DNA of 64,000 nt from an uncultured Solirubrobacterales bacterium (lineage in GTDB: Bacteria; Actinomycetota; Thermoleophilia; Solirubrobacterales; 70-9). Shown in pieces: positions 1 to 64,000 of this stretch. The position numbers and the translations under genes were made by a program. Location: the NCBI GenBank assembly GCA_963812905.1, contig CAWEWY010000003.1, positions 1,527,470-1,591,469 of the forward strand, read 5' to 3'. The notes below the pieces were generated by a model. It ran no database searches. It had not been told where the DNA came from and saw only the letters and a list, made by a program, of their open reading frames with translations. How positions within the stretch are numbered: the stretch's first letter is position 1; each line of letters starts with the position of its first letter.

Positions 1-357
1 TTGCGCGAGCTGCTCGAGCACCTGGCCGAGCACCCCGACGAGGCGCGCTTCGCGATCGTCGAGGTCCTCGCGGCCGGCCCGAAGGCGCTGGCCCGTCGCG
101 ACGCGGCGCTGCGCCAGTTCACGGGGTTTCTCGATGCCGGCCGCGCCGAGACCTCGGTCGAGCTGCCCGGGATCACCTCGCTCTCGCTGGCCGGCGGGAT
201 AAACGAGCTGCTCTACACCGAGATCCTCCACGGCGCCGCCTCGCAGCTGCCCAGCCGGCTGCCGGACCTGATGTTCTGGATCACGCTGCCCTTCCTCGGC
301 CCCGAGGGTGCCGCGCAGGAGCGCGAGCGGACGCGGCTTTCGATGCTCGAGGGCTAG
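1..357 (+). CDS. C-terminal part of a transcriptional regulator (TetR-like ligand-binding domain); 5' end lies outside the window
   Basis: ORF runs from the window edge to a stop at 355-357; helical, Leu/Ala-rich C-terminus resembles a TetR C-domain; a terminator hairpin follows directly. Confidence 0.35.
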   Translation: MRELLEHLAEHPDEARFAIVEVLAAGPKALARRDAALRQFTGFLDAGRAETSVELPGITSLSLAGGINELLYTEILHGAASQLPSRLPDLMFWITLPFLGPEGAAQERERTRLSMLEG

Positions 358-358
358 A

Positions 359-392
359 GCGGCGCTTGTTAAGCCGCTCTTTTTTGTGAATG
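359..392 (+). terminator. Rho-independent terminator
   Basis: Stem agcggcgc-ttgttaa-gccgct followed by a cttttttgtg T-tract, read directly from the sequence. Confidence 0.7.
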
Positions 393-501
393 CCGGGGTT
401 TATCTAATTTGCAGGGCTGGTAATTTGGCCCTGGAGGGATAGACCAAGGCTTTCAATGGCCGGGGCTTTGACGCCAGGCCGCAAAGGAGAGAGATACACA
501 C

Positions 502-1289
502 ATGCGCAAGCGTCTTGATCATGACATTGGCCCTGGGGACGGCACTCGCGGTCGTCGCTGCCGGACTCGCGGCGGCGGCGGGGAACCACAAGCCGGTCGT
601 CATCCAGGAAGGAAACCTGAAGATCACCGTCGACGGCGGCTTCAGCCCGACGGCGCTGCCGAAGGCGAAGCTGTCGCCGATCGGCCTCAACGTCAGCGGC
701 AAGATCGAGACCATCGACGGCACCCATCCGCCGGCGCTGAGGGAATTCGTCGTCGAAACGGACAAGAACGGCGCGATCAACGCAAAGGGCCTGCCGACCT
801 GCACCACAAGCAAACTCGTGGCAAGGGAAACCAAGGCCGCTGAAAAAGCGTGCCCGACGTCGATCGTCGGCGAAGGCAAGACGGATGTCGAGATCGCCTT
901 TCCCGAACAGACGCCGATCATCGTCCACAGCAAGCTGATCGCCTTCAACGGCGGCGTCAAGGGCGGCGTGACGACACTCCTCATCCACGCCTTCCTCAAA
1001 AACCCCGGTATCGGCCGCGGTCGTCACGACCGTCAAGGTCTCGAAAATCCACAAAGGCCGCTTCGGCACGAAATCCGTTGCCTCGATTCCGGTGATCGCC
1101 GGCGGCAACGGCTCGCCGGTGTCCTTCGAACTCAACGTCAACCGCAAGTTCACCTACAAGGGCAAGCAGCAGAGCTACCTGCTCGCCAAGTGCCCCGACG
1201 GCCACCTCAACGCGAGGGGGACCGCCGTCTTCAGCGACGGCAAGCACCTCTCTGGCGAAGTCGTCCGGCCCTGCACCCCAAAGGGCTGA
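502..1289 (+). pseudogene. Secreted hypothetical protein, broken by two frame changes (near 515 and ~1005)
   Basis: The GGAGAG RBS at 486-491 pairs with the ATG at 502 (MRKRL) rather than the TTG at 515; the signal peptide MTLALGTALAVVAAGLAAAAG is in the next frame; after ~1005 the protein continues in the third frame (…VSKIHKGRFGTKSVASIPVIAGGNGSPVSFELNVNRKF…TPKG*) to a stop at 1287-1289. Confidence 0.5.
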
Positions 1290-1320
1290 GCGCAGGCTTT
1301 ACTCAGGACGAATAGGGGAA

Positions 1321-1350
1321 GAAAGGGCGGCCAGGTGGCCGCCCTTTCTC
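1321..1350. terminator. Bidirectional terminator hairpin between convergent genes
   Basis: Perfect inverted repeat gaaagggcggcc-aggt-ggccgccctttc. Confidence 0.5.
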
Positions 1351-1925
1351 TATCCCCGCAGTTGCGGTTCGCCACTGGCCCTGGCCGGCGGGATCAGGCC
1401 CTCGGCCTCCTGGCGCCGCTCGCCGCGGCGCAGCATGCGCTGGGTCAGGATGGCGATGCTGAGGATCGCCGTGGCCCCGAGGCTGAGCTGGACGCTGAGC
1501 AGGCCCTGCGCTGGTCCAGTAGACGTCGCGCAGGTCGAGCAGCAGCGCCGCCTCGTCGAAGGTCAGCCCCATGCCGACCCCGGTGGTCACCGCGAGCCGC
1601 TCTTCCAGCGCCTCGTCGTCGGTCAGCAGGGCCGTCGTCGCGGAGGCGAACCCGATCAGGATGCCGGGCACGAAGTGGTGGATGTGGCGACCGCCGACGC
1701 TGACGTTGCGGAACGGCCCCCATTGGTCGCGGATGCCCCAGGTCGAGATCCGCACCAGTGCGAAGGAGCCGAGGAAGCCGGCGAGCAGGTTGAAGAGGAT
1801 GGTTTCGCTGCGCGGCGCCGCGGTGTAGCCGCTGACCGCGACCCCGACCGTGTCGAGCGCGGCGGCTGGGGCGGCTTCGACCAGGCCGTCCGGCCCCTCC
1901 TCGTGCGCCCGGCGCCGCAGCATGC
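1350..1925 (-). CDS. Hypothetical membrane protein (C-terminal frame change near 1490)
   Basis: Conserved-looking core …ETILFNLLAGFLGSFALVRISTWGIRDQWGPFRNVSVGGRHIHHFVPGILIGF…; after …DVYWTSAG the plausible continuation LLSVQLSLGATAILSIAILTQRMLRRGERRQEAEGLIP…* is in the adjacent frame and ends at a TAG at 1350-1352; start codon uncertain. Confidence 0.4.
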
Positions 1926-2102
1926 GCCCGAACTGGCCGGCCAGGACCGCCCCGGCGCCACCGAGCGCCACCGCTGGCGAGCGCCGCGGTGGCCCGCTCC
2001 GAACGCGCCCAGTGGAACCGGGTCCTCGCCGCGGCACGGCGTCTGAGTGCGGGTGGGCAGGCGGAGCGGAGCTCACGCCGCGCAGCCTAACCGCCTACAG
2101 GG

Positions 2103-2555
2103 TCAGCGTTCCTCGGTGATGATCGTCTTCACCGTGGCGACGGCGCCGTCGGCGAGCTCGATCTCGACCATGTGGGTGCCGATCTCGCGGATCGGCTGCT
2201 CGAGGCGGACCTTGCGGCGGTCGATGCGCAGGTCGCGGGCGTCGCGGATCGCCTCGACGATCTCCTTGGCGCCGACCGAGCCGAAGAGCTTGCCGTCCTC
2301 GCCCGCCCGCTGATGGATCGTCAGCACGGTCTTGGAGAGCAGCGAGGCCGCCTGCTCTTCGCGCTCGGCGCGCGCCTTCTCGGCCTTCTCGGCCGCGGCC
2401 CGCCGGCGCTGCGCCTGCTCGAGCGCACCGGGAGTCGCCGGCGCGGCCAGTTTGCGCGGGATCAGGTAGTTGCGCAGGTAGCCGGGCGAGACGTCGACCG
2501 GGTCGCCGCGCTGGCCGAGCTCGTCGACGTCCTCGAGCAGGATGGCCTGCGTCAT
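2103..2555 (-). CDS. rplI: 50S ribosomal protein L9
   Basis: [37 protein letters not shown]… is the canonical L9 N-terminus; the ATG overlaps the rpsR stop. Confidence 0.93.
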   Translation of the reverse strand: MTQAILLEDVDELGQRGDPVDVSPGYLRNYLIPRKLAAPATPGALEQAQRRRAAAEKAEKARAEREEQAASLLSKTVLTIHQRAGEDGKLFGSVGAKEIVEAIRDARDLRIDRRKVRLEQPIREIGTHMVEIELADGAVATVKTIITEER

Positions 2556-2821
2556 CAGCGCTCTCCGACGTAAGGCAGGAGCGCGATCTCGCGGGCACGC
2601 TTCACCGCCACGGACAGCTGGCGCTGGTGCTTGCGGGAGAGGCCGGTGACGCGACGGCCGCGGGTCTTCCCCTTGTCGGAGAGGAAGCGGCGCAGGAGGT
2701 TGAGGTCCTTGTAGTCGACCGCCTCGGAGTTGATCCGCGTGTACTTGCGCGGCCGCGAGCGGTCAAGCGCACGCCGCCCTCGTCGGGGCGGCGCTGATCC
2801 TGTGTCGTTAGGCCTGGCCAT
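2555..2821 (-). CDS. rpsR: 30S ribosomal protein S18
   Basis: MARPNDTG…[56 protein letters not shown]; start is the internal Met29 of the track ORF. Confidence 0.9.
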
Positions 2822-2951
2822 GCGGGTTCGGAATCCTACACTGACGGCACCGGACGCTGCGCGAGGCGGCGTCCTCAGTCGCTCGCGCGCAGAAGAGCAC
2901 ACCACGCTCCCTGCGTCCTTGCCTCGCTTGGTCCAGCGCCGTCAGGCGGCG

Positions 2952-3435
2952 CTAGAAGGGGATGTCGTCGTCCCCGCCGCCGCCCCCAGCGGTCGCGCCG
3001 GCGAAGTCGGAGGAGTCCGCCGGAACGTCGCTGCTGGGGCTGAAGCCACCGCCCTCGCCGCTCGCCACCGCCACCAGAGCCGTCGCGGGAGCCGAGGAAC
3101 TGGACCGATTTGGCGACGATCTGGACCTTCTGCCGTTTGCCGCTGCCGTCTTTGGCCTCCCACTCGCTCCAGTCGAGCCGACCCTCGACGGCGACCGGGC
3201 GGCCCTTGGAGAGGTAGTTGGCGCAGTTCTCGCCCTGCGCGCCCCAGACGACGACGTCGAAGTAGTTGGCCTTGTCCTCCCATTCGCCGGTCTGGCCGTT
3301 CTTGCGGCTGCTGTTTACGGCAACGCGCAGCTCGCAGACCGCGGTGCCGCCGCCGGTATGGCGCAGCTCGGGATCCTTCGTCAGGTTTCCGGTGATGACC
3401 ACCACGTTGATGTTCGACGCTGCCACGGCTCTCAA
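2952..3435 (-). CDS. ssb: Single-stranded DNA-binding protein (one frame change in the Gly-rich linker)
   Basis: OB-fold N-terminus NINVVVITGNLTKDPELRHTGGGTAVCELRVAVN…; the acidic tail …DSSDFAGATAGGGGGDDDIPF* is in the adjacent frame and ends at a TAG at 2952-2954; the shift sits in a GGTGGCGGTGGC repeat. Confidence 0.85.
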
Positions 3436-3576
3436 CTCCTCCGAATCGTTGTCTGGACCCCAGTCTAAGAGCGCAGGCGGCGAAACTCTCCCCCCTCGCC
3501 CCGCAATCTCCGCACGAATCCGGGCCGATGGGCCGAAGTCGACGCCGTATGGGCGCGCTCTGCGGCCCGTCGGCGA

Positions 3577-4036
3577 CTACTCAGCGGGAGCTGCGGGCGC
3601 TTCGACGGCCTCGGGGGCCTCGGCCTCGGGGACTGCGTCCGCGTCGTCGTCCGACACGGAGACCTCGGGGCGGGCGCCTCGGCCCGCGCTCGCGCGAGCC
3701 ATGGGCCGGCGCGGCGACGGCTGGCGGCACCATCACCGGGGCGTCGGCGTCGACCTTGAAGATGCGGAAGCGCAGCACGCCGTCGGCGATCTTCAGGTTG
3801 TGGTTGAGCTCGTCCAGCAGCTCGGGCGGCGCCTCGAAGCGGAACCAGCGGTAGTCGGCCTCGTTGCGCTGCTCGATCTCGTAGGCCATCTTGCGCAGGC
3901 CCCATTTGTTCTCGTGCTTGAGCGTCCCGCCCGCCTCGATCCGCCCGCGCACGTCCTGCGCCAGCACGTCGCGCCCGGCCTCGTCGGGGCCGGGGTCCAG
4001 CATCAGGACAAGCTCGTATTCGCGTGGGGCTGCCAA
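3577..4036 (-). CDS. rpsF: 30S ribosomal protein S6 (C-terminal frame change)
   Basis: MAAPREYELVLMLDPGPDEAGRDV…WGLRKMAYEIEQRNEADYRWFRFEAPPELLDELNHNLKIADGVLRFRIFKV; the acidic tail …SVSDDDADAVPEAEAPEAVEAPAAPAE* is in another frame and ends at 3577. Confidence 0.85.
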
Positions 4037-4065
4037 AACGGCGAGGGACTATAGCGGCGTTGGGG

Positions 4066-4172
4066 CGAGTGCCGGGTGCCACTCCCCGCTCAACTTTTCC
4101 GGTGAGGCGGATATGGCCTCTCGAGATCGAAGCACCGAAAAAGTACAAGCCGCGGGGAGCGGCACCCGGCAC
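4066..4172 (+). mobile_element. MITE-like nested-palindrome element, copy A, in the rpsF operon upstream region
   Basis: Terminal inverted repeats gggcgagtgccgggtgccactcccc / ggggagcggcacccggcactcgc; internal ctcaacttttccggtgaggcgg…cgaagcaccgaaaaagtacaagccgcgggg. Confidence 0.7.
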
Positions 4173-4178
4173 TCGCTC

Positions 4179-4577
4179 TTAATGCGGCGCAAACTCCGAC
4201 GATCCATCGTCGGTTGGCAGCGACGGCTCAGGCACAGCTTCCGGAGGCGGAGGCGCCGATTCGACGGCTTCTGGAGCTTCAAGCGGGGGAGGCGGCACCG
4301 GCGGCGGCGTGGGCACGGGGCGCTTGTGCGCGTGCCGACGAGGCACATGCCGAACCCGCTTCCGATGTGGTCGGGCCACTCGCACAGGCTTGGGGGCGGG
4401 CGGAGGTGCAGCAACCTCGACCGGCGCAGCTTCGACCCGCGGCAGCCCGACATCGGCCGGTACCGGCGGCGGAGCGGGAGGCCTCAGCAAGCTCGGCACA
4501 ATCTGAAGCGCCAGCAGCACTCCAGCCGCCACAAGGATCACGCGCCAAGCTCTCGACCAACGAATCCGAAGACTCAC
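4179..4577 (-). CDS. Pro-rich membrane-anchored hypothetical protein
   Basis: N-terminal signal anchor WRVILVAAGVLLALQIV followed by a PAPPPVP-rich region; flanked by inverted MITE copies A and B; may be a compositional artefact. Confidence 0.3.
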   Translation of the reverse strand: MSLRIRWSRAWRVILVAAGVLLALQIVPSLLRPPAPPPVPADVGLPRVEAAPVEVAAPPPAPKPVRVARPHRKRVRHVPRRHAHKRPVPTPPPVPPPPLEAPEAVESAPPPPEAVPEPSLPTDDGSSEFAPH

Positions 4578-4623
4578 GCAAAGCTAAGTCCCCAGACCGC
4601 GGAGTTCTCCCCCCGCGCTCGAA

Positions 4624-4733
4624 AGAAGGCATCGGGTGGCCCTCCCCGCGGCTTGTACTTTTTCGGTGCTTCGATCTCGAGAGGCCAACCCCGCCCCACC
4701 GAAAAAGTTGAGCGGGGAGGGCCACCCGATGCC
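4624..4733 (-). mobile_element. MITE-like element copy B, inverted relative to copy A
   Basis: Its reverse complement aligns almost base for base with copy A: …ctccccgctcaactttttcggtg…ggcctctcgagatcgaagcaccgaaaaagtacaagccgcggggag…; terminal inverted repeats aaggcatcgggtggccctcccc / ggggagggccacccgatgcctt. Confidence 0.7.
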
Positions 4734-4734
4734 T

Positions 4735-6201
4735 TCAGGCAGCCACGTCCCGAAGCTCCGCGATATCCCTCAACTGCTCATCAACCCAGTCCCCAGGATT
4801 CCGAGCAAAGACCAGCTCCTTCAGGCGCTGCGCCCGCAGCCGCCGCTCCTCCGGGTCCATCGTCAGCGCCCGGTGGATCGCGTCGGCCTGATCCTGGATG
4901 TCGAAGGGGTTGACCGAGAGCGCGCAGTCGGCCAGCTCCTCATGGGAGCCGGTGTTCTCCGAGAGCATCAGGACGCCGTCGCGGGTATTGACTGCCGGCG
5001 CCTCCTTGGCGACCAGGTTCATCCCGTCGAAGAGCGAGTTGACCATCAGCAGGTCGAAGTGCTTGTAGCGGGCGACCGCCTCGGGGAAGTTCTCGTAGAC
5101 CTTCAGGTCGATCGGCATCCAGTCGGTGGTGCCGTGGCGGTGGTTGACCACCGCGACCAGCGCGTTGATCCGCTCCATGTACTCGGCGTACTCCTCCACG
5201 TCCTGGCGCGAGGGCTGCAGATGGGCGATGAAGGTGACCTGTTCGCGGAACTCGGGATGCTGGGTGAGGAAGACGTCGAAGGCGGTGAATCCGCGCAGCA
5301 CGTTCTTGGAGAGGTCGGCGCGGTCGACGCGGATGATCAGGTGCTTGCGGCGCCGCTCCAGCACCTCGCGCTCAGCGGCGGCAACCTCCGGCGATTCGGC
5401 CGCCCGGCGCAGCCGTTCGGCGTCGATCGAGAGCGGGTAGGCGCGCGCCCGCGTCTCGCCGCCGGCGTGGCGGACCAGCCCGAGCTCGTAGTCGACGTCG
5501 GCCTCGAGCAGTTCGTCGCAGCAGCGCAGGAAGTTGATGCAGTAGTGGCCGGTGTGGAAGCCGATGATGTCGTTGGAGAGCATGCCGCGGAAGAGCGCCT
5601 CGCGGATCCGTCCCGGCAGGATGCGCCAGCTGTCGGGCTGGGACCAGGGGATGTGGACGAAGTGGTGGAGGAAGGCGTCGGGGCGCTCGGCGCGGATCAT
5701 TCCCGGGGCCGTGTAGAGGTGGTAGTCGTGCAGCATCACCAGCGGCCGCTCGCGGCCCTCGATCTGGCCCAGCACGGCGGTGGCGATGTCGCGGTTGACC
5801 GCCTGGTAGCCGAGGTCCCAGGCGTCGAGCTCCTCCTGGCGGATGTCGGGGGCGTTGGAGAGGTCCCAGAGGTAGTGCTGGATGAACCAGAGGATCGGGT
5901 TGGCGATCACGTTGTAGAAGCGGTCGTAGGCTTCGGCGTCGCTGCCGACCAGCAGCACGCGGTAGTCGATGCCGTCGATCGAGAGATCGACCGGGCCGCC
6001 GCGCTCTTCGGAGACGGCGACGTCCTCGTCGGTCATCGCCGAGGCGATCCAGAGCGCGTCGCGGTGGGAGACGAGGCCGGAGAGGGCAGTTACGAGCCCG
6101 CCGCCACCGCGTTGCACGGTGCGCTCGCCCTGCTCGTCGCGCTCGAACTGCGCCGGCCCTCGATTCGAGACGATGATCAGTGGGTCCGCGGTGTCCGCCA
6201 C
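4735..6201 (-). CDS. otsA: Alpha,alpha-trehalose-phosphate synthase (GT20)
   Basis: Uninterrupted 488-aa ORF: IIVSNRGP…GGLVTAL…DALWIASAMTDED…ANPILWFIQHY…FFLHIPWP-type motifs. Confidence 0.9.
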   Translation of the reverse strand: MADTADPLIIVSNRGPAQFERDEQGERTVQRGGGGLVTALSGLVSHRDALWIASAMTDEDVAVSEERGGPVDLSIDGIDYRVLLVGSDAEAYDRFYNVIANPILWFIQHYLWDLSNAPDIRQEELDAWDLGYQAVNRDIATAVLGQIEGRERPLVMLHDYHLYTAPGMIRAERPDAFLHHFVHIPWSQPDSWRILPGRIREALFRGMLSNDIIGFHTGHYCINFLRCCDELLEADVDYELGLVRHAGGETRARAYPLSIDAERLRRAAESPEVAAAEREVLERRRKHLIIRVDRADLSKNVLRGFTAFDVFLTQHPEFREQVTFIAHLQPSRQDVEEYAEYMERINALVAVVNHRHGTTDWMPIDLKVYENFPEAVARYKHFDLLMVNSLFDGMNLVAKEAPAVNTRDGVLMLSENTGSHEELADCALSVNPFDIQDQADAIHRALTMDPEERRLRAQRLKELVFARNPGDWVDEQLRDIAELRDVAA

Positions 6202-6230
6202 GTGCCCAGACTACCCCGGCCGTTCCCGGC

Positions 6231-7469
6231 CTATGTGTCGAGCTCGGCCAGCAGTTCGACCCAGTCGCGCAGCAGGCGCGGCGAGAGGAACTCGCGGCGG
6301 GCGTGTTCCTTGCCGGCCCGACCGAGCTGCTTGCCGAGCTCCGGGTCGGCGAGGATCTCAAGGCAGCGCTGCGCGCACTCCTCCGGCGAGTCGACCAGGA
6401 AGCCGCTCTCGCCGTCTGTGATCTGCAGCGGGATGCCGCCGACGTTGCCGCCGATGGTCGGGCGCCCCTTCCAGAGCGCCTCGGTCACGGTCAGGCCGAA
6501 GCCCTCGCGGATCGACTTCTGCAGGCAGACGTCGGACTGCGACTGGAAGGCGTTGACCTCGATCGCGCCGACGTTGTTGAGGTTGTTGAGGATCTTGATG
6601 TCGTCGTCGCCGTCGGCGTACTCGAAGGTGTGCTGGAAGAACTCCCAGCCCTCGGGGTCGTCGGTGGCCATCGAGCCGACCAGGGCAAGCTGCACCTCCG
6701 GCACCTGCTCGTGGACGATGCGGTAGGCGTCGATCACGCCCATCGGGTCCTTCCAGGGGTCGAAGCGCGAGACCTGGGTCAGCAGCGGGCGGTCGACGTC
6801 GATCCCGAACTGGCGGCAGACGAAGGCGGCGTCGTCGGGCGAGAAGGCCATGTTCTTCGGCGAGAGCGGGTCGATCGCCGGCGGGATGATCTTCACCCCG
6901 TTGTGGCCGTCGACTCCCTTCGGCACGTAGGCGGGCATGTGCCAGACGGTCGCGTCGTATTCCTCGATCATCGGCAGCAGGCGGGCGATCGGCGCCGGGT
7001 TGGGCTCGGAGAGGTCGATGTGGCAGCGCCAGATCCAGTTACGTCCCTTCTCGTTGGCGCCGCGCCGCAGGCCGATCGGCTGGGGGTCGTGGACGATCAC
7101 CGTGTCCCACTCGCCCTGCAGGCCCTCGGCGTTGATCGCGTTGATCTCGTCGAAGATCTCCCACTGCTCGTCGCTCAGCGTCTCCTCCGCCCCCTGCAGT
7201 GAGTTGTGGAGCAGCTTGGTCGCGTTGAAGAACTCCTCCTTGCCGAAGATCACGTGCCAGTGCGCGTCGAGGCCGATGTCGCGCATCAGCGGCACGATCG
7301 TGTAGAGGATCTCTGAGACGCCGCCGCCGAAGGCAGTGGCGCTGACGTGCAGGACCCGGTGGCCCTTCATCGGCTCGGCCAGCTCGCGGATGCGTTCGAT
7401 CGTCTCCTTGCCGGCGATGTGGGTGTAGTCGGCGAGGGACTTGTGGCCGAGGGAGACTTCCTGAAGCAT
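6231..7469 (-). CDS. GT4-family glycosyltransferase, TreT-like (trehalose glycosyltransferring synthase)
   Basis: N-terminus MLQEVSLGHKSLADYTHIAGKETIERIRELAEPMKGHRVLHVSATAFGGGVSEIL is typical of TreT/GT4 enzymes; uninterrupted 412-aa ORF; adjacent to otsA. Confidence 0.65.
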   Translation of the reverse strand: MLQEVSLGHKSLADYTHIAGKETIERIRELAEPMKGHRVLHVSATAFGGGVSEILYTIVPLMRDIGLDAHWHVIFGKEEFFNATKLLHNSLQGAEETLSDEQWEIFDEINAINAEGLQGEWDTVIVHDPQPIGLRRGANEKGRNWIWRCHIDLSEPNPAPIARLLPMIEEYDATVWHMPAYVPKGVDGHNGVKIIPPAIDPLSPKNMAFSPDDAAFVCRQFGIDVDRPLLTQVSRFDPWKDPMGVIDAYRIVHEQVPEVQLALVGSMATDDPEGWEFFQHTFEYADGDDDIKILNNLNNVGAIEVNAFQSQSDVCLQKSIREGFGLTVTEALWKGRPTIGGNVGGIPLQITDGESGFLVDSPEECAQRCLEILADPELGKQLGRAGKEHARREFLSPRLLRDWVELLAELDT

Positions 7470-7506
7470 CCGGGAGTTCTACAGGCCGCGGGCGGTCGGG
7501 CGGCGC

Positions 7507-8645
7507 TCAGCCGCGCGGGCGCTTGCCCAGCGTGACTTCGACGTCGACTTCGCTTGCCGTTGCGGAGGACGTCGAGCGTGACCGTTTCGCCGGGCTTGTA
7601 GTCGGAGACGAAGTCGGCGAGGTCGTTGGGGCCGATCACCTCGCGGCCTTCGACGGCGAGGATCACGTCGCCCCCGGTGCGGTAGGCGGCGGCCTGGAAG
7701 CGCAGCTTGCCGTCGCCTTCCTCCAGGCCCGCTTCGTCGGCGGGGCTGCCGGCGACGACTTCGGAGATCAGGCCGCCGTGGTCGGTGTCGAGGCTGAGCT
7801 TGCTGCGCGAGCTGGGGATAGAGCGGCTGGGTGGAGACGCCGATGTAGGCGTATTCGGCTTCCCCGTCGCGCTCGAGCTGGGCGAGCGAGCGTTTGATGG
7901 CCGAGATCGGCACGGCGAAGCCGACCCCGTCGTTGGCGCCGGATTCGGTCTCGATCTGCTGGTTGATGCCGACCACGCGGGCGCCGGCGTCGAGCAGGGG
8001 GCCACCCGAGTTGCCGGGGTTGATCGAGGCGTCGGTCTGGATCGCCCCCTCGATCTGGAACTTGGTCAGCGATTCGACCGAGCGGTCGGTCGCCGAGACG
8101 ACGCCGACCGAGAGCGACTGCTGCTCGCCGAAGGGGCTGCCGATCGCCGCCACCGGCTGGCCGACTTCGAGCTTGCGGTCGTCGCCCAGCTTCAGCGGGT
8201 GCAGCGCGAAGCCGTCGGGCTTCACCTTCAGCAGCGCCACGTCGGCGAAGGGGTCGAAGCCGACGATTTGGGCGGCTACGACGTTGCGGTCGGAGAACTC
8301 GACGAAGACTTCCTTGGCCGGCTTGCGGGCGCCGCTCGATTCGTCGGTGACGACGTGGGCGTTGGTGACGATGCGCCCGCTGGCGTCGAGGACGAAGCCC
8401 GAGCCCTCGGCGGCGCCTCCGCCGTCGCCGAAGATCGAGCGGATCGTGACCACTCCGGGCGAGGCCTCGCGGTAGACCCGCGCTGCGTTGAAGCCAGGCG
8501 CGGCTGTCTCGACGATCACCTGCGGCGTTTGCGGCGCGCTGCCGGCGGCTGTCTGCTCGGCGGAGCCGTCGCTTCCCGAGCCGCCGCACCCGGCCAGCGC
8601 CAGCGCCAGCCGCGGCGCCGCGACCCAGCGGAGGCCGCGCTTCAC
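7507..8645 (-). CDS. htrA: HtrA/DegP-family serine protease lipoprotein with a PDZ domain (at least two frame changes)
   Basis: Lipobox LALAGCGG; trypsin fold …TNAHVV…GNSGGPLLD…; PDZ domain …GGLISEVVAGSPADEAGLEEGD… in the adjacent frame; the true C-terminus …RNGKRVDVEVTLGKRPRG* ends at a TGA at 7507-7509. Confidence 0.8.
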
Positions 8646-9715
8646 GCAGCCGCCCTGGACGGCAGGCCCGGGGTCGGCGGACCGCCGTCCCGGCCCGCGA
8701 GCGCGGCAGGTCGAGCGTGAAGGCGGTGAAGCGCTTGCTCGAGGCGATCGCGACGCGGCCCTGCATCCGCTGGCGAGATCTCGCGGGCGATCGCCAGCCC
8801 GAGCCCCGATCCGCCGGCCGAGTCAGCGGTGTAGAAGCGCTCGAAGATGCGGCCCTGCACACGGCGCGGGATGCCGGGACCGTCGTCGGAGACGGTCAGC
8901 TCGGCGCGGCGGTTTACGGAGTAGGTGGTCACGGTCACCTTGGTGCCCTCCGGCGTGTGGGTGAGGGCGTTGTCGAGGAGGATACGGATCACCTGGCGCA
9001 CCCGATCGACGTCGGCGCTGGCGATCACGGGCTCAGCCGGCGTGCGCAGCTCCAGGCGCGAGCCGTGGCGGTCGGCGCGCGGCCCGAACTCGCGGGTCAC
9101 TTCGCGGGCGAGCGAACCGAGGTCGACGTCGCCGCTCTTCATCGCCACGGCACCGGCGTCGAGCTGGGAGAGGTCGAGCAGGTCGGCGGTGAGCTTGGTC
9201 AGGCGCTCGATCTGCTGGCGCATCGTGTGCACGAACTCGGCCCGCTCCTCGGGGCTCGGGTCCTCTTCCTCGAGCAGCTCGACGAAGCCGCCGAGGCTGA
9301 AGATGGGGGTGCGCAGCTCGTGCGAGGCGTTGGCGATGAACTGCTTGCGGGCGCTGTCGAGCTCGGCGAGGCGGCGCTGCATCTCGTTGAAGGTGCGGGC
9401 GAGCTGGCCGAGCTGGCCGGCCGAGGAGATCGGGATCGGCGTCTCGAAGTTGCCGTCGGCGACTTTGCGCGCGGCCTCCTGGAGGCTGCGGATGCTGCCG
9501 GAGGCGATGCGGGCAAAGTAGATCCCGACCCCGAGCGTGGCGACGATCGCGAAGAGGCCGCCGACGAGGATCTGGGCTTTGACCGCGCCCTGGCCGCTGG
9601 CGGCTCCGCCGATGGCGACCGTGTAGACGTAGACGACCAGCACGGTGGCCACCGCGATCGCCACCGCGGTCACGGTGATCCGGTTGCCCAGGTTGGAAGG
9701 CCTGAACCGCGGCAC
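8642..9715 (-). CDS. Sensor histidine kinase (HAMP-HisKA-HATPase), MprB/CseC-like; C-terminal frame change
   Basis: Two transmembrane segments, HAMP, H-box FIANASHELRTP, G-box …GGSGLGLAIAREI; the tail continues in another frame (…RLMQGRVAIASS…FTLDLP). Confidence 0.8.
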   Translation of the reverse strand: MPRFRPSNLGNRITVTAVAIAVATVLVVYVYTVAIGGAASGQGAVKAQILVGGLFAIVATLGVGIYFARIASGSIRSLQEAARKVADGNFETPIPISSAGQLGQLARTFNEMQRRLAELDSARKQFIANASHELRTPIFSLGGFVELLEEEDPSPEERAEFVHTMRQQIERLTKLTADLLDLSQLDAGAVAMKSGDVDLGSLAREVTREFGPRADRHGSRLELRTPAEPVIASADVDRVRQVIRILLDNALTHTPEGTKVTVTTYSVNRRAELTVSDDGPGIPRRVQGRIFERFYTADSAGGSGLGLAIAREISPADAGPRRDRLEQALHRLHARPAALAGRDGGPPTPGLPSRAAA

Positions 9716-9721
9716 CGGCGA

Positions 9722-10418
<697 letters not shown>

Positions 10419-10630
10419 CGGCAAAGGGTATCCGTCAGGCGAGCTTTGGACAGATGTGCGAGTACTCATTTCTAAGGATCCCGGGTAGGGAGCCGATATG
10501 AGACGCAGAATGCAACCGCGACAGCTGAAGAGCCTGGTCGAGACCGGCCACTACAAGCCCGAGCCGGCCCTGATCGCCGAGGCGATGTTGGAGCGGCGCG
10601 GGGTGCGCGCGCTGTTCGGCAGCGAGAGCC

Positions 10631-11653
10631 TCATGCGAGTTGGTCGAACCCCGCCGCCCCCAGAAGCTCCCCGCCGGGCAGCCTGATCTCGACCCCAGCG
10701 CCGGCGACGACTTCGCCGATCTTCGTCAGCTCGGCTCCTTCCTTTTCTCGTACGGTGGCCGTTGCCCGGTCGAGGTACTCGGGCGGAATGCTCGCCAGCA
10801 GCTCGTAGTCCTCGCCGCCGGTTGCCGCTAGCGCGACCGGGTTCAGTTCAGCAGCCGTTGCGGTCTCAACGACGCCGGGCGCCAGCGGTAGAGCAGCCGC
10901 CTCGATCCTTAGGCCGACGCCGCCACTCTCGGCGAGGTGACGCGCGTCGCCGCCAAGCCCGTCGCTGAGGTCGATCATCGCGGTCGCCCCGGAATCCGCC
11001 AAGGCGCGGCCGGCTGCGAGGCGGGGAGTCGGCTCAAGCTGCCGCTGCAACAGCCCTGCCCCCGCTGACTTCGCCTTTGACCCGTCTATAGCCCCACTAA
11101 AGACGAAGTCAGCATCGAGGCGGGGGTTATCGAGCAATGCCAGGCCGGCAGCGGCGCCGCCGATCTCGCCGGTGAGCACGAGCGCGTCGCCGGGGCGAGC
11201 GCCGGCGCGGCTCACGAACGAGCCCGGATCCGGCGCGTGGCCTACGACTGTGATCGCCAGGAAGAGCTCGGTGGCACGGGTCACATCGCCGCCGGCCAGG
11301 CTCGTCCCGGTCGCGGCGGCCAGGTCGGCCATGCCGTCGAGTAGCTCGAGGCAGCCGTCCTCGTCGAGGTCGTCGGGAATGCCAAGGACGACATAGGCCT
11401 CGCCGGGCTCGGCCGCCATTGCCGCCAGGTCGGAGAGTGCCGCGGCGAGCGCCTTGCGGCCGATCTGAGCGAGGCTCGCGTGCTTGCGGCGGAAGTGAAC
11501 GCCGTCGACAACGGCGTCGACCGAGGTCGCGGTGGCACCTCCAGGCACGGTTACAGCGGCATCATCTCCCGAGCCGAGTCTTACCTGGGACCCCGCGGGG
11601 GGCAATCGTTCCCGGATCCGCGCCAGCAACTCGAACTCACCCATGGGCTCCAT
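10631..11653 (-). CDS. thiL: Thiamine-monophosphate kinase
   Basis: MEPMGEFELLARIRERL…GDDAAV…AIR fold motifs; GAGGG RBS upstream of Met10. Confidence 0.8.
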   Translation of the reverse strand: MEPMGEFELLARIRERLPPAGSQVRLGSGDDAAVTVPGGATATSVDAVVDGVHFRRKHASLAQIGRKALAAALSDLAAMAAEPGEAYVVLGIPDDLDEDGCLELLDGMADLAAATGTSLAGGDVTRATELFLAITVVGHAPDPGSFVSRAGARPGDALVLTGEIGGAAAGLALLDNPRLDADFVFSGAIDGSKAKSAGAGLLQRQLEPTPRLAAGRALADSGATAMIDLSDGLGGDARHLAESGGVGLRIEAAALPLAPGVVETATAAELNPVALAATGGEDYELLASIPPEYLDRATATVREKEGAELTKIGEVVAGAGVEIRLPGGELLGAAGFDQLA

Positions 11654-11670
11654 TGTCGCCCTCAGCCGCT

Positions 11671-11714
11671 GAGTTCGCACTTAGTGGGGCTATTGGACGC
11701 TTAAGTGCGAACTC
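11671..11714. repeat. Palindromic hairpin repeat with an AT-rich loop (family H)
   Basis: gagttcgcacttag-tggggctattggacg-cttaagtgcgaactc; related hairpins occur at 37493, 39096 and 13426. Confidence 0.7.
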
Positions 11715-12835
11715 ACGCTCGTGCCATCACTAAGGTGCGCTCGGTGGGTGAGCGTCAGCCATTTCTGCATCGGGTCGGCGAGGCCGGAGCGAAGTTCGGC
11801 ACCAGGCCGCCGCGCAGCAAGCGCGTTCGCCTTGCGATCCAGCTCGGGATCGCGCTCCTCGTCTTCGGCTTCCTCGTTCTCACCGTGGTCGACCAGTGGG
11901 CCGAGATCAAGGACAAGGGCGTCCACTTCCACGTCCTCTGGCTGATCCCGGCGTTCGTCATCCTGCCGGTCTTCTACGCGCTCAACGCCCTCGGCTGGGA
12001 CCTGATCCTGCGCTTCCTCGGCTACCCGATCGGCGTGCTGCGGGCGCAGGTGGCCTGGGGGCAGCCGCTGCTGGCGCGCTACGTGCCCGGCAGCGTCCTC
12101 TACGTCCTTGGGCGGGTGCTGCTCTCCGAACGGGTCGGGGTGCCGCGGCGGCTGACCGTCGCCAGCATCGTCTACGAACAGGCGCTGCAGGCCACCTCGG
12201 CGATCGTCGTCTCCGCCTACTTCCTGATCGACCACCCCGACCTGCAGGGCGAGCCGCTGCGCTGGGGCATACTCGCCCTGATCCCCCTCGCACTGGTGCT
12301 CCTGCACCCGCGCGTCTTCGGGCCGCTCGCCAACCGCGTGTTGCGCGCTTTTGGCCGGGAGCCGCTGCCAGCGGTGATCCCGCTGCGCGGGGTGGCGACG
12401 GTGCTCGCCTTCTACACCCTCAACTGGGGCGTTGTCGCGGCCGGCCTCTACTGCGTCGCCCGCTCGGTCAGCACGATCTCGCCGAGCGACATTCTGGTCG
12501 TCGGCGCCGCGCAGGCATTCGGCTACGTCGCGGCGCTGGCCACCCTGGTCGCCCCGGCCGGCCTGGGCATCCGCGATGCCGCGTTTGCCTGGGCAGTGAA
12601 GGTCGCCGTACCCGGCAGCAGCTTCGCGGTGGCCTCGCTGATCGCGATCGTCGTCAGGGGGGTGCTGACCGTGGTCGAAGTGATCTACGTCGCGATCGTG
12701 ACGGCGATGGGGCGGCGCGAAGGGTGGTCGATCCATACCGGCGTGCTGCATGCGTCGCCTGAGGAGGAAGAGGCGAACGTTGTGGAGGAGCCCGGGAATG
12801 TGTCCCTCGGCCCAACAAGTCGCCGCGCTGATTAG
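11705..12835 (+). CDS. Lysylphosphatidylglycerol-synthase-TM/flippase-like (UPF0104) membrane protein
   Basis: Multiple transmembrane helices in a UPF0104-like pattern; the start codon is uncertain because the ORF begins inside the hairpin; the C-terminal tail runs into the 12791-12880 palindrome and is probably artefactual. Confidence 0.55.
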   Translation: MRTHARAITKVRSVGERQPFLHRVGEAGAKFGTRPPRSKRVRLAIQLGIALLVFGFLVLTVVDQWAEIKDKGVHFHVLWLIPAFVILPVFYALNALGWDLILRFLGYPIGVLRAQVAWGQPLLARYVPGSVLYVLGRVLLSERVGVPRRLTVASIVYEQALQATSAIVVSAYFLIDHPDLQGEPLRWGILALIPLALVLLHPRVFGPLANRVLRAFGREPLPAVIPLRGVATVLAFYTLNWGVVAAGLYCVARSVSTISPSDILVVGAAQAFGYVAALATLVAPAGLGIRDAAFAWAVKVAVPGSSFAVASLIAIVVRGVLTVVEVIYVAIVTAMGRREGWSIHTGVLHASPEEEEANVVEEPGNVSLGPTSRRAD

Positions 12836-12880
12836 CGCGGCGACTTTGAGTATCCGCCGGTCCGAGGGACACATTCCCGG
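12791..12880. repeat. 90-bp nested palindrome with 20-bp terminal inverted repeats
   Basis: cccgggaatgtgtccctcgg…gtcgccgcgctgattagcgcggcgac…ccgagggacacattcccggg. Confidence 0.65.
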
Positions 12881-12952
12881 GCTCCAACTCCGAAGGCGAC
12901 TCAACTCGCAGTCCGTTCGAGCGCTGCCGGCTTTCGGGCCAGCTTTGGGCTT

Positions 12953-12995
12953 CCGGTGCGCTTTATGTGGGCTATGGCCGCATAAAGCGCACCGG
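12953..12995. repeat. REP-like palindrome, family R (CCGGTGCGCTTTATG…CATAAAGCGCACCGG), copy 1
   Basis: ccggtgcgctttatgtgggctatggccgcataaagcgcaccgg; same motif at 58001-58043 and, degenerate, at 43141-43180. Confidence 0.75.
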
Positions 12996-13002
12996 AGCGC
13001 AG

Positions 13003-14124
13003 CTAGAGCGGGATTCGTGCTCCCAGTTGGTATGCAGTCAGCCCGAGCAGCAGGAGCTTTAGGGGTCTGTCGCGGGATAGGGCTGCGAGGGGGAGGGGCC
13101 AGAGGAGGTACCAGGGGAGGAGCCAGGCCGTGGCGAGGAGGAGGCCGGTGGTGGCCCAAGCAGCGGCGCGTAGCCAGTCGTTGCCGCGGTAGGCCCAGAC
13201 GAGCAGGTAGGCGACGAGGGCGGCGTAGAGGGTCAGGGCCGCTGCGCGGGCCGCGTCTGGGTCAAGGCCGGTTAGGCGAGCCGCGGTGATCGGAATGCTC
13301 ATGTAGCTGGTGTGGCCCTGGTTCTCCCCGGCGAGCGCGAAGGCGTCGAGCCAGTGCCACCCGAAGCCGAGATAAGCGCCCAGCCCCACCCCCATCACGC
13401 CCAGCCCCACCCCCACCAACAGCCTGCCGACGGGCCGAAATCCTCGGTATATCAACGGATTTCGCCCCGTCGGCGGGGGTTTCACGATTGCGAGGAGGGC
13501 GAATGGAATCGCCACGGCTGCTGAGGCCTTGATCGCGATGGCGGCCACGAGGGCCGCGCCGGCTGGGGTCTCGCGGGCGGTGAGGATGCCGGTTGCGCCG
13601 AGCATCATCAGAAGGATCGCCAGGGCGTCGTTGTGGGGGCCGCCCACCACGTGGACGAGGACGAGGGGGTTGAGGGCGACGAACGCGGCGGCGCGGAGGG
13701 GGTCGGCGCCGCGCGCCGGGGCTAGGCGGGCGATGAGGATCGCGAGCGCCAGCACCGCGGCGGCCGATATCGCCTTGAGGACGTAGACGGCGACACCCAC
13801 CGGGAGTGCGGCGAGCGGGTAGGTCGCCAGGGTGAAGAGGGGCCCGTAGGCGCTGGTCGTGTGGGGCCAGGTGACGTGGGCGAACGCCGGGTCGGCCGGG
13901 AACGCGGCCGGAGGGTGGACGTAGGGGTTGAGGCCGCGCAGGGCGCCGAGGCGGGCGTAGTCGACGTAGCTGTAGACGTCGTGGGAGAGCAGCGGGGGCA
14001 GGCAGGCGAAGGCGACGACCGCGACGACGATCGTGCCCCAGAGCAGCCACCGCGAGAAGCGGGGCGCCCAGGCCAGTACGCCCAGGTAGGCGAAGAATCC
14101 GGCCCACATGAGGGCGTAGGCCAC
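13003..14124 (-). CDS. GT87/DUF2029-like integral membrane glycosyl(mannosyl)transferase
   Basis: Polytopic 373-aa ORF with DUF2029-like topology (…YSYVDYARLG…NPY…); contains an in-frame 49-bp hairpin at 13426-13474. Confidence 0.5.
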   Translation of the reverse strand: MAYALMWAGFFAYLGVLAWAPRFSRWLLWGTIVVAVVAFACLPPLLSHDVYSYVDYARLGALRGLNPYVHPPAAFPADPAFAHVTWPHTTSAYGPLFTLATYPLAALPVGVAVYVLKAISAAAVLALAILIARLAPARGADPLRAAAFVALNPLVLVHVVGGPHNDALAILLMMLGATGILTARETPAGAALVAAIAIKASAAVAIPFALLAIVKPPPTGRNPLIYRGFRPVGRLLVGVGLGVMGVGLGAYLGFGWHWLDAFALAGENQGHTSYMSIPITAARLTGLDPDAARAAALTLYAALVAYLLVWAYRGNDWLRAAAWATTGLLLATAWLLPWYLLWPLPLAALSRDRPLKLLLLGLTAYQLGARIPL

Positions 14125-14142
14125 CCCTGGCGCGAGGCTCAG

Positions 14143-16279
14143 CTATTCGCTCCCGGTTTCGGTCGGGGCGCCTCCGTCGACGCCGGCGGAGGGTGGTGAC
14201 GGAGGCACCGGCGTCGGTTCCTGGCCCGCCCCGGGCGCGTAGGCGTCGGGGTTGTAGCCGCCGGTCGCTTCTTCGCCCAGCCGCCTCGCTCCCGGGTCGA
14301 TTTCTGCGCCGTTGGCGCCCGCGCCGCCGGCTGCCCGCGGCGCGGCGGAGGTGAACTGGCCGAAGTACGGCGACCAGCTGATCGGCGTCCTCGGCTTGTC
14401 GAATTCCTCGCAGGGGACTTCGGCGCCGGAGTAGAGCGAGTGCCAGATTTCGGCCGGGAAGGTGCCGCCGAAGACCGTGATGCCGTGGACGCTGGTCATC
14501 TCGATCGCGTTGGACTGCGGGTAGCCGACCCAGACCACGCTCGCCAGATTCGGCTGATAGCCGGCGAACCAGGCGTCGGTCTCGCGGTCGGTCGTCCCGG
14601 TCTTGCCGGCCTGGCCGGGGCAGCCGGTGTAGGCGGCCGTGCCGGTGCCTTCGGTGATGTTGTCGTGCAGCAGCCGCGTCACCTCGTAGGCGACGGCTTC
14701 GGGGACGACCCGCCGCGGCGGGGTGCGGTTGGGCCGCTCGACCCGGCCGCCGGGGAAGACGACGCGGCGGACCGCAACCGGGTCGTGGCGCACGCCGCCG
14801 GCGGCGAGGGTGGCGTAGGCGTCTGCCATCTCCAGCGGCGAGACGCCGACCCGCAGGCCGCCGATCCCCTCCGCCGGGATCCCGTCGAGCGGGCTGACGA
14901 TCCCCAGCGACTTCGCCGTCGCGGCCACGTCCCGCGGCCCCACGTCGAGGTCGAGCTGGGCGAAGACGGTGTTGTCGGAGGCGACCGTCGCCTGCTGCAG
15001 GTTGACCCTGCCCAGATAGCCTTCGTCGGCCGTGTGGACTTCCCAGTGCCCCCATTCGGGCAGGTCGAGGTCGAGCGGTTTCGAGACGTAGTAGGTCGAG
15101 TAGGGGTCGATCCCCTGCTTGATCGCGGTCGTCAGCACGAAGGCCTTGAAGGTCGAGCCCGGCTGGCGGTGGCCCTGGGCGGCGAGGTTGAACTGGCTGG
15201 CGTCGTAGCTCGAGCTGGAGGCCATCGCCTCGATCTCGCCGGTGTTCGGGTCAATCGAGACCAGGGCCGAGGAGGGATCGGTCGAGTAGGGGAGGGCGGA
15301 GCGCATCGCCTCCAACCCGACTTCCTGCAGCTTCGGCTCGATCGTCGTGTAGACCCTGAGCCCGCCGTTTCGCACCGTGTCGGGGCCGTAGCGTTCGATC
15401 AGCTCGTTTTCGACGTAGTCGAAGAAGTAGGGCTGGCGGTGCGCGAAGTAGGCGCCGGAGACGTCGAGCCCGAGGCCCTGCTGCTGGGCGGCCCGCGCCC
15501 GGGCCGGCGAGAGGAAGCCGAGGTCCTCCATCTTTGCCAGCACCGCGTTGCGCCGCTGGCGGGCCTGATCCGGGTTGAGGATCGGGTTGTATTCGGAAGG
15601 CGCCTGGGGCAGCCCCGCGAGCAGAGCCTCCTGCGCCAGGCCCAGCCCCCAGACCGGCTTGGAGAAATAGGTCTTCGAGGCGGCGCCGACGCCGATTGCG
15701 GTGGCGCCTTCGATCGTCCCGTAGGAGGCGACGTTGAGGTACTGGCCGAGGATTTCCTTGGGGGAATGGCGCTCGGCGTACTCGATCGCCAGCTTCGCCT
15801 CGATGATCTTGCGTTCGAGGTCGCGCTTGGGGTTGCGGATGCAGAGGTTGCGGACGAGCTGCTGGGTGATCGTCGAACCGCCCTCGACGGCCCTGCCCGC
15901 TTCGAGGTCCTTCAGCGCCGCCCGCGCGATGCCCTCGTAGTCGACACCGCCGTGTTCGTAGAAGCGCTGGTCCTCGATCGCGACGGTCGCCAGTTGCAGC
16001 TGCTTGGGGATGCGGTCGATCGCGACCGGGGCGCGCGCTTCGTCGGAGTCGACGAGGCCGAGCTTGCTGCCGTCGCCGGCGTAGATGACGGTGTTGCCGT
16101 AGCTGACCGACCTTCTTGCAAGCGGCCAGGGAGGGCGCCTGGGCGGCCACGTCGAGCACCCAGGAGGCGACCGCGATCGCTGCCAGCGCCGCCGCGACGA
16201 GCAGGCCGGCGCCGGCGAAGAGCAGCTTGCCGCGGGCGCCGCCGCGCCGCCGCTGACGTCGCCGATTGCGCTGCGCCAT
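14143..16279 (-). CDS. Class A penicillin-binding protein (transglycosylase + transpeptidase); frame changes in the N-terminal half
   Basis: N-terminal cytoplasmic tail and transmembrane segment MAQRNRRRQ…LLFAGAGLLVAAALAAIAV; the transglycosylase region is fragmented across frames; transpeptidase domain …RQPGSTFKAFV…SDNTVFAQL…KTGTT… is intact from 14143. Confidence 0.75.
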
Positions 16280-16309
16280 GGGCAGAGGGTACTTCGGCCC
16301 CGCCCCGGC

Positions 16310-16726
16310 TCAGGCCTGCGTGTCCTCGGTCGAGAGGTTGTGGATGATCCCGTCGACCAGCATCTGGTTGGGGATCACGATCGCGGTGCCGTCGCCCGGG
16401 TTCACGTAGGTGTAGGAGAGGGTGATGTCGGTGACCCGGCCGCTCACCTCCTCGAAGGAGATGCGATCGCCGATCTTGATCGGCTGGGAGATCGCCAGCT
16501 GGACCCCGGCGACCATGTTCCCGATCGTGTGCTGGGCGGCGAAGCCGATGATCGCGGCCAGCACCGCGGTCGAGGCGAGGATGCCGGTGGCCAACCGCTT
16601 CAGCTCCGTGAACTGGGCCAGCGCGATCGCGAGGAGGACGAGGAAGACGACGAGGATCAGCAGCCGGCGCAGGAAGCGCAGGCGGGTCTTGGTGGACCGC
16701 GAGACCTGTGAGACTGCCGGCGTCAT
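16310..16726 (-). CDS. Small MscS-family mechanosensitive channel protein
   Basis: …LATGILASTAVLAAIIGFAAQHTIGNMVAGVQLAISQPIKIGDRISFEEVSGRVTDITLSYTYV…. Confidence 0.65.
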   Translation of the reverse strand: MTPAVSQVSRSTKTRLRFLRRLLILVVFLVLLAIALAQFTELKRLATGILASTAVLAAIIGFAAQHTIGNMVAGVQLAISQPIKIGDRISFEEVSGRVTDITLSYTYVNPGDGTAIVIPNQMLVDGIIHNLSTEDTQA

Positions 16727-16743
16727 GGCCTGCAACTTAGATG

Positions 16744-16860
16744 GGGAGGGCGTCGGGTGCCCCTCCCGGCTCAACTTTTTCGGTGAGGCGGGGTCGGCTT
16801 GCAGTTGACGGATCGACGAAAAAGCACAAGCCGCCGGGAGGGGCACCCGACGCCCTTTCC
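16744..16860 (+). mobile_element. MITE-like element copy C, in the divergent promoter region
   Basis: Terminal inverted repeats ggggagggcgtcgggtgcccctccc / gggaggggcacccgacgccc; internal ggctcaactttttcggtgaggcgg…cgacgaaaaagcacaagccgccggg. Confidence 0.7.
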
Positions 16861-16878
16861 CTATTCCAATTGGGGCCC

Positions 16879-17515
16879 ATGGGCCGGAATCCTGGGGGTG
16901 CTTCTTGCCATCGGCACGGGGATCGTGCTGTCGGTTCCGGTGCTGGTCGTCGACGGACCGCCGAGTGGGGGGGACTTGAGCGATGCGGCCAGCGCGCTGG
17001 TGCAGCTCGCGACCGCGCTTGGCTTCCTGCTGGTGCCGTTCGCGATCGCGGCGGGGAGGGGCGCGACCGTGCGCGAGGCGGCATCGCGCCTTGGGCTTCG
17101 TCGCTTCCGTCCCTCGGCTATGAAGTGGATGGGGGCGGCGATCGGCGCCTACCTCCTCTTCGCGATCGTCTACTCGACGGTCATCGGCCAACCGGAACAG
17201 AAGGACGTCGCCGAAGCGTTCGGCGCGATCCCAGTGCAGGTCCTGCTGATCGTCTTCGCGGCGCCGATCAGCGAGGAGGTCTGCTTTCGAGGAATGCTCT
17301 TCGGCGGCCTGCGCGAGCGCCTGCCGCGCCTCGGCGCCGCCCTGGTCAGCGGCCTGATCTTCGGCGGCCTGCACGCGACCACCGGGCTCAGCGCCGTGCC
17401 GGTGCTGGTCGCCTTCGGCTTCATCCTCGCCCTGCTCTACGAGAAGACCGGCTCGATCGTCCCCGGCATCCTGCTGCACATGCTGAACAACTCGGTCGCG
17501 CTGCTCGGGCAGTAG
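16879..17515 (+). CDS. CPBP-family intramembrane metalloprotease (CAAX protease-like); indel just after the start
   Basis: EEVCFRG…FGGLH…HMLNN motifs; the likely start MAGILGVLLAIGTGIVL requires a 1-nt correction after the ATG at 16879. Confidence 0.7.
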
Positions 17516-17710
17516 CTGCGGGCCGAGAAACGGCCCGCCTGGGCGGGCCGCCAGGTGGCGGGGTTACCCCCCAACGATTGATGCCCAGCAACGAGGCTGC
17601 CAGGACCAAACCTAGCCTTGGGTCTCCACAAATCAAGCCATTGCACTCTAAATTCGCAAAGAATTGACTCTTTCACCACACAGCCGACTCATCCGCAAGA
17701 ATCCGGACCC

Positions 17711-18664
17711 GTGAGCCGTCGCCTCGTCCCCGCCTTGGTCGTTCTTGCCCTCTTCGTCACGGCACCCTTGGCAGCTGAGGCGGCGCCGCAGGCAGGCCCC
17801 CCCGATGCCACCGTGAAGATCAAGGTCGGCCATCTGCACGGCGGCCGGGCGCCGATCTACGGGACCGTGCCGGTCAGCGGAACGGTCTCCCCGTTCGCGC
17901 CCGGGCAGCGGGTCGAGGTGACCTTCTACCTCGACGGGCACAAGCTCCTTGCCCGCAAGGCCGCCGTGCAGCAGGGCAAGGGCGGTGTCGGCACCTTCAA
18001 GGCCTCGATCGTCCTCCGCGAGGACGGCAAGTACGCGGTTGCCGCCAAGCACGCCGCCACCGCGGCGCTCGGCGCCGACAGCACGGTGCGCAAGAGCTGG
18101 CGGGTCAGCTTCCCGGCTCTGCACGCCGGCCAGTGCGGGCGGGTCGTCAAGGGCTTCAAGAAGGCGATGGCCAAGATGGGCTACGCCTCCGGGGGCGGGC
18201 GCTGCTTCGACGGGCGGACCGGGCGCGAGGTGCTCGCCTACCGCAAGGTCAACGGCATGTCACGCACCGAGCGGGCCGGCAAGGGACTGGTCAAGGATGT
18301 CTTCGGCGGCCGGGGCGGGTACCGCGTCCGCTACCCGGACGCCGGCGAGCACGCCGAGGTGTCGCTCTCCAAGCAGGTTCTCGTTCTCACCAAGGGTGAC
18401 AAGCCCTTCGCGATCTACCCCGTCTCGACGGGCAAGCCCTCGACCCCGACGGTGACCGGCCACTACACCTTCTACCGCCGCGAACCGGGCTACAACGCCG
18501 AGGGCATGTACTACTCCTTCTACTGGCACAACGGCTACGCCGTGCACGGCTACGCGGAAGTGCCCGACTACGCGGCCAGCCACGGCTGCGTGCGCACCTT
18601 CGTCGCCGACCAGCCGCGGATCTACAACCAGCTCAACTACGGCGAGAGCATCTTCGTCTTCTAG
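17711..18664 (+). CDS. L,D-transpeptidase (YkuD) with a peptidoglycan-binding domain
   Basis: Signal peptide VSRRLVPALVVLALFVTAPLAAEA (GTG start); PG-binding-like FKKAMAKMGYASGG; catalytic SHGCVR. Confidence 0.8.
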   Translation: MSRRLVPALVVLALFVTAPLAAEAAPQAGPPDATVKIKVGHLHGGRAPIYGTVPVSGTVSPFAPGQRVEVTFYLDGHKLLARKAAVQQGKGGVGTFKASIVLREDGKYAVAAKHAATAALGADSTVRKSWRVSFPALHAGQCGRVVKGFKKAMAKMGYASGGGRCFDGRTGREVLAYRKVNGMSRTERAGKGLVKDVFGGRGGYRVRYPDAGEHAEVSLSKQVLVLTKGDKPFAIYPVSTGKPSTPTVTGHYTFYRREPGYNAEGMYYSFYWHNGYAVHGYAEVPDYAASHGCVRTFVADQPRIYNQLNYGESIFVF

Positions 18665-18675
18665 GAAGGGGCGCA

Positions 18676-19088
18676 ATGATCGGAGAGAGAGTCCTGAAGA
18701 CGGTTCTCGTTGTCATCGCGGCCTACCACGTGGTCACGGGTGCATCGCCCTGCTGGCTCCTGACACCTTCTTCGATCAGATCGGCCACTACGGGCTCGAG
18801 AACTCCCACTACGTCGGCGACGTCGGCTCCTTCATTCTCGCCTTCGGCGTCGTCGTGGGGATCTCGGTCGTGCGACCGTCGTGGCGAGCGCCGATCCTCT
18901 GGCTGGGGGCGCTCTGGTATGGCTTCCATGCGCTCAACCACGCCTTCGACACCGGCGAAGCGAAGAGCGAGGCGCGGGGCTGGAGCGACACGCTGTTGAT
19001 CGCCTTCGGCGCGGTGGCTTCGGCCTGGCTCGCGCGGGTATCCGAACGGCTGAACGCGTCAGCTCACGATCCGGAGGTGCGGCGATGA
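18676..19088 (+). CDS. Hypothetical small membrane protein (frame change near 18745)
   Basis: MIGERVLKTVLVVIAAYHVVTG then, in the next frame, …ALLAPDTFFDQIGHYGLENSHYVGDVGSFILAFGVVVGISVVRPSWRAPILWLGALWYGFH…; the stop overlaps the next ATG. Confidence 0.4.
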
Positions 19089-20026
19089 AGGTCTTCGCAG
19101 CGGGAGCGAGCGGGGCGATCGGCCGGCCGCTGCTGCGGCAGCTGGTTGCGGCGGGCCACGATGTGACCGGGATGACGCGGCGCGAGGAGCGGGCGGAGGA
19201 GATCCGCGCCGCAGGGGCGACGGCGGTCGTCTGCGACGCCTTCGACGCGACGGCGCTGGGGGCAGCGGTGAAGCAGGCGGCCCCGGACGTCGTGGTCAAC
19301 CAGATGACGAGCCTGCCGCAGGAGTACAACCCGCGCAAGGCGTCGTTCTACGCGGCGACGGACCGGGTGCGCCGCGAGGGCGGCCACAACTTGATCGAGG
19401 CCGCCAGGGCCGCGGGCGCGAAGCGGTTCCTGACGCAGAGCATCGCCTTCCTCTACGCACCCGAAGGGGACTGGGTCAAGGCCGAGGACGCGCGCCCGTT
19501 CGAGGACGCGCAGGGCCATTTCCGCAGCGCGGTCGAGGCCATGCTCGGCCACGAGCGCGAGGTCGTCGACTCCTCCGACTTCGAGGGGTTGGTGCTCCGC
19601 TACGGGCAGTTCTACGGCCCCGGCACGTACTACGCGCGGGACGGGCACCTGGGCCGCGAAGTCAGCCGGCGACGCTTCCCGATCGTCGGCGCCGGCACCG
19701 GGACCTTCTCCTTCCTGCACGTCGAGGATGCGGCCGGGGCGACGGTGGCCGCCCTCAGCGCAGGTCCAGCCGGCGTCTACAACGTCGTCGACGACGAGCC
19801 AGCCCCGCTGCACGAGTGGCTTCCGGTCTACGCCGAGGCCCTGGGGGCCAAGCCGCCGCGCCGGGTCCCGGTCTGGCTGGCCAAGCTGGTGGCCGGGAGC
19901 TCGGTGGCGGAGATGGCGGTCGGCCTGCGAGGGGCCTCCAACGCCAAGGCCAAGCGAGAGCTCGGCTGGCAGCCGAAGTACCCGAGCTGGCGCGATGGCT
20001 TCGGCGATGCAGCGGCACTTGGGTAG
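19085..20026 (+). CDS. NAD(P)-dependent epimerase/dehydratase-family (SDR, NmrA-like) oxidoreductase
   Basis: MKVFAAGASGAIGRPLLRQLVAAGHDVTGMTR Rossmann motif. Confidence 0.8.
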   Translation: MKVFAAGASGAIGRPLLRQLVAAGHDVTGMTRREERAEEIRAAGATAVVCDAFDATALGAAVKQAAPDVVVNQMTSLPQEYNPRKASFYAATDRVRREGGHNLIEAARAAGAKRFLTQSIAFLYAPEGDWVKAEDARPFEDAQGHFRSAVEAMLGHEREVVDSSDFEGLVLRYGQFYGPGTYYARDGHLGREVSRRRFPIVGAGTGTFSFLHVEDAAGATVAALSAGPAGVYNVVDDEPAPLHEWLPVYAEALGAKPPRRVPVWLAKLVAGSSVAEMAVGLRGASNAKAKRELGWQPKYPSWRDGFGDAAALG

Positions 20027-20090
20027 CAACCCCGCACTCGTGGAAACGGCCGGCCGAAGCGACCCCGGAGCGCCATAGGATGCCTCCGAA

Positions 20091-20657
20091 ATGGCCGACC
20101 TCGACGCTGCCAAGCGGACCCTGCTCGCCGAGCTGCGCGAGCACTCGCTGGTGCTGGGCGAGGTGACCCTGTCGAGCGGCGCGACTGCTCAGTACTACGT
20201 GGACGCACGCCGCGCGCTGCTTCGCCCCGCCGGCTTCCTCGCCGCGGGAGAGCTGATCGCCGCGGCAGCAGTCGAGGCGGGTGCGAGCGCGGTCGGCGGC
20301 CCGGCCACGGCGGCGATCCCCCCCTCCTGCGCCGCCCTCGCGGTCCCCGCCGGGCAGGGTCTGGTCGGCTTCTTCGTCCGCGGTGAGCGCAAGGAGCACG
20401 GCCTGCAGCGCTGGGTCGAGGGCCCGGTCGAGCCCGGCGCACGGTGCCTGGTGGTCGAGGACACGGTGACCACCGGCGGCTCGACCGCGCGGGCGATCGA
20501 GCGGATCGCCGAACAGGGCCTCGAGGTCGTCGGCGTCGTCGGCGTCGTCGATCGCCTCGCCGGCGGGGGCGAGAAGATCGAAGCCGCCGCAGGCGCCCCC
20601 TACCGCGCCCTGGTCACGATCGACGAGATCTACCCCGACCGCCCCGACCGGGACTGA
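20091..20657 (+). CDS. pyrE: Orotate phosphoribosyltransferase
   Basis: …GEVTLSSGATAQYYVDARRALLRP…CLVVEDTVTTGGSTARAIE… PRTase motifs. Confidence 0.75.
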   Translation: MADLDAAKRTLLAELREHSLVLGEVTLSSGATAQYYVDARRALLRPAGFLAAGELIAAAAVEAGASAVGGPATAAIPPSCAALAVPAGQGLVGFFVRGERKEHGLQRWVEGPVEPGARCLVVEDTVTTGGSTARAIERIAEQGLEVVGVVGVVDRLAGGGEKIEAAAGAPYRALVTIDEIYPDRPDRD

Positions 20658-20667
20658 GCCTGGAGCG

Positions 20668-21336
20668 GTGGAGCCCGACGCCGTAGAGATCCGCGTGCTC
20701 GGCTGCCTGGTCGAGAAGCAGCGCACCACTCCGGACGCCTACCCGCTCTCGCTCAACGCCCTGCGCCTCGCCTGCAACCAGTCGACCAACCGCGAGCCGG
20801 TCGTCGACTACGACGAGCAGGCCGTGGTCGAGGCCCTGCGGCGCCTCGCCCTGCGTGGCTGGACCCGCCTCGCCAGCGCCGCCGGCAGCCGCGCCCGCAA
20901 GTACCGCCACCTCCTGAACGACGCCTTCGGCCTCGACGACGAGGAGATCTGCCTCCTGGCGGTCCTGATGCTGCGCGGCCCCCAGACCCCGGGTGAGCTG
21001 AAGCAGCGCGGCCAGCGCCTGCACGACTTCCCCGACCTGGCCGCGGTCCAAGCGACCCTGGACCGCCTGGTCGAGCGCGGCCACGTCGCCCGCCACGAGC
21101 GCCGCCCGGGCCAGAAGGAGGACCGCTACGAGCAGCTGCTGGGCGGGGATTCCGGTGAGCTTGCCCCAACGCCCACGAACGCAGTCCCGGACGAGTCGGC
21201 ATCAGGCGAGGAGGTCGCAGGCGGTGAGCCAGCGACGGAGATCAAGCCCGCCGAGGATCGCCTCACCCGCCTCGAACGCGAAGTATCCGAGCTCCGTACT
21301 GAGCTGGCCGCCCTTCGCGCCGAGCTTGGCGACTGA
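20668..21336 (+). CDS. YceH/DUF480 (UPF0502) family protein
   Basis: EIRVLGCLVEKQRTTPDAYPLSLNALRLACNQSTNREPVV is the family signature. Confidence 0.75.
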   Translation: MEPDAVEIRVLGCLVEKQRTTPDAYPLSLNALRLACNQSTNREPVVDYDEQAVVEALRRLALRGWTRLASAAGSRARKYRHLLNDAFGLDDEEICLLAVLMLRGPQTPGELKQRGQRLHDFPDLAAVQATLDRLVERGHVARHERRPGQKEDRYEQLLGGDSGELAPTPTNAVPDESASGEEVAGGEPATEIKPAEDRLTRLEREVSELRTELAALRAELGD

Positions 21337-21364
21337 CCAGGCTCTACGCGCCCATCGGATGACA

Positions 21365-21438
<74 letters not shown>

Positions 21439-21441
21439 GGG

Positions 21442-22674
21442 CTACCGGAAAAGGCTCTGTTGAGCCGTTTCCAGCGATTGTGAGTCGTCCGCGCTCGGCT
21501 CAGATTCGACAGAAACAGGCTCTCCGCTGCCCATTGCTGCCCATTGGAGGGCTGCATCGAACTCGCGAAGCGCCACGCCGATCAGCCTCTCGCGGCGGCG
21601 CACAGCACTAGCGTAGACCTTCATCGAGAACCCCGGCTCGGTGTGCCCGAGCTGGTTCGCCACGTACACGGGGTCGTCGCCCAGGGCGAAGCGCAGGCTC
21701 GCGTAGAGGCGACGTAGCGAGTGCGGTGTCACGGCTTCGTCAATGGGCCGAAGGCCCAGCTCATCGAGCCTCTTGTTGGCCCTGCGGATCGCCGTCTTCA
21801 AGCGCCGCTCGACGTTGCTCACGCTCTGCCGCTGTCCCTCGCGGTTGCGAAACATCGGACCCTCGCTGCTGCGCAGCGTGCGGAGCTTGTAGGCGGCGAG
21901 TTCCTTGCGCAGGGCGTCGGGGAGATCGACCTGGCGGATGCCCGCCTCGGTCTTCGATTCGCCAACGGTGAGCGTCCCGCTGGCCGGATCGAAGTCGGGC
22001 CAGTCAAGGCCGCAGGTCTCGCCGTTGCGCAGGCCGGCCCCCGCCATCGTGGCGACCATCGGCCGGAGCTTGCGCGCAGCTTCGAGGAGGGAGGGCAGTT
22101 GCTCTGGCTCGACGGTCGGCCGGTTCGGCGTGCTGCGCTTGACCCGCCGCCGTCTTCCGCGTGCCGGATTGCGCGCCGCGTCGATGTGCCCGTAATCGCC
22201 GGCGTCGTCGAGGATCATCGCCAGCAAGCCGAGCGACTTGTTGATCTGGTTCGGCCCAAGCGCTCCCTCGCGCAGCTTCGCGGCCTTGTAGCGGTCCACG
22301 TCCTCCGGCCCGATCTGGTCAAGGTGCATCGAGGCGAAGTGGGGGAGTAGATGCCCGCTCAGCAGCCAGCGGTAGCTCTTGACGGTCTTCTCCCGCAACT
22401 CCGGCTCGCGGCCCTCAAGCCATTCCGAGGCGAACTCATGGAAGGTCGGCGCTTCGGCAACCTGCGGGGTCTGCGCTGGTTCGTACGGCCGCCATAGGCC
22501 GCGCTCAACGTCCGCCAGGACGTGCCGCAACTCTGCCTCGGCCCGCTTGCGGTTCCAGCCCTCCTCGGCAGTCCCGAGAGCCACATAGCGCCGCTCGCCG
22601 TAGGCGCGGAACCGGATCGCCCAGGCGCGCCCGTCCTGCGGCTCGATCACCTGCCCTGTCGCTTTGCGAGGCAT
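21442..22674 (-). CDS. int: Tyrosine recombinase / phage-type integrase
   Basis: C-terminal catalytic region …VTPHSLRRLYASL…LGHTEPGFSMKVYAS…; the stop codon is 3 nt from the tRNA 5' end. Confidence 0.9.
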   Translation of the reverse strand: MPRKATGQVIEPQDGRAWAIRFRAYGERRYVALGTAEEGWNRKRAEAELRHVLADVERGLWRPYEPAQTPQVAEAPTFHEFASEWLEGREPELREKTVKSYRWLLSGHLLPHFASMHLDQIGPEDVDRYKAAKLREGALGPNQINKSLGLLAMILDDAGDYGHIDAARNPARGRRRRVKRSTPNRPTVEPEQLPSLLEAARKLRPMVATMAGAGLRNGETCGLDWPDFDPASGTLTVGESKTEAGIRQVDLPDALRKELAAYKLRTLRSSEGPMFRNREGQRQSVSNVERRLKTAIRRANKRLDELGLRPIDEAVTPHSLRRLYASLRFALGDDPVYVANQLGHTEPGFSMKVYASAVRRRERLIGVALREFDAALQWAAMGSGEPVSVESEPSADDSQSLETAQQSLFR

Positions 22675-22680
22675 CCCTAC

Positions 22681-23067
22681 CTAAGCCGCCGAGGGCGGAA
22701 AGTTCTCCCCACGCCGCCGAATCGGAAGCAACGCCACCCGTCCCTCCGACCCCTGCGGCTGGCCCGCCCGCTCACCTGAGCGGGTGGGCGGGTCAGCCGT
22801 CGGAACCTCGCCAACCTTCCGCAGCACCCGCACTGCCACTTCGGGATCGAAGCGAAGCCGTGGCTTCGCCCCGTCGCCAAGCTTGACCGCCCCCAGCTCG
22901 ATTGCGTGGGAGTAGACCCAGGAGCGCTCGATCCCGAGCCGCCGCGCCAGCTCAGCCGCATCGACCAGCTCGCGGCTTTGAAGGCCGCGCTTTTCGAGCA
23001 GTTCGACGACCCGGCGGGCAATCGCCTCGATTGTCTGGGGATCGAGCTTGATGCGGGTGGATGCCAT
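22681..23067 (-). CDS. xis: Excisionase-family HTH DNA-binding protein
   Basis: MASTRIKLDPQTIEAIARRVVELL…LVDAAELARRLGIERSWVYSHA is a MerR/excisionase-type HTH; sits immediately upstream of int. Confidence 0.6.
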   Translation of the reverse strand: MASTRIKLDPQTIEAIARRVVELLEKRGLQSRELVDAAELARRLGIERSWVYSHAIELGAVKLGDGAKPRLRFDPEVAVRVLRKVGEVPTADPPTRSGERAGQPQGSEGRVALLPIRRRGENFPPSAA

Positions 23068-23520
23068 CTCACATCTACTGTCAAAACTGAGAGCCGTTTG
23101 CGTCGGGTGACTTTGAAAAAGTTTGCGCAGCGCCTCTCCGGCTCGCGCAATCGACACCGCTCCCGACCCGCCGCCAAACATTGCTGACGTTGCAGATCAG
23201 CAAAGTGCGGCCCAGGCATGGAACCAAGGGGTTCGTAGTGTGTCGGCCGTCGGGGCTGTGGCGTGGGGAGGGCATCTGGGACTACCTGGGGGTCTGCCTC
23301 GGGACCTCTGGCATCTGTGGGGGTAGCTGGCCTGAGTCGGTGGCTCTGGCTGCTGGCTGAATGAATCTGATCTGGACTTGCTGGCTGTCTATGGCTGGCG
23401 TTCAGCGGCTTCTCGGAGGCCGAGGCAGGGTGCGGAGCCATCCATGCGAGTAGACAACCTCGCCACCTCCCTGTGGCCTGCGCCCCGGCCCCCGAGAAGC
23501 CGCTGAACAACCTTGCCGTT

Positions 23521-23805
23521 CTAAGTGACGCCCCCGATCAGCTCGTCAAAGCGAGCAGCGGCCCTGCTGGGGGCGAGCCTCCGGCAATCGCAGGTGAGCA
23601 GCCCGTCGCGGGTCAACTCCCGCACGGCGCGCTCTACGGCGTCCTGTTCGCAACTGCGCAGGTCCGTCTCGACCCGCAGGGCAAGCTCAAGGATCGTGAG
23701 CTGCGCCGGGTGCAGGAACAAGACCTGCGTGAGGACCGAACGTTCCATGATCTCGTCCTCGTGGAAGGGCGCAGAAAGGCCCGGCCGGATATCTTCGTCG
23801 TGCAT
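23521..23805 (-). CDS. Hypothetical protein with a possible winged helix, island cargo
   Basis: …LTQVLFLHPAQLTILELALRV…AVERAVRELTRDGLL…; divergent from the XRE gene. Confidence 0.4.
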   Translation of the reverse strand: MHDEDIRPGLSAPFHEDEIMERSVLTQVLFLHPAQLTILELALRVETDLRSCEQDAVERAVRELTRDGLLTCDCRRLAPSRAAARFDELIGGVT

Positions 23806-23958
23806 GGGAGTTCATACCTCCTGTGCCATGCCCCCGGCTGTTCCACCAGCGCGGGGGCGCTTTGTCGTTGGGTCGGCGAGCCTACAGCAACTTCTGCTGA
23901 AACACAAGTGCTCAGACAGGTGGATCGAAACGCCCGCGTCTGAGAACGTGCGCAGTGG

Positions 23959-24195
23959 ATGCGCCGCTCTGATCAACCCCAGCCCGCCCTAGGCAAAGCG
24001 ATCCGCCAGCTCCGCGAAGAGCGCGGCATGACCCAGGAATCCCTCGCCCAAGAGGCTGGAGTCACGGTCGGCCACATGTCGATGATCGAACGCGGGCACT
24101 CCAATCCGACTTGGGCGACGGTCAAGGCAATCTCCTCGGCTCTAGACACATCGATGGTCGGGTTGACCGAACTCATTGATCAATTGGAGAGCTGA
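23959..24195 (+). CDS. XRE-family (Cro/CI-type HTH) transcriptional regulator
   Basis: LGKAIRQLREERGMTQESLAQEAGVTVGHMSMIERGHSNPTWATVKAISSAL. Confidence 0.8.
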   Translation: MRRSDQPQPALGKAIRQLREERGMTQESLAQEAGVTVGHMSMIERGHSNPTWATVKAISSALDTSMVGLTELIDQLES

Positions 24196-24314
24196 CTAGC
24201 CTTGATGGGCACGCTACCGGAGTCTCGGAACTCCATGCGCGATCACTGCCCAGTTTCATCGTCGCTCCTATGTACATAGATTTCCCTAGAGTTCATCTCT
24301 AGGAGGTAGGCGCT

Positions 24315-26330
24315 ATGGACGATGTGCGCTTCGACCCAGTTTGGCGGCGAATCCGTCGCGATAGCTACACCAAAAAGCTAGAGGGGCGATTCCTGGATCG
24401 ATTCACTCGCCTTGAGCACTTGGTCAACTGGGGCTCTCTGTCCTGGCTAAACCCCCATGCAACGGCTACAAAGCAAGCGCACCATCTTGGCACCGAACAC
24501 AACGCATCACGTTTTCTGGCAGCCGGGGAACGTCGTACACAACATCGGCCATCCTTGCGAGCTGCGGCGCACGTCATGCATTGGGGCCATCTTCCGCTGA
24601 GCTATCAAGGCGCCGAGGCCATACTCAGAGCGGCTCACGTGGAGGAGAAAACCCGGCAGACCCTCGAAGAAGTAGTGAACCAAGTCGTTTCTTTTGGCCA
24701 GCTCCAGTGCGCAGAGGACGACCATCCTGGGCACTGCGTGGAGATGCTGCTCGCTGGTGAACGACCCTTTGAGCTTTATCGATGGTTCTCGGCATGGATC
24801 GTTTCGGAGGAGTGGAGTCGTCTGTGGCCCGCCATCTGTGAAGCGGAGCAAGCATTGGGTGCCGATACTCCAGACGAGACCAAAGTAAAAGGCAGCCTTG
24901 TGAACTCTCTGGTTTGCCGCGATTATCGCGGCAATGAAGTTCTGACCGCGTGTAACCGGGCCGACTACGTGCCCCGAGACCTACTGCAGTGTGGCACTGC
25001 TTGGCTGACCCTTGATCCAGACGTTCTGTGGGAGCGGGATCCGATAGGACCAGAAGCGGCAGATGAGTGGGCGTTGATTGACTCTGCTCGGTCTTATCTA
25101 GAGCAGCGATTCTATGCAACGCCAACGTCCCTACTAATGCACACTTTGATTGCCAGACTCATCGGCAACGATTTCGCGCGTACCCCTATCACGCTTGACG
25201 ATCTTCGGGAACTTCTTCGACAGGAGGAAGGAGATGCGTACTTCGAGCACCATCTTCGCCCCAAATATCGAAAGACACTTCGCGATCTAAAGGAGAATGC
25301 ACATCGAGATTTCGAGCGTGAGTGGATCGAGGTTGGAGTATTCCAGCAGGTTAGCCTTCCGGCGGGATCTCGCTTTGCCGCAGAGGACTTCCTGACCGAG
25401 CGGACGGGGAAGCGGCGCGTCATTTACCCGTTCGTCGATAACTACAGCGTATTCGTCGAGTTCCAAGAGGTGAATCCATTCGCCGAACTCATGGCAGGCC
25501 ATAATCGCCGTTACGGAAACGTCTATTGCCATCAGCGTCGACTAGAGACGCCCGAAAAGCTTGGACCTATGCTGAGCGTGTTGGCCAAGACATCGGACTG
25601 GATTCAGCGTGCTCACGCCGGCGAGGTCGAGAGCGCGATTTTGGCTTGGATTTTGGGCGCCAAAGTCGAGCAGCGATCGAATCTCTTGTTCACCGCATGT
25701 CAGGCTGTAGCTGTTGAAGACATTGACGTAGTTCGAGCGGGATTGAAGGCCCTACGCGGCCGCTCATCGTTGGTCGAACTCAACGAGCACAGCGACGTGG
25801 CGCTGAAAGCAGATCTTCTGTCAGATGCCGCATTCGAGCAACCTATCCAAAATGTTGGTGAGTTCCTCCTTAGGATGCCGTGGAGGGCCATTAAAATCTC
25901 TGATAGCCGAGATATTTTGCGTCATCTCGCTGATAAAGCCCTTGAAAAGGCCAAAGCGAAAAAAGGTGGAGATCGTGGGCCGGCGTTGGAGCTTGCCGTT
26001 GCTATCGATCAGCTACTTTCAGATGACGATTGCAGCCATAGGTTTTGCATTTTCAATGCAACGGAGATATCAAACGAAAGGCGCCCAATACGTGAGTGGG
26101 ACGTTATCCGTCTGGACTTGCTTCGGGATGGCCGGTGGACCTTGACGGCAGTTGAGTGTTCGGTGAATCGAACCAAAAAAAAGGACGACAAAGATGTCTT
26201 GGCGCTCCAAGCGCTACAGGATGCGGTCCGAACACGCTATAGCGATCTTGTCTCATACACCACATCGTTTGCAACCGTCGAGGATGACGGACTGGCTTAT
26301 GAAGATGCGGGCCGGAGCTACACGCCTTGA
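24315..26330 (+). CDS. 671-aa island cargo protein; N-terminus has degenerate dGTPase/SAMHD1-type HD-domain motifs, remainder unrecognised
   Basis: AGGAGG RBS 9 nt upstream; AT-richer than the core; ordered motif series FTRLEHLVNWG / NPHATATKQAHHLGTEH / AAHVMHWGHLPLSY parallels SAMHD1 FQRLRYIKQLG / FPGASHNRFEHSLGV / AGLCHDLGHGPFSH, but the HD dyad is replaced (MH/HW). Confidence 0.7.
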   Translation: MDDVRFDPVWRRIRRDSYTKKLEGRFLDRFTRLEHLVNWGSLSWLNPHATATKQAHHLGTEHNASRFLAAGERRTQHRPSLRAAAHVMHWGHLPLSYQGAEAILRAAHVEEKTRQTLEEVVNQVVSFGQLQCAEDDHPGHCVEMLLAGERPFELYRWFSAWIVSEEWSRLWPAICEAEQALGADTPDETKVKGSLVNSLVCRDYRGNEVLTACNRADYVPRDLLQCGTAWLTLDPDVLWERDPIGPEAADEWALIDSARSYLEQRFYATPTSLLMHTLIARLIGNDFARTPITLDDLRELLRQEEGDAYFEHHLRPKYRKTLRDLKENAHRDFEREWIEVGVFQQVSLPAGSRFAAEDFLTERTGKRRVIYPFVDNYSVFVEFQEVNPFAELMAGHNRRYGNVYCHQRRLETPEKLGPMLSVLAKTSDWIQRAHAGEVESAILAWILGAKVEQRSNLLFTACQAVAVEDIDVVRAGLKALRGRSSLVELNEHSDVALKADLLSDAAFEQPIQNVGEFLLRMPWRAIKISDSRDILRHLADKALEKAKAKKGGDRGPALELAVAIDQLLSDDDCSHRFCIFNATEISNERRPIREWDVIRLDLLRDGRWTLTAVECSVNRTKKKDDKDVLALQALQDAVRTRYSDLVSYTTSFATVEDDGLAYEDAGRSYTP

Positions 26331-26414
26331 TCAATTATTGACTGGCAAGCCACGGTCGCTGCTCGCAAGTGACTCTGGCACAGGAAGCGCAGGGCCCGAT
26401 GTTTCGTCATAGAA

Positions 26415-27230
26415 CTACAAAGACGGTAGGCTATTCAAGCTTACAATTTCGTCGCTGAGCGTAACATGGGCTTCGGATGAGTTCCCAGCGTCAGGAGAAA
26501 GAAATCCAAGTTTGGGATTGGTGCCAGCAGAGTGTGCTGCCGAAAACAATTCGACGCCAAGCCATGAGATACCAAATACAAAACCACCGACGGGGACCTG
26601 TCGACCAATTGACTCACTCAGTATCTCTGGGGGACCGGCCCTATAGAAGTCCTGTAGCAGTCCTTCTCTAATCAAGCCAAGTATGCAGTGCTCGAAAATT
26701 GGCTCCCAGGTTTCATCTGAGCCGACCTCCATGCCGGCGAACCATGCGTCCCAGGGCACAAAGAAGCGACCTTCCTCCCTGAGAGCGACGGCTGCGGCGA
26801 AGTTGTGCCGGAGTTGGGAGGTTCGCACCAGACGCCTCGCATGCACATACAGGAAATAATGGCTGCGTATTTGATAAGTCGACAGTCGACCAACGAGCGC
26901 TGCGAGTGTTGCCCCTCGATCGTCTCTTGTAACTTGCGTCTTAGACGAAGCGAGAATCCCCCCAAAGTACTCGCAGCTTAGCTCGTCATCGCAATAGGAG
27001 CCCTCCTCAAGAACTTCCCGAAGAACACGGGGAGGTACTCCACCGGGTCGATTAAGGCCATCGTCACCAAGCTTTAGCTTGGCATTCTCAAATATCCGCT
27101 GGATGTTGGCGACGCGCTGCTCTGCCCAATGCTGAAGTTCATCTCCGAGGTAATCAGCGGTAGGTCCCAAGATCTTCAGCGCTATTGGCGCGGAAGTTCC
27201 TAGAACGACCAGTCCCTCTGGGTCGACCAT
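26415..27230 (-). CDS. Abi-alpha (DUF4393)-like abortive-infection family protein
   Basis: N-terminal pattern …LGPTADYLGDELQHWAEQRVANIQRIFENAKLKL…GVPPRVLREVLEEGSYCDDELSCEYFGGILA matches, from memory, the Abi_alpha signature (…VPPKVL..LLE.AS.EDDEELQ..WA.LLA); AT-rich. Confidence 0.55.
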   Translation of the reverse strand: MVDPEGLVVLGTSAPIALKILGPTADYLGDELQHWAEQRVANIQRIFENAKLKLGDDGLNRPGGVPPRVLREVLEEGSYCDDELSCEYFGGILASSKTQVTRDDRGATLAALVGRLSTYQIRSHYFLYVHARRLVRTSQLRHNFAAAVALREEGRFFVPWDAWFAGMEVGSDETWEPIFEHCILGLIREGLLQDFYRAGPPEILSESIGRQVPVGGFVFGISWLGVELFSAAHSAGTNPKLGFLSPDAGNSSEAHVTLSDEIVSLNSLPSL

Positions 27231-27422
27231 GTGCGGAGCCTAGACGACGTTGACCGACCCTTGTGTGGCTCAGTCCGGAGCCGGAGGAAATTCATTGGGC
27301 AGCAGCGTGATTTCGCTGCCCAAATCAAAATGAATCCCACCTAAAACGGCGAGAAATGACGAACCTAAGCGCCACTCTCTTTCCGCTCTACAGACACGAA
27401 AACTCCAACTTCTCCAGTCGCT

Positions 27423-27463
<41 letters not shown>

Positions 27464-27502
27464 ATGCCGACATTGTCTCTCAGACGAGCCGTCCAATGAG
27501 TG

Positions 27503-27871
27503 CTAGGTCTGAAGCCGGTTGTGGGCGACTTGGTAGACGGTGGGAGCGTTCGAGTCACGCGGATGATGGCGGACGCCGAAGGCGGCGTAGACGAGTCGCA
27601 ACTTGCCGCTACGGCGCTCGATGCGGAAGACCATGCCGAACTTTCCGTCAGGGGGTGGCAGATAGACCTTGACGCAATGCGCGAGCTGGGTTCCGTCGGT
27701 GCCTTCCTTGTCGCAGGCAAGAAGGACATCTACCGGCACGCCGTTCTGTTCGTACTCGCTCCGGGTTGCGCGGGCGACCTTCTGCCCTGCATCGCTGGCT
27801 CGCCTCAAATCCTCAGCGAAGGCAGCATCGTCGAACAGGGCCGTTGTCCGACCAGACCGCTTGTCGCTCAC
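27503..27871 (-). CDS. Mini-element 1, gene B: 122-aa protein, possibly a RelE/ParE-fold toxin
   Basis: …CVKVYLPPPDGKFGMVFRIERRSGKLRLVYAAFGVRHHP… has a C-terminal beta pattern reminiscent of RelE/ParE; start overlaps the stop of gene A. Confidence 0.5.
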   Translation of the reverse strand: MSDKRSGRTTALFDDAAFAEDLRRASDAGQKVARATRSEYEQNGVPVDVLLACDKEGTDGTQLAHCVKVYLPPPDGKFGMVFRIERRSGKLRLVYAAFGVRHHPRDSNAPTVYQVAHNRLQT

Positions 27872-27874
27872 CGG

Positions 27875-28120
27875 CTACCCCTCGCCGTCGGGGGGCTGCA
27901 CTGGGCCGAACTCGGCCTCGAACTCAGCCAAGGTCGCCGGCTCGGTGCCAAGGCGCTTGCGGATCGCCTCGAACGAGGTATCCGGAACAAGTGTGAGCGA
28001 TCCGTCCGGGCGCTCCTCGGTGACGCGGTACTCGCCCACCCGGTCGTCGCTGAGCTCGACGTGAGCATGCAACTCCATGCGGTGGATGATGGCAGAAGCC
28101 GACCGTGCTGTTGAAGGCAT
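27875..28120 (-). CDS. Mini-element 1, gene A: 81-aa protein, putative antitoxin partner
   Basis: MPSTARSASAIIHRMELHAHVELSDDRVGEYRVTEERPDGSLTLVPDTSFEAIRKRLGTEPATLAEFEAEFGPV…; first gene of a two-gene operon. Confidence 0.5.
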   Translation of the reverse strand: MPSTARSASAIIHRMELHAHVELSDDRVGEYRVTEERPDGSLTLVPDTSFEAIRKRLGTEPATLAEFEAEFGPVQPPDGEG

Positions 28121-28453
28121 CCCTGCATTTCCTTTCGCTGCGTTTTCGCTTCCATGTCTGAACTCCGCTGTCTTGACGGCAGTCGCTTTCTATCGCCACA
28201 GGGATCCAGATTCGCAAGTGCCGCCCGAAGGCGGCACCGCATCTCAGCCCGCCGAAACGAACTGAGGGGGTGCAGACAGAATACCTACAACCCTCGCCTG
28301 GTGCCTGCCTCGCGGCGTCGAGGACTGATTGGGCAGCGGAGCTTCTCGCTGCCCAAACCGGGATAGAAGCACGGCAATCCACAAGATTCCGCGGTCGCAC
28401 TCGGAATCGTCAAAACCTTACCCAGAGCCGAAAACGCGCGCGCCTCCACCTCG

Positions 28454-28497
<44 letters not shown>

Positions 28498-28535
28498 GCC
28501 GACATTGTCTCTCAGACGAGCCATCCAATGAAGCG

Positions 28536-28904
28536 CTAGGTCTGAAGCCGGTCGTGGGCGACTTGGTAGACGGTGGGAGCGTTCGAGCCACGCGGATGAT
28601 GGCGCACGCCGAAGGCGGCGTAGGCGAGTCGCAACTTGCCGTTGCGGCGCTCGATACGAAAGACCATGCCGAACTTTCCGTCAGGAGGCGGCAGGTAGAC
28701 CTTGACGCAATGCGCGAGTTGGGTTCCGTCTGCGCCTTCCTCGTCGCAGGCAAGAAGGACATCCACCGGCACGCCGTCCTGTTCGTACGCGCTCCGGGTC
28801 GCGTGGGCGACCTCCTGCCCCGCATCGCTGGCTCGCCTCAAATCCTCAGCGAAGGCAGCATCGTCGAACAGGGCCGTTGTCCGACCAGACCGCTTGTCGC
28901 TCAC
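28536..28904 (-). CDS. Mini-element 2, gene B': paralog of 27503-27871
   Basis: 10 substitutions in 122 aa relative to copy 1. Confidence 0.5.
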   Translation of the reverse strand: MSDKRSGRTTALFDDAAFAEDLRRASDAGQEVAHATRSAYEQDGVPVDVLLACDEEGADGTQLAHCVKVYLPPPDGKFGMVFRIERRNGKLRLAYAAFGVRHHPRGSNAPTVYQVAHDRLQT

Positions 28905-28907
28905 CGG

Positions 28908-29153
28908 CTACCCCTCGCCGTCGGGGGGCTGCACTGGGCCGAACTCGGCCTCGAACTCAGCCAAGGTCGCCGGCTCGGTGCCAAGGCGCTTGCGGATCGC
29001 CTCGAACGACGTATCCGGAACGAGGGTGAGCGATCCGTCCGGGCGCTCCTCGGTGACGCGGTACTCGCCCACCCGGTCGTCGCTGAGCTCGACATGAGCA
29101 TGCAACTCCATGCGGTGGATGATGGCAGAAGCCGACCGTGCTGTTGAAGGCAT
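28908..29153 (-). CDS. Mini-element 2, gene A': identical paralog of 27875-28120
   Basis: All 81 residues identical to copy 1; begins at the internal Met of track ORF 28908..29252. Confidence 0.5.
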   Translation of the reverse strand: MPSTARSASAIIHRMELHAHVELSDDRVGEYRVTEERPDGSLTLVPDTSFEAIRKRLGTEPATLAEFEAEFGPVQPPDGEG

Positions 29154-29487
29154 CCCTGCATTTCCTCTCGCTGCGTTTTCGCTTCCATGTCTGAACTCCG
29201 CTGTCTTCACGGCCAAGCCACTTTCTATCGCCACAGGGATCCAGATTCGCAAGTGCCGCCCAAAGGCGACACCGCATCTCAGCCGCCGAAACGGACTGAG
29301 GGGGTGCAGACAGAATACCTACAACCCTCGCCCGGTGCCTGCCTCGAGGCGTCGAGGACTGATTGGGCAGCAGAGCTTTCTCGCTGCCCAAACCGGGGTA
29401 GAAGCCCGGCAATCCACAGGAATCCGGGATCGCACTCGGAATCGTGTAATCCTTACCCAGAGCCGAAAAAGCGCACCCATCCGTCTC

Positions 29488-29528
<41 letters not shown>

Positions 29529-29548
29529 TGGACGGCTAAATCGTAGAG

Positions 29549-30025
29549 CTATCGGCCTGCAGCATCGAGGTCCTCCAGATCTGCGAGGTCGCGGGTTCTG
29601 CCGGCGGCGCTCTTCATGGCCTTGAGATCCTCGATCGAGCAGACGGCGACCTCAATGCCGAGGATCTCTGCCTCCGTCGAACGAGCATGCAATTCGTCAT
29701 AGGTGGGAACCCCGTCGAGACCCTGAACGATGTCCAGGCGACCGAGGTCGGTCTCGATGGCAACCTGTTCGCCGCTCGCGAGTTGGCCCGCGATTGACAG
29801 TTGTCTGCTGAGGAAGGATTCGCCTGCATGCACATGTCCGTGGATTGCCTCGGCAACAGCTGCGAGACGTTCGAGATTCTCGGCATCTGAGGCGACGACA
29901 ATGTCCACGTCCTTCGTCCCACGAACCACTCCCCACGCTCCAAGGGCAAGACCGCCGACCACGACGAACCTCACTTCCGCCTCCGTCAAACGACGGAGGA
30001 TCTGATCGAAGGCCGGGGCGCTCAC
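29549..30025 (-). CDS. Nucleotidyltransferase-fold protein (minimal NTase, MNT/AbiEii-like)
   Basis: …EVRFVVVGGLALGAWGVVRGTKDVDIVVASD… fits the hGGxA…G..R.T.DhDh NTase signature; moderate GC. Confidence 0.55.
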   Translation of the reverse strand: MSAPAFDQILRRLTEAEVRFVVVGGLALGAWGVVRGTKDVDIVVASDAENLERLAAVAEAIHGHVHAGESFLSRQLSIAGQLASGEQVAIETDLGRLDIVQGLDGVPTYDELHARSTEAEILGIEVAVCSIEDLKAMKSAAGRTRDLADLEDLDAAGR

Positions 30026-30234
30026 CCTCGGCGAGCAGAGCCGGCGAACTGAAGCAGTTGGTGACTCAGGGCGATGGTCTCTGCCAGATTCACGTCCATG
30101 GAACGCCGAGCGTCAGCCCTTAGTCGCTGTACTCGGACTGCCTCGGCAGCAAAGGCTGCGTTCTTAGGCGCCCTTCCAGCCTGATCGGTGGATGCCATTC
30201 GAACACCGTAGCGGAGTGCCGGACGGCTCATCAA
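30022..30234 (-). CDS. Small 70-aa protein upstream of the NTase gene with overlapping stop/start; possible partner
   Basis: Translationally coupled to the NTase gene; no recognisable motif. Confidence 0.3.
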   Translation of the reverse strand: MMSRPALRYGVRMASTDQAGRAPKNAAFAAEAVRVQRLRADARRSMDVNLAETIALSHQLLQFAGSARRG

Positions 30235-30282
30235 CCCTCGGGCGGGGTGTTTCGTGACTTCGCCTCGTCTGGCATTGCCCGG

Positions 30283-30909
30283 CTAGGCGTAGAGGCTCTC
30301 GGAGGCCAGCTCCTGCGCCCGGCGGCTCCAGAGCTTCACCTGCATGAAGATGTCGTCGCCGTAGCCCTCGAGGGCGTCGAGGGCGAGGAGGGTGAAGCGG
30401 CCGTCGGAGACGACTTCCTGGTCGACGGTCTCCAGCTCCAGCTCCGCCGTGGCGGCTACGGCGCCCTGGACCAGGGGGCGGCCCCAGACGAGGGTGACGG
30501 CGCCGGCGCGGCCGTTCTCTCCTCGCCAGCGGCCGATCACCTCGTCGTTGAGGTCGATCTTCCAGCCCGGGTTGTCCTCGGCGAGGACGTCGGTGAAGTC
30601 GGCGGCGGCGCGGAAGTCGGAGGGCTCGCCCTGCTCGGGCTGGACGTAGGAGACGTGGCCGAACAGCTCGATCGTTCCCTCCGGGCCGTCGGTCCTGGCT
30701 GTGCAGGGCACCCAGACGCGGCCACCCCAGGCGCGCTCGGGGAACCATTCGAGCTCCCCGGCGGCCTCGACGCCGTTCGGCAGGTCGTCGATCTCGGCGC
30801 ACGCCTTGCGGAACGCCTCCCCGAGCCGCTCGGCGAAGCGCCCGTGCGGGATCCCCTCCTGGGTCGAGTCGGCGATGAAGCGGGGGATCGGGCGCGGGTT
30901 GGGCGGCAT
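30283..30909 (-). CDS. Hypothetical protein (~208 aa)
   Basis: [11 protein letters not shown]…; its ATG overlaps the galT stop (TGATG). Confidence 0.45.
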   Translation of the reverse strand: MPPNPRPIPRFIADSTQEGIPHGRFAERLGEAFRKACAEIDDLPNGVEAAGELEWFPERAWGGRVWVPCTARTDGPEGTIELFGHVSYVQPEQGEPSDFRAAADFTDVLAEDNPGWKIDLNDEVIGRWRGENGRAGAVTLVWGRPLVQGAVAATAELELETVDQEVVSDGRFTLLALDALEGYGDDIFMQVKLWSRRAQELASESLYA

Positions 30910-32047
30910 CAGAGGCACTCTCGCAAATCCGCCGCCGCCCGCTCGGGCGGGTAGGTGTTGATGTCGACTCCGGTGGCGAACTCGAAGGCGGCCTTGATGC
31001 TGAGGCGGGGGGCGATGTCGACGTGCCAGTGGAAGTGCGTCGGCGCCGCGGGGCGCCGTGCGGACCCAGAGGTTGAGCTCGGGGGAGACGCCGAAGCGCT
31101 TGGCGAGGAGCCGCAGCGCGGTGTGGATCATCGCCGCGCCCGTCGTGTCCTCGGCGAAGCTCGCGGCGGCGCGCGCGCGGCACGACCCGCAGCTCGAAGG
31201 GCGAGCGCGAGGCCCAGGGGCAGATCAGCGCCGCCTCGTCGTCGATCGCGACGAGGCGCTCCTGGCGGCGCACCTCCTCGACGAGCACGTCGCTGAGCAG
31301 GCTGCCGCCGCCGGTGCGTTCGCCGTAGGCGCCGGCCCGCTCGCGCTCGCGGGCCACGGCCGCCGGGACGAACTCGAGCGCGTAGAGCTGGGCGTGGGTG
31401 TGCTCGAGCGAGGCCCCGGCGCCGCCGCCCTCGTTGACGATCAGCTGCACGTAGGCGGCGTCGGCGTGGGCGCGCATCCGCTCGCGCCAGGTCTCCACCG
31501 CCGCGCCGAACTGCTCCTCGCTCAGCTCGGCCATCGCGGTGACGTGCTGCGGTGCGTTGACGATCACCTCGTGGGCGCCGGCCGCCGGGCGCGAGGCGAA
31601 GAGGTCGGGCTCGCCGGCCCGCCGCGACTCCAGCAGCGGGTCGCCGGCGCTGGCGAAGGCGCCCGCCTCGCCCTGGTCGCTTCAGACGCGCATCGCGATT
31701 GGAGGCTGTTCCCCGAACCGTGATGCGCGGCGAGCTCTGGCCTCGCCCAGCGCCGGGTAGAGGTTCGGCACGACGCGCGTCGTCCAACCCGGGGTGTCGG
31801 CCGCTCCGCCGCCCGCCCGCGTCGCGTAGACCTCCGGCGGCGTGCGGTCCTCGCGCCCCTCGCAGAAGGGGCAGTTCTCCGGCCCCTTCGGCTCGCTCGG
31901 CACCGCGCTGGAACCCCTCCGGGCGCTCGGCACGCCCGGGCGCCAGGATCGCCGGCAGCCCCGAGAGCTGGTCGATGCGCAGCTCGGGGCGCTCAAATTC
32001 AGAGCGCGCGTCCGAAATGAGCGCGCGGCTGGGAAGGCCGAGACCAA
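30909..32047 (-). CDS. galT: Galactose-1-phosphate uridylyltransferase-like (HIT-family GalT); at least three frame changes
   Basis: [15 protein letters not shown]…[10 protein letters not shown] (Zn/N-terminal half), …[21 protein letters not shown] (HxHxQ), …[33 protein letters not shown]… and the C-terminus …[43 protein letters not shown] each lie in a different frame. Confidence 0.65.
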
Positions 32048-32099
32048 GCGGGACGGACACGAGACGGTTCACGAGTAGCGGAGCTACGCGGGACACGGC

Positions 32100-32919
32100 G
32101 TCGGCGTCGGGCGTCGGCGGTGCGGGCGCAGGAGGCGCAGCGGGCGGCTTCGGCCTTTTCCTGCCCTGCTCGCCGCCGAGGAACGGTTCGATCATGTCCA
32201 TCGGCAGCGGGAAGACCACCGTGGTGTTCTGGTTGCTGCCGATTTCCAGCAGCGTCTGCAGGTAGCGCAGCTGCAGCGAGGCGGGGTTGGTGCTGATGAT
32301 GTCGGCGGCGTCGGTGAGCTTCTGCGCCGCCTGGTACTCGCCCTCGGAGTTGATGATCTTGGCCCGCCGCTCGCGCTCGGCCTCGGCCTGGCGGGCGATC
32401 GCGCGCTGCATCTGCTCGGGGATCTCGACGTCCTTGATCTCGACCGCGGTCACCTTCACGCCCCAGGGCTCGGTCGACTCGTCGATGATCTTCTGCAGCT
32501 CTTCGTTGAGCCGCTCGCGCTCGGAGAGCAGCTGGTCGAACTCGGCCTTGCCGAGCACCGAGCGCAGCGCCGTCTGCGAGATCTGCGAGGTGGCGATGAG
32601 GAAGTTTTCGACCTCGACGATCGCCCGGTTGGAGTCGACCACGCGGAAGTAGGCGACGGCGTTGACGCTGGCCGGGACGTTGTCGCGGGTGATCACCTCC
32701 TGCGGCGGGATGTTGAGCGTCACCGTGCGCAGGTCGACCCGCACCATGCGGTCGATCATCGGGATCAGCAGGATCAGGCCCGGCCCCTTGGTCGCGATCA
32801 GGCGGCCGAGGCGGAAGATCACGCCGCGCTCGTACTCGCGCAGCACGCGGACCGAGGCGCCGATCGCGATCACGGCGAAGAAGGCGACGATGACCAGCGA
32901 CTCCGAGCGCGACTGCCAT
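32100..32919 (-). CDS. SPFH/Band-7 (stomatin-like) protein; indel right after the start
   Basis: Transmembrane segment [57 protein letters not shown]…; the 3' end is approximate. Confidence 0.75.
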
Positions 32920-33399
32920 CAGCTTGCTCCTTCCTCGGCTCTGCCGGCGGGGGACGCCTCGGGGCGGACCACCAGGGTCAGCCCGTCGACCGCATCGACC
33001 GTGACTCTATCCCCCACGCCGATCCGGCCCGTCGCCGCCGGCTAGGCGCGCTCCCCAGAGCGCCCCCTCGATCCAGACCTGGCCCTCGGGGTCGAGCGTG
33101 CTGCGCACCTCGGCGCTCGCCCCGACCAGCTCCTCGGAGCCGGTCCGCACCGGCTCGTCGCGGTGGGCCTCGAGCACCTTGCGGGTGATGAAGTAGAAGG
33201 CGACGAGCGAGAGCACGCCGAGCGCGATCAGCGCCGGCCCGACGACGTCGGCCGCGCCGCTGTCGGACTCGAGGGCGAGGATGCCGCCGGCGACCAGCCC
33301 CAGCGCGCCGAGCGCCGCCAGCACGCCGCCGGTGGAGAGCAGCAGCTCGCCGACGAGCAGCGCGATTCCGATCAGGGCGACGACTACGGCTGCGTCCAT
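32919..33399 (-). CDS. NfeD-like membrane protein (short form), partner of SPFH; C-terminal frame change
   Basis: MDAAVVVALIGIALLVGELLL… transmembrane segment; OB-fold C-terminus …GQVWIEGALWGARLAGG then, after a shift, IGVGDRVTVDAVDGLTLVVRPE…*; stop TGA at 32919-32921. Confidence 0.7.
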
Positions 33400-34012
33400 G
33401 ACCCGATTATCCGCTTTCGCGATTCTTCGCCGAGCGCGTAGCGCTCGATGTCCGCTTCGCAGTTCGGCGTGCTCGGTGTAAGGGCCCTGCTTGAGGAAGA
33501 CGAGCTTGCCCGGCGCGGTCGTAGAAGGCGGTGTCGGGCAGGCCACCGGTCGCGCCGATTTCGTTGGCGATGTCCTTGTTCGGTCGGTGTAGCTCGGGTA
33601 GGGGACCGGGGCTTCTTCGAGGAAGGTCTTCGCGGCGTGCGTCGGAGTCCTGGCTGTCGACGCCGAGGAAGGCGACCCGTTTGCCGTAGGCGGCGGAGAG
33701 CTTCTGCAGGGTGGGGAACTCGAAGCGGCAGGGCCCGCACCAGGAGGCCCAGACGTTGACCACGACCGGGTAGCCGGCGAGCGCGGCGATGCGGCGCTGG
33801 TAGGCGTCGGCCCCGCCGGGCAGCAGCTGGTCCGCCTGCCGGTGCAGGGCGGCGAGCGGGGCGGGCGAGCCGGCCAGCGCCGTCGCGTAGTCGGGGTGCT
33901 TGCCGCCGTAGTCGCCGCCCGCGCCGCTGCCACACCCTGCCGCCGCCGAGGCGATCAGGAGCACCGAAGCGAGATGAACGATCTGCAGTCGAGGTGCTCG
34001 CATCATCCCCAA
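33384..34012 (-). CDS. TlpA/ResA-like thiol:disulfide oxidoreductase lipoprotein (frame changes near the C-terminus)
   Basis: Lipobox LLIASAAAGCG; thioredoxin motif VVNVWASWCGPCR. Confidence 0.7.
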
Positions 34013-34188
34013 AGGGGGCCGTCGGAATCATTCATCTGGCTTCGATGGGTACAATACGTACGTTCGGTTCGCATCTGCGATGCAAACCGCTGAGAGCGTG
34101 GGGGGACGGAAAGGCAGACCCCCGGCATCCTCGTCCTAGTGCCCCGCCCACGTAACGCGTTGCGGCGGGGACGAACCCGAAAGCCTTC

Positions 34189-36825
34189 ATGGCCAAGACC
34201 AGCGAAGTTGCCGCGCCGGCGGCAGTTCCATCGAGTGCCGACATCGAGCGGGCGGCGAAGTTCGTCCGCGAGCCCTTCCTGCTCGACGGCGAGGGACCGG
34301 AGGCGCTTGCCCCGGGCACGGCGCGCCGCCGCGCGCTCGACGCCGCCCTGAAGGAGCTCGACGAAGGGGCGGAGGACCCCTCGATCCAGTGGCGCCGGGA
34401 CTTCTCGCTGCTGCTCGGCCTGGAGCGCCTGCTCGCCGACGAACCGCCGAAGCTGCGCGACGGGGCGGAGCTGAACCCGCACCAGGTCGACGCGCTCTCG
34501 GGCACGCTGACCGAGCTGATGGCCGAGCAGCAGATCGCGATCGCCGGCGAGGCCAACGGCAACGGCGCGGCGGAGGTGGCCGAGAAGGCCGCCCCGGCGC
34601 CGGCAGCCGAGGAGTCGAGCGAGGACGGGGCTGAGGCCAACGGCGAGGCCGAGCTCGAGGACGAGGAGCTGGCCCCCGACGAGGAGCCCCAGGACTGGGA
34701 GGAGGCACCGGCCGACGACGAGGAGACGATCGAGGAGGCGCCCGAGGACCCGGGCGCCGAGCGGCGCTTCTGGTTCGAGCACGCGACCGGCGCCGGCAAG
34801 ACGGTCGCCGCGGTCGGCTTCATCGACGCCTCGCGCACCGGCGGCGTGCTGATCCTCACCCACCGCCGCAACCTCGTCGACCAGTTCATCGGCGAGATCT
34901 CCGACCGCGGCTACAAGGAGCGCCTGCGCCCGCCGCTGCTCGACGGCCGCGACGATCCCGACGGCCCGGTCACGGTCGAGACCTACCAGTGGTTCGTGCG
35001 CAACCACAAGAAGATCTCCGACGCCTACTCGATCGTGATCTGCGACGAGGCGCACACCGCGCTGGGCGAGAAGACCAGCGCCTGCATCCGCGCCTGGGTC
35101 GGTCCCGTCTTCATCGGCATGACCGCGACCGGCGCGCTGATCGCCCGCCACGTCACCGACCTCTTCCCGACCCAGACCTCGCGCTTCGACCTGATCCAGG
35201 CGGCGCGCCGCGGCGTGATCTCGCCGCTGCGCTGCATGCGCATCCCGCCCGGCCCGGGGGTGCGGACGATCGCCAAGGTGCCGCTGCGAAAAGGCGAGGT
35301 CGACCAGGACTTCGACCAGGAGGAGCTGGCCGCGCTGCTCGACCAGGAGCCCTTCAACGTGGCGATCGCCGACCTCTACAAGACCCGCTTCGCCGGCATG
35401 CCCGGCGTCCTCTACACGGCCGGCGTGCAGCACGCCAAGAACGTCGCCCGGGCGCTGCAGAACGCCGGCATCGCCGCCCGCGCCGTCTCCGGCGAGACGC
35501 CGAAGCGCGAACTGGCCGAGATCCTCGCCGGCTTCGAGCGCGGCGAGGTCGACGTGCTCTGCAACGCGATGCTGCTCGCCGAGGGCTGGAACTCGCCGCG
35601 GGCGACGCTCTGCATGCACCTGGCGCCGACCGCCTCGCGGCGGATCTACCAGCAGCGGGTCGGCCGCGTGACCCGGCGCGCGCCGGGCAAGGAGGCCGGC
35701 CTGGTGATCGACTTCGTCCACCCGGCGACGACCCACGACGAGGCGATCGTCACCCTGCACAGCCTGCTCGACCGCGACGTCTACCGCGGCGGCGCGATCG
35801 TGATCGGCCCGGTGCGGCGGGCGCGCGGGCGGCGGATCCGGGTCGAGCGGCGGATCGTCCCCGTCTCCGACAACGAGGAACGCCGCATGCAGGTGCTCGA
35901 ACGCGAGATGTGGCGGATCGCGGTCGACAACCTCGACCACGCCGAGCAGCACGCCTGGGCGGCGCTGGCCGGGGCGCGGGTCAACCCGCAGGGCTGGCGC
36001 CGGGCGCGGGCGATCCTGCAGGGCTCCGGCTCGCAGGAGCTGAAGCGCCGCTTCCTGCTCACCTGCGTGCAGCGCAACCGCAACTCGCAGCTGAAACTGA
36101 AAGCGCTGAGCGAGATCGCCGACCTCGGCGACCCCGAGGCCTTCGACGACGCGATCGACATCGTCGGCACCTGGACCCGCGACGACCGGCGGGCCGGGAC
36201 GAAAACGCTGCTGCAGGCGCTGGTCGACAAGCGGATCGGCCGCCGCGACCAGGCGCAGGCCTGGGTCTGGCGGCTCGCCTCCTACACCCGCGAGCTGCAC
36301 GAAGAGTATGCGGTGCAGCGCTGGCCGGAGACGAAGCGGCTGCTGGGCCTGCTGGTCAACTCCTCCGGCCGGGCGCACGGCCGCAACGCGCGGCGGCTGG
36401 TCCACGCGTCGCGCAAACAGGACCGGCGGCTGGCGGTGGCGCTGCTGGCCGGCGCCGTCTCGCACACGCCCGAGGGCGAAGAGGTGCTGCGCGGGGCGCG
36501 GATGCGGATGGCCCGCAAGCCCTCGGCGATCGCGCGCGAGCTGCTGCGCAACTTCCCCAAGGGCGGCAAGCGGCGCAAGCGCAACAAGCGCAAGGGCGAG
36601 GAGGGTGCCGGCCAGGCGGAGCAGAAGGGTCAGGGCAAAGCGAGGGTTCAGCGCAAAAGGCGCTCGAGGAAAGCCGAGGCTGGGAGCCCCATGGGCAACG
36701 GCGCCGAGGCCGAGAACGGCTCAGAGGCGGAGCTGGACCTCGCCGGCGCCGAGGCTGACGCGGCCCCCTCCGGGAACGGCGACGACGAGGTTGCCGCGGT
36801 CGTCGATCCCGTCGGCGACTCCTGA
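34189..36825 (+). CDS. SF2 DEAD/DEAH-box helicase-family protein with an acidic N-terminal region
   Basis: Walker A HATGAGKT, DEAH-like ICDEAHT, motif III GMTATGA, motif VI QQRVGRVTRR; uninterrupted 878-aa ORF; the 3' tail overlaps the convergent birA. Confidence 0.8.
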   Translation: MAKTSEVAAPAAVPSSADIERAAKFVREPFLLDGEGPEALAPGTARRRALDAALKELDEGAEDPSIQWRRDFSLLLGLERLLADEPPKLRDGAELNPHQVDALSGTLTELMAEQQIAIAGEANGNGAAEVAEKAAPAPAAEESSEDGAEANGEAELEDEELAPDEEPQDWEEAPADDEETIEEAPEDPGAERRFWFEHATGAGKTVAAVGFIDASRTGGVLILTHRRNLVDQFIGEISDRGYKERLRPPLLDGRDDPDGPVTVETYQWFVRNHKKISDAYSIVICDEAHTALGEKTSACIRAWVGPVFIGMTATGALIARHVTDLFPTQTSRFDLIQAARRGVISPLRCMRIPPGPGVRTIAKVPLRKGEVDQDFDQEELAALLDQEPFNVAIADLYKTRFAGMPGVLYTAGVQHAKNVARALQNAGIAARAVSGETPKRELAEILAGFERGEVDVLCNAMLLAEGWNSPRATLCMHLAPTASRRIYQQRVGRVTRRAPGKEAGLVIDFVHPATTHDEAIVTLHSLLDRDVYRGGAIVIGPVRRARGRRIRVERRIVPVSDNEERRMQVLEREMWRIAVDNLDHAEQHAWAALAGARVNPQGWRRARAILQGSGSQELKRRFLLTCVQRNRNSQLKLKALSEIADLGDPEAFDDAIDIVGTWTRDDRRAGTKTLLQALVDKRIGRRDQAQAWVWRLASYTRELHEEYAVQRWPETKRLLGLLVNSSGRAHGRNARRLVHASRKQDRRLAVALLAGAVSHTPEGEEVLRGARMRMARKPSAIARELLRNFPKGGKRRKRNKRKGEEGAGQAEQKGQGKARVQRKRRSRKAEAGSPMGNGAEAENGSEAELDLAGAEADAAPSGNGDDEVAAVVDPVGDS

Positions 36826-37480
36826 GCCGTCCTCCCAGGCGACCTCGCGCCCGCGCAGGCCGTCGCGCCGGCGCCACTCGGCGAGGACCTCTTCGTCTCC
36901 TGCCCAGACCCAGTGGTCGAGGTGGCGGCTTAGGACCGTCGCCGCGGTGGAGGGGGTCGGGGGGGGTCCCGACGGAGCAACAGCGGGGAGGCTCCGTCGG
37001 GACCCCCCCCGACTCCCCGCAGCCGTGTCGAAGAGCGAAGTCGCCGGGTGACGGAGGTCGGGCGGGAACTCATCCGGAGCTATGGAGAGGTTGAGGCCGA
37101 CGCCGATCACCGCCCAGCCGTCCTGTGGCTTCGCCTCGATCAGGATGCCGGCGAGCTTGCGCCCCTCGAGCCAGATGTCGTTGGGCCACTTGACCTTGCA
37201 CTCGATCCCGTCGCGCAGCTCCTCGGCGGCGGCGCAGACGGCGAGCGGGACGGAGAGCGGCAGCAGCAGGTGGCGCTGGTCGAGCGGCCGCAGGATCGCC
37301 GAGTAGAGCAGCGCCTTGCCTTCGGGCGCAGTCCAGACGCGACCCGACGCGGCCCCGGCCGGCGGTCTGTTCGCGGGCGGTGACCACGGTCCCGCCGGGA
37401 GCACCAGCCTCGGCCAGCTCGCGAGCGCGGCTATTGGTCGAGTCGGTGACCCGGAAGTGCCGGTGCGGCTCCCGAAAACA
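36721..37480 (-). CDS. birA: Biotin-[acetyl-CoA-carboxylase] ligase (frame changes)
   Basis: …VTAREQTAGRGR… (motif in one frame) and …KVKWPNDIWLEGRKLAGILIE…GIDDRGNLVV…GEV in another. Confidence 0.6.
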
Positions 37481-37492
37481 GAGTCCCCTTCC

Positions 37493-37544
37493 GGCTGACT
37501 TCGTCTTTTTGGGTGCATATGGGCGCCTAAGTGCGAAGTCAGCC
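37493..37544. repeat. Palindromic hairpin repeat, family H
   Basis: ggctgacttcg-tctttttgggtgcatatgggcgcctaagtg-cgaagtcagcc. Confidence 0.65.
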
Positions 37545-39077
37545 TTCGGTGTCGGCGAGGAGGGCGGCGACGAGGCCCTCGATGTCGTGGCGCTCGGCTT
37601 CGACGTGGACCTCGAGGCCGGCCCTGCGGGCCGCCTCGCTGGTCACCGGGCCGATCGAGACGATGCGGGCGTCGCTCGGGAAGCGGTCGCCGAGCGCCTC
37701 GGTCAGGTTGCGCACGGTCGAGGAGGAGGTGAAGGTGACGTAGTCGGCGCCCTGGGCGGCCTCGATCGCCTCGGCGCTGGGCTCCTCGCGCACGGTCTCG
37801 TAGAGGGCGACGACGTCGACCTCGGCGCCGCGGTCGCTGAGGTGCTCGGGGATGACGTCGCGGGCCTCGGCGGCGCGGGCGACGAGGACACGCTTGCCAC
37901 TCGACCTCGACCTCGGCCAGCGCTTCGACCAGCGACTCGGCGACGAAGCGCTCGGGGACGATGTCGGCGACGATGCCGATTCGCGGCCAGCGCCCGCGCG
38001 GTGCCGGGGCCGATCGCCGCGATGGTGCGCGACCGGCATCGCGGTCTGCCGATTCGTCACCGCCCAGGGCGCGAGCGTCGAGGCCGGCCGCACGCATCGC
38101 CTCGAAGAGCAGCTGCACTCCGTTCGGGCTGGTGAGGCAGATCAGCGCGTAGTCGCCGATCCGGCCGATCGCGCCCCGCACCTCCTCGCTCTCGATCCGC
38201 GGCTCGATCCGGATCGCCGGCAGCTCGACCACCTCGGCGCCGAGATCGCGCAGCGTCTTCGCCAGGCCGCTCGCCTGGGCGCGGGCGCGGGTGACGACGA
38301 CGCGGCGGCCGTGCAGGGGCCGGCGCTCGAGCCAGGCCAGCGACTCGCGGCGCTGCACCACCGGGCCGACGACGATCAGCGCCGGGGCGCCTACGCCCTC
38401 GCGCTCGACCGCCTCGGCGAGGCGTGCCGAGGGTGGCGACGACGGTGCGCTGCCCGTCCATCGTGCCGCGCTCGACCGCGGCGGCGGGCTCGCCGGCATC
38501 GCGGCCGGCCTCGATCAGCGCCGCCGCGTTGGCGGCGAGGCGCTTGACGCCCATGTAGAAGACGAGCGTGCCGGGGAAGCGGGCCAGCGCCTCCCAGTCG
38601 AGCGCGCTCTCCTCCTTCTCGGGATCCTCGTGGCCGGTGACGAAGGCGACCGCCGAGGCGTCGTCGCGGTGGGTGACCGGGATCCCGGCGTAGGCGGTGG
38701 CGGCGACCCCGGCGGTGACGCCGGGAACGACCTCGAACTCGACCCCGGCGGCGCGCAGCGCTTCGCCCTCCTCGCCGCCGCGCCCGAAGACGAACGGGTC
38801 GCCGCCCTTCAGCCGCACGACGCTCTTGCCGCGACCGCGCCGCCTCGATCAGGCGCTCGCCGATCTCCTCCTGCGGGACGGACGGACGGCCGGGCGCCTT
38901 GCCGACGTAGACCAGCTCAGCGTCCTCGCGCGCTCCGTCGAGCGCCCCCGGCGGGATCAGCCGGTCGTAGTAGATCGCGTCGGCCGAGGCGATCAGCTCC
39001 AGCGACCGCGCCGTCATCAGGCCCGGGTCGCCGGGTCCCGCTCCAACCAGATACACGACTCCCGCTCGCGCGCTCAT
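37539..39077 (-). CDS. Uroporphyrinogen-III C-methyltransferase / uroporphyrinogen-III synthase fusion (CobA-HemD); frame changes
   Basis: N-terminal half [15 protein letters not shown]… and [16 protein letters not shown] are SUMT motifs; C-terminal half …[19 protein letters not shown]…[12 protein letters not shown]…[13 protein letters not shown] is HemD. Confidence 0.7.
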
Positions 39078-39087
39078 CCGACCCCTC

Positions 39088-40026
39088 TCACGGGGGTGTC
39101 TGAGCTAAGGGGGCATATAGGACCCCTAAGCTCAGACACGTCCGCCGCTCCACTTCTCCGCCCGGTCGAGGATCTCGCGGGCGCCGGTGGCGAGCAGGCG
39201 CTGGGCCAGCTCGGCGCCGAGGAGGGCCGGCTCCGTCGCGGGTCGCCCTCGACCCGGTCGCGGATCCACTCGCTGCCGTCGGGCAGGCCGACGAAGGCGT
39301 CGATCGCTCCATCGCCTCGGCGTCGACCCTTGCGTGGACGCCGATCGGGGTGGCGCAGGTCGCGTCCAGCAGCGAGACGACGGTGCGCTCGGCGGTCAGC
39401 TCGCGCAGCGCGGTCTCGTCGCCGAGCGCGGCTCGACGGCCGCGGCGGTCTCCTCGTCGCTCGGCGCGGATCTGCAGGACGAGCGAGCCCTGGCCCGCGG
39501 CCGGGGTCATCGACTCGGCCGGGATCGCGAAGGAGATCTCGCTCTCGCGTCCCAGCCGCCGCAGGCCGGCGACGGCGAGCACGATCGCGTCGAGCTCGCC
39601 CTCGGCCAGCTTGCGCAGCCGGGTGTCGACGTTGCCGTGCAGCTCGCCGCACGCTCGAGGTCGGGCCGGGCGGCGAGCAGCTGGGCGCGCCGGCGCAGGC
39701 TGGCGGTCCCGACCTTGGCGCCCTCGGGCACGTCGTCGAGCGAGGCGCCGGCGCCGATCCAGGCGTCGGCGCGGGTCCTCGCGCGCGGGCACCGCGCCGA
39801 TCGTCAGTCCGTCGGGCAGCTCGGCCGGCAGGTCCTTGGCCGAGTGGACGCCGATCTCGGCCTCGCCATCGAGCAGCGCCCGCTCGACCCCGCGCACAAA
39901 GCGCGCCTTGTCGCCCGGCTCGCCGTCGGAGGAGACCTCGACCAGCTCGGCACCGCCGAGCATCTCGGCCACCTGTCCCGCTTGAGCCAGGGCAAGTGCG
40001 CTACCGCGGGTGGCAATTCGAAGCAT
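39088..40026 (-). CDS. hemC: Porphobilinogen deaminase (frame changes)
   Basis: MLRIATRGSALALAQAGQV…GDKARFVRGVERALLDGEAEIGVHSAKDLP…. Confidence 0.8.
   Translation of the reverse strand: MLRIATRGSALALAQAGQVAEMLGGAELVEVSSDGEPGDKARFVRGVERALLDGEAEIGVHSAKDLPAELPDGLTIGAVPAREDPRRRLDRRRRLARRRARGRQGRDRQPAPARPAARRPARPRACGELHGNVDTRLRKLAEGELDAIVLAVAGLRRLGRESEISFAIPAESMTPAAGQGSLVLQIRAERRGDRRGRRAALGDETALRELTAERTVVSLLDATCATPIGVHARVDAEAMERSTPSSACPTAASGSATGSRATRDGAGPPRRRAGPAPARHRRPRDPRPGGEVERRTCLSLGVLYAPLAQTPP
39096..39139. repeat. Palindromic hairpin repeat, family H
   Basis: gtgtctgagctaagg-gggcatatagg-acccctaagctcagacac. Confidence 0.65.
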
Positions 40027-40061
40027 CAGAGCGCGTGCCGCAGGCGATCCCGGTAGGGGTG

Positions 40062-40118
40062 GAACGTCTTGTACTTTTTCGCGAGCGCCATCGTCGGTCG
40101 CCGCAGACTCTGCTCGAA
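40062..40118. repeat. Degenerate fragment of the MITE-like family (inner arms only)
   Basis: cttgtactttttcg…ctcgaaaaagttaagtgg matches the inner arms of copies A and B; no terminal inverted repeats. Confidence 0.5.
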
Positions 40119-40162
40119 AAAGTTAAGTGGAACCCCTGCCGGGATCGCTCGGCGCAGCTCAG

Positions 40163-41465
40163 TCACGTTCGAGTGCCCTCCGCCTCCGGCTCGGTCTCGA
40201 CGTCGAGCCCGAACAGCTCGCGCAGGGCGCTGACGTAGAGGTAGGCCTCGTCGCTGCCGGCGGAGCGCTTCATCCGCAGGGTCGGCTCGTGCAGGAGGCG
40301 GGAGGCGATCGCCTTCGCCATCGCGCTGAGCCGCTCGCGGTCGGCCTCGCCGAGGCTCTCCCAGCGACCGTCGTTCTCGGCGAGGACGCGGCGCACGATC
40401 TCGTCGGCGCGCTCGCGCAGCGCGGCGATCGTCGGCACCACCTCGAGCGAGGCGAGCCAGCGCTCGAAGCGGTCCTGCTCGGCGTCGAGCAGCCGCTCGG
40501 CCCGCCGCGCCTCGGCCTCGCGGCCGCTGGCGTTGCGGTCGACGATCTGCTGCACGTCGTCGATGTCGTGCAGGCTGACCCCGGCGATCTCGCGGCAGGC
40601 CGGCTCGATGTCGCGCGGCACGGCGATGTCGACCAGCAGCAGCGGCCGCCCCTCGCGGGTCTTCATCACCTGCTCGAGCTCGTCGCGCTCGACGATGTGG
40701 TGGGGCGAGTTGGTCGCGGAGACGACGATGTCGGCCTGCTCGAGCTGCTCGGGCAGCTCCTCGAAGCGGACCGCGTTGCCCTCGAAGCGCTGGGCGAGCC
40801 CGATCGCCCGGTCGTAGTGGCGGTTGGCGACGAAGACGGTGGCGACGCCGCGGCTGACCAGGGCGCGGGCGACCAGCTCGGCCGTCTCGCCGGCGCCGAT
40901 CACCAGCACGCGCCGGTCGCCGAGGTCGCCGAGGGTGCGCCGCGCCAGCTCGACCGCGACCGAGGGGATCGAGACGTTCTTCTCGCTGATCCCGGTCTCG
41001 TCGCGGGCGCGGCCGCCGGCGGCGAGGGCGCCGCGGAAGAGGCGGTTGAGGATCGGCCCGGTGCCGCCCTCGACCAGGGCCAGCTCGTAGGCGCGCTTGA
41101 CCTGGCCCTGGATCTCGGCCTCGCCGAGGATCATCGAGTCGAGCCCGGCGGTGACGCGGAAGAGGTGGCGGACGGCCTCGCCGGAGCGCAGCGAGTAGAG
41201 GTGGCCGAGCAGCTCGGTCGGGCGGATCTCGGCCTGGCGGGTGAGCACGCCGAGCGCGGTCGACTCGGCCTCGACCGGGTCGGAGACGACGAGGTAGAGC
41301 TCGGTGCGGTTGCAGGTCGAGATCGCCGCCGCCTCGTGGATGCCGGCGACGTCGGTCAGCTCGCGCAGCGCGCCGGCCGCGCGGCCCTCGGTCAGCGAGA
41401 GCCGCTCGCGCAGGTCGAGCGGCGCCGTCTTGTGGGAGACGCCGAGGGCCAGGAGCTCAGCTCAT
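40163..41465 (-). CDS. hemA: Glutamyl-tRNA reductase (frame change near the N-terminus)
   Basis: …LLALGVSHKTAPLDLRERLSL… then ISTCNRTELY…; …VLVIGAGETAEL… NADPH-binding site. Confidence 0.8.
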
Positions 41466-41469
41466 CGGC

Positions 41470-41693
41470 GCTCACCTCCTCGCGCTCGGGCGCCGCCGCC
41501 TCGCGCGTTGGCCCGCTGCTCGGCGAAGCCGGCCAGCTCGCGCAGCTCGCGCTCCATCCGCTGCAGTTTCGCCGCCATGATCGCGACGTAGATGACGATC
41601 AGGAGCGACGAAGACGATGTAGGCGCCGGCGACGTACTTGCCGGCCTCGTCGAGCGGCAGCGCCGGCGCGCCGGCGAGCGGCAGGAGGTCCAC
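41470..41693 (-). CDS. ccmD: CcmD-like small heme-exporter protein (frame change)
   Basis: GTG start overlaps the ccmC stop; …KYVAGAYIVFVALIVIYVAIMAAKLQRMERELRE… after a 1-nt correction. Confidence 0.4.
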
Positions 41694-42418
41694 CTAGCTC
41701 ACCTCCGGGGCGATCCGCGAGCCGGCGCCGGGGGCCGGCGCGTCGAGGGCGCGGCGCAGCCGCTTGATCTGGCCCGAGGCGCTCTTCGCGGTCAGCTCGA
41801 ACTTGACCAGGGTCACCCAGAGCAGCGCCATCGCGGCCAGGCAGACGAGGAAGGTGAGCATCATCGAGCCGGGCAGGCCGCCGTTGGCGGTGGCGAAGAT
41901 GCGCGGGTGGACGAGGCTCTGCGCCATCCGCACGGCCATGAAGTTGAGCGGCACGAAGGCGCCGGCGGTGACGGCGAAGACCGAGGCGTAGCGGGCCTGG
42001 CGCTCGGGGTCCTCGATCGCGTAGCGGAAGGGGTAGTAGGTCGCGTACATCAGGAAGACGATCAGGAAGCTGACCAGGGTCGGCTCGTCCCAGACCCACC
42101 AGTGCCCCCAGGAGGCCTTGGCCCAGATCGAGCCGGTGATCAGCACGGCGACGCCGAAGATCACCGACATGTGGATCGAGACGTAGGAGTAGGCGTCCCA
42201 GCGCCGGTCGCCGCTGCGCAGGTGGAGGATCGCGAAGACGCCGCCGACGACGAAGCCGACCAGCGCCGATGATCGCCAGCGGCACGTGCAGGTAGAAGAT
42301 CTTCTGGATGAAGCCCTGGTCGGCGTCGAGCGGGGCGTAGAAGAAGACCAGCGAGAGCGCGGCGGCGATCGGCCACGACGGTCGCGATCGAGAGGGGTCT
42401 CAGTCCTTTGCCGTACAT
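41694..42418 (-). CDS. ccmC: Heme exporter protein C (WWD-domain protein; frame changes)
   Basis: [27 protein letters not shown] is the CcmC-type WWD motif; the N-terminal transmembrane region is in another frame. Confidence 0.6.
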
Positions 42419-42449
42419 GCGTTTCTCGCGGTGCGATGCGGCCTGCGCG

Positions 42450-43131
42450 CTAGTCCTCCAGGAGGAAGTCGAAGACCGCGTAGCCGACCAGGAGGAAGAT
42501 CAGATCGTATAGGGAGAGCACCGCCAGCCAGGTGCCGAAGCGGTGGTAACCGGGACCGCCCACGGCCAGCAGCGGCTCGCTGGCGCCGGTCGCGGCGATC
42601 ATCAGCGGCACGACCAGGGGCAGCAGGACGAGCGGGCCGAGCAGGTCGCGGGCGCGCGAGTGGACCGCCATCGAGGAGATCAGCGTGCCGGTGGCGGCGA
42701 TGCCGAGGTCGGCGAGGACGAGCACGGCGAGCGAGCGGCGGCAGCGCCGCGGCGGAGCCGAGGAAGAAGAGGGCGAAGATCGGCACCACGACCAGCTCCA
42801 GCACCAGCAGGTAGGCGAAGAGCGCCGTCGCCTTGGCGGCGAAGAGGGCGCTGCGGTCGATCGGGGCGAGGCGGATCGCGTCGAAGCCGCCCTCCTCGCG
42901 CTCGGCGACGAAGAGGCGGTTGACGCCGAGCAGGGCGGCGAAGAGCAGCGTCGCCCAGAGCACGCCGGCGGCGAGGCTGCCGGAGAGGCTGGTGCGGTCG
43001 AGGCCGAAGCGGAAGATGACGAAGGTGGTGGTGGCGAAGAGCGCCATCGCCGGCAGCGACTGCAGGGTGCGCAGCTCGGCCCGCAGGTCCTTGGCGAGGA
43101 TCGTGGCGAAGGCGGTGCGGGACGGCGTCAC
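42450..43131 (-). CDS. ccmB: Heme exporter protein B (ABC permease; frame change)
   Basis: …[13 protein letters not shown]…[35 protein letters not shown]… resembles E. coli CcmB; the C-terminus is in the frame of ORF 42450..42725. Confidence 0.6.
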
Positions 43132-43140
43132 CGCTCCCTT

Positions 43141-43180
43141 CCGGTGCGCTTTATGTAGCATGGGGGCAAAAGGCCACCGG
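43141..43180. repeat. REP-like family R copy, degenerate right arm, between ccmA and ccmB
   Basis: ccggtgcgctttatgtagcatgggggcaaaaggccaccgg. Confidence 0.6.
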
Positions 43181-43189
43181 AAGCTCATC

Positions 43190-43856
43190 GGACCGCCACC
43201 TTGCCGCCGGCCTCGAGCCGCAGCACCTGGTCGGCCTCGGCTTCGAAGCGCTCGGGGTCGTGGCTGACGATCGACGCGGGTGCGCCCCTCGCCGGGGCCG
43301 ATCAGCGCCCGCGCCAGCTCGCGGCCCTCGGCGTCGAGGTTGGAGTCGGGCTCGTCGAGCAGCAGCAGCTCGGGCTCGTGCAGGACGCAGCGGCAGATCG
43401 CCAGCCGCTGGCGCATCCCGGCCGAGAGCTCGGCGACGCGCTCGTCGCCACGGCGCTCCATCGCCGACCGCGGCGAGCAGCTCGGCGATCCGCGCCTCGG
43501 CGGCCTCGCCGCGCAGCCCGTGCAGGCGGGCGTGGAAGCGCAGGTTCTCGCGGCCGCTGAGGTCGCGGTAGAGCAGCGGCTCGTGGCCGAGGAAGCCGAT
43601 CCGCCCGCGCAGCTTCCAGGCCTCGTCGGGCAGCGAGCAGCCGAGCGCCCGCACCTCGCCGCCGCTCGGCCGCAGCAGGGTGGCGAGGATGCGCAGCAGC
43701 GTCGTCTTGCCGGCCCCGTTCGGGCCCAGCACCAGCAGCGTCTCGCCCCGCGCCAGCTCGCAGCCCGACCCCGTCGAGGGCGGTCCGTTCGCCGTAGTCG
43801 CGGCGCAGCCCGGCGAGGCTGAGCGCCGGTTCGTCTGTCGCCTGGCCGGGCTCCAC
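43190..43856 (-). CDS. ccmA: Heme exporter ATP-binding protein A (ABC ATPase; frame changes)
   Basis: [22 protein letters not shown] (Walker A), LSGGEQRR/LLLLDEP motifs across frames; the C-terminus …[13 protein letters not shown] has its stop overlapping the ccmB ATG. Confidence 0.6.
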
Positions 43857-43909
43857 TGCGGGGATTGTGAACGTCTAGGCTGCCGCGGCACATCTCCCAA
43901 GGAGGAACG

Positions 43910-44314
43910 AATGAGCAGGACCAAGAGGGCAGGGGCAGCACTGGCAGCACTGATCGGGGCCATCGCGCTGTTGGCGAGTCCCGGCCGTGGCGAGCCAGCC
44001 GGGCCAGACGGTCAAAGTGCCGTCGACGTTGCAGATCAGCGCCTACGGCTACTTCGGCAAGGTGAAGTCGCCGAACTCGAACTGCCTCGCGCGAACGCAC
44101 GGTGGTGCTGAAGCAGCAGGGCCACGGCGTGCTCGGCAGCGACACCTCCGACGACAAAGGTCGCTGGAAAGTCGACCTCGAAGACCTGCATTTCAAGGGG
44201 AAGCTGCCGTTCAAGATCTACGCCGAGCTGAAGCCGATCACGCAGGCGACGGCAGGGCCGATCTACAAGTGCTCGGGAGCGACCTCGAAGACGATCACGA
44301 TCAGCGGCGGCTGA
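43910..44314 (+). CDS. Small secreted hypothetical protein (two frame changes)
   Basis: GGAGGAACGA RBS then ATG; signal peptide [25 protein letters not shown]…; ends …[15 protein letters not shown]; a hairpin gctcacggt…accgtgagc follows. Confidence 0.4.
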
Positions 44315-44356
44315 GCCGCATACGGGGTTGGGTCGCTCACGGTACGCTTTGAAAAC

Positions 44357-45093
44357 CGTGAGCGATCAGCCCCCGATCCTGAACGAGGTCGACACCTACG
44401 GGCCGGCCTACATGCGCGTCGCCGAGCAGCTCGGCCGCTACGACGGCAACGAGGAGGAGGCGCCGCTGGCGATCGAGCTGCTCGGCCTCTCTGCAGGGCG
44501 ACCGGGTGCTCGACGCGGGCTGCGGGCTCGGCCGCTTCGTCGCCGCCCTGGCCGAGCACGGGATCGACGCGGTCGGGGTCGACATCTCCGAGATCGCGAT
44601 CGCCGAGGCCAAGCGCGTCTACCCCGGCCCGACCTACTACGTCGCCGACCTGATGCAGCCGCTGCCGCCGGAGCTGCGCGGCTTCGACGGCCTCGTCAGC
44701 CTCTCCTCGAGCTTCGGCTTCGGGGCGACGGTCGCCGAGGACGAAGCGATGTTGCGCGCCTACCACGACGCGCTGCGGCCGGGCGGCAAGATGGCGATGG
44801 AGCTCTCCGACCTCGAGCGCTCCCGCCACCGGCTGAAAACCGACGAGGGCGTGGTCGAGCGCGAGACCAACGGGGTCAAGGAAACCCTCGACGTCGACTT
44901 CTCGACCGGGATGCTGCACGTCCACTACGTCTACGGCGACGACGTGGTCGACTCGCGCATCCGCATGTACGAGGCGGACGACCTTCAGCGGATGGCGGAA
45001 GCGGCCGGCTTCCACGACGTCGAGCGCTACGGCAACTTCGCCGGCGGGCCGAAGCGGCCCGAGGATCGCCTCGTGCTCGTGGCGACCGCATGA
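44357..45093 (+). CDS. Class I SAM-dependent methyltransferase (frame change near 44500)
   Basis: VLDAGCGLGRFVAALAEHGIDAVGVDIS… is a motif I. Confidence 0.6.
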
Positions 45094-46352
45094 CGGCACG
45101 CGGCGCGGCGGTCGTCGTCGACGCCTACTCGACCGGGGCGCGGCTGGCGCCGCGCTTCGCCGCCGCCGGGATGCCGGTCGTCCACGTGCAGAGCAGCCCG
45201 CGCCTGCCCGATTTCTACGCGCGCGCCTTCCGCGACGGCGACTTCGTCGAGAACGTCGTCCACGACGGCGACCTCGAGGCGACCGCGGCCCGGGTCGCCG
45301 CGCACGACCCCGCCTTCGTCGTCGTCGGCGCCGAGCCGGGGGTGCCGCTGGCCGACGCGCTCAGCGAGCGGCTCGGGCTGCCCACCAACGGCAGCGAGCT
45401 GAGCGCCGCGCGGCGCGACAAGAACGCGATGACCGAGGCGCTGCGCCGCGCCGGCCTGCGCACGGCCGAGGCGCTGAAGACCGCCGACGCGGGCGAGGCG
45501 GTCGCCTGGGCGGCGGAGCGCGGCGGCGCCCCCGTCGTGGTCAAACCGCTCGACAGCGCCGGCACCGACGGGGTCAGCATCTGCGCGGACGCCGCCGCGA
45601 TCGAGGCCGCCTTCGCGGCGAACCTCGGCCGGCCCAACGCCCTGCACGGCGCCAACGAGGAGCTGCTCGTCCAGGAGCTGCTGCAGGGCACCCAGCTCTT
45701 CGTCAACTCGGTCAGCTGGGACGGCGTCCACCACGTCTCCGAGGTCTGGCGCGACAACAAGCTGCGCGCCGGCGCCAACTTCATCTACGACTACGAGGAG
45801 CTGCTGCCGCGCCACGGCGAGCAGCAGGACCAGGTCGTCCCCTACGTCGAATCGGTGCTCGACGCGCTCGGCATCCGCTTCGGCCCGGCTCACACCGAGG
45901 TGATGCTGACCGCGACCGGGCCGGTGCTGGTCGAGTCGGGCGCGCGCATGCACGGCTCGGTCCCCGACGAGATCGTCGACCGCTGCACGCCCAGCCACCA
46001 GACGCTGACCGCCGAGGCCTACCTCGACCCGCACTCGGTCGCACGGCGCGCCCAGCAGCCCTACGAGCTGGCGGCGGGCGCCTACTGCGTGATGCTGATC
46101 TCCCAGCACGAAGGGCAGATCGTCTCCGACGCGGGCATGCGCGAGATCGAGGCGCTGCCCTCCTTCGCCGGCACGATCTCGATGCTCGGCCCGGCGACCA
46201 GCTGCAAACGACCGATTGACCTCTTCTCCTGCCCGGGGATCATCTACCTGGTCGACCCCGACCGCGGGCGGCTCAAAGCCGACTACGACCGCATCCGCGA
46301 GCTCGACGCCACAGGCGCCGTCTTCGAGCTGGAGCAGCTCGTCACTTCCTAG
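45090..46352 (+). CDS. ATP-grasp-domain ligase
   Basis: Its ATG overlaps the methyltransferase stop (ATGA); …GAPVVVKPLDSAGTDGVSIC…ELLVQELLQG… is an ATP-grasp core. Confidence 0.7.
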   Translation: MTARGAAVVVDAYSTGARLAPRFAAAGMPVVHVQSSPRLPDFYARAFRDGDFVENVVHDGDLEATAARVAAHDPAFVVVGAEPGVPLADALSERLGLPTNGSELSAARRDKNAMTEALRRAGLRTAEALKTADAGEAVAWAAERGGAPVVVKPLDSAGTDGVSICADAAAIEAAFAANLGRPNALHGANEELLVQELLQGTQLFVNSVSWDGVHHVSEVWRDNKLRAGANFIYDYEELLPRHGEQQDQVVPYVESVLDALGIRFGPAHTEVMLTATGPVLVESGARMHGSVPDEIVDRCTPSHQTLTAEAYLDPHSVARRAQQPYELAAGAYCVMLISQHEGQIVSDAGMREIEALPSFAGTISMLGPATSCKRPIDLFSCPGIIYLVDPDRGRLKADYDRIRELDATGAVFELEQLVTS

Positions 46353-46375
46353 AGAGCTGACGGCGGTGAGCCGGG

Positions 46376-47976
46376 TCAGCCGCCGCGCTTGCGCAGGGTG
46401 CGGCGGCCTACCTTGAGCAGGGGGCCGGCGCCTTCGCGCAGGGCCTTGGTGCGGACCGCGCCCTTGCCGTAGAGCAGCTTCGCCGAGGCCGCACCGCTTC
46501 GCCGAGGGTGCTCGTCGTAGGGGTGCCACCAGAAGTCGCGGGTCAGGCCCGGCTCCCAGGAGTTCATCTTCACGTTGACGCACTCGTAGAAGCCGAATTT
46601 GGAGTGCGAGCGGCCGACGCCGGAGTCCTTGACGCCGCCCCAGGCGCACTGGCAGGCGCCGTGGCTGAAGGAGTGGTCGTTGACCCAGACCATGCCCGAC
46701 TCGATCCGCCGCGCGATCCGCTCGCCCTTCTGGCGGTCCTTGGTCCAGACCGAGGCGCCGAGGCCGAACTCGGAGTCGTTGGCGAGGTCGATCGCCTCCT
46801 GCTCGGAGTCGACGACGACGATCGGCAGCACCGGGCCGAAGATCTCCTCGCGCATGATCCGCATCTCGTGCGTGACCCCGGTCAGCACGGTGGGGGCGAC
46901 GTACTTGCCGGGGAGGCCGGGGACGTCGGTCGGGCCGCCGCAGAGCTTGGTCGCGCCGGAGGCGACCGCGTCGGCGATCAGGTCGACGACGATCTCGTAC
47001 TGGCCCTCGGAGGTCATCGGGCCGATCTCGGTCTCCCACTGCATCGGGTCGCCGAGGCGCAGCTTCTCGGCCTCGCGGGCGACGCCCTCGACGAAGCGGT
47101 CGGCGACCTCGCTGACGACGTAGACGCGCTCGATCCCCGAGCAGGTCTGGCCGGCGTTGGCGAAGCCGCCCCAGACGGCGCCGGAGATCGCGTTGGGCAG
47201 GTCGGCGTCGGCGCAGACGATCATCGGGTCCTTGCCGCCGAGCTCCAGGACCGAGCCCTTGAGGCTCTCGGCGCAGACCTCGCCGACCTTGCGGCCGACC
47301 TCGACCGAGCCGGTGAAGAAGATCTTGCCGGCGCTGGAGCGGGCCAGCGCGTCGCCGACCGCGCCGCCGCCGTGGACGACGCGGATCAGGCCCTCGGGCA
47401 GGCCGCCCTTCTCGAAGACGCGGCGGATCGCCTCGCCCAGCAGCGGCGTCAGGCTGGCCGGCTTGAGCACGACGCCGTTGCCGGCCATCAGCGCGATCGC
47501 GACCTCGCCGAAGGGGATCGACCAGGGGTAGTTCCAGGGCGCGATCACGCCGACGACGCCGATCGGCTCGTAGGAGAAGCGGCTTTTCTTGGTCATCAGG
47601 AAGGACTGGCTCATCCGCACCTTCTCGTCGGCGAGGATCTTCGGCCCGGCCTTGGCGCACCAGTGCAGGGCGTCGACCGTCGGCAGCAGCTCCATCGTGT
47701 AGGCCTCGGCGCGCGGCTTGCCCTGCTCCTGGACGAGCAGCTCGGCGATCTCGTCGATCTCGTCGAGCAGCGCGTCGGCGGCGCGCTTCATGTAGCGGGC
47801 GCGGTCCTGCAGCGACAGCTCCGCCCAGGCGGGCTGGATGCGGGCGACGTCGTCGACCACTGCCTGGACCTGGTCCGGGGTGATCGTGGCGACCGAGCCG
47901 ACCAGCTCACCGGTGGCGGGGTTGAAGGACTCGAGGGTGGACTGGGCGGGGGGCGCTCTGCGTAGCGGTCTCCATG
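46376..47976 (-). CDS. NAD-dependent aldehyde dehydrogenase (frame change near the N-terminus)
   Basis: …VVLKPASLTP…ELGGKDP…FANAGQTCSGIERVYV… are catalytic Glu/Cys motifs. Confidence 0.8.
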
Positions 47977-48007
47977 CCGTCGATTGTAGGTGGTGTGGGG
48001 GTGACGG

Positions 48008-48127
48008 GGGAGGTCTTCCGAGAACCCATGCGCCGCCAGAGGCGGCGCAATCGAGTGCCGCTTCGCGGCTGAGAATCACCTTGCCGGGGGCCGCTTCGCG
48101 AGGTTCCCGGAAGACCTCCCCCGTCAC
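48008..48127. repeat. ~120-bp element with 27-bp terminal inverted repeats and an internal palindrome
   Basis: ggtgacgggggaggtcttccgagaacc … gcgccgccagaggcggcgc … ggttcccggaagacctcccccgtcacc. Confidence 0.65.
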
Positions 48128-48243
48128 CCGACAAGCGCCTCCAGCTCACCCGGTCATACTCAGCGTGCAAGTGGCCGACCGACTGTTCGACACTGGCGAG
48201 ACCCGCCCAGGCTGAGGTTCCAGCTTCTGACGCTCCTCTGGCC

Positions 48244-49501
48244 GTGCGGATGCGGCCGCGGAGCTTGGATGAGCTTGTCGGGCAGGAGCACGTGCTCGGC
48301 GCCGGGCTCGGCGCTGCGGACCGCGATCGAGTCGGGGCATCCGCACAGCGCGATCCTCTATGGGCCTCCGGGGGCTGGGAAGACGACGCTGGCGCGGATT
48401 GCTGCGGCCGGGGCCGAGGGGGCGTTTGAGGAGGAGTCGGCGGTCAATGCCGGGCGGGCTGAGATCCGGGCGGTTATCGAGCGGGCTCGGGAGCGGCGGC
48501 GCGGGAGCGGGCGCCCGACGGTGCTCTTTCTCGACGAGATCCATCGCTTCAACAAGGCTCAGCAGGACGCGCTGCTGCCGGCGGTCGAGGAAGGGCTGCT
48601 GACGCTGATCGGGGCCACGACCGAGAACCCTTACTTCGAGGTCAACTCGGCGCTGCTCTCGCGCTGCCAGATCTATGAGCTGCGGCCGCTTGAGCCGGGG
48701 CAGGTGGAGGAGCTGTTGCGGCGGGCGCTCTCCGACTCCGAGCGCGGGCTGGCTGAGCCGCCGCCGGTCGAGGACGCGGCGCTGGCGATGCTGGCGCACC
48801 GCAGCGGCGGCGACGCCCGGGTGGCGCTCTCGGCGCTGGAGCGGGCGGTCGAGCGCTCGCGGGGTGAGCCGATCGACGTCGCCGCGATCGAGGACGCGCT
48901 GCAGCGCAAGGCGCTCGACTACGACCGCCAGGGCGACCGCCACTACGACTTCGTCTCGGCCTGGATCAAGGCGACGCGCGGCTCCGACGTCGATGCCTCG
49001 CTCTACTACCTGGCGGTGATGCTGGAGGGTGGCGAGGACCCGCGCTTCATCGCCCGCCGCATGGTCATCCTCGCCTCCGAGGACGTCGGCAACGCCGATC
49101 CGCAGGCGCTGCTCGTCGCCGACGCCGCGGCCCGCGCGGTCGACCGGGTCGGCCTGCCCGAGTGCGCGCTCAACCTCGCCCAGGCCGCCGTCTACCTGGC
49201 GCTGGCGCCGAAGTCGAACGCCTCCTACAAAGGCCTCGGGGCCGCCCGCGGCGAGGTCCGCGAGAACGGGGCCAAGACGCCGCCCGACTACCTGCGCGAC
49301 GCGCACTACCCGGGCGCGAAGACGCTCGGCCGCGGCGAGGGCTACCGCTACGCGCACGACGAGCCCGGCGGCGTCAGCGACCAGCAGCTGCTCCCCGAGG
49401 GCCTCGAGGACCGCCGCTTCTACACGCCCACCGACCGCGGCTTCGAGGCCGAGCTGGGCCGGCGCCTGGAGGCCTTGCGCAAGAAGCTTCGCGACGACTG
49501 A
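48244..49501 (+). CDS. rarA: Replication-associated recombination protein A (AAA+ ATPase); frame change near 48300
   Basis: [19 protein letters not shown]…[18 protein letters not shown]…[23 protein letters not shown]. Confidence 0.8.
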
Positions 49502-49575
49502 TCCAGGCGCAACTTTCCCAAGGGCACGTGTTTCATAGGGCGGCTTTCCAAGCTAGAGCCAGGGAGAGCCGACAC

Positions 49576-49612
49576 ACCGGCCGGAGGCCTGGACTGGGGG
49601 CCTCCGGCCGGG
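49576..49612 (+). terminator. GC-rich hairpin downstream of rarA
   Basis: ccggccggaggcc-tggactggg-ggcctccggccgg. Confidence 0.45.
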
Positions 49613-49708
49613 ACCTAATAGGGACACACAGGGGGGAACGATGACCGCGCCTATCGGGCGCAGTCACCGCGTACGGGGCGGCTTCCCGCCTCCTCTATCG
49701 TCCGTTGC

Positions 49709-50505
49709 ATGGCTTCGGAGAAGCTGCGACTCGGCGGGATGGCGCTTCGCAACGGGCTGCTGATCCACGGGCCGACCCACTGGGCCGCGGCGGTGCGCGG
49801 TCCCGACGGCTCGGTTCAGGTCGCCTCGGAGCCGAAGCCGGAGCTGGCGCCCGGGCTGGCCGCGCGGGTCCCCGGCCTGCGCGGGCCGCTGAAGCTGGCC
49901 GAGGCGCTGGCGGTGCTGCCGCTGGTGCGGCGGCGGCTGCCGGCGGCCCGGCTGCCCTTCGAGGACCGGCGCGTGCTGGCGGCGATCGGCGACGACGCTG
50001 GTCGCGACCGCGGCGCTGCGCAGGCGCTTCGGCAGCTCGGCCCTGCGCGAGGGCGTCGTGCAGGCGATCGGCGCCGTGCCGGCCTTGGTCGCCCTGCTCG
50101 ACCGCGACCTCGCCGCCTACCACGGGGTCGAGCACAAGGCGATCGCCGCCTACGAGCAGGGCATCGACGACCCCGCCGGCGTGCCCAAGGAGCACGACCG
50201 CTGCGGCTCCAACCTGCTCGCCCCGATGATGCTGCTCTCGGCCGGCGGCACCGTGCTGCTCGAGCGCCTGGTCGACAGGCCGGGGCCCGCCGCGCGCGCC
50301 GTGGTCGGCCTCGGCGGCGCCTCGATCGCGGTCGAGATGTTCGCCTGGAGCGATCGCCACCACGGCGACCCGCTGGCCGAGGCCTTCCACACGCCCGGGC
50401 CGCGAGATCCAGCGCCTGCTCGCGACCAAGGAGCCGACCCCCGAGCAGCTCGAGGTCGGCGTCGCCGCCCTGGCCGAGATCCTCCGCGCCGAGAACGCCG
50501 CGTAG
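49709..50505 (+). CDS. DUF1385-family protein (frame changes)
   Basis: MASEKLRLGGMALRNGLLIHGPTHWAAAVRGPDGSVQV is the DUF1385 signature; stop TAG at 50503-50505. Confidence 0.55.
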
Positions 50506-50515
50506 ACTGCCGCCC

Positions 50516-50929
50516 GTGTTCGGACGGATCGACCACATCGGCGTCGCCGTCGAGGACCTCGACGCCGGCATCGCGCTCTACGAGAAGAGCTTCGAGATGG
50601 AGCTCGCGCACCGCGAGACGGTCGAGGAGCAGGGCGTCGAGGCGGTCCTGCTCGACGTCGGCGAGGGCCACGTCGAGCTGCTGGCGCCGCTCGGCCCCGA
50701 GACCCCGGTCGGCAAGTTCCTCGCCCGCAAGGGCCCGGGCCTGCACCACGTCGCCTACGCGGTCGACGACATCGACGCGACGCTGGAGCGGCTGGCGGCC
50801 GCCGGGATCGAGCTGATCGACAGCGAGCCGCGGGTCGGCATCCGCGACAGCCGCGTCGCCTTCCTGCACCCGCGCTCGACCGGCGGCGTGCTGACCGAGA
50901 TCGTCGAACCCGCAGAAGGAGGGCACTGA
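50516..50929 (+). CDS. mce: Methylmalonyl-CoA epimerase (VOC/glyoxalase-family)
   Basis: VFGRIDHIGVAVEDLDAGIALYEKSFEMELAHRETVEEQGVEAVLLDVGEGHVELLAPL…GPGLHHVAYAVDDID. Confidence 0.7.
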   Translation: MFGRIDHIGVAVEDLDAGIALYEKSFEMELAHRETVEEQGVEAVLLDVGEGHVELLAPLGPETPVGKFLARKGPGLHHVAYAVDDIDATLERLAAAGIELIDSEPRVGIRDSRVAFLHPRSTGGVLTEIVEPAEGGH

Positions 50930-51156
50930 TGGCGGACGCGCAGAAGGTGGAGATCGGCTTCGAGGGCGGCCAGGTGATCTCGGTCCGCCTCAGCGAGGAC
51001 GAGCTGAAGGACCTGCGCAAGCAGGTCGAGAAGGGCGGCTGGCACGACGTCAAGACCGAGGACGGGATCCTCGCGATCTACGTCGGCAAGGTCTCCTTCC
51101 TGCGCATCGACTCCGGCGAGCACCGGGTCGGCTTCTCGCTCAACCGACCGGACTGA
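50929..51156 (+). CDS. DUF3117-family small protein, conserved in actinobacteria
   Basis: MADAQKVEIGFEGGQVISVRLSEDELKDLRKQVEKGGWHDVKTEDGILAIYVGKVSFLRIDS. Confidence 0.6.
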   Translation: MADAQKVEIGFEGGQVISVRLSEDELKDLRKQVEKGGWHDVKTEDGILAIYVGKVSFLRIDSGEHRVGFSLNRPD

Positions 51157-51773
51157 TGCGCCCGCGCAGGCTCCTCGGCGCTGCCGCCCTGGCGACGCTG
51201 GGCGCGGCGCTCTGGTGGCGCAAGAACCCCTCGGCCTGCCCCTACGGCCAGCGCTTCTGGGTCGAGGCGCCGCACCCGATCGTCACCCGCGACCGCCTGC
51301 GCTCCGTCCTGCGCCCCGAGCCCGGCGAGCGGATCCTCGAGATCGGCCCCGGCACCGGCTACTACACCCTCGACATGGCCGAGTGGGTCGGCCCCGAGGG
51401 CAAGATCGAGATCTTCGACCTCCAGCAGGAGTTCCTCGACCACACGGTCGGGCCGCGCCGACCGAGCGGGGCCTCGCCAACGTCGTCCCGACCCAGGGCG
51501 ACGCCACCGCGCTCCCCTACGAGGACGACTCGATGGACGCCGTCGTCCTCACCGCCGTCCTCGGGGAGATCCCCGACCCGGTCGCCGCCCTGCGCGAGAT
51601 CGCACCGGGTCCTCAAGCCCACCGGCCGCCTCATCGTCGGCGAGCTCTTCGGCGATCCCCACTTCACCACCCAGGCCGCGCTCAAGCGCCAGGCCGCCGA
51701 AGCCGGCCTCGCCTGGGAGACCCACTCCGGCAACTGGTTCGCCTACTTCGCCCGGCTGGCGCCTGGACACTGA
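51156..51773 (+). CDS. Class I SAM-dependent methyltransferase (frame changes in the middle)
   Basis: ERILEIGPGTGYYTLDMAE is a motif I; the C-terminus …VLKPTGRLIVGELFGDP… is in frame with the start. Confidence 0.55.
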   Translation: MRPRRLLGAAALATLGAALWWRKNPSACPYGQRFWVEAPHPIVTRDRLRSVLRPEPGERILEIGPGTGYYTLDMAEWVGPEGKIEIFDLQQEFLDHTVGPRRPSGASPTSSRPRATPPRSPTRTTRWTPSSSPPSSGRSPTRSPPCARSHRVLKPTGRLIVGELFGDPHFTTQAALKRQAAEAGLAWETHSGNWFAYFARLAPGH

Positions 51774-52263
51774 GAACTCCGTTGCCGCCGTATATGACGG
51801 CGAACGGGGGTCGAGTTGGTGCTAGTAGCGCGGCGGCACTTCGCGGCGTTCTTCGGGAAGCGTCGCTTCGCGGCGGCGGGCGCGGTCGGACCAGATCGCC
51901 TCTGAGAAGAAGGAGAGGACGAGGCCTACGACTCCGGCGATCATCAGGATCAGGCCGACGGTGTCGACGCTGACCCCATGAAGCCTGGCTACCCGGGGCC
52001 CAGCGAAGGAAACCTCGACCGCTCGTCTAGCCGCGCATCGCCTTGCCGGCGATCTTCTTCAGCCGGGTCCTGTCGCGCTGCGACAGGGTGTTCGGGCGCC
52101 CCTTCGACTTCGTCACCAGCCACAGGAGTGTCCGCCGTTCCCGCTTCGTCAGGTTGGACTCGATCCGCTCACGACCCTTCTCGACGAGCCAGACGGCGCC
52201 CAACCAGACCAACTTCCAGGGAACGCGCTTCCAGACATGCCGTGCGATCCAGATCGGCATTGG

Positions 52264-53081
52264 TCAAGTCTCTACCCGGCTGGGGGAGACGGCAACCGGG
52301 GCCGGAGGGCGGTGGCCTGGCAGACGGGACACCAGTAGGTGGTGCGGTTGGCGTCGCCCTGGCCGCGGGAGCGCGATCGGCGTGCCGCAGCTGGGGCAGG
52401 GGCGGCCGGCGCGCGGTAGACGGCGCGGGCGCGGCGGCCCTGCGTCGACGGCGTCTCGCATCAGGTCGCGGGCCGCAGGACGACGCGTCGCAGCTGCTCG
52501 TCGGAGAGATCGGCCGACCGGCTGCCAGGGGTCGATGGCGGGCGGCGAAGCAGGCCTCGCTCTTGAAGATGTTGCCGATCCCGGCGACCAGGCGCCTGGT
52601 CGAGCAGGGCGTCGCCGAGGGCGCGGTCGGAGGCCGCGCGGAGCGAGCGGGCGATCGCCTCGGGGTCGAAGTTCGGGAGCGAGGATGTCGGGGCCGAGGC
52701 GGGCGAGGACCGGGTCGCGGCGCAGGGCATCGGACGCTCAGCACCCGCAGGGTCGGGCCGCCGAACTGGACCGCTTCGGCGTCGCTCGGCGCTCAAGCAC
52801 GGCCCAGGCCGCTCGCGGGCGGCTTGCGCCAGGTGGCGCCGCGCTCGTAGACGTGCCAGGAGCCGCTCATGCCGAGGTGGCTGTGCAGGACCAGGTCGCC
52901 GAAGTCGCAGCAGCAGGTGCTTGCCGCGGGCGCTCGACCCGCTCGAGGATCCTGCCGTCGAGCCGCTCGACCCCGGCCGCGCGGCCGCGCGGGTTCGGGG
53001 CGCCGACCTCCACCCGCTCCCCGCTCGAGCGCCTGCCTCGATCCGCCGCGCCGCTCGCAGGATCGTGTCGCCCTCGGCCAC
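52264..53081 (-). CDS. nei: Fpg/Nei-family DNA glycosylase (endonuclease VIII-like); frame changes
   Basis: MAEGDTI… N-terminus; H2TH …LVAGIGNIFKSEACFAARHRP… in the adjacent frame; zinc finger …RPCPSCGTPI… near the C-terminus. Confidence 0.6.
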
Positions 53082-53094
53082 GACTCAGGCCAGG

Positions 53095-54058
53095 GCGGTC
53101 CAGAGGCGGTTCTCGGCCTCGGCGACCTGCTTGGCCGCCGCGTCGATCTCGCGCCAGAGGGCCGGGTCGGGATCGTCGCTCTCGCTGGCGGCGTGGAAGG
53201 CGCCGGCGAGCGTCGGTCCAGCGGGCCGCCGCCTCGGCGGCGAGCGGCGCCTCGGGCCGGCCCGCCTCCTCGAGGAAGCGCGAGTACATGAGGCGGAAGG
53301 CGCCGCCGCCGGTGCCGCGGCGCTCGATCACCTGGTAGCCGAAGCGGGCGCACCACTGCCAGTCCTCGGCGACCTCGGGCCAGCTGCCGGCCTCCTCGGC
53401 GAGGCGCTCGACGGCGTCGAGGCCGGAGAACTCGCGGAACTCGGGCTCGACCATCGCCTTGGCGGCGCGCTCGATCGCCGCCGGGATCGCCTCGCGCAGC
53501 TGCTCCTGGCGTGACCGCGCCGGAGGCGGTGAACATGTGGCCGGCGAGCGGGTAGGCGGGGTGGCTGCTGTGGCGGGCCCTGTCGAGGTCCTCCAGCCGC
53601 GTCGTCGTCTGCAGCTCCTCGAAGCCGGTGTCGGAGAGGTGGGCGAACTCCTCGTCGTAGCCGGCGAGGACCACGGCGTGGCCGGGGAAGTGGGCCGAGT
53701 TGCCGTAGTGGTCGAGGTAGTAGAGGTCGGTGAGCAGGAGGACCGGGTGGCCGGCGTCGACCTCGGCCCGCGCCGCCTCCCAGGCGCCGTCGTCGCCCTC
53801 CTCGAAGGTGCGCAGCTCCAGCGCCGCGCCGGTCAGCTCGCCGAAGTTCTCCTCCAGCCGCGCGGTGCGGCCGTTGAACCAGCGGCTCGGCGAGGCGTCC
53901 TCGAGGGTCACGTAGTAGAAGCAGGCGCCGGCGCCGAGGCCGAAGGCCATCTCCTCGCTGATCTCGGCGCCGTGGAAGCCGAGCAGGTTGCGCAGGGCGG
54001 TCGAGCCGCAGTGGTGGCCGGGCGTGTGGGTGTAGCCGGGGACGGAGGGCATCGCGGA
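53095..54058 (-). CDS. BtrH_N/DUF4872-domain (peptidase C39-like) protein; frame change
   Basis: MPSVPGYTHTPGHHCGSTALRNLLGFHGAEISEEMAFGLGAGACFYY; the C-terminus …AENRLWTALA* is in another frame. Confidence 0.5.
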
Positions 54059-54225
54059 GGGATATTGACTGACGGTGTCGGCGGGCGGGTCCTGTCGCGG
54101 GGTGGGTGGCCCTGCGGGCGGGCGCACGGCTCCGTCCTCGCGCGCCCCCAACACCCGCGCCACCCGCCCGAGAGACCTATCCTGCTCCCGCCTATGCCGG
54201 ACTCGATCTACAGCTGCTGCGCGCG

Positions 54226-54688
54226 ATGCGGACTCGCGGGCACACGCCCGGCGTGGAGAGAGCTGCGAAGGCGCTCGGGAAGGCCGGGAACAACGGGGCG
54301 ATCTGGGTCGGGCTCGGCCTCGTCGTTCTGGCGCTCGCCGACTCGAACGGCGAAGCCTGGTTGATCTGCGCGCTGCTGGCGCCGATCGCGATCGGGCTCA
54401 ACTACGTGGTCAAGCTGATCGTGAAGCGGCCGCGGCCGGTGCTGGAGGGGCTGCCGCCGCTGGGCGGCGCGCCCAGCTCGCTCAGCTTTCCCTCGGCCCA
54501 CGCGACCTCTTCGTTCGCGGTGGCGACCGCGATGACCCGGGTCGACCCGCTTGGCGGCCCTCGCCTTCGTCCTCGCCTTCGCCCTCTCGCTCGGCCGTCC
54601 CTACCTCGGCATGCACTACCCGTCCGACGTCCTCGCCGGCGCCCTGCTCGGCGTCGTCCTGGGCCTGATCGTGCCGCTCTCGCTGTGA
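54226..54688 (+). CDS. PAP2-family phosphatase (C-terminal frame change)
   Basis: KLIVKRPRP, SFPSAHA and, after the shift, LGRPYLGMHYPSDV are the three PAP2 motifs. Confidence 0.7.
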
Positions 54689-55759
54689 AGGTCGGGATCG
54701 TCGGGCTGCCCAACGCGGGCAAGTCGACCCTCTTCAACGCGCTGACCAAGGGCGGCGCCCAGACCGGCGACTACCCGTTCACGACGATCGAGCCCAACGT
54801 CGCGATCGCCCAGGTTCCCGACGAGCGGCTGGAGCGGATCGCCGAGACCGTCCGCAGCTCGAAGCTGGAACCGGCGACGATCGCCTTCCACGACATCGCC
54901 GGCCTGGTCAAGGGCGCCTCGGAGGGGGAGGGGCTCGGCAACCAGTTCCTCGCCTCGATCCGCGAGACCGACGCGATCTGCCACGTCGTCCGCTGCCACG
55001 CCGACTCCGGCGTGCCGCACCCCGACGGCCGCGTCGACCCGCTCGCCGACATCGAGACGATCGAGACCGAGCTGGTGCTCTCCGACTACGAGCAGGCCGA
55101 GCGCCGCCTGCACCGGGTCGGCAAGGGGGCGAAGTCCGGCGACGCCGAGGCGATCGCCGAGCGCGACTGGCTGGAGCAGGTCGTCGCGGCGCTCGGCCGA
55201 GGGCAAGCCGGCCCGCTCGGTCCCGGTCCCCGACGCCGCCGCCCACGGCCCGCGCAACCTGCAGGCGCTGACCTCGAAGCCGATCCTCTACGTCGCCAAC
55301 GTCGACGAGGGCGACGCCGAGGCGCCCGAGGCCGTGGCCGCCCACGCCGAGGCGGTCGGCGCCGGCGTCGTCGCGGTCAGCGCCCGGATCGAGGGCGAGC
55401 TGGCCGAGCTCGACCCGGCCGAAGCCGAGGAGATGCGCGAGTCCTACGGGGTCGAGGGCTCCGGCCTGGCCCGCCTGGTCCGCGCCGCCTACGACCTGCT
55501 CGAGCTGATCACCTTCTTCACCGCCGGCGAGGACAAGGAGGCGGTCGCCCGCCCGCTCGCCCGCGGCTCGACCGCCTGGGAGGCGGCGGGGACGATCCAC
55601 ACCGAGATCCAGGACGCCTTCGTCAAGGCCGAGGCGATCGGCTGGCAGGAGCTGGTCGAGTGCGGCGGCTACGCGCCGGCCCGCGACAAGGGCCTGCTGC
55701 GGATCGAGGGCCGCGACTACGTCGTCCCCGACGGCGACGTGATCACGATCAAGGTCTAG
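54685..55759 (+). CDS. ychF: Redox-regulated ATPase YchF (frame changes mid-gene)
   Basis: GTG start overlaps the PAP2 stop (GTGA); VKVGIVGLPNAGKSTLFNALT…; TGS C-terminus …RIEGRDYVVPDGDVITIKV*. Confidence 0.85.
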
Positions 55760-55797
55760 CCTCCGCCCGGTCCGACCTGCGGCTCTAGGGTTCCGGC

Positions 55798-56788
55798 ATG
55801 GACGAAGGAGCGCGCTTCCCGCAGGTGGCCGCGAAGGCCGGCCACTACGAGAGCTTCTACATCAAGGCCTGCCGGCCCGGCGGCGGCCAGGGGATCTGGA
55901 TCCGCCACACGGTCCACAAGCGCCCCGGGGCCGAGCCGAACGCCTCGATCTGGTTCGTCCTCTTCGACCGCGAGGCCGAGGGGCCGCGGGCGACCAAGGT
56001 GACGGTGCCGGCGGCGGAGCTGTCGGCGCCGGCCGGGTCCTGGATCCGGGTCGACCGGGCCGAGATCGGCCCCGGCCAGGCGAGCGGCTCGATCGAGACC
56101 GATGCGCTGAAGGCCACCTGGGACCTGACCTTCGCCGGCGACGCCGAGCCCTGCAAGTACCTGCCGGCCGACTGGCTCTACGAGGCGCCGGTGCCCCGCA
56201 CCAAGTTCGTCGCCCCCTTCCCGAGCGCCCGCTTCGACGGCCGGCTGGAGGTCGACGGCGAGGAGATCGAGCTCGGCGGCTGGCCGGGGATGATCGGCCA
56301 CAACTGGGGCAGCGAGCACGCCGAGCGCTGGGTCTGGCTGGAGGGGACCGGCTTCGCGGACGCGCCCGACACCTACTTCGACGCCGGCGCCGCCCGGATC
56401 AAGATCGGCCGCTGGACGACCCCCTGGCTGCCCTCGGGGATGCTGGTCCTCGACGGCGAGGCCCACCGCCTCGGCGGCTTCGGCAAGATCCGCTCGGCCT
56501 CGATCGAGGAGTCCCCGACCGCCTGCGAGTTCGTCCTGCCGGGCAAGGACATCGTCGTCCGCGGCCGCGTCTCGGCCCCGCAGAAGGACTTCGTCGGCTG
56601 GGTCTACGCCGACCCCAAGGGCCCCGAGCACCACACCGTCAACTGCTCGGTCTCCGACCTCGAGCTGACGGTCGAGCGCCCGGGCCAGCCCGCCCGCGCA
56701 GCTGACCCTCTCCGCCGGCGCCGCCTACGAGTTCGGCATGCGCGAGACCGACCACGGCATCCCGATCCAGCCCTACTCCGACGGCTGA
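55798..56788 (+). CDS. Hypothetical protein (~330 aa; C-terminal frame change)
   Basis: …GHYESFYIKACRPGGGQGIWIRHTVHKRPG…; the true end …QLTLSAGAAYEFGMRETDHGIPIQPYSDG* is in the adjacent frame. Confidence 0.4.
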
Positions 56789-56799
56789 GTCGCGCCGCC

Positions 56800-57927
56800 C
56801 GCCGGCCACCTTGCCGTTGACTACCTTGACGAACGTCATCCAGCGCTCGTAGGCGCCGAGCGCGGCCTCGAGCTGGTCGCCGCGGACCTTGGTCACGCCG
56901 CCGGTCCCGTAGAGCTTGCGCCCAGACGATCCGGGGCGAGACGCCGCGCTTGGTGACGACGACTTTCTCCAGTGCCCCGTCGAGGTAGCCGCCGAGCCTG
57001 GCGCTGATTTCCGGCCCGGAGAATCTGAGCGTCCAGTTGTGCAGCGGGCAGTAGTAGTCGTAGGGGTCGGGGACGCCGACCAGGTAGGGGACCGACGGGC
57101 CGAAGAAGACGTTCTGGACGCTCTCGGTGTGGCCGCCCGAGCAGGCGGAGAAGTAGGTCTCGGCGATCTTGCCGCCGTACATCACGACCTGGCCCTTGGT
57201 CGCGTTCGCCGCGGCGTTGGTCGAGGCGGTCTCGCTGGCGAGGCCCCCGTAGACCTGGCTGCGGGTGTCGTTGTAGAGGTCGAAGCCGTTGCCGCCGACG
57301 CCGGCGCTGAGGGCGAAGGAGCGTGACTGCGACCGCCTGCGCGCGCAGCTCCGCCCGCGGCCAGGAGGGCGGCGACTCGTTGGCGATCACGCCCTTCACG
57401 TACTGCTCGAGCGCCAGCGCGTTGACGACGTTGAGCGAGCCGACGTCGCTGTCGGTCGGCACGACCTCGAGCGCGCCGCGGTAGGTGCCGATGCCGGCGA
57501 TCGCGATCCTGCCGTGCCCGGCGGCGCGCAGCTTGCGCCCGCAGTCGGCCAGCGGCCTTGCCCGCCGGAGCTGCGCAGCTTCACCCGCGAGCCGTTGCGG
57601 TGCGCCTCGTAGTTGCGCGCCGGGTCGAGCGCCTTGCCGCAGGCGCTGGTGGCGCCGCTGAAGCCGACGTCGCCCGGGGAGATGTCGAGCAGGACGCGGA
57701 CGATCCGCGGTCCCGGCAACCTGGCCGATCGTGGTCCCCTGGTAGTAGTGGGCGAGGATGAAGCGGTAGCCCTTGCCGTGCAGGGCGTAGCCGTAGGCGC
57801 CGTACTGGCTGACGCCGACGCCGTGGCCGAAGCCGTGTCCCTTGACCACCCAGGAGACGCTCGCGTTGGCGCTGGGCGCGAGGGCCAGCGCCGCCACGGC
57901 GGTGGCGAGGGCGACTCGACGGAGCAT
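56800..57927 (-). CDS. SpoIID/LytB-domain protein (frame changes)
   Basis: Signal peptide MLRRVALATAVAALALAPSANA; GHGFGHGVGVSQYGAYGYA motif; C-terminal part …YFSACSGGHTESVQNVFFGPSVPYLVGVPDPYD…; the 3' end is approximate. Confidence 0.65.
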
Positions 57928-58000
57928 GCGCCAGGGAGGTGCATCTCTCGACTGAACAGATTCGCCCTGCGCGAGTCGCGGCCTGCATTACCCTTGGCTT

Positions 58001-58043
58001 CCGGTGCGCTTTATGTGGTCATATCCCGCATAAAGCGCACCGG
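58001..58043. repeat. REP-like family R, copy 3
   Basis: ccggtgcgctttatgtggtcatatcccgcataaagcgcaccgg, preceded by ggcttc as in copy 1. Confidence 0.75.
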
Positions 58044-58063
58044 AACGAAAGGAGACCCCGGAT

Positions 58064-59511
58064 ATGGCGACGCAGACGGTGCAGGCGGTCGATCACAAGC
58101 TCCTCGCCGCGGGCGAGTGGCTGGAGACCGGCGAGTGGGGCGAGGTCAAGAGTCCCTACGACGGGACCGTCGTCGGCCGGGTCGCCGAAGGCGACGCCGC
58201 GCTCGTCGACCGCGCCGCCAAGGCCGCGCAGGAGGCCTTCGAGTCGGCCGACTTCCCCCAGCACGAGCGCGCCGCCGTGCTCGACCGCGCCGCCGAGCTG
58301 GTCGGCGAACGGGTCGAGGACCTGGCCCTGACGATCGCCGCCGAGGCCGGCAAGCCGCTGAAGACGGCACGGGTCGAGGCGGCTCGCAGCGTCGACACCC
58401 TCACCTTCTCCGCCACCGAGGCGCGCAAGCTGACCGGCGGCACGGTGCCGATGGAGGCCTCGCCGGCGGGCGCCGGCAAGCTCGGCGTGATGCTGCGCGT
58501 CCCCTACGGCGTCGTCGGCGCGATCAGCCCCTTCAACTTCCCGCTCAACCTGGTCGCCCACAAGCTCGGCCCGGCGATCGCCGCCGGCAACGCGATCGTG
58601 CTCAAGCCGGCCGGGCAGACGCCGATCTCGGCCCTGAAGCTGGCCGAGATCCTGGTCGAGGCCGGCCTGCCGCAGGGCTGGCTCAGCGTCATCCCCGGGC
58701 CCCGGCAGGGAGGTCGGCAACGCGATCGTCGAGCACGAGCTGACCCGCGCGCTCACCTTCACCGGCTCGGCCGGAGTCGGCTGGGGCATCCGCAGCCGCG
58801 TTCCACACAAGAAGGTCAACCTGGAGCTGGGCTCAAACGCACCGCTGATCGTCCACGCCGACGGCGACTGGGAGACGGCGGCGGACAAGGCGAAGCTGCA
58901 CGCCTTCTCGCACGCCGGGCAGAGCTGCATCTCGATCCAGCGCGTCCTCGTGCACGAGGACGTCGCCGACGCGTTCATCCGAGCGCTTCGTCGCCAACGC
59001 CGAGGCGCTGCGGGTCGGCGACCCGCTCGATCCCGAGACCGACGTCGGGCCGCTGATCTCGCCCGGCGATCGCGACCGGGTCAAGGAGTGGGTCGACGAG
59101 GCGGTCGCGGCCGGAGCCGAGCTGCTCACCGGCGGCGAGCTCGTCGACGAGGGCCGCTGCCTCGCCCCGACCCTGCTCGGCTCGCCGCCGCGCGAGACCA
59201 AGGTCTGGTGCGAGGAGATCTTCGGCCCGGTGGCGACGATCGACCGCTACTCGGATTTCGGCGAGGCGCTGCGGATGGCCAACGACTCCAAGTTCGGCCT
59301 TCAGGCCGGAGTCTTCACCCGCGACGTCGGCCGCGGGCTGGAGGCGGCCAACACGCTCGAGTTCGGCGGCGTCCTGATCAACGAGGTCCCCACCTTCCGC
59401 GCCGACCAGATGCCCTACGGCGGCGTCAAGGACTCCGGCAACACCCGCGAGGGCCCCGCCTTCGCAGTCTACGAGCTAACCGAGGAGCGCTTCGTCACCC
59501 TGCAGGGTTGA
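58064..59511 (+). CDS. Aldehyde dehydrogenase-family protein (frame changes in the middle third)
   Basis: …GAISPFNFPLNLVAHKLGPAIAAGNAIVLKPA…; C-terminus …GGVLINEVPTFRADQMPYGGVKDSGNTREGP…. Confidence 0.75.
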
Positions 59512-62008
59512 GGCTCTCCGAACTCTCCTCGGGCTTGGTTTCGGCCTCGAAGGTCCTAAAGGGCACCGAGGCGACGATACAGAGGGCCGCACGGAGCAGC
59601 AGTTCCTGCGCCTGGCGCGGCTCGCCAACGATCCGGCCCCGAAATCGTGGGTTGTAGCGCGCCCGAGAGAGGCTGACCATGCGGAGGTCGTCGCGCTGCA
59701 GGCAATGTGCGATCTTCCGCTCGGTGACCACACGCCGTTTTCCGCTTTTGCCTCTGTACACGTACTCGGGCACTGTCTCGCAGAGTTGTTCGCGTGCATA
59801 TTTGATTGTCGGATTGCTGGTCGCGATTTGTCCCAAGAACTCATTGGACATCCAGATCCAGCAATCTGGCAACGAGGGCTTGAGCGGGCTTGAGCCCTTC
59901 AGGCTGAGCCAACTGCGGCCGACGTTGCGTAGTTTCGTGAGTGATTTCTTTTCTATGTCGTCGTCAACACGTTTGATCCCGTCGGGAGCATGGAAGATCC
60001 TGACCGTGTCACCAAAGCGGCCGCTTGTCCATTTGGTGCACTCCTGCTTTAGGTCGGTCCACAGGCTCTCCGGATCGCGTGGCCCTTCCATCTCCCCGGA
60101 GCTCTCCGATTGGCTGGGGTGCTGCAGGCCGGCGTCAATGCCGCGGATGATTGTCTCCATGTCCCCGGGGAGAACGATGCAGATTCTTCCCCGAGCGCTG
60201 GAATTTTCGACCAGTGCCCGTCGCGTGCGCACGTTTTCCACGTACTCGACGATGCTGTCCTCGTCGTGGTAGAGCGCCGATGCGTGCTGCTGCAAAGCCC
60301 TGTCGCTGAGAAGGAAGGTCGGCGGCTCGTTTCGAAGGATGAAGAGAAGACCCTGGCTCGTTCCCGCGGCCCTTGAGAGGAGATCGTCGATGGATCGCTG
60401 AAAGAGTGTGCTCCGCAAGTTCCCGTCTTGCTGTACCTCGAGGCGCTCCGGCACTGTCAGCCGGCCCTCTCTTTTCATGGTGCTCACACGCTTTCTCAGG
60501 TCTACTCCGCTCGGCTTGTGGACCAGTTCGTCGTGGTCTAGCCAGGTAGCGGCAAGGTCGAGACGGTGCTTCTTCGCCGCGGCGCCGGCCAGCCGGCCGA
60601 TGGTTCGGGCGATTTCCGGTACCCAGAAATCCCGCTGGGCGCGTTCGACCGGTCCCTGTGGACTGTCGGCAAGGAAATGACCCAGGCCACCGATCGAGAG
60701 CATGTTGATTCCGTCTGGGGGGCCCGAGTCGAGCACGCTCCGCGGTTGCACTATCGGATCGTTGCCACCGACCACAAAGAGCATACGTTGGCGGAAGGCG
60801 ACCAGACGACTCTGGAAGCTTCCGCGATACTCCTGCTCGAATACCTCGTAGAAGGTGCGCTTCAGATAGAGGAAGAGATACAGATTTATGCCGGCTAGTA
60901 GGCCGTCGGCGGATTGTTGGAAGCGCCAGTCCATCATCGCGTCGTCAAGCTCGTAACGGAGCGAGTGCAGGACGGTTTGCCACTCTTCCGGATCGGCAAA
61001 TGCCGTCGGTGCCAGTTCTCGCATCGCTCCTCCGGAGAGCAGCGTCGAACAGGATGAGACGAGGAATGGCCAGGACATGAACACCGACTGCGCCGTGAAG
61101 CCCCCGAGGCTGTAGCCGATTACATGCAGCTCGGGCTCCGCGTCGGCGTCGAACTTGTCCCCGTTGCGTCGTGCGCGCGGGCCGAGTGCCCTGCGGAGGG
61201 AGGCGATCGCTTGTTTGAAGGCGGTCAGGTCCGGCTCTCTGCACATCCTTGGTGAGCTATCGCGGTGTTCGTTGATTACTTGCTTCGACGCATCGAAGTG
61301 GGCTTTCCACTCCCGCTGCATCTCTCGCGCGAGCAGCCCCGATTCCAAACGACTTCCGGACACGGAGTCGTTCTCGAGCAGCAGTCCCGAACCCGAGACA
61401 CAACGGTACGTCGAGTGGTTGCCAATGCAGCTCAGCAACCACCTTGTCTCGATCATGTAACGGAGGAATTGACGGAACAGGTGAAGACCGTCCCACAGGT
61501 AGTGATCGAGCGGTGTCTCGGAGAGGCCGGGGTAAGAACAGCGGCTGAGGTGTCCCGGGAACGGTCGCACCAGGCACACGGTGTTCTCGTCCTGGGCGAT
61601 CAGGTGTGAGCCGATTTCGTAATAGAGCCCCAATTTTCGCAGCTCATTAAGGCCATTGTGCATCAGGAAGATGCGGCTGACCTTCTTTCTTTTCGGGTTC
61701 GGGTGGGAAAGAAGGCGAAGCGTGTGGAAGCTCTCGACCGGGCCCATGTTTACCTGATCCTGGCCGAGGCGGTGAAGGCCGTGGATCGGTGCCGAGGGGA
61801 AACGGAGAACCCGCTCGCGAATGGGAGTGGCAAGCTCCCTTCCATCCTCGCCATTCTCAATATTGCGATCGAGAATTCCCAGATCGGCGTCTACGTCCCA
61901 CCCTTCCAAGCCGAGCCTCGGTTTTGGCCAGGAGTCGTCGCTGAGAGCCAGCTCCGCATCCCGCTCCCCCATCCTGATCTCCCGTGCAGCTTTGAACGAA
62001 ACTTTCAA
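59495..62008 (-). CDS. 837-aa alpha/beta-hydrolase-fold protein (GYSLGG nucleophile elbow) with a large uncharacterised C-terminal region; AT-richer than the flanks
   Basis: Uninterrupted ORF; GGGAGA RBS; …RIFLMHNGLNE… and …HVIGYSLGGFTAQSVF… are hydrolase-fold motifs. Confidence 0.65.
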   Translation of the reverse strand: MKVSFKAAREIRMGERDAELALSDDSWPKPRLGLEGWDVDADLGILDRNIENGEDGRELATPIRERVLRFPSAPIHGLHRLGQDQVNMGPVESFHTLRLLSHPNPKRKKVSRIFLMHNGLNELRKLGLYYEIGSHLIAQDENTVCLVRPFPGHLSRCSYPGLSETPLDHYLWDGLHLFRQFLRYMIETRWLLSCIGNHSTYRCVSGSGLLLENDSVSGSRLESGLLAREMQREWKAHFDASKQVINEHRDSSPRMCREPDLTAFKQAIASLRRALGPRARRNGDKFDADAEPELHVIGYSLGGFTAQSVFMSWPFLVSSCSTLLSGGAMRELAPTAFADPEEWQTVLHSLRYELDDAMMDWRFQQSADGLLAGINLYLFLYLKRTFYEVFEQEYRGSFQSRLVAFRQRMLFVVGGNDPIVQPRSVLDSGPPDGINMLSIGGLGHFLADSPQGPVERAQRDFWVPEIARTIGRLAGAAAKKHRLDLAATWLDHDELVHKPSGVDLRKRVSTMKREGRLTVPERLEVQQDGNLRSTLFQRSIDDLLSRAAGTSQGLLFILRNEPPTFLLSDRALQQHASALYHDEDSIVEYVENVRTRRALVENSSARGRICIVLPGDMETIIRGIDAGLQHPSQSESSGEMEGPRDPESLWTDLKQECTKWTSGRFGDTVRIFHAPDGIKRVDDDIEKKSLTKLRNVGRSWLSLKGSSPLKPSLPDCWIWMSNEFLGQIATSNPTIKYAREQLCETVPEYVYRGKSGKRRVVTERKIAHCLQRDDLRMVSLSRARYNPRFRGRIVGEPRQAQELLLRAALCIVASVPFRTFEAETKPEESSESLNPAG

Positions 62009-62039
62009 AGCAATGGGAACTTTATACAGAACGACCGCG

Positions 62040-62066
62040 AGGAGCTGTCAGCTCCTCGCGGGGGGC
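62040..62066 (-). terminator. Hairpin downstream of fumC
   Basis: cgcgaggagctg-tca-gctcctcgcg. Confidence 0.5.
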
Positions 62067-62077
62067 TCGCGGCTTCG

Positions 62078-63406
62078 TTACTCGTGCGGCCGAGCCATGC
62101 GGCGGTGGTCGAGCGCCTCCTCGAGGACCGCGGGCTCGACGCCCTGCTCCAGGGCGACCTCGCGCAGGGAGCGGCCGGACTCGGCGGCGGCCTTGACGAT
62201 GTCGGCGGCGCGGTCGTAGCCGATGTGGGGGTTGAGCGCGGTCGCCGTCGCCAGGGTCGCCTCGGCGTGGCGCTCGGTCATCTCCTCGTTGGCCTCGATC
62301 CCGGCGACGCACTTCTCGTTCAGCAGGCGCGAGGCGGAGGCGAGCAGCTTGATCGAGTCGAGCAGGTTGCGGGCGATCAGCGGCACCCGCACGTTGAGCT
62401 CGAACTGGCCCTGGCTGCCGGCGACGGTGATCGCGGCGTCGTTGCCGATCACCTGGGCGGCGACCTGGATCACGACCTCGGGGATCACCGGGTTGACCTT
62501 GCCGGGCATGATCGAGGAGCCCTTCTGCAGCTCGGGCAGGCGCAGCTCGGCGAGGCCGGCGCGCGGGCCGGAGCCCATCAGCGCCAGGTCGTTGGCGATC
62601 TTGTTGAGCGAGACGGCGTAGACCTTGAGCGCGCCCGAGAGCTCGACCAGGGCGTCGCGGTTGCCCTGCGCCTCGAAGGGGTCGAGCGGCGCGGAGATCT
62701 CCAGGCCGGTCTCGGCGGCGAGCTTCTCGCGCACCTTGGCGGCGAACTCGGGGTGGGTGTTGAGGCCGGTGCCGGTCGCGGTGCCGCCGAGCGGGATCTG
62801 GCCGACCCGGCGCAGCGTCGCCTCGACCCGCTGCACGCCGAGCCGCACCTGCGCGGCGTAGCCGCCGAACTCCTGGCCGAGGGTGACCGGGACCGCGTCC
62901 ATCAGGTGGGTGCGCCCGGCCTTGACGACGTCGGCGAACTGCTCGGCCTTGGCCTCCAGCGCCGCCTCCAGCCCGCCCATCGCCGGCAGCAGGTCGTGGG
63001 TCACCTCGCCCAGCGCCGCCAGGTGGACGGCGGAGGGGAAGACGTCGTTGGAGGACTGGCCCATGTTGACGTGGTCGTTGGCGTGGGCCCCGTCGCCGGC
63101 GAGGTTGGCGAGCACCTCGTTGGCGTTCATGTTCGAGGAGGTGCCGGAGCCGGTCTGGAAGACGTCGACCGGGAACTGCTCGTCGTGCTCGCCGGCGGCG
63201 ACCGCGTCGCCGGCGGCCGCGATCCGCTCCGCGAGGTCGGGGTCGAGCCCGCCCAGCTCGCCGTTGACCAGCGCCGCGGCGGCCTTCAGCCGGCCCAGCC
63301 AGCGGACGACGGGAACGGGGACTCGCTCGCCCGAAACCGGGAAGTTGTCCACTGCCTTGGTGGTCTCGCCACCCCAGAGCTGCTCAGTCAAAGTCCGTGC
63401 CTCCAT
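62078..63406 (-). CDS. fumC: Class II fumarate hydratase
   Basis: MEARTLTEQLWGGETTKAVDNF…GSSIMPGKVNP is the class II fumarase signature. Confidence 0.9.
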   Translation of the reverse strand: MEARTLTEQLWGGETTKAVDNFPVSGERVPVPVVRWLGRLKAAAALVNGELGGLDPDLAERIAAAGDAVAAGEHDEQFPVDVFQTGSGTSSNMNANEVLANLAGDGAHANDHVNMGQSSNDVFPSAVHLAALGEVTHDLLPAMGGLEAALEAKAEQFADVVKAGRTHLMDAVPVTLGQEFGGYAAQVRLGVQRVEATLRRVGQIPLGGTATGTGLNTHPEFAAKVREKLAAETGLEISAPLDPFEAQGNRDALVELSGALKVYAVSLNKIANDLALMGSGPRAGLAELRLPELQKGSSIMPGKVNPVIPEVVIQVAAQVIGNDAAITVAGSQGQFELNVRVPLIARNLLDSIKLLASASRLLNEKCVAGIEANEEMTERHAEATLATATALNPHIGYDRAADIVKAAAESGRSLREVALEQGVEPAVLEEALDHRRMARPHE

Positions 63407-63432
63407 CGAAGTCGTTGTGTCCCGAAGCGTAT

Positions 63433-63900
63433 TCAGCCGCGGGCGTGGCCGGCGTCGAAGCCCTGCTGGTAGGCGTCGAGGAAGGTCGCCGGCAGCGGCC
63501 GGTTGTCGGGGCTGTAGCGGGCGGCGGCGGTGAGGCGGCGGATCAGCTCGGCGTGGATGCCGTCGGTTCCGTCGGCGCCTCGCTGCGGCGGCACCGAGCA
63601 GGTAGCCGAGCTGGAGGTTGGCATCGCCGCCGGGTTCGGCCCGGGCCTCGGCGTTGAGCTTGGTCGCCGCGGCACCATCGCCGTGCCGACGGTGGCGAGG
63701 TCGCCGCCGGCCTGGTTCTCGGCCAGGCACTCGCTGATCGGCGGTCTCGCCGGCCAGCCGCACCGCTCCCGGCGCCTCCTCGAGCGCCTGCAGGTAGGCG
63801 CCCGCCCCTTCGAGGCAGGCGACCGGCGTCGAGCTCGTCCGTCGACCCGCAGCCGCCAAGGACCGCGAGGGCCGAGACTGCGATGGCGATCCGGGCACGC
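63433..63900 (-). CDS. Hypothetical lipoprotein (frame changes)
   Basis: MRARIAIAVSALAVLGGCGSTDEL… lipobox; the C-terminus is in another frame. Confidence 0.3.
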   Translation of the reverse strand, partial: ACPDRHRSLGPRGPWRLRVDGRARRRSPASKGRAPTCRRSRRRRERCGWPARPPISECLAENQAGGDLATVGTAMVPRRPSSTPRPGPNPAAMPTSSSATCSVPPQRGADGTDGIHAELIRRLTAAARYSPDNRPLPATFLDAYQQGFDAGHARG

Positions 63901-64000
63901 ATCGGCGGCAATCCTAGAAGCGCCCATGCCTAAAAAGCTTCCGCCAGAAGCGCCGCGCGCCGTGCGCAAGCTGCGACCTCCGCGATGGCCTTCGGGGGCC

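Follow-up and report, generated by a model that had tools for sequence, protein, structure and literature searches.

Interspersed hairpin repeats of ~110 bp with a conserved internal core at gene 3' ends in Solirubrobacterales

The described systems that come closest to the repeat family reported here include REP sequences and REPINs, which are mobilised by RAYT transposases (Bertels & Rainey 2011, PMC3116915), and the Tuberculosis Rho-independent terminator (TRIT), of which 147 palindromic copies are centred at position -8 from the stop codon (Gardner et al. 2011, PMC3152330). Also comparable are the Rickettsia palindromic elements (RPEs), palindromes of 100-150 bp that can enter genes in frame and then be translated (PMC10969869), and bacterial MITEs such as Correia, ERIC and BOX/RUP/SPRITE (reviewed in PMC10969869). 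The present family of ~110-bp interspersed palindromic elements is undescribed so far. Rfam searches, at gathering thresholds and at E values up to 10, gave no family match and returned only the tRNA and chance miRNA-like hairpins, and no described repeat matching the family was found in the literature on Solirubrobacterales/Thermoleophilia.

The elements were first noted in a 64-kb stretch of DNA from an uncultured Solirubrobacterales bacterium, referred to here as the window, by a sequence-only reading that described a multi-copy family of MITE-like repeats. The family extends well beyond the window: at least 120 copies were recovered by an exact core pattern in 117 loci from other genomes, nearly all of them Solirubrobacterales/Thermoleophilia MAGs, and among the matches listed it is restricted to this lineage. 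Complete MAG chromosomes are among the carriers (e.g., OY969417.1, OY970392.1, OY970260.1, OY969700.1 and OY969705.1). Viral contigs (searched with the exact pattern) and plasmid and phage collections (searched with blastn) contained no copies, so that neither a phage nor a plasmid vector is indicated. Outside the window, 767 kb of DNA yielded about 8 extra copies, a low density that suggests a copy number of tens per genome, not hundreds.

Each copy is short (105-125 bp), non-coding and palindromic, as first proposed, and forms one long hairpin of four parts. The outer stem (19-27 bp) varies in sequence among copies and subfamilies with its arms remaining complementary. It is followed by an invariant asymmetric junction, in which CT(T/C)A on the 5' side lies opposite ACAAG(A/C)C on the 3' side and a C:G pair closes the junction, by an invariant 9-bp A/T-rich helix (ACTTTTTCG/CGAAAAAGT) and by a variable, fast-evolving tip of ~33 nt. 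In an alignment of 122 copies the core does not vary, and columns 40-52, which correspond to the 5' side of the junction and the 5' strand of the A/T helix, show little or no change. This invariance is partly built in, as the loci were picked by the exact core pattern; variants of the core recovered by a structure-based search, however, number only about 8. In the apical region, identity among orthologous copies ranges from only 24% to 91%. The structure derived here coincides with an independent RNAalifold prediction. The element is also asymmetric, with a covariance model of the family scoring 90-120 bits on one strand and 30-50 bits on the other.

Four copies reside in the window, where the covariance model scores them at 90-100 bits and the rest of the sequence at 29 bits or less. 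The pattern AACTTTTYCG-N25-50-CGAAAAAGYACAAG has exactly four matches in the window compared to 0.00 expected from 100 shuffles. Copy A (4065-4176, plus strand; 89.6 bits on the plus and 39.9 bits on the minus strand) is of the A-type subfamily. Its outer stem is formed by a 5' arm (GCGAGTGCCGGGTGCCACTCCCCGC, 4065-4089) that pairs with the 3' arm (4152-4176) with one mismatch. The interior includes the junction TCA and the 5' strand of the A/T helix (ACTTTTCCG, 4090-4101, with one T>C change), a variable apical domain of two small hairpins (4102-4135), and the 3' strand of the A/T helix (CGAAAAAGT) with the unpaired ACAAGCC (4136-4151). Copy B (4625-4736, minus strand; 97 bits) and copy C (16747-16856, plus strand; 89.9 bits) are likewise A-type, with B inverted relative to A. 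A repeat finder pairs A with B (96-nt arms, 91% complementary) and B with C (109-nt arms, 80%). Folding bears out the strong hairpin in each of A, B and C, at ~-80 kcal/mol (z = -8 to -11).

The copies noted from the sequence alone are all present, with coordinates correct to within a few bases. The segment at 40062-40118, which had been taken for a fragment devoid of terminal repeats, was misread and is instead the interior of a complete element, copy D (40044-40148, minus strand), which has the top score of the window (99.7 bits). Copy D belongs to the D-type, or majority, subfamily: its outer stem (GCGATCCCGGCAGGGGT/ACCCCTACCGGGATCGC) is the same as that of the commonest subfamily in other loci. 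Thus, A-type and D-type elements are both found in the window with the same core. For the terminal repeats said to be common to A, B and C, the similarity is limited to the inner ~17 nt; their outer parts differ between copies, with compensation on the opposite arm. The conserved peptides in the open reading frame track are, as suspected, spurious and mere translations of the conserved core.

The gene context of the window copies is largely as first described. Copy A is 2 nt from the stop of a Pro-rich ORF (4179-4577, minus strand) on one side and, on the other, lies 28 nt upstream of the start (4036) of rpsF (3581-4036, minus strand). Copy B adjoins the otsA stop, with the last two stem bases (4735-4736) overlapping the stop codon (4735-4737). 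Copy C occupies the spacer between a divergent MscS fragment (16310-16726, minus strand) and a CPBP/Rce1-like gene. Copy D separates the hemA stop (40163) from the hemC start (40026) and holds a 46-codon ORF, of which the GTG overlaps the hemA stop and the TGA overlaps the hemC ATG. This overlap is probably a coincidence, as it is absent from the orthologous copies in loci L031 and L036. The window also has several other long hairpins at gene ends that are unrelated to the family.

Two interpretations of copies A and B do not hold. They had been described as an inverted pair that brackets the Pro-rich ORF, and a composite transposon A-ORF-B was considered; the sister genome L043, however, retains the ORF and B with only a remnant of A, by which the arrangement is no unit and the composite is ruled out. 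Copy A had also been placed in the leader of the ribosomal protein operon. It is not such a leader and has no Rfam match, and since L043 retains only a deleted remnant at site A, copy A is dispensable for rpsF.

Most copies of the family are located directly 3' of stop codons, or between the stops of convergent genes, and rarely in frame in a gene. The stop codons gather at the outer edge of the stem. In the D-type subfamily they peak at 25-27 nt from the core, on the left in 38 and on the right in 42 of 94 copies. Measured from the core, stop ends concentrate at -24 to -31, at -11 and at +2, and the secondary peaks coincide with the TAG and TAA of the element itself. Convergent contexts (+E-) number 30 compared to 6 divergent (-E+). 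Of the copies with gene ends on one side alone, 47 have them on the left (top-strand side) and 21 on the right, a bias of ~2.2:1 (p ~0.002, normal approximation) for which local GC skew has no explanatory power. Gene context was assigned by GC-phase and stop-anchored tests, and some antisense false positives remain in these counts (e.g., opposite hemC). A replication-strand bias of the kind expected of IS608-like elements was considered and found to be weak (49 vs. 33 loci by the sign of GC skew), and it is not the cause of the gene-direction bias.

Orthologous sites reveal gain, loss and retention of the elements. Sites occupied in L020, L025 and L029/L034 are empty in L008, L099 and L104 (TGA-GCG-CTA, TTAG and TGAGCTCA), and these clean empty sites are located between convergent stop codons. 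Upstream of rpsF, where a check for an empty site in related strains had been suggested, intact copy A is missing from L043, but an 88-nt internal deletion has left a remnant at the site, not a clean empty site. A truncated copy is noted in L083. The membrane-protein gene of L070 has a 39-codon in-frame insert that its orthologues in L035 and L003 do not have, and in L070/L018 this gene includes two in-frame inserts, an inverted pair inside a single gene. In-frame copies are limited to this one gene family (L070/L018/L035/L003) among about 124 copies. Other copies persist, including window B in L043, window C in L051 and window D in L031 and L036, and many occupy the same orthologous site across 3-5 species. 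Non-homologous sites, presence/absence polymorphism and decay by internal deletion show that the family behaves as non-autonomous mobile (selfish) DNA. Persistence in 3-5 species shows that copies are inherited vertically over long periods and turn over slowly, a pattern that suits either a host-useful or a selfish element. No transposition event was seen directly, and the empty sites, in comparisons of species with 73-90% identity, might in principle have arisen by precise loss.

The arms of the stem covary. Stem cells are paired in 84% of cases compared to 64% in shuffles, and the covariation score is 0.511 compared to 0.144 in shuffles, none of 500 shuffles being as high; the signal collapses once partner columns are slid by 1-3 positions. 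The outer stem is 92% Watson-Crick with few G·U pairs, and a perfect 19-bp stem is present in 58 of 122 copies. Orthologous copies have 135 compensated and 82 single stem differences. Between window B and its L043 orthologue, five compensated and no single changes are found within 20 bp, with a sixth compensated change just outside. The A/T helix is also compensated in extra copies (TTTTTGG/CCAAAAA and TTTTTCT/AGAAAAA). Judged from these alignments, it looks as if the hairpin shape is preserved and not the sequence of the arms. Stem mismatches of the G·T (44) and A·C (73) types favour neither RNA strand, and selection on the RNA of one strand was set aside on this basis.

The best explanation of the family, held with moderate confidence, is a non-autonomous mobile hairpin repeat that is closer to REPIN/REP than to a classical MITE and is kept at gene 3' ends. 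The invariant core, common to subfamilies with unrelated arms, would be the recognition site of a trans-acting enzyme. A single-strand mechanism, of the REP/REPIN-RAYT or IS200/IS605-like type, may fit better than a DDE-transposase MITE and is preferred because of the conserved core, the hairpin shape and the lack of target-site duplications. The arms may stay complementary because the hairpin is selected for or because one arm is corrected from the other by template switching (hairpin-templated correction). Copies that are retained would place a hairpin of ~-80 kcal/mol at mRNA 3' ends and within operons, where it probably acts as a REP/TRIT-like 3'-end barrier or stabiliser and not as a canonical terminator. 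A more speculative version, given rather low probability, is that the core is the putative docking site of a dedicated protein, and that a REPIN-like system was co-opted across the order to provide gene-end hairpins flush with stop codons, the arms being held in perfect complementarity by hairpin-templated correction rather than base-by-base selection. The protein might be an HUH enzyme resembling RAYT or, alternatively, a termination factor that binds double-stranded RNA or DNA. In the 8-kb loci and the 64-kb window, no mobilising enzyme turned up. The ORFs between pairs of copies are not transposases of the RAYT type: the window has ORF132 in this position, L004 a 265-aa membrane protein and L104 an IS1380 transposase.

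The foremost alternative to the REPIN-like mobile repeat, although itself unlikely, is a dedicated lineage-specific gene-end element analogous to TRIT, in which a host factor binds the hairpin and ends transcription or processes/stabilises mRNA 3' ends, with the element spreading rarely and being kept by selection. The narrow distribution relative to stop codons, as in TRIT, is consistent with this idea, as are the enrichment of convergent and depletion of divergent contexts (30 vs. 6), an orientation that tracks gene direction (~2.2:1) and not GC skew, and orthologous copies kept over 3-5 species with compensated stems. The unrelated long hairpins at other gene ends of the window also fit, and such hairpins appear general in the host genome. 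However, no T-run typical of a canonical Rho-independent terminator is present 3' of the element in the window copies or the listed loci, so that a U-tract after the 3' arm is missing, and the matches of a terminator-like scan are only sub-hairpins inside the element that use its internal T5. Strong termination would be harmful within the hemA-hemC operon (copy D) and directly upstream of rpsF (copy A). Copies are also found in both orientations, in a divergent promoter spacer (copy C) and as an in-frame coding insert, and in a close relative site A has undergone deletion. Few of the stem pairs are G·U, and the mismatches have no bias to the transcribed strand.

The classical IS-derived MITE, in which terminal inverted repeats are bound by a DDE transposase encoded elsewhere and insertion generates a target-site duplication, is considered improbable. 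Size, palindromic shape and dispersed, polymorphic copies fit this model. A TNA or CTAG target, as in the IS5 family, would explain the stop-codon association in a genome of 70% G+C, as A/T-containing targets would concentrate at stop codons in high-G+C DNA, and D-type ends are often T-N-A | GAGCC...GGCTC | T-N-A. However, TNA is found on either side in only ~20 of 94 copies, and the middle base differs between the two sides. Target-site duplications, suggested as a check, were not found among flanking k-mers (k = 2-6, four offsets): direct repeats match the shuffled expectation at every offset (at k = 3, one identical pair vs. 2.1 expected), and three filled/empty site pairs are also free of them. 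An IS with matching ends, solo ends or a full-length partner was not found in ~1 Mb of sampled DNA. The lone IS beside copies, an IS1380-family transposase between two copies in L104, was considered as a parent, but it has unrelated inverted repeats of its own (CCTGATCCACCG...) and a CTAR-like duplication and, judged by these ends, is a neighbour of the copies and not their parent. Moreover, the arms vary between subfamilies and the interior is conserved, the reverse of the MITE layout. Thus, the label MITE-like is apt for a multi-copy, short, non-coding and polymorphic element, but not for one with no target-site duplication, no matching IS and ends that are variable, co-varying stems.

An integron attC-like site, or other site-specific recombination substrate, is highly improbable: the left core (G/A)CT(T/C)AAC agrees with RYYYAAC, the inverse-core consensus of attC, unpaired bases are present and conservation is stronger in structure than in sequence, but the partner motif is GTACAAG and not GTTRRRY, the 25-bp arms reach beyond the supposed core sites, and the copies are single, dispersed, in both orientations and amid housekeeping genes, with no cassette arrays and no adjacent integrase.

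The Solirubrobacterales, soil actinobacteria that are abundant and for the most part uncultured, have compact genomes of ~2.5 Mb, and to our knowledge nothing is known of their gene punctuation. The family provides a sequence-defined marker for this lineage and, through the many compensated changes at orthologous sites, a natural experiment on the upkeep of long perfect hairpins. After the mycobacterial TRIT, it is a second example, from a high-G+C genome that lacks canonical terminators, of a conserved palindrome tied to stop codons. The invariant core may serve as bait for a cognate enzyme or binding factor, if one exists. Once the element is recognised, spurious conserved peptides and false extensions of ORFs can be removed from annotations.

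Of the known systems, MIRUs (mycobacterial interspersed repetitive units) are repeats between operon genes that have small ORFs overlapping the stop and start of the neighbouring genes and form tandem direct repeats. The ORF of copy D, which overlaps the hemA stop and the hemC ATG, is reminiscent of this arrangement; however, the overlap is not kept in L031/L036, and MIRUs are not hairpins. The MITEs (Correia, ERIC and BOX/RUP/SPRITE) resemble the family in being small, non-coding, dispersed and structured, near gene ends and with possible effects on transcripts. By definition, however, they have conserved terminal inverted repeats, duplicate their target site and derive from a parent IS; none of these three features was found in the DNA sampled here. 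The RPEs share with the family a palindromic repeat able to insert in frame, as in the L070/L018 gene. In-frame genic insertion is the rule for RPEs but the exception here (one gene, about 124 copies), and the two have no sequence relationship.

TRIT is similarly a lineage-restricted, sequence-conserved and bidirectional palindrome of a high-G+C actinobacterium without canonical U-tract terminators, with a very narrow spread around stop codons and frequent overlap of coding sequence. A 2014 mBio study reportedly questioned the terminator activity of U-tract-less hairpins in mycobacteria. By contrast with TRIT, the sequence and host are unrelated, the element is longer and has a variable outer stem and a three-part architecture, and gain, loss and one coding insertion are clear. 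The family may be at most a functional analogue of TRIT, not a member.

REPINs are comparable in form: their hairpin units of ~100 nt consist of a pair of conserved motifs in inverted orientation and carry compensatory changes on both sides. They are extragenic, generate no target-site duplication, occur in several sequence flavours per genome and have a long co-residence with the host. REP units, however, are imperfect palindromes toward the ends of the unit with a variable middle spacer, whereas in the present family conservation is internal, in the 9-bp helix and asymmetric junction, and it is the long arms that vary. Two inverted 9-nt motifs and co-varying stems are present, but the motifs are not REP-like imperfect palindromes, and the centre is conserved with variable arms. 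The copy number is apparently in the tens and not the hundreds, and the host is an uncultured actinobacterial order.

Four copies of the ~110-bp palindromic hairpin repeat are located in the window by sequence reading and alignment of the copies: A (4065-4176, plus), B (4625-4736, inverted), C (16747-16856, plus) and D (40044-40148, inverted). The multi-copy family proposed by the sequence-only reading is thus real, and the places it gave to rpsF, a Pro-rich ORF, otsA and MscS/CPBP are borne out. All four copies share AACTTTTYCG, 33-34 nt and then CGAAAAAGYACAAG, and this core pattern has four matches in the window vs. 0.00 expected from shuffles. Folding supports the palindromic form, as A, B and C are each a single hairpin (~-80 kcal/mol, z -8 to -11). 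The 'terminal-repeat-less fragment' at 40062-40118 was a misreading: copy D possesses an outer stem of 17 bp (GCGATCCCGGCAGGGGT / ACCCCTACCGGGATCGC) and is the top scorer of the four with the family model (99.7 bits). Both subfamilies, defined by arm sequence, are present, with A, B and C of the A-type and D of the D-type.

The genes near copies A and B are rpsF (3581-4036, minus; SSB downstream), the Pro-rich ORF with its hydrophobic N-terminus (4179-4577, minus) and otsA (4735-6201, minus). The MscS fragment (16310-16726, minus) is divergent from a CPBP/Rce1-like gene, and copy D is between hemA (stop 40163) and hemC (start 40026). Copy D is spanned by a 46-codon ORF (40026-40168, minus strand) whose GTG shares bases with the hemA stop (GTGA) and whose TGA shares bases with the hemC ATG (TGATG), a layout resembling translational coupling; the orthologous copies at loci L031 and L036 from other genomes do not retain it. 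In locus L004, a copy (2573-2700) is directly upstream of rplM (ribosomal protein L13), like copy A before rpsF, and together with a second, inverted copy (3504-3631) brackets a 265-aa membrane-protein ORF. A composite unit of A, the ORF and B is rejected by comparison with locus L043, where site A is a deletion remnant but copy B is kept.

The repeat represents a lineage-wide, polarised family of hairpins, in which the core is invariant and the arms co-vary. It extends well beyond the window: an exact-pattern scan of a species-representative genome collection finds at least 120 exact-core copies in at least 117 loci. Among the matches listed, nearly all locus labels are Solirubrobacterales, Thermoleophilia or unclassified Actinomycetota MAGs, many with chromosomes of ~2.5 Mb, and one core is common to three arm types: (i) D-type (...AGAGCCNATCCCGGTAGGGGTTCCRCTTAAC...CAAGACGYTCCACCCCTACCGGGATNGGCTCT; 94 of 121 copies), (ii) A-type (GGGTGCCCCTCCCCGCTCAAC...CAAGCCGCGGGGAGGGGCACCC) and (iii) a third type (...CCCCTCTCTCAAC...CAAGCCGTTCGGGG) that is counted together with A-type. 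Searches of viral contigs, plasmids and phages find no family copy, Rfam has no matching entry and no description is found in the literature; the family itself appears undescribed. A covariance model built from 122 copies matches only A-D in the window and, on 767 kb of loci, finds ~8 copies beyond those used for retrieval. Against this density of ~1 copy per 100 kb in the loci (tens per genome), the window is densely populated, with four in 64 kb. One strand of the element scores 90-120 bits with the model and its complement 30-50, which indicates a defined polarity despite the palindromic form. One locus labelled Chloroflexota (L073), whose copy and flank are near-identical to those of a Solirubrobacterales locus (L059), probably comes from a contig binned to the wrong genome rather than from another phylum.

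In an alignment of 140 columns, pairing joins column i to 141-i for i = 8-27 and 31, column 40 to 109 and columns 44-52 to 101-93; RNAalifold, run independently, predicts the same pairs. Of all cells, 84% are paired; shuffling the columns lowers this to 64%, and displacing the 3' partner by 1-3 columns lowers it to 39-50%. Both sides are changed in 990 cells (314 in shuffles), and the covariation score of 0.511 (0.144 shuffled) is reached by 0 of 500 shuffles. Watson-Crick pairs fill 92% of outer-stem cells, most positions of this stem show each of the four pair types, and the 19-bp stem is without a flaw in 58 of 122 copies. The R:Y pair adjacent to the junction is G:C in 63 copies and A:U in 51, a clean switch, and compensation is also seen in the A/T helix of variant copies (TTTTTGG/CCAAAAA and TTTTTCT/AGAAAAA). 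The A/T helix (9 bp) and the asymmetric junction (3 nt vs. 7 nt) are the invariant parts. Ascertainment by exact pattern accounts for some of this invariance, although a search by structure brought in few variants. Apart from a GC..C motif (columns 59, 60 and 64), the tip shows little conservation. Mismatches of both kinds are rare (G·T 44, A·C 73) and neither strand is singled out as transcribed. It is a perfect duplex that is preserved, and this fits RNA no better than it fits a hairpin/cruciform at the DNA level or a copying mechanism.

Many copies occupy one orthologous site in three to five species (e.g. L007/L028/L072/L110/L114, L068/L085/L113 and L015/L017/L098), and the orthologous sites of window copies C and D are also filled, C in L051 and D in L031 and L036. 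Across 32 orthologous pairs, stem positions differ at 39% of sites; the stem changes are compensated in 135 cases, single in 82 and double but unpaired in 34, with part of the latter two classes due to indel mis-register. The compensated changes indicate active maintenance of the hairpin across divergence between species, with drift in the tip.

Family copies are gained and lost at orthologous sites. In L043, which is 89-92% identical to window 1-7700, copy B has five compensated arm changes within the 20-bp counting window, a sixth just outside and none uncompensated. Upstream of rpsF, where an empty site in related strains had been raised as a check, L043 has no full copy A, but what is left (GCGGGTG-gcggtacccga-CACCCGC) is not a clean empty site; it retains the outermost 7 bp of the stem and part of the right arm and, thus, marks an 88-nt internal deletion. 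A flank-anchored comparison of all loci gives three clean filled/empty pairs: L020 filled and L008 empty (TGA-GCG-CTA), L025 filled and L099 empty (overlapping stops TTAG), and L029 and L034 filled and L104 empty (TGAGCTCA). In all three, the element is exactly between the stop codons of convergent genes. Occasional in-frame coding insertion is found in a conserved membrane-protein gene (no Pfam match) of L070, L018, L035 and L003, apart from which genic copies are rare. The ORFs of L070 (2734-4818, minus) and L018 (5710-7796, minus) contain two inverted copies; a 39-codon in-frame insert is restricted to these two and missing from the L035 and L003 orthologues, and the second genic copy, just past the N-terminal hydrophobic segment, is in all four. 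Locus L083 has a truncated copy.

The family is strongly associated with stop codons. Measured from the core of the 94 D-type copies, the stop codon of the left-hand gene ends at offsets 25-27 in 38 and, on the right side, reverse-complement stops begin at these offsets in 42; offsets 25-27 are the outer edge of the stem, and pairing falls sharply at 27. Other genes take their stop from the element itself, either its TAG (in CCGGTAGGGG) or its TAA (in CTTAAC). A crude GC-phase classification yields 33 tandem co-oriented, 30 convergent, 11 tandem anti-oriented and 6 divergent arrangements. By a stricter stop-anchored test, a gene ends on the top-strand side only in 47 cases, the other side only in 21 and both in 18 (38 unassigned), a side ratio of ~2.2:1 (p ~0.002, normal approximation). 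This bias is not derived from local GC skew (49 vs. 33 loci), as it is equal in both skew classes. Since convergent-gene spacers in these compact genomes are 0-3 nt, an insertion that survives there will automatically touch both stops, which accounts for part of the flush placement. Even so, the 3'-end enrichment and orientation bias point to selection or transcription-linked targeting.

Several distinct palindromic repeat families seem to be present in this genome. Other long nested hairpins of the window (12782-12890, 47994-48134, 23395-23513, 36953-37016 and 13416-13484) are 60-140 nt, with near-perfect outer stems of 20-30 bp (dG -39 to -101 kcal/mol, z -4 to -10), and are unrelated in sequence to the family. 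L031 and L036 have the 36953-type at the orthologous site, and further occurrences are in L100, L039, L109, L080 and L063; the 13416-type is seen again in L085. A 46-nt perfect palindrome (TTCCGGTGCGCTTTATGTGG...CCGCATAAAGCGCACCGGA) has two window copies (12946-13002 and 57992-58052, 91% identical) and is also in L066; the first is at a site where the syntenic L092 has a member of the ~110-bp family. The 5' part of tRNA-Arg(CCT) (21365-21438, minus strand) recurs as 44-nt copies at 27422, 28454 and 29489 in ~1033-bp direct repeats (84-96% identical; 27391-29531) inside a low-G+C (53-64%) island at ~24-30 kb; this may be an integrated element in which attachment-like sites are repeated. Inverted stretches at 46583-46872 and 59189-59475 (70-78% complementary) have the look of diverged coding paralogues lying on opposite strands, and an inverted repeat pair (11066-11113 / 11668-11715; 48 nt, 73% complementary) encloses ~550 bp.

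The family is, on balance, best read as a mobile hairpin repeat. The core would be the recognition site for a trans-acting enzyme, and mobilisation would be closer to REP/REPIN-RAYT or IS200/IS605-type single-strand mechanisms than to DDE-type MITE transposition. Either selection for the hairpin or template-switch correction may uphold arm complementarity, and retained copies may, by analogy to REP or TRIT, serve or at least be tolerated as gene-end hairpins. A primarily host-functional gene-end element, a reading that overlaps with the mobile repeat, is possible but rather unlikely. A pure terminator is weakened by copy D within an operon, copy A directly upstream of rpsF, copy C in a divergent promoter spacer, the occurrence of both orientations, a copy within coding sequence and the lack of a U-tract, which was looked for after the 3' arm. 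The MITE-like nature proposed by the sequence-only reading fares poorly, and a classical MITE is improbable: no target-site duplication is detected at any tested length or offset, the TNA on either side of ~20 of 94 D-type copies has a middle base that does not match between sides, and a search for solo ends or long arm-bounded elements finds none. An IS1380-family IS is present between two family copies in L104 (~4101-5750; transposase 4157-5548, PF13701, E = 2.5e-75), with inverted repeats CCTGATCCACCG... and CTAA/CTAG flanks; it is rejected as the parent, its own ends being unrelated to the family arms. That the copies are attC-like sites is very hard to credit.

Small interspersed palindromic repeats are a well-known kind of element. 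Compared to the known examples, this family is without target-site duplication, is placed flush with stop codons and has a conserved centre, with arms that are variable yet perfectly paired.

Follow-up and report, generated by a model that had tools for sequence, protein, structure and literature searches.

The question raised by this locus is what role to assign to a gene of foreign composition that is carried as the AT-richest cargo of a genomic island in an uncultured Solirubrobacterales bacterium. Within the window (the whole stretch of 64,000 nucleotides that was analysed), the original prediction had singled out two ORFs on the plus strand, one of 78 amino acids (23959..24195) and one of 671 amino acids (24315..26330), and had proposed that the larger one, said to carry a degenerate HD domain of the dGTPase/SAMHD1 kind, was an undescribed defence gene. 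Both ORFs are present, as is the AGGAGG ribosome-binding site of the large one (24301..24306, plus strand), 8 nt ahead of the ATG at 24315, and none of the defence and family libraries that were tested proved to contain the protein: hmmscan of the 671-aa query against Pfam, PADLOC, NCBIfam and PHROGs gave no useful match, and none of the PADLOC 2.0 models, those for dGTPase included, matched the query or 10 distant relatives at E ≤ 1. Our literature search found no description of a defence protein combining an HD-like domain with a PD-(D/E)xK domain, and a structure search of BFVD yielded HD phosphohydrolases of giant viruses together with weak nuclease matches, with no full-length analogue. 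The reading that we prefer, to which we give about an even chance (0.5), is that the gene encodes a single-protein immune nuclease, borne by a mobile element, directed against phages or other invading DNA and controlled by a pseudo-dNTPase sensor domain; that a SAMHD1-like domain joined to a nuclease constitutes a new single-gene anti-phage defence is, in our opinion, plausible.

The predicted model of the 671-aa protein is confidently folded over its entire chain (pLDDT 93.5) and divides it into three parts. Residues 1 to about 335 (24315..25319, plus strand) have the all-helical HD fold of SAMHD1-type dNTPases, including the HD-associated C-terminal lobe; residues 337-550 (25323..25964, plus strand) form an alpha/beta plus helical middle domain without a convincing structural match; and residues 553-671 (25971..26327, plus strand) form a PD-(D/E)xK (restriction-endonuclease-like) nuclease domain. 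The earlier statement that some 550 residues beyond the HD motifs match nothing recognisable therefore fails for the last 119 or so residues. This architecture is common to a rare family whose members come from soil Actinomycetota, from archaea and from a small number of other bacteria, which is a new observation.

Similarity to HD-domain hydrolases, anticipated by the original prediction, was found at the profile level, provided that the profile was broad enough. Neither phmmer with the single query nor a profile of the close family (A1) matched any of the PDB sequences; only the wider-family profile (A2) succeeded, retrieving 2hek (3.9e-26), 2q14 (8.4e-19), 9mr6 (9.2e-19) and human SAMHD1 (about 2e-14). 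Among the top 25 of the 32 Pfam families listed for 67 members, PF01966 (HD) was the sole recurrent match, and a weak one (9 of 67 members, best E = 4.3e-4). By fold and by homology, the first 335 residues belong with the SAMHD1-type dNTP triphosphohydrolases.

The three motifs on which the HD assignment had been based are present exactly as written (F29-T-R-L-E-H-L-V-N-W-G40; P47-H-A-T...A55-H-H-L-G59; A84-A-H-V-M-H-W-G-H-L-P-L-S-Y97), and a further motif of the family, in the region of residues 214-222, had been overlooked. When the protein is aligned with the canonical enzymes, K53-Q-A-H56-H-L-G59 (24471..24491, plus strand) falls on R-F-E-H-S-L-G and keeps the first metal-ligand His; K53, H56 and G59 are found in 92, 94 and 95 of 97 relatives, respectively. 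The second motif, M88-H89-W90-G91-H92-L-P-L-S-Y97 (24576..24605, plus strand), falls on H-D-L-G-H-G-P-F-S-H, with G91 in 97/97 and H92 in 96/97 relatives. As had been claimed, neither residue of the HD dyad is kept, but the register had to be corrected from H89-W90 to M88-H89. The overlooked motif, N214-R-A-D217-Y-V-P-R221-D222 (24954..24980, plus strand), falls on D-R/K-x-D-Y-x-x-R-D; it has Asn in place of the fourth metal-ligand Asp, and D217, R221 and D222 are each present in all 97 relatives. Three of the four ligands of the H...HD...D tetrad characteristic of SAMHD1-type dNTPases (human SAMHD1, Enterococcus EF1143, Aquifex 2hek, Bacteroides BT4208) are thus replaced here, His by Met88, Asp by His89 and Asp by Asn214, H56 being the only one kept, while the positions aligned with the substrate contacts of SAMHD1 (K53, H92, Y218 and D222) are retained.

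These same residues are open to a different interpretation, that of a bifunctional enzyme whose HD-like domain would still be catalytic through a His-rich, non-canonical metal centre (H56, H86, H89, H92 and N214/D217), hydrolysing dNTPs or another phosphoester alongside the nuclease. In the close subfamily, H48, H56, H57, H86 and H92 are invariant and H89 nearly so, and the gain of histidines in that group (H48, H57, H86, H89) could mean that the metal site was rebuilt instead of lost. Of 97 relatives, 66 have His where the dyad Asp would be, and 30 have Asp as the fourth ligand (44 have Asn and 13 Arg); the conservation of the pocket-aligned K53, H92, Y218 and D222 points the same way, and so does the strong purifying selection on the HD-like domain. 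However, mutation of the dyad abolishes the dNTPase activity of SAMHD1, and in this family the dyad Asp is found in none of the 97 relatives and the dyad His in just 12 (Met88 being its counterpart in the query); moreover, H48, H57 and H86 are unconserved in the wider family, and not a single member scanned (n = 67) reaches the Pfam threshold for HD. We regard a still-catalytic HD domain as rather unlikely.

The C-terminal 120 residues, with a conserved acidic cluster, are kept throughout the family, and their predicted model displays the alpha-beta-beta-beta-alpha-beta core fold of the PD-(D/E)xK superfamily. Candidate catalytic residues are E559, E594, D596, E614 and K623, of which E559 lies in helix 1, D596 in strand 2 and E614 in strand 3. 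The canonical Lys is missing two positions past E614, where Ser, Ala or Thr is found, and K623 on the next helix, present in 76 of 97 relatives, is a candidate substitute. Because this Lys is missing and about 20% of relatives have Ala or Gly in place of E614, nuclease activity is not assured; a profile of the C-terminal half brought no useful match among PDB sequences. Compared with SAMHD1-type dNTPases and anti-phage dGTPases, the protein has 340 additional residues that include this domain, and with a PD-(D/E)xK nuclease at its C-terminus the mechanism probably shifts from nucleotide depletion to nucleic-acid cleavage, which is likely to be what distinguishes its effector function from that of the anti-phage dGTPases.

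Across the span between Actinomycetota and archaea, where identity drops to about 20%, the full-length architecture is kept and both terminal domains have residues that never vary. The close family is rare, amounting to 43 clusters among 5.8 billion proteins, and the family as a whole numbers about 200 clusters. As judged from a codon comparison with its counterpart in a sister element (L021), the 671-aa gene evolves under strong purifying selection (dN/dS = 0.049 over 383 codons). Truncated or frameshifted copies are frequent elsewhere (L007, L008, L021/L022, L034), and the combination of a patchy, rare distribution with frequent broken copies is typical of defence genes. Such copies, together with the loss of the canonical HD metal ligands, might also bespeak a decaying remnant or a passive decoy devoid of activity of its own, and an inactivated decoy had been one of the outcomes originally envisaged. 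However, the copy in the window is intact, its low dN/dS led us to reject a pseudogene or passive decoy, and neither the preservation of the architecture over so wide a range, the family-wide maintenance of the nuclease domain nor the confident folding of the whole chain fits with decay. This possibility is therefore highly improbable; a bait that is maintained by selection is a separate matter, to which we return below.

The gene resides on an integrase-bearing element of 6.0 kb inserted at a tRNA-Arg(CCT) gene (21365..21438, minus strand; ARAGORN; Rfam tRNA, 71.6 bits), which is both the integration target and the left boundary of the island, and the sole Rfam match on it. A 44-nt att repeat that spans the 5′ half of the tRNA (21399..21442) belongs to a direct-repeat family of four copies (D3), and a second copy, 93% identical (27422..27465), marks the right boundary of the element. 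Next to the tRNA lie the gene of a 410-aa tyrosine integrase (21442..22674, minus strand; Pfam Phage_integrase E = 4e-13, Phage_int_SAM_3 E = 9.5e-9), of which an 83%-identical copy is found in the sister element L022, and a gene of 166 codons (22681..23181, minus strand) whose product, 74% identical to its copy in L022, has weak HTH and excisionase-like matches and is possibly an excisionase or an HTH protein. A conserved element gene for 94 amino acids (23521..23805, minus strand) has relatives in L017, L021, L022 and L027. A promoter scan brought up nothing, and terminator-like matches were unconvincing. The AT-rich character ascribed to the cargo is borne out, the GC content being 0.53-0.58 over 24-27 kb versus about 0.70-0.74 in the flanks. 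The composition of the 671-aa gene is foreign, with a GC3 of 0.57 versus 0.86-0.91 for host genes; that of the island integrase is 0.84.

Elsewhere the large gene rides unrelated element backbones with different integrases, and we found no conserved neighbour family across 38 loci. Integrases adjoin its homologues in L001, L011, L017, L022, L023 and L034; the homologue of L018 has a type III restriction-modification (R-M) system next to it, and that of L011 has MmeI/Eco57I/ResIII genes; L015 encodes an OLD-TOPRIM ATPase and a GIY-YIG protein nearby, the gene sits at the border of a prophage-like block in L012, and L004/L005 carry Replic_Relax and DUF5131. It is a stand-alone cargo gene whose neighbours are often integrases, R-M genes or prophage DNA. 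Whether homologues occur mainly outside mobile or defence contexts had been set as a point on which the defence proposal could fall; most were found inside them, integrase, relaxase, prophage, R-M or OLD-family neighbours being present at roughly 11 of the 19 or so independent loci, a raw count that goes along with at least three singletons among housekeeping genes.

These singletons (L009/L010, L013 and the archaeal L020), which have no defence neighbours, bring up the possibility of a non-immune role, the protein being either a nuclease that serves the element in excision, replication or competition between elements, or a participant in some niche of host DNA or nucleotide metabolism or repair. 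The homologue of L016 lies beside genes for NUDIX, adenylate kinase, thymidylate synthase and dCTP deaminase, and the archaeal relatives are chromosomal, which counts on this side. Against this stand the very patchy and rare distribution of the close family, the frequency of pseudogenes, the foreign composition, the variety of backbones and integrases, and the R-M and OLD-family genes next to some homologues; the absence of matches to the gene in plasmid and phage collections (tblastn) and of relatives in IMG/VR (scan with profile A1) was counted on the same side. A non-immune role is, on balance, unlikely.

How the proposed immune nuclease might operate can be sketched as follows. The formerly catalytic pocket would have lost dNTP hydrolysis and would bind either a nucleotide (a dNTP whose pool is altered by infection, or a modified nucleotide) or nucleic acid; binding could then cause an oligomeric or conformational change, as in the tetramerisation of SAMHD1, and this change would juxtapose the nuclease domains and license cleavage of phage DNA, host DNA or both. 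A more specific version, which we put forward as tentative, makes the SAMHD1-fold pseudo-enzyme an immune receptor whose pocket binds dNTPs or phage-modified nucleotides, or serves as bait for phage inhibitors of dNTPases, with oligomerisation activating the fused nuclease. The SAMHD1/dGTPase enzymes form an antiviral module that is conserved from bacteria to humans, and to our knowledge their antiviral action is always exerted by destroying dNTPs. If our reading is true, the SAMHD1 fold is here a sensor and not an effector, the reverse of every described immune use of this fold, and there exists a nucleotide-pool-sensing, single-protein immune nuclease common to bacteria and archaea. A SAMHD1 fold deprived of its metal ligands, maintained by purifying selection and fused to a nuclease would show the recycling of an enzyme into a sensor, as with CARF/SAVED. 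As a testable single-gene candidate it would enlarge the defence repertoire of the poorly studied soil Actinomycetota and archaea, and the failure of Pfam, PADLOC and NCBIfam annotation to recognise the family illustrates the defence diversity that pipelines overlook.

In Can2, Card1 and Can1, the type III CRISPR nucleases that are activated by cyclic oligoadenylate, sensing is done by a CARF domain; the candidate sensor here is a degenerate HD/SAMHD1 fold. The profile of the C-terminal half revealed no sequence similarity to them among PDB sequences, the Lys of (D/E)xK is off its canonical position in the 671-aa protein, and no CRISPR, cas or cyclase genes were found in the neighbourhood of its gene. 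Shedu (SduA, DUF4263) is likewise an immune nuclease made of a single protein, and its N-terminal sensor domains are diverse (bioRxiv 10.1101/2023.08.10.552793). The likeness lies in the single gene, the C-terminal PD-(D/E)xK core, the presumed control by an N-terminal sensor and the proposed coupling of activation to oligomerisation. Membership in Shedu was rejected, as DUF4263 is absent from the recurrent Pfam matches of 67 members (among the top 25 of 32 families listed); nor did the query match DUF4263 in Pfam, and PADLOC gave no match with the query or with 10 distant relatives. The 210-residue middle domain is unique to the present family, and the main text of the Shedu paper mentions neither an HD domain, nor SAMHD1, nor a phosphohydrolase.

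Another point of comparison is the Clover system, in which a dNTPase, CloA, is reportedly paired with a second gene. CloA is a dNTP triphosphohydrolase according to the title of its PDB entry (9p8s); the 671-aa protein differs in having no catalytic dyad, no partner gene and a nuclease of its own. If its pocket senses dNTP pools, this would connect it with Clover, whose dNTPase is controlled by a nucleotide signal. dGTPase domains fused to SAM, CARD, death, TIR, NLR and SIR2 modules are described in the accessible portion of a recent survey (Nat Commun 2026, PMC13519002) and show that SAMHD1/dGTPase domains are repeatedly joined to immune modules; none of the six partners named there is a nuclease. 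The survey required an annotated dGTPase domain, which is missing in the 671-aa family, and the dGTPase domain is the proposed effector of the published fusions, whereas it is probably the sensor here.

The Cro/CI-type HTH identity of the 78-aa product is clear (Pfam HTH_3, E = 1.3e-14); what does not withstand comparison is its description as one half of a two-gene unit. If the unit were a regulator-effector or toxin-antitoxin pair, the XRE protein would act on the 671-aa protein as its dedicated partner, either repressor or antitoxin. Its gene precedes the large one on the same strand, at a distance of 119 nt; the protein matches HTH_VI, capH and R-M control-protein models of PADLOC at 3e-14 to 7e-10; an imperfect inverted repeat with 13-nt arms, 85% complementary, lies just upstream of its start (23905..23950) and is a possible operator; and the adjacency is kept in L021/L022, with an XRE protein 79% identical. 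However, L021/L022 is the same mobile element, as indicated by the integrase, and in every other locus examined, about 30, an adjoining XRE gene is absent or displaced: in L017 a related one (57% identical) lies past the integrase, some 3.3 kb upstream and encoded on the other strand. We thus rejected the XRE gene as a conserved partner; the comparison of loci indicates that it is part of the regulatory module of the element, a conserved pairing appears largely refuted, and a dedicated two-gene system is decidedly unlikely. In the mechanism that we favour, the XRE protein would be the element's own regulator, external to the system, and may delay expression in the way an R-M control protein does.

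Finally, the convergent gene reported downstream had been labelled Abi-alpha-like, a label that found no support in HMM searches: Pfam, Abi_alpha (PF14337) included, gave no match to the 271-aa query at E ≤ 1, only 1 of 31 homologues matched Abi_alpha (E = 0.013), and no precomputed Pfam domain appears among the 120 listed of its 672 homologues. It was also rejected as a conserved partner, being missing from all other loci with the large gene. The gene itself is indeed present (26415..27230, minus strand), 84 nt past the end of the large ORF, and its GC3 of 0.53 is equally low.

The 671-aa protein encoded at 24315-26330 (plus strand) is real, conserved and unannotated. Nothing at E ≤ 1 was found for it in Pfam, PADLOC or PHROGs, NCBIfam gave a single chance-level match, and the best match among PDB sequences had E = 0.29; there is no model for its family in PADLOC 2.0 or NCBIfam. 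Among 5.8 billion proteins, a word-indexed search returned only 43 clusters, nearly all of them 660-680 aa long, with 36-90% identity and no Pfam domain, and an exhaustive phmmer search gave 109 matches among 1.84 billion representatives, including a distant set of 640-720 aa with 21-32% identity. All genome matches of the close family lie in MAGs of Solirubrobacterales or Actinomycetes; the wider family includes Chloroflexi and Peptococcaceae among bacteria and Methanosarcina (MSKOL_2625), Thermoplasmatota and Halobacteriota among archaea, some members being labelled 'HD superfamily phosphohydrolase' in IMG. Searches of IMG/VR, sequenced phages and plasmids found no relatives. Truncated or frameshifted copies are common (loci L007, L008, L021/L022 and L034, proteins P0016 and P0020), and in the MAG loci the GC3 of the homologue is lower than that of the flanking genes.

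The original prediction had proposed a degenerate HD domain on the basis of three N-terminal motifs, all of which are present letter for letter. The close-family profile had no match among PDB sequences; a wider profile built from 67 diverse members bore the proposal out, matching 2hek (E = 3.9e-26), 2q14 (8.4e-19), 9mr6 (9.2e-19), EF1143 (5.6e-16) and human SAMHD1 (~2e-14), and HD (PF01966) is the sole Pfam family that recurs among members, always weakly (9/67, best E = 4.3e-4). Structural comparison of the N-terminal domain (score and aligned length in brackets) pointed to fungal SAMHD1 (9mr6; 25.0, 334), Aquifex 2hek (24.3, 302), C. elegans SAMHD1 (22.3, 345), BT4208 (21.5, 294), human SAMHD1 (21.4, 354) and EF1143 (21.3, 308), with dGTPases, CloA included, at 14-16 (217-237). 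In alignments and motif blocks, K53-x-x-H56-x-x-G59 is in register with R-F-E-H-S-L-G, M88-H89-W90-G91-H92-x-P94-x-S-Y97 with H-D-L-G-H-G-P-F-S-H, and N214-R-A-D217-Y218-x-x-R221-D222 with D-K/R-x-D-Y-x-x-R-D.

The metal ligands of SAMHD1 are H167, H206, D207 and D311, which correspond here to H56, M88, H89 and N214, so that three of the four are replaced. Over 97 full-length relatives, the Asp of the dyad (M88-H89 here) is never found (0/97), its position being occupied by His in 66 and otherwise by Gly, Ser, Gln or Ala; the dyad His is kept in only 12, and at the fourth-ligand position 44 have Asn, 30 Asp and 13 Arg. With these residues, a canonical HD metal centre is not possible in this domain. 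The main rival explanation is that the His-rich pocket of the close subfamily, to which H48, H56, H57, H86, H89 and H92 contribute, rebuilds a metal site and retains some hydrolase activity. Other positions are near-universal among the 97: K53 (92), H56 (94), G59 (95), G91 (97), H92 (96), P94 (90), D217, R221 and D222 (97 each) and Y/F218 (96). Substrate contacts in SAMHD1 are made by R164, H210, Y315 and D319, with which several of these residues align. Together with a dN/dS of 0.049 over 383 codons for the window copy against its 90%-identical counterpart in L021, a pair whose dS of ~1.07 is near saturation, the counts indicate a domain that is constrained, not decaying.

The key addition to the original prediction is a C-terminal nuclease domain, which it had overlooked. 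The predicted order of secondary-structure elements in residues 554-664 is compatible with a restriction-endonuclease-like fold: a helix (554-567, bearing E559), strands at 575-585, 591-602 (E594 and D596) and 608-615 (E614), a helix (621-638, K623) and strands at 645-656 and 659-664. Conservation extends throughout the family for E559 (97/97), E594 (93/97) and D596 (96/97), and to most relatives for E614 (75/97) and K623 (76/97). Position E614+2 is Ser, Ala or Thr instead of Lys, which makes the catalytic constellation non-canonical; nuclease activity is predicted, not assured. Between the two domains, residues 337-550 are confidently modelled as an alpha/beta plus helical domain, for which no informative structural match was identified.

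The protein thus runs from a degenerate SAMHD1-like domain through a middle domain to a PD-(D/E)xK domain, an architecture that is conserved and under purifying selection. As a mechanism, we infer that the SAMHD1-like domain no longer hydrolyses dNTPs and would still bind nucleotide or nucleic acid, either in what was the active site or at allosteric interfaces like those of SAMHD1; the bound ligand would change the oligomeric state, and this change would license the PD-(D/E)xK nuclease. In logic, the closest analogues are Can2 and Card1, which join a CARF domain to a PD-(D/E)xK nuclease, Shedu, where a PD-(D/E)xK core lies beneath diverse N-terminal sensor domains (10.1101/2023.08.10.552793), and the Clover CloA dNTPase system, which is described as being under the coordination of nucleotide signals, some activating and some inhibiting (10.1101/2025.07.09.663793). 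Neither fold is new, nor is the sensor-nuclease logic; what is new is the combination of SAMHD1-like and PD-(D/E)xK domains and, apparently, the demotion of the SAMHD1 fold from effector to regulator. Our literature searches found no description of a defence protein joining HD-like and PD-(D/E)xK domains. In the accessible part of a 2026 survey of dGTPase-domain fusions, the partners are SAM, CARD, death, TIR, NLR and SIR2, with no nuclease; the survey required an annotated dGTPase domain, which the present family does not have (PMC13519002). The protein is an experimentally tractable candidate with unusual domain logic, for which a defence role would be a plausible function.

The gene lies in a trough of GC content (0.53-0.64 at 24-30 kb; ~0.70-0.74 in the window), within a 6.0-kb element. 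A tyrosine integrase (21442-22674; Pfam Phage_integrase, E = 4e-13) directly adjoins a tRNA-Arg(CCT) gene (21365-21438, minus strand), and a 44-nt sequence over the tRNA 5' half recurs at 27422-27465, 28454-28497 and 29489-29532, its first two copies delimiting the element. The att repeat (21399-21442) corresponds to the 5' half of the tRNA, and it is at this end of the gene that the integrase abuts, unlike the usual duplication of a tRNA 3' end. The gene order is integrase, 166-aa ORF, 94-aa ORF, 78-aa XRE gene (23959-24195), the 671-aa gene, with an AGGAGG site at 24301-24306, 8 nt 5' of its ATG, and a convergent 271-aa gene (26415-27230). GC3 is 0.57 in the 671-aa gene and 0.53 in the 271-aa gene, against 0.84 in the integrase (0.86-0.91 in neighbouring host genes), so the two are compositionally foreign even inside their own element.

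The roles first assigned to the two neighbours are not supported. The 78-aa protein is a genuine HTH protein of Cro/CI type, similar to restriction-modification control proteins and CapH, and its gene is preceded by an imperfect inverted repeat (23905-23950); the proposed two-gene unit recurs only in the sister element L021/L022, and in locus L017 an XRE relative (57% identical) lies beyond the integrase, on the far side from the large gene. In our reading, the 78-aa XRE protein regulates the element itself and may also control the nuclease gene. The family of the 271-aa protein (672 matches) shows a Pfam domain in 0 of the 120 listed. Only 1/31 members touches Abi_alpha (E = 0.013) and no match was found among PDB sequences, which leaves the label 'Abi-alpha-like' unconfirmed; the gene is never beside the large gene in the other loci examined.

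In a survey of 38 loci with homologues, no neighbour gene family was conserved, which makes the large gene a stand-alone unit, a cargo that in most cases travels alone on mobile DNA. The predicted mobile or defence context holds at many of the loci, starting with the integrase and att repeats of the window itself. L021/L022 is the same element (integrase 83%, XRE 79% identical) with the large gene truncated after ~residue 387. Near other homologues are an integrase fragment and HTH gene (L001), MmeI_Mtase, Eco57I and ResIII genes with an integrase (L011), an rve fragment (L014), an OLD-like TOPRIM/AAA_15 ATPase, GIY-YIG and DUF6308 (L015), a type III-like N6_N4 methyltransferase and ResIII (L018), Replic_Relax and DUF5131 (L004/L005/L030) and integrases within 1 kb (L023, L034). 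The L012 homologue sits at the edge of a prophage-like block of ~20 small co-oriented ORFs; in L017 an excisionase-like HTH_17, an integrase and several XRE genes lie upstream and a PIN pair downstream. Housekeeping surroundings occur in L009/L010/L029, between the nuo operon and flavin reductase plus serS, in L013 and in archaeal L020.

Several further observations concern these loci. Similarity of the L021 copy to the window copy ends abruptly past ~residue 387, as if at a breakpoint left by deletion or recombination. The same flavin-reductase gene adjoins the homologue in several unrelated contigs (L001, L009/L010/L029, L025, L031, L032), suggesting a recurrent insertion hotspot, or vertical inheritance there in one clade. 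In Methanosarcina sp. Kolksee (L019, 5295-8738), MSKOL_2625 is preceded upstream by genes for a NACHT-HEAT (STAND-type) protein of 1147 aa, which it adjoins, and for an Exo_endo_phos nuclease. A truncated homologue in L016 (5433-9071) is ~3 kb from a cluster of NUDIX, adenylate kinase, thymidylate synthase and dCTP deaminase genes, a nucleotide-metabolism setting that might come from a phage or bear on dNTP sensing. In L005 (11984-12226) and L030 (4830-5072), whose elements are related, a small ORF within ~20 nt downstream of the homologue is weakly similar (28% identity, E ~1e-5) to an 81-aa ORF of the window (27875-28120).

Immediately 3' of the 6-kb element (27422-29532) are two tandem units of ~1033 bp, 84-100% identical, each flanked by the 44-nt att repeat and carrying, on the minus strand, a 122-aa ORF and an 81- or 114-aa ORF without matches in Pfam, PHROGs or PADLOC. 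They resemble mini-elements or satellites, att-flanked and lacking an integrase, that are stacked at a single tRNA site and may carry a small toxin-antitoxin-like pair. Just beyond the last att copy, within 29549-30234, a 158-aa AbiEii/DUF2204-type nucleotidyltransferase (AbiEii at 5.4e-6 in Pfam, 1.3e-6 in PADLOC) is overlapped from upstream by a 70-aa ORF with no family match; together they could form a minimal Abi or type IV toxin-antitoxin pair. GC drops a second time, to 0.60-0.66 at 59-62 kb, where an 837-aa ORF (59495-62008, minus strand) has only a weak alpha/beta-hydrolase match (E = 8e-4) and may be a further horizontally acquired gene.
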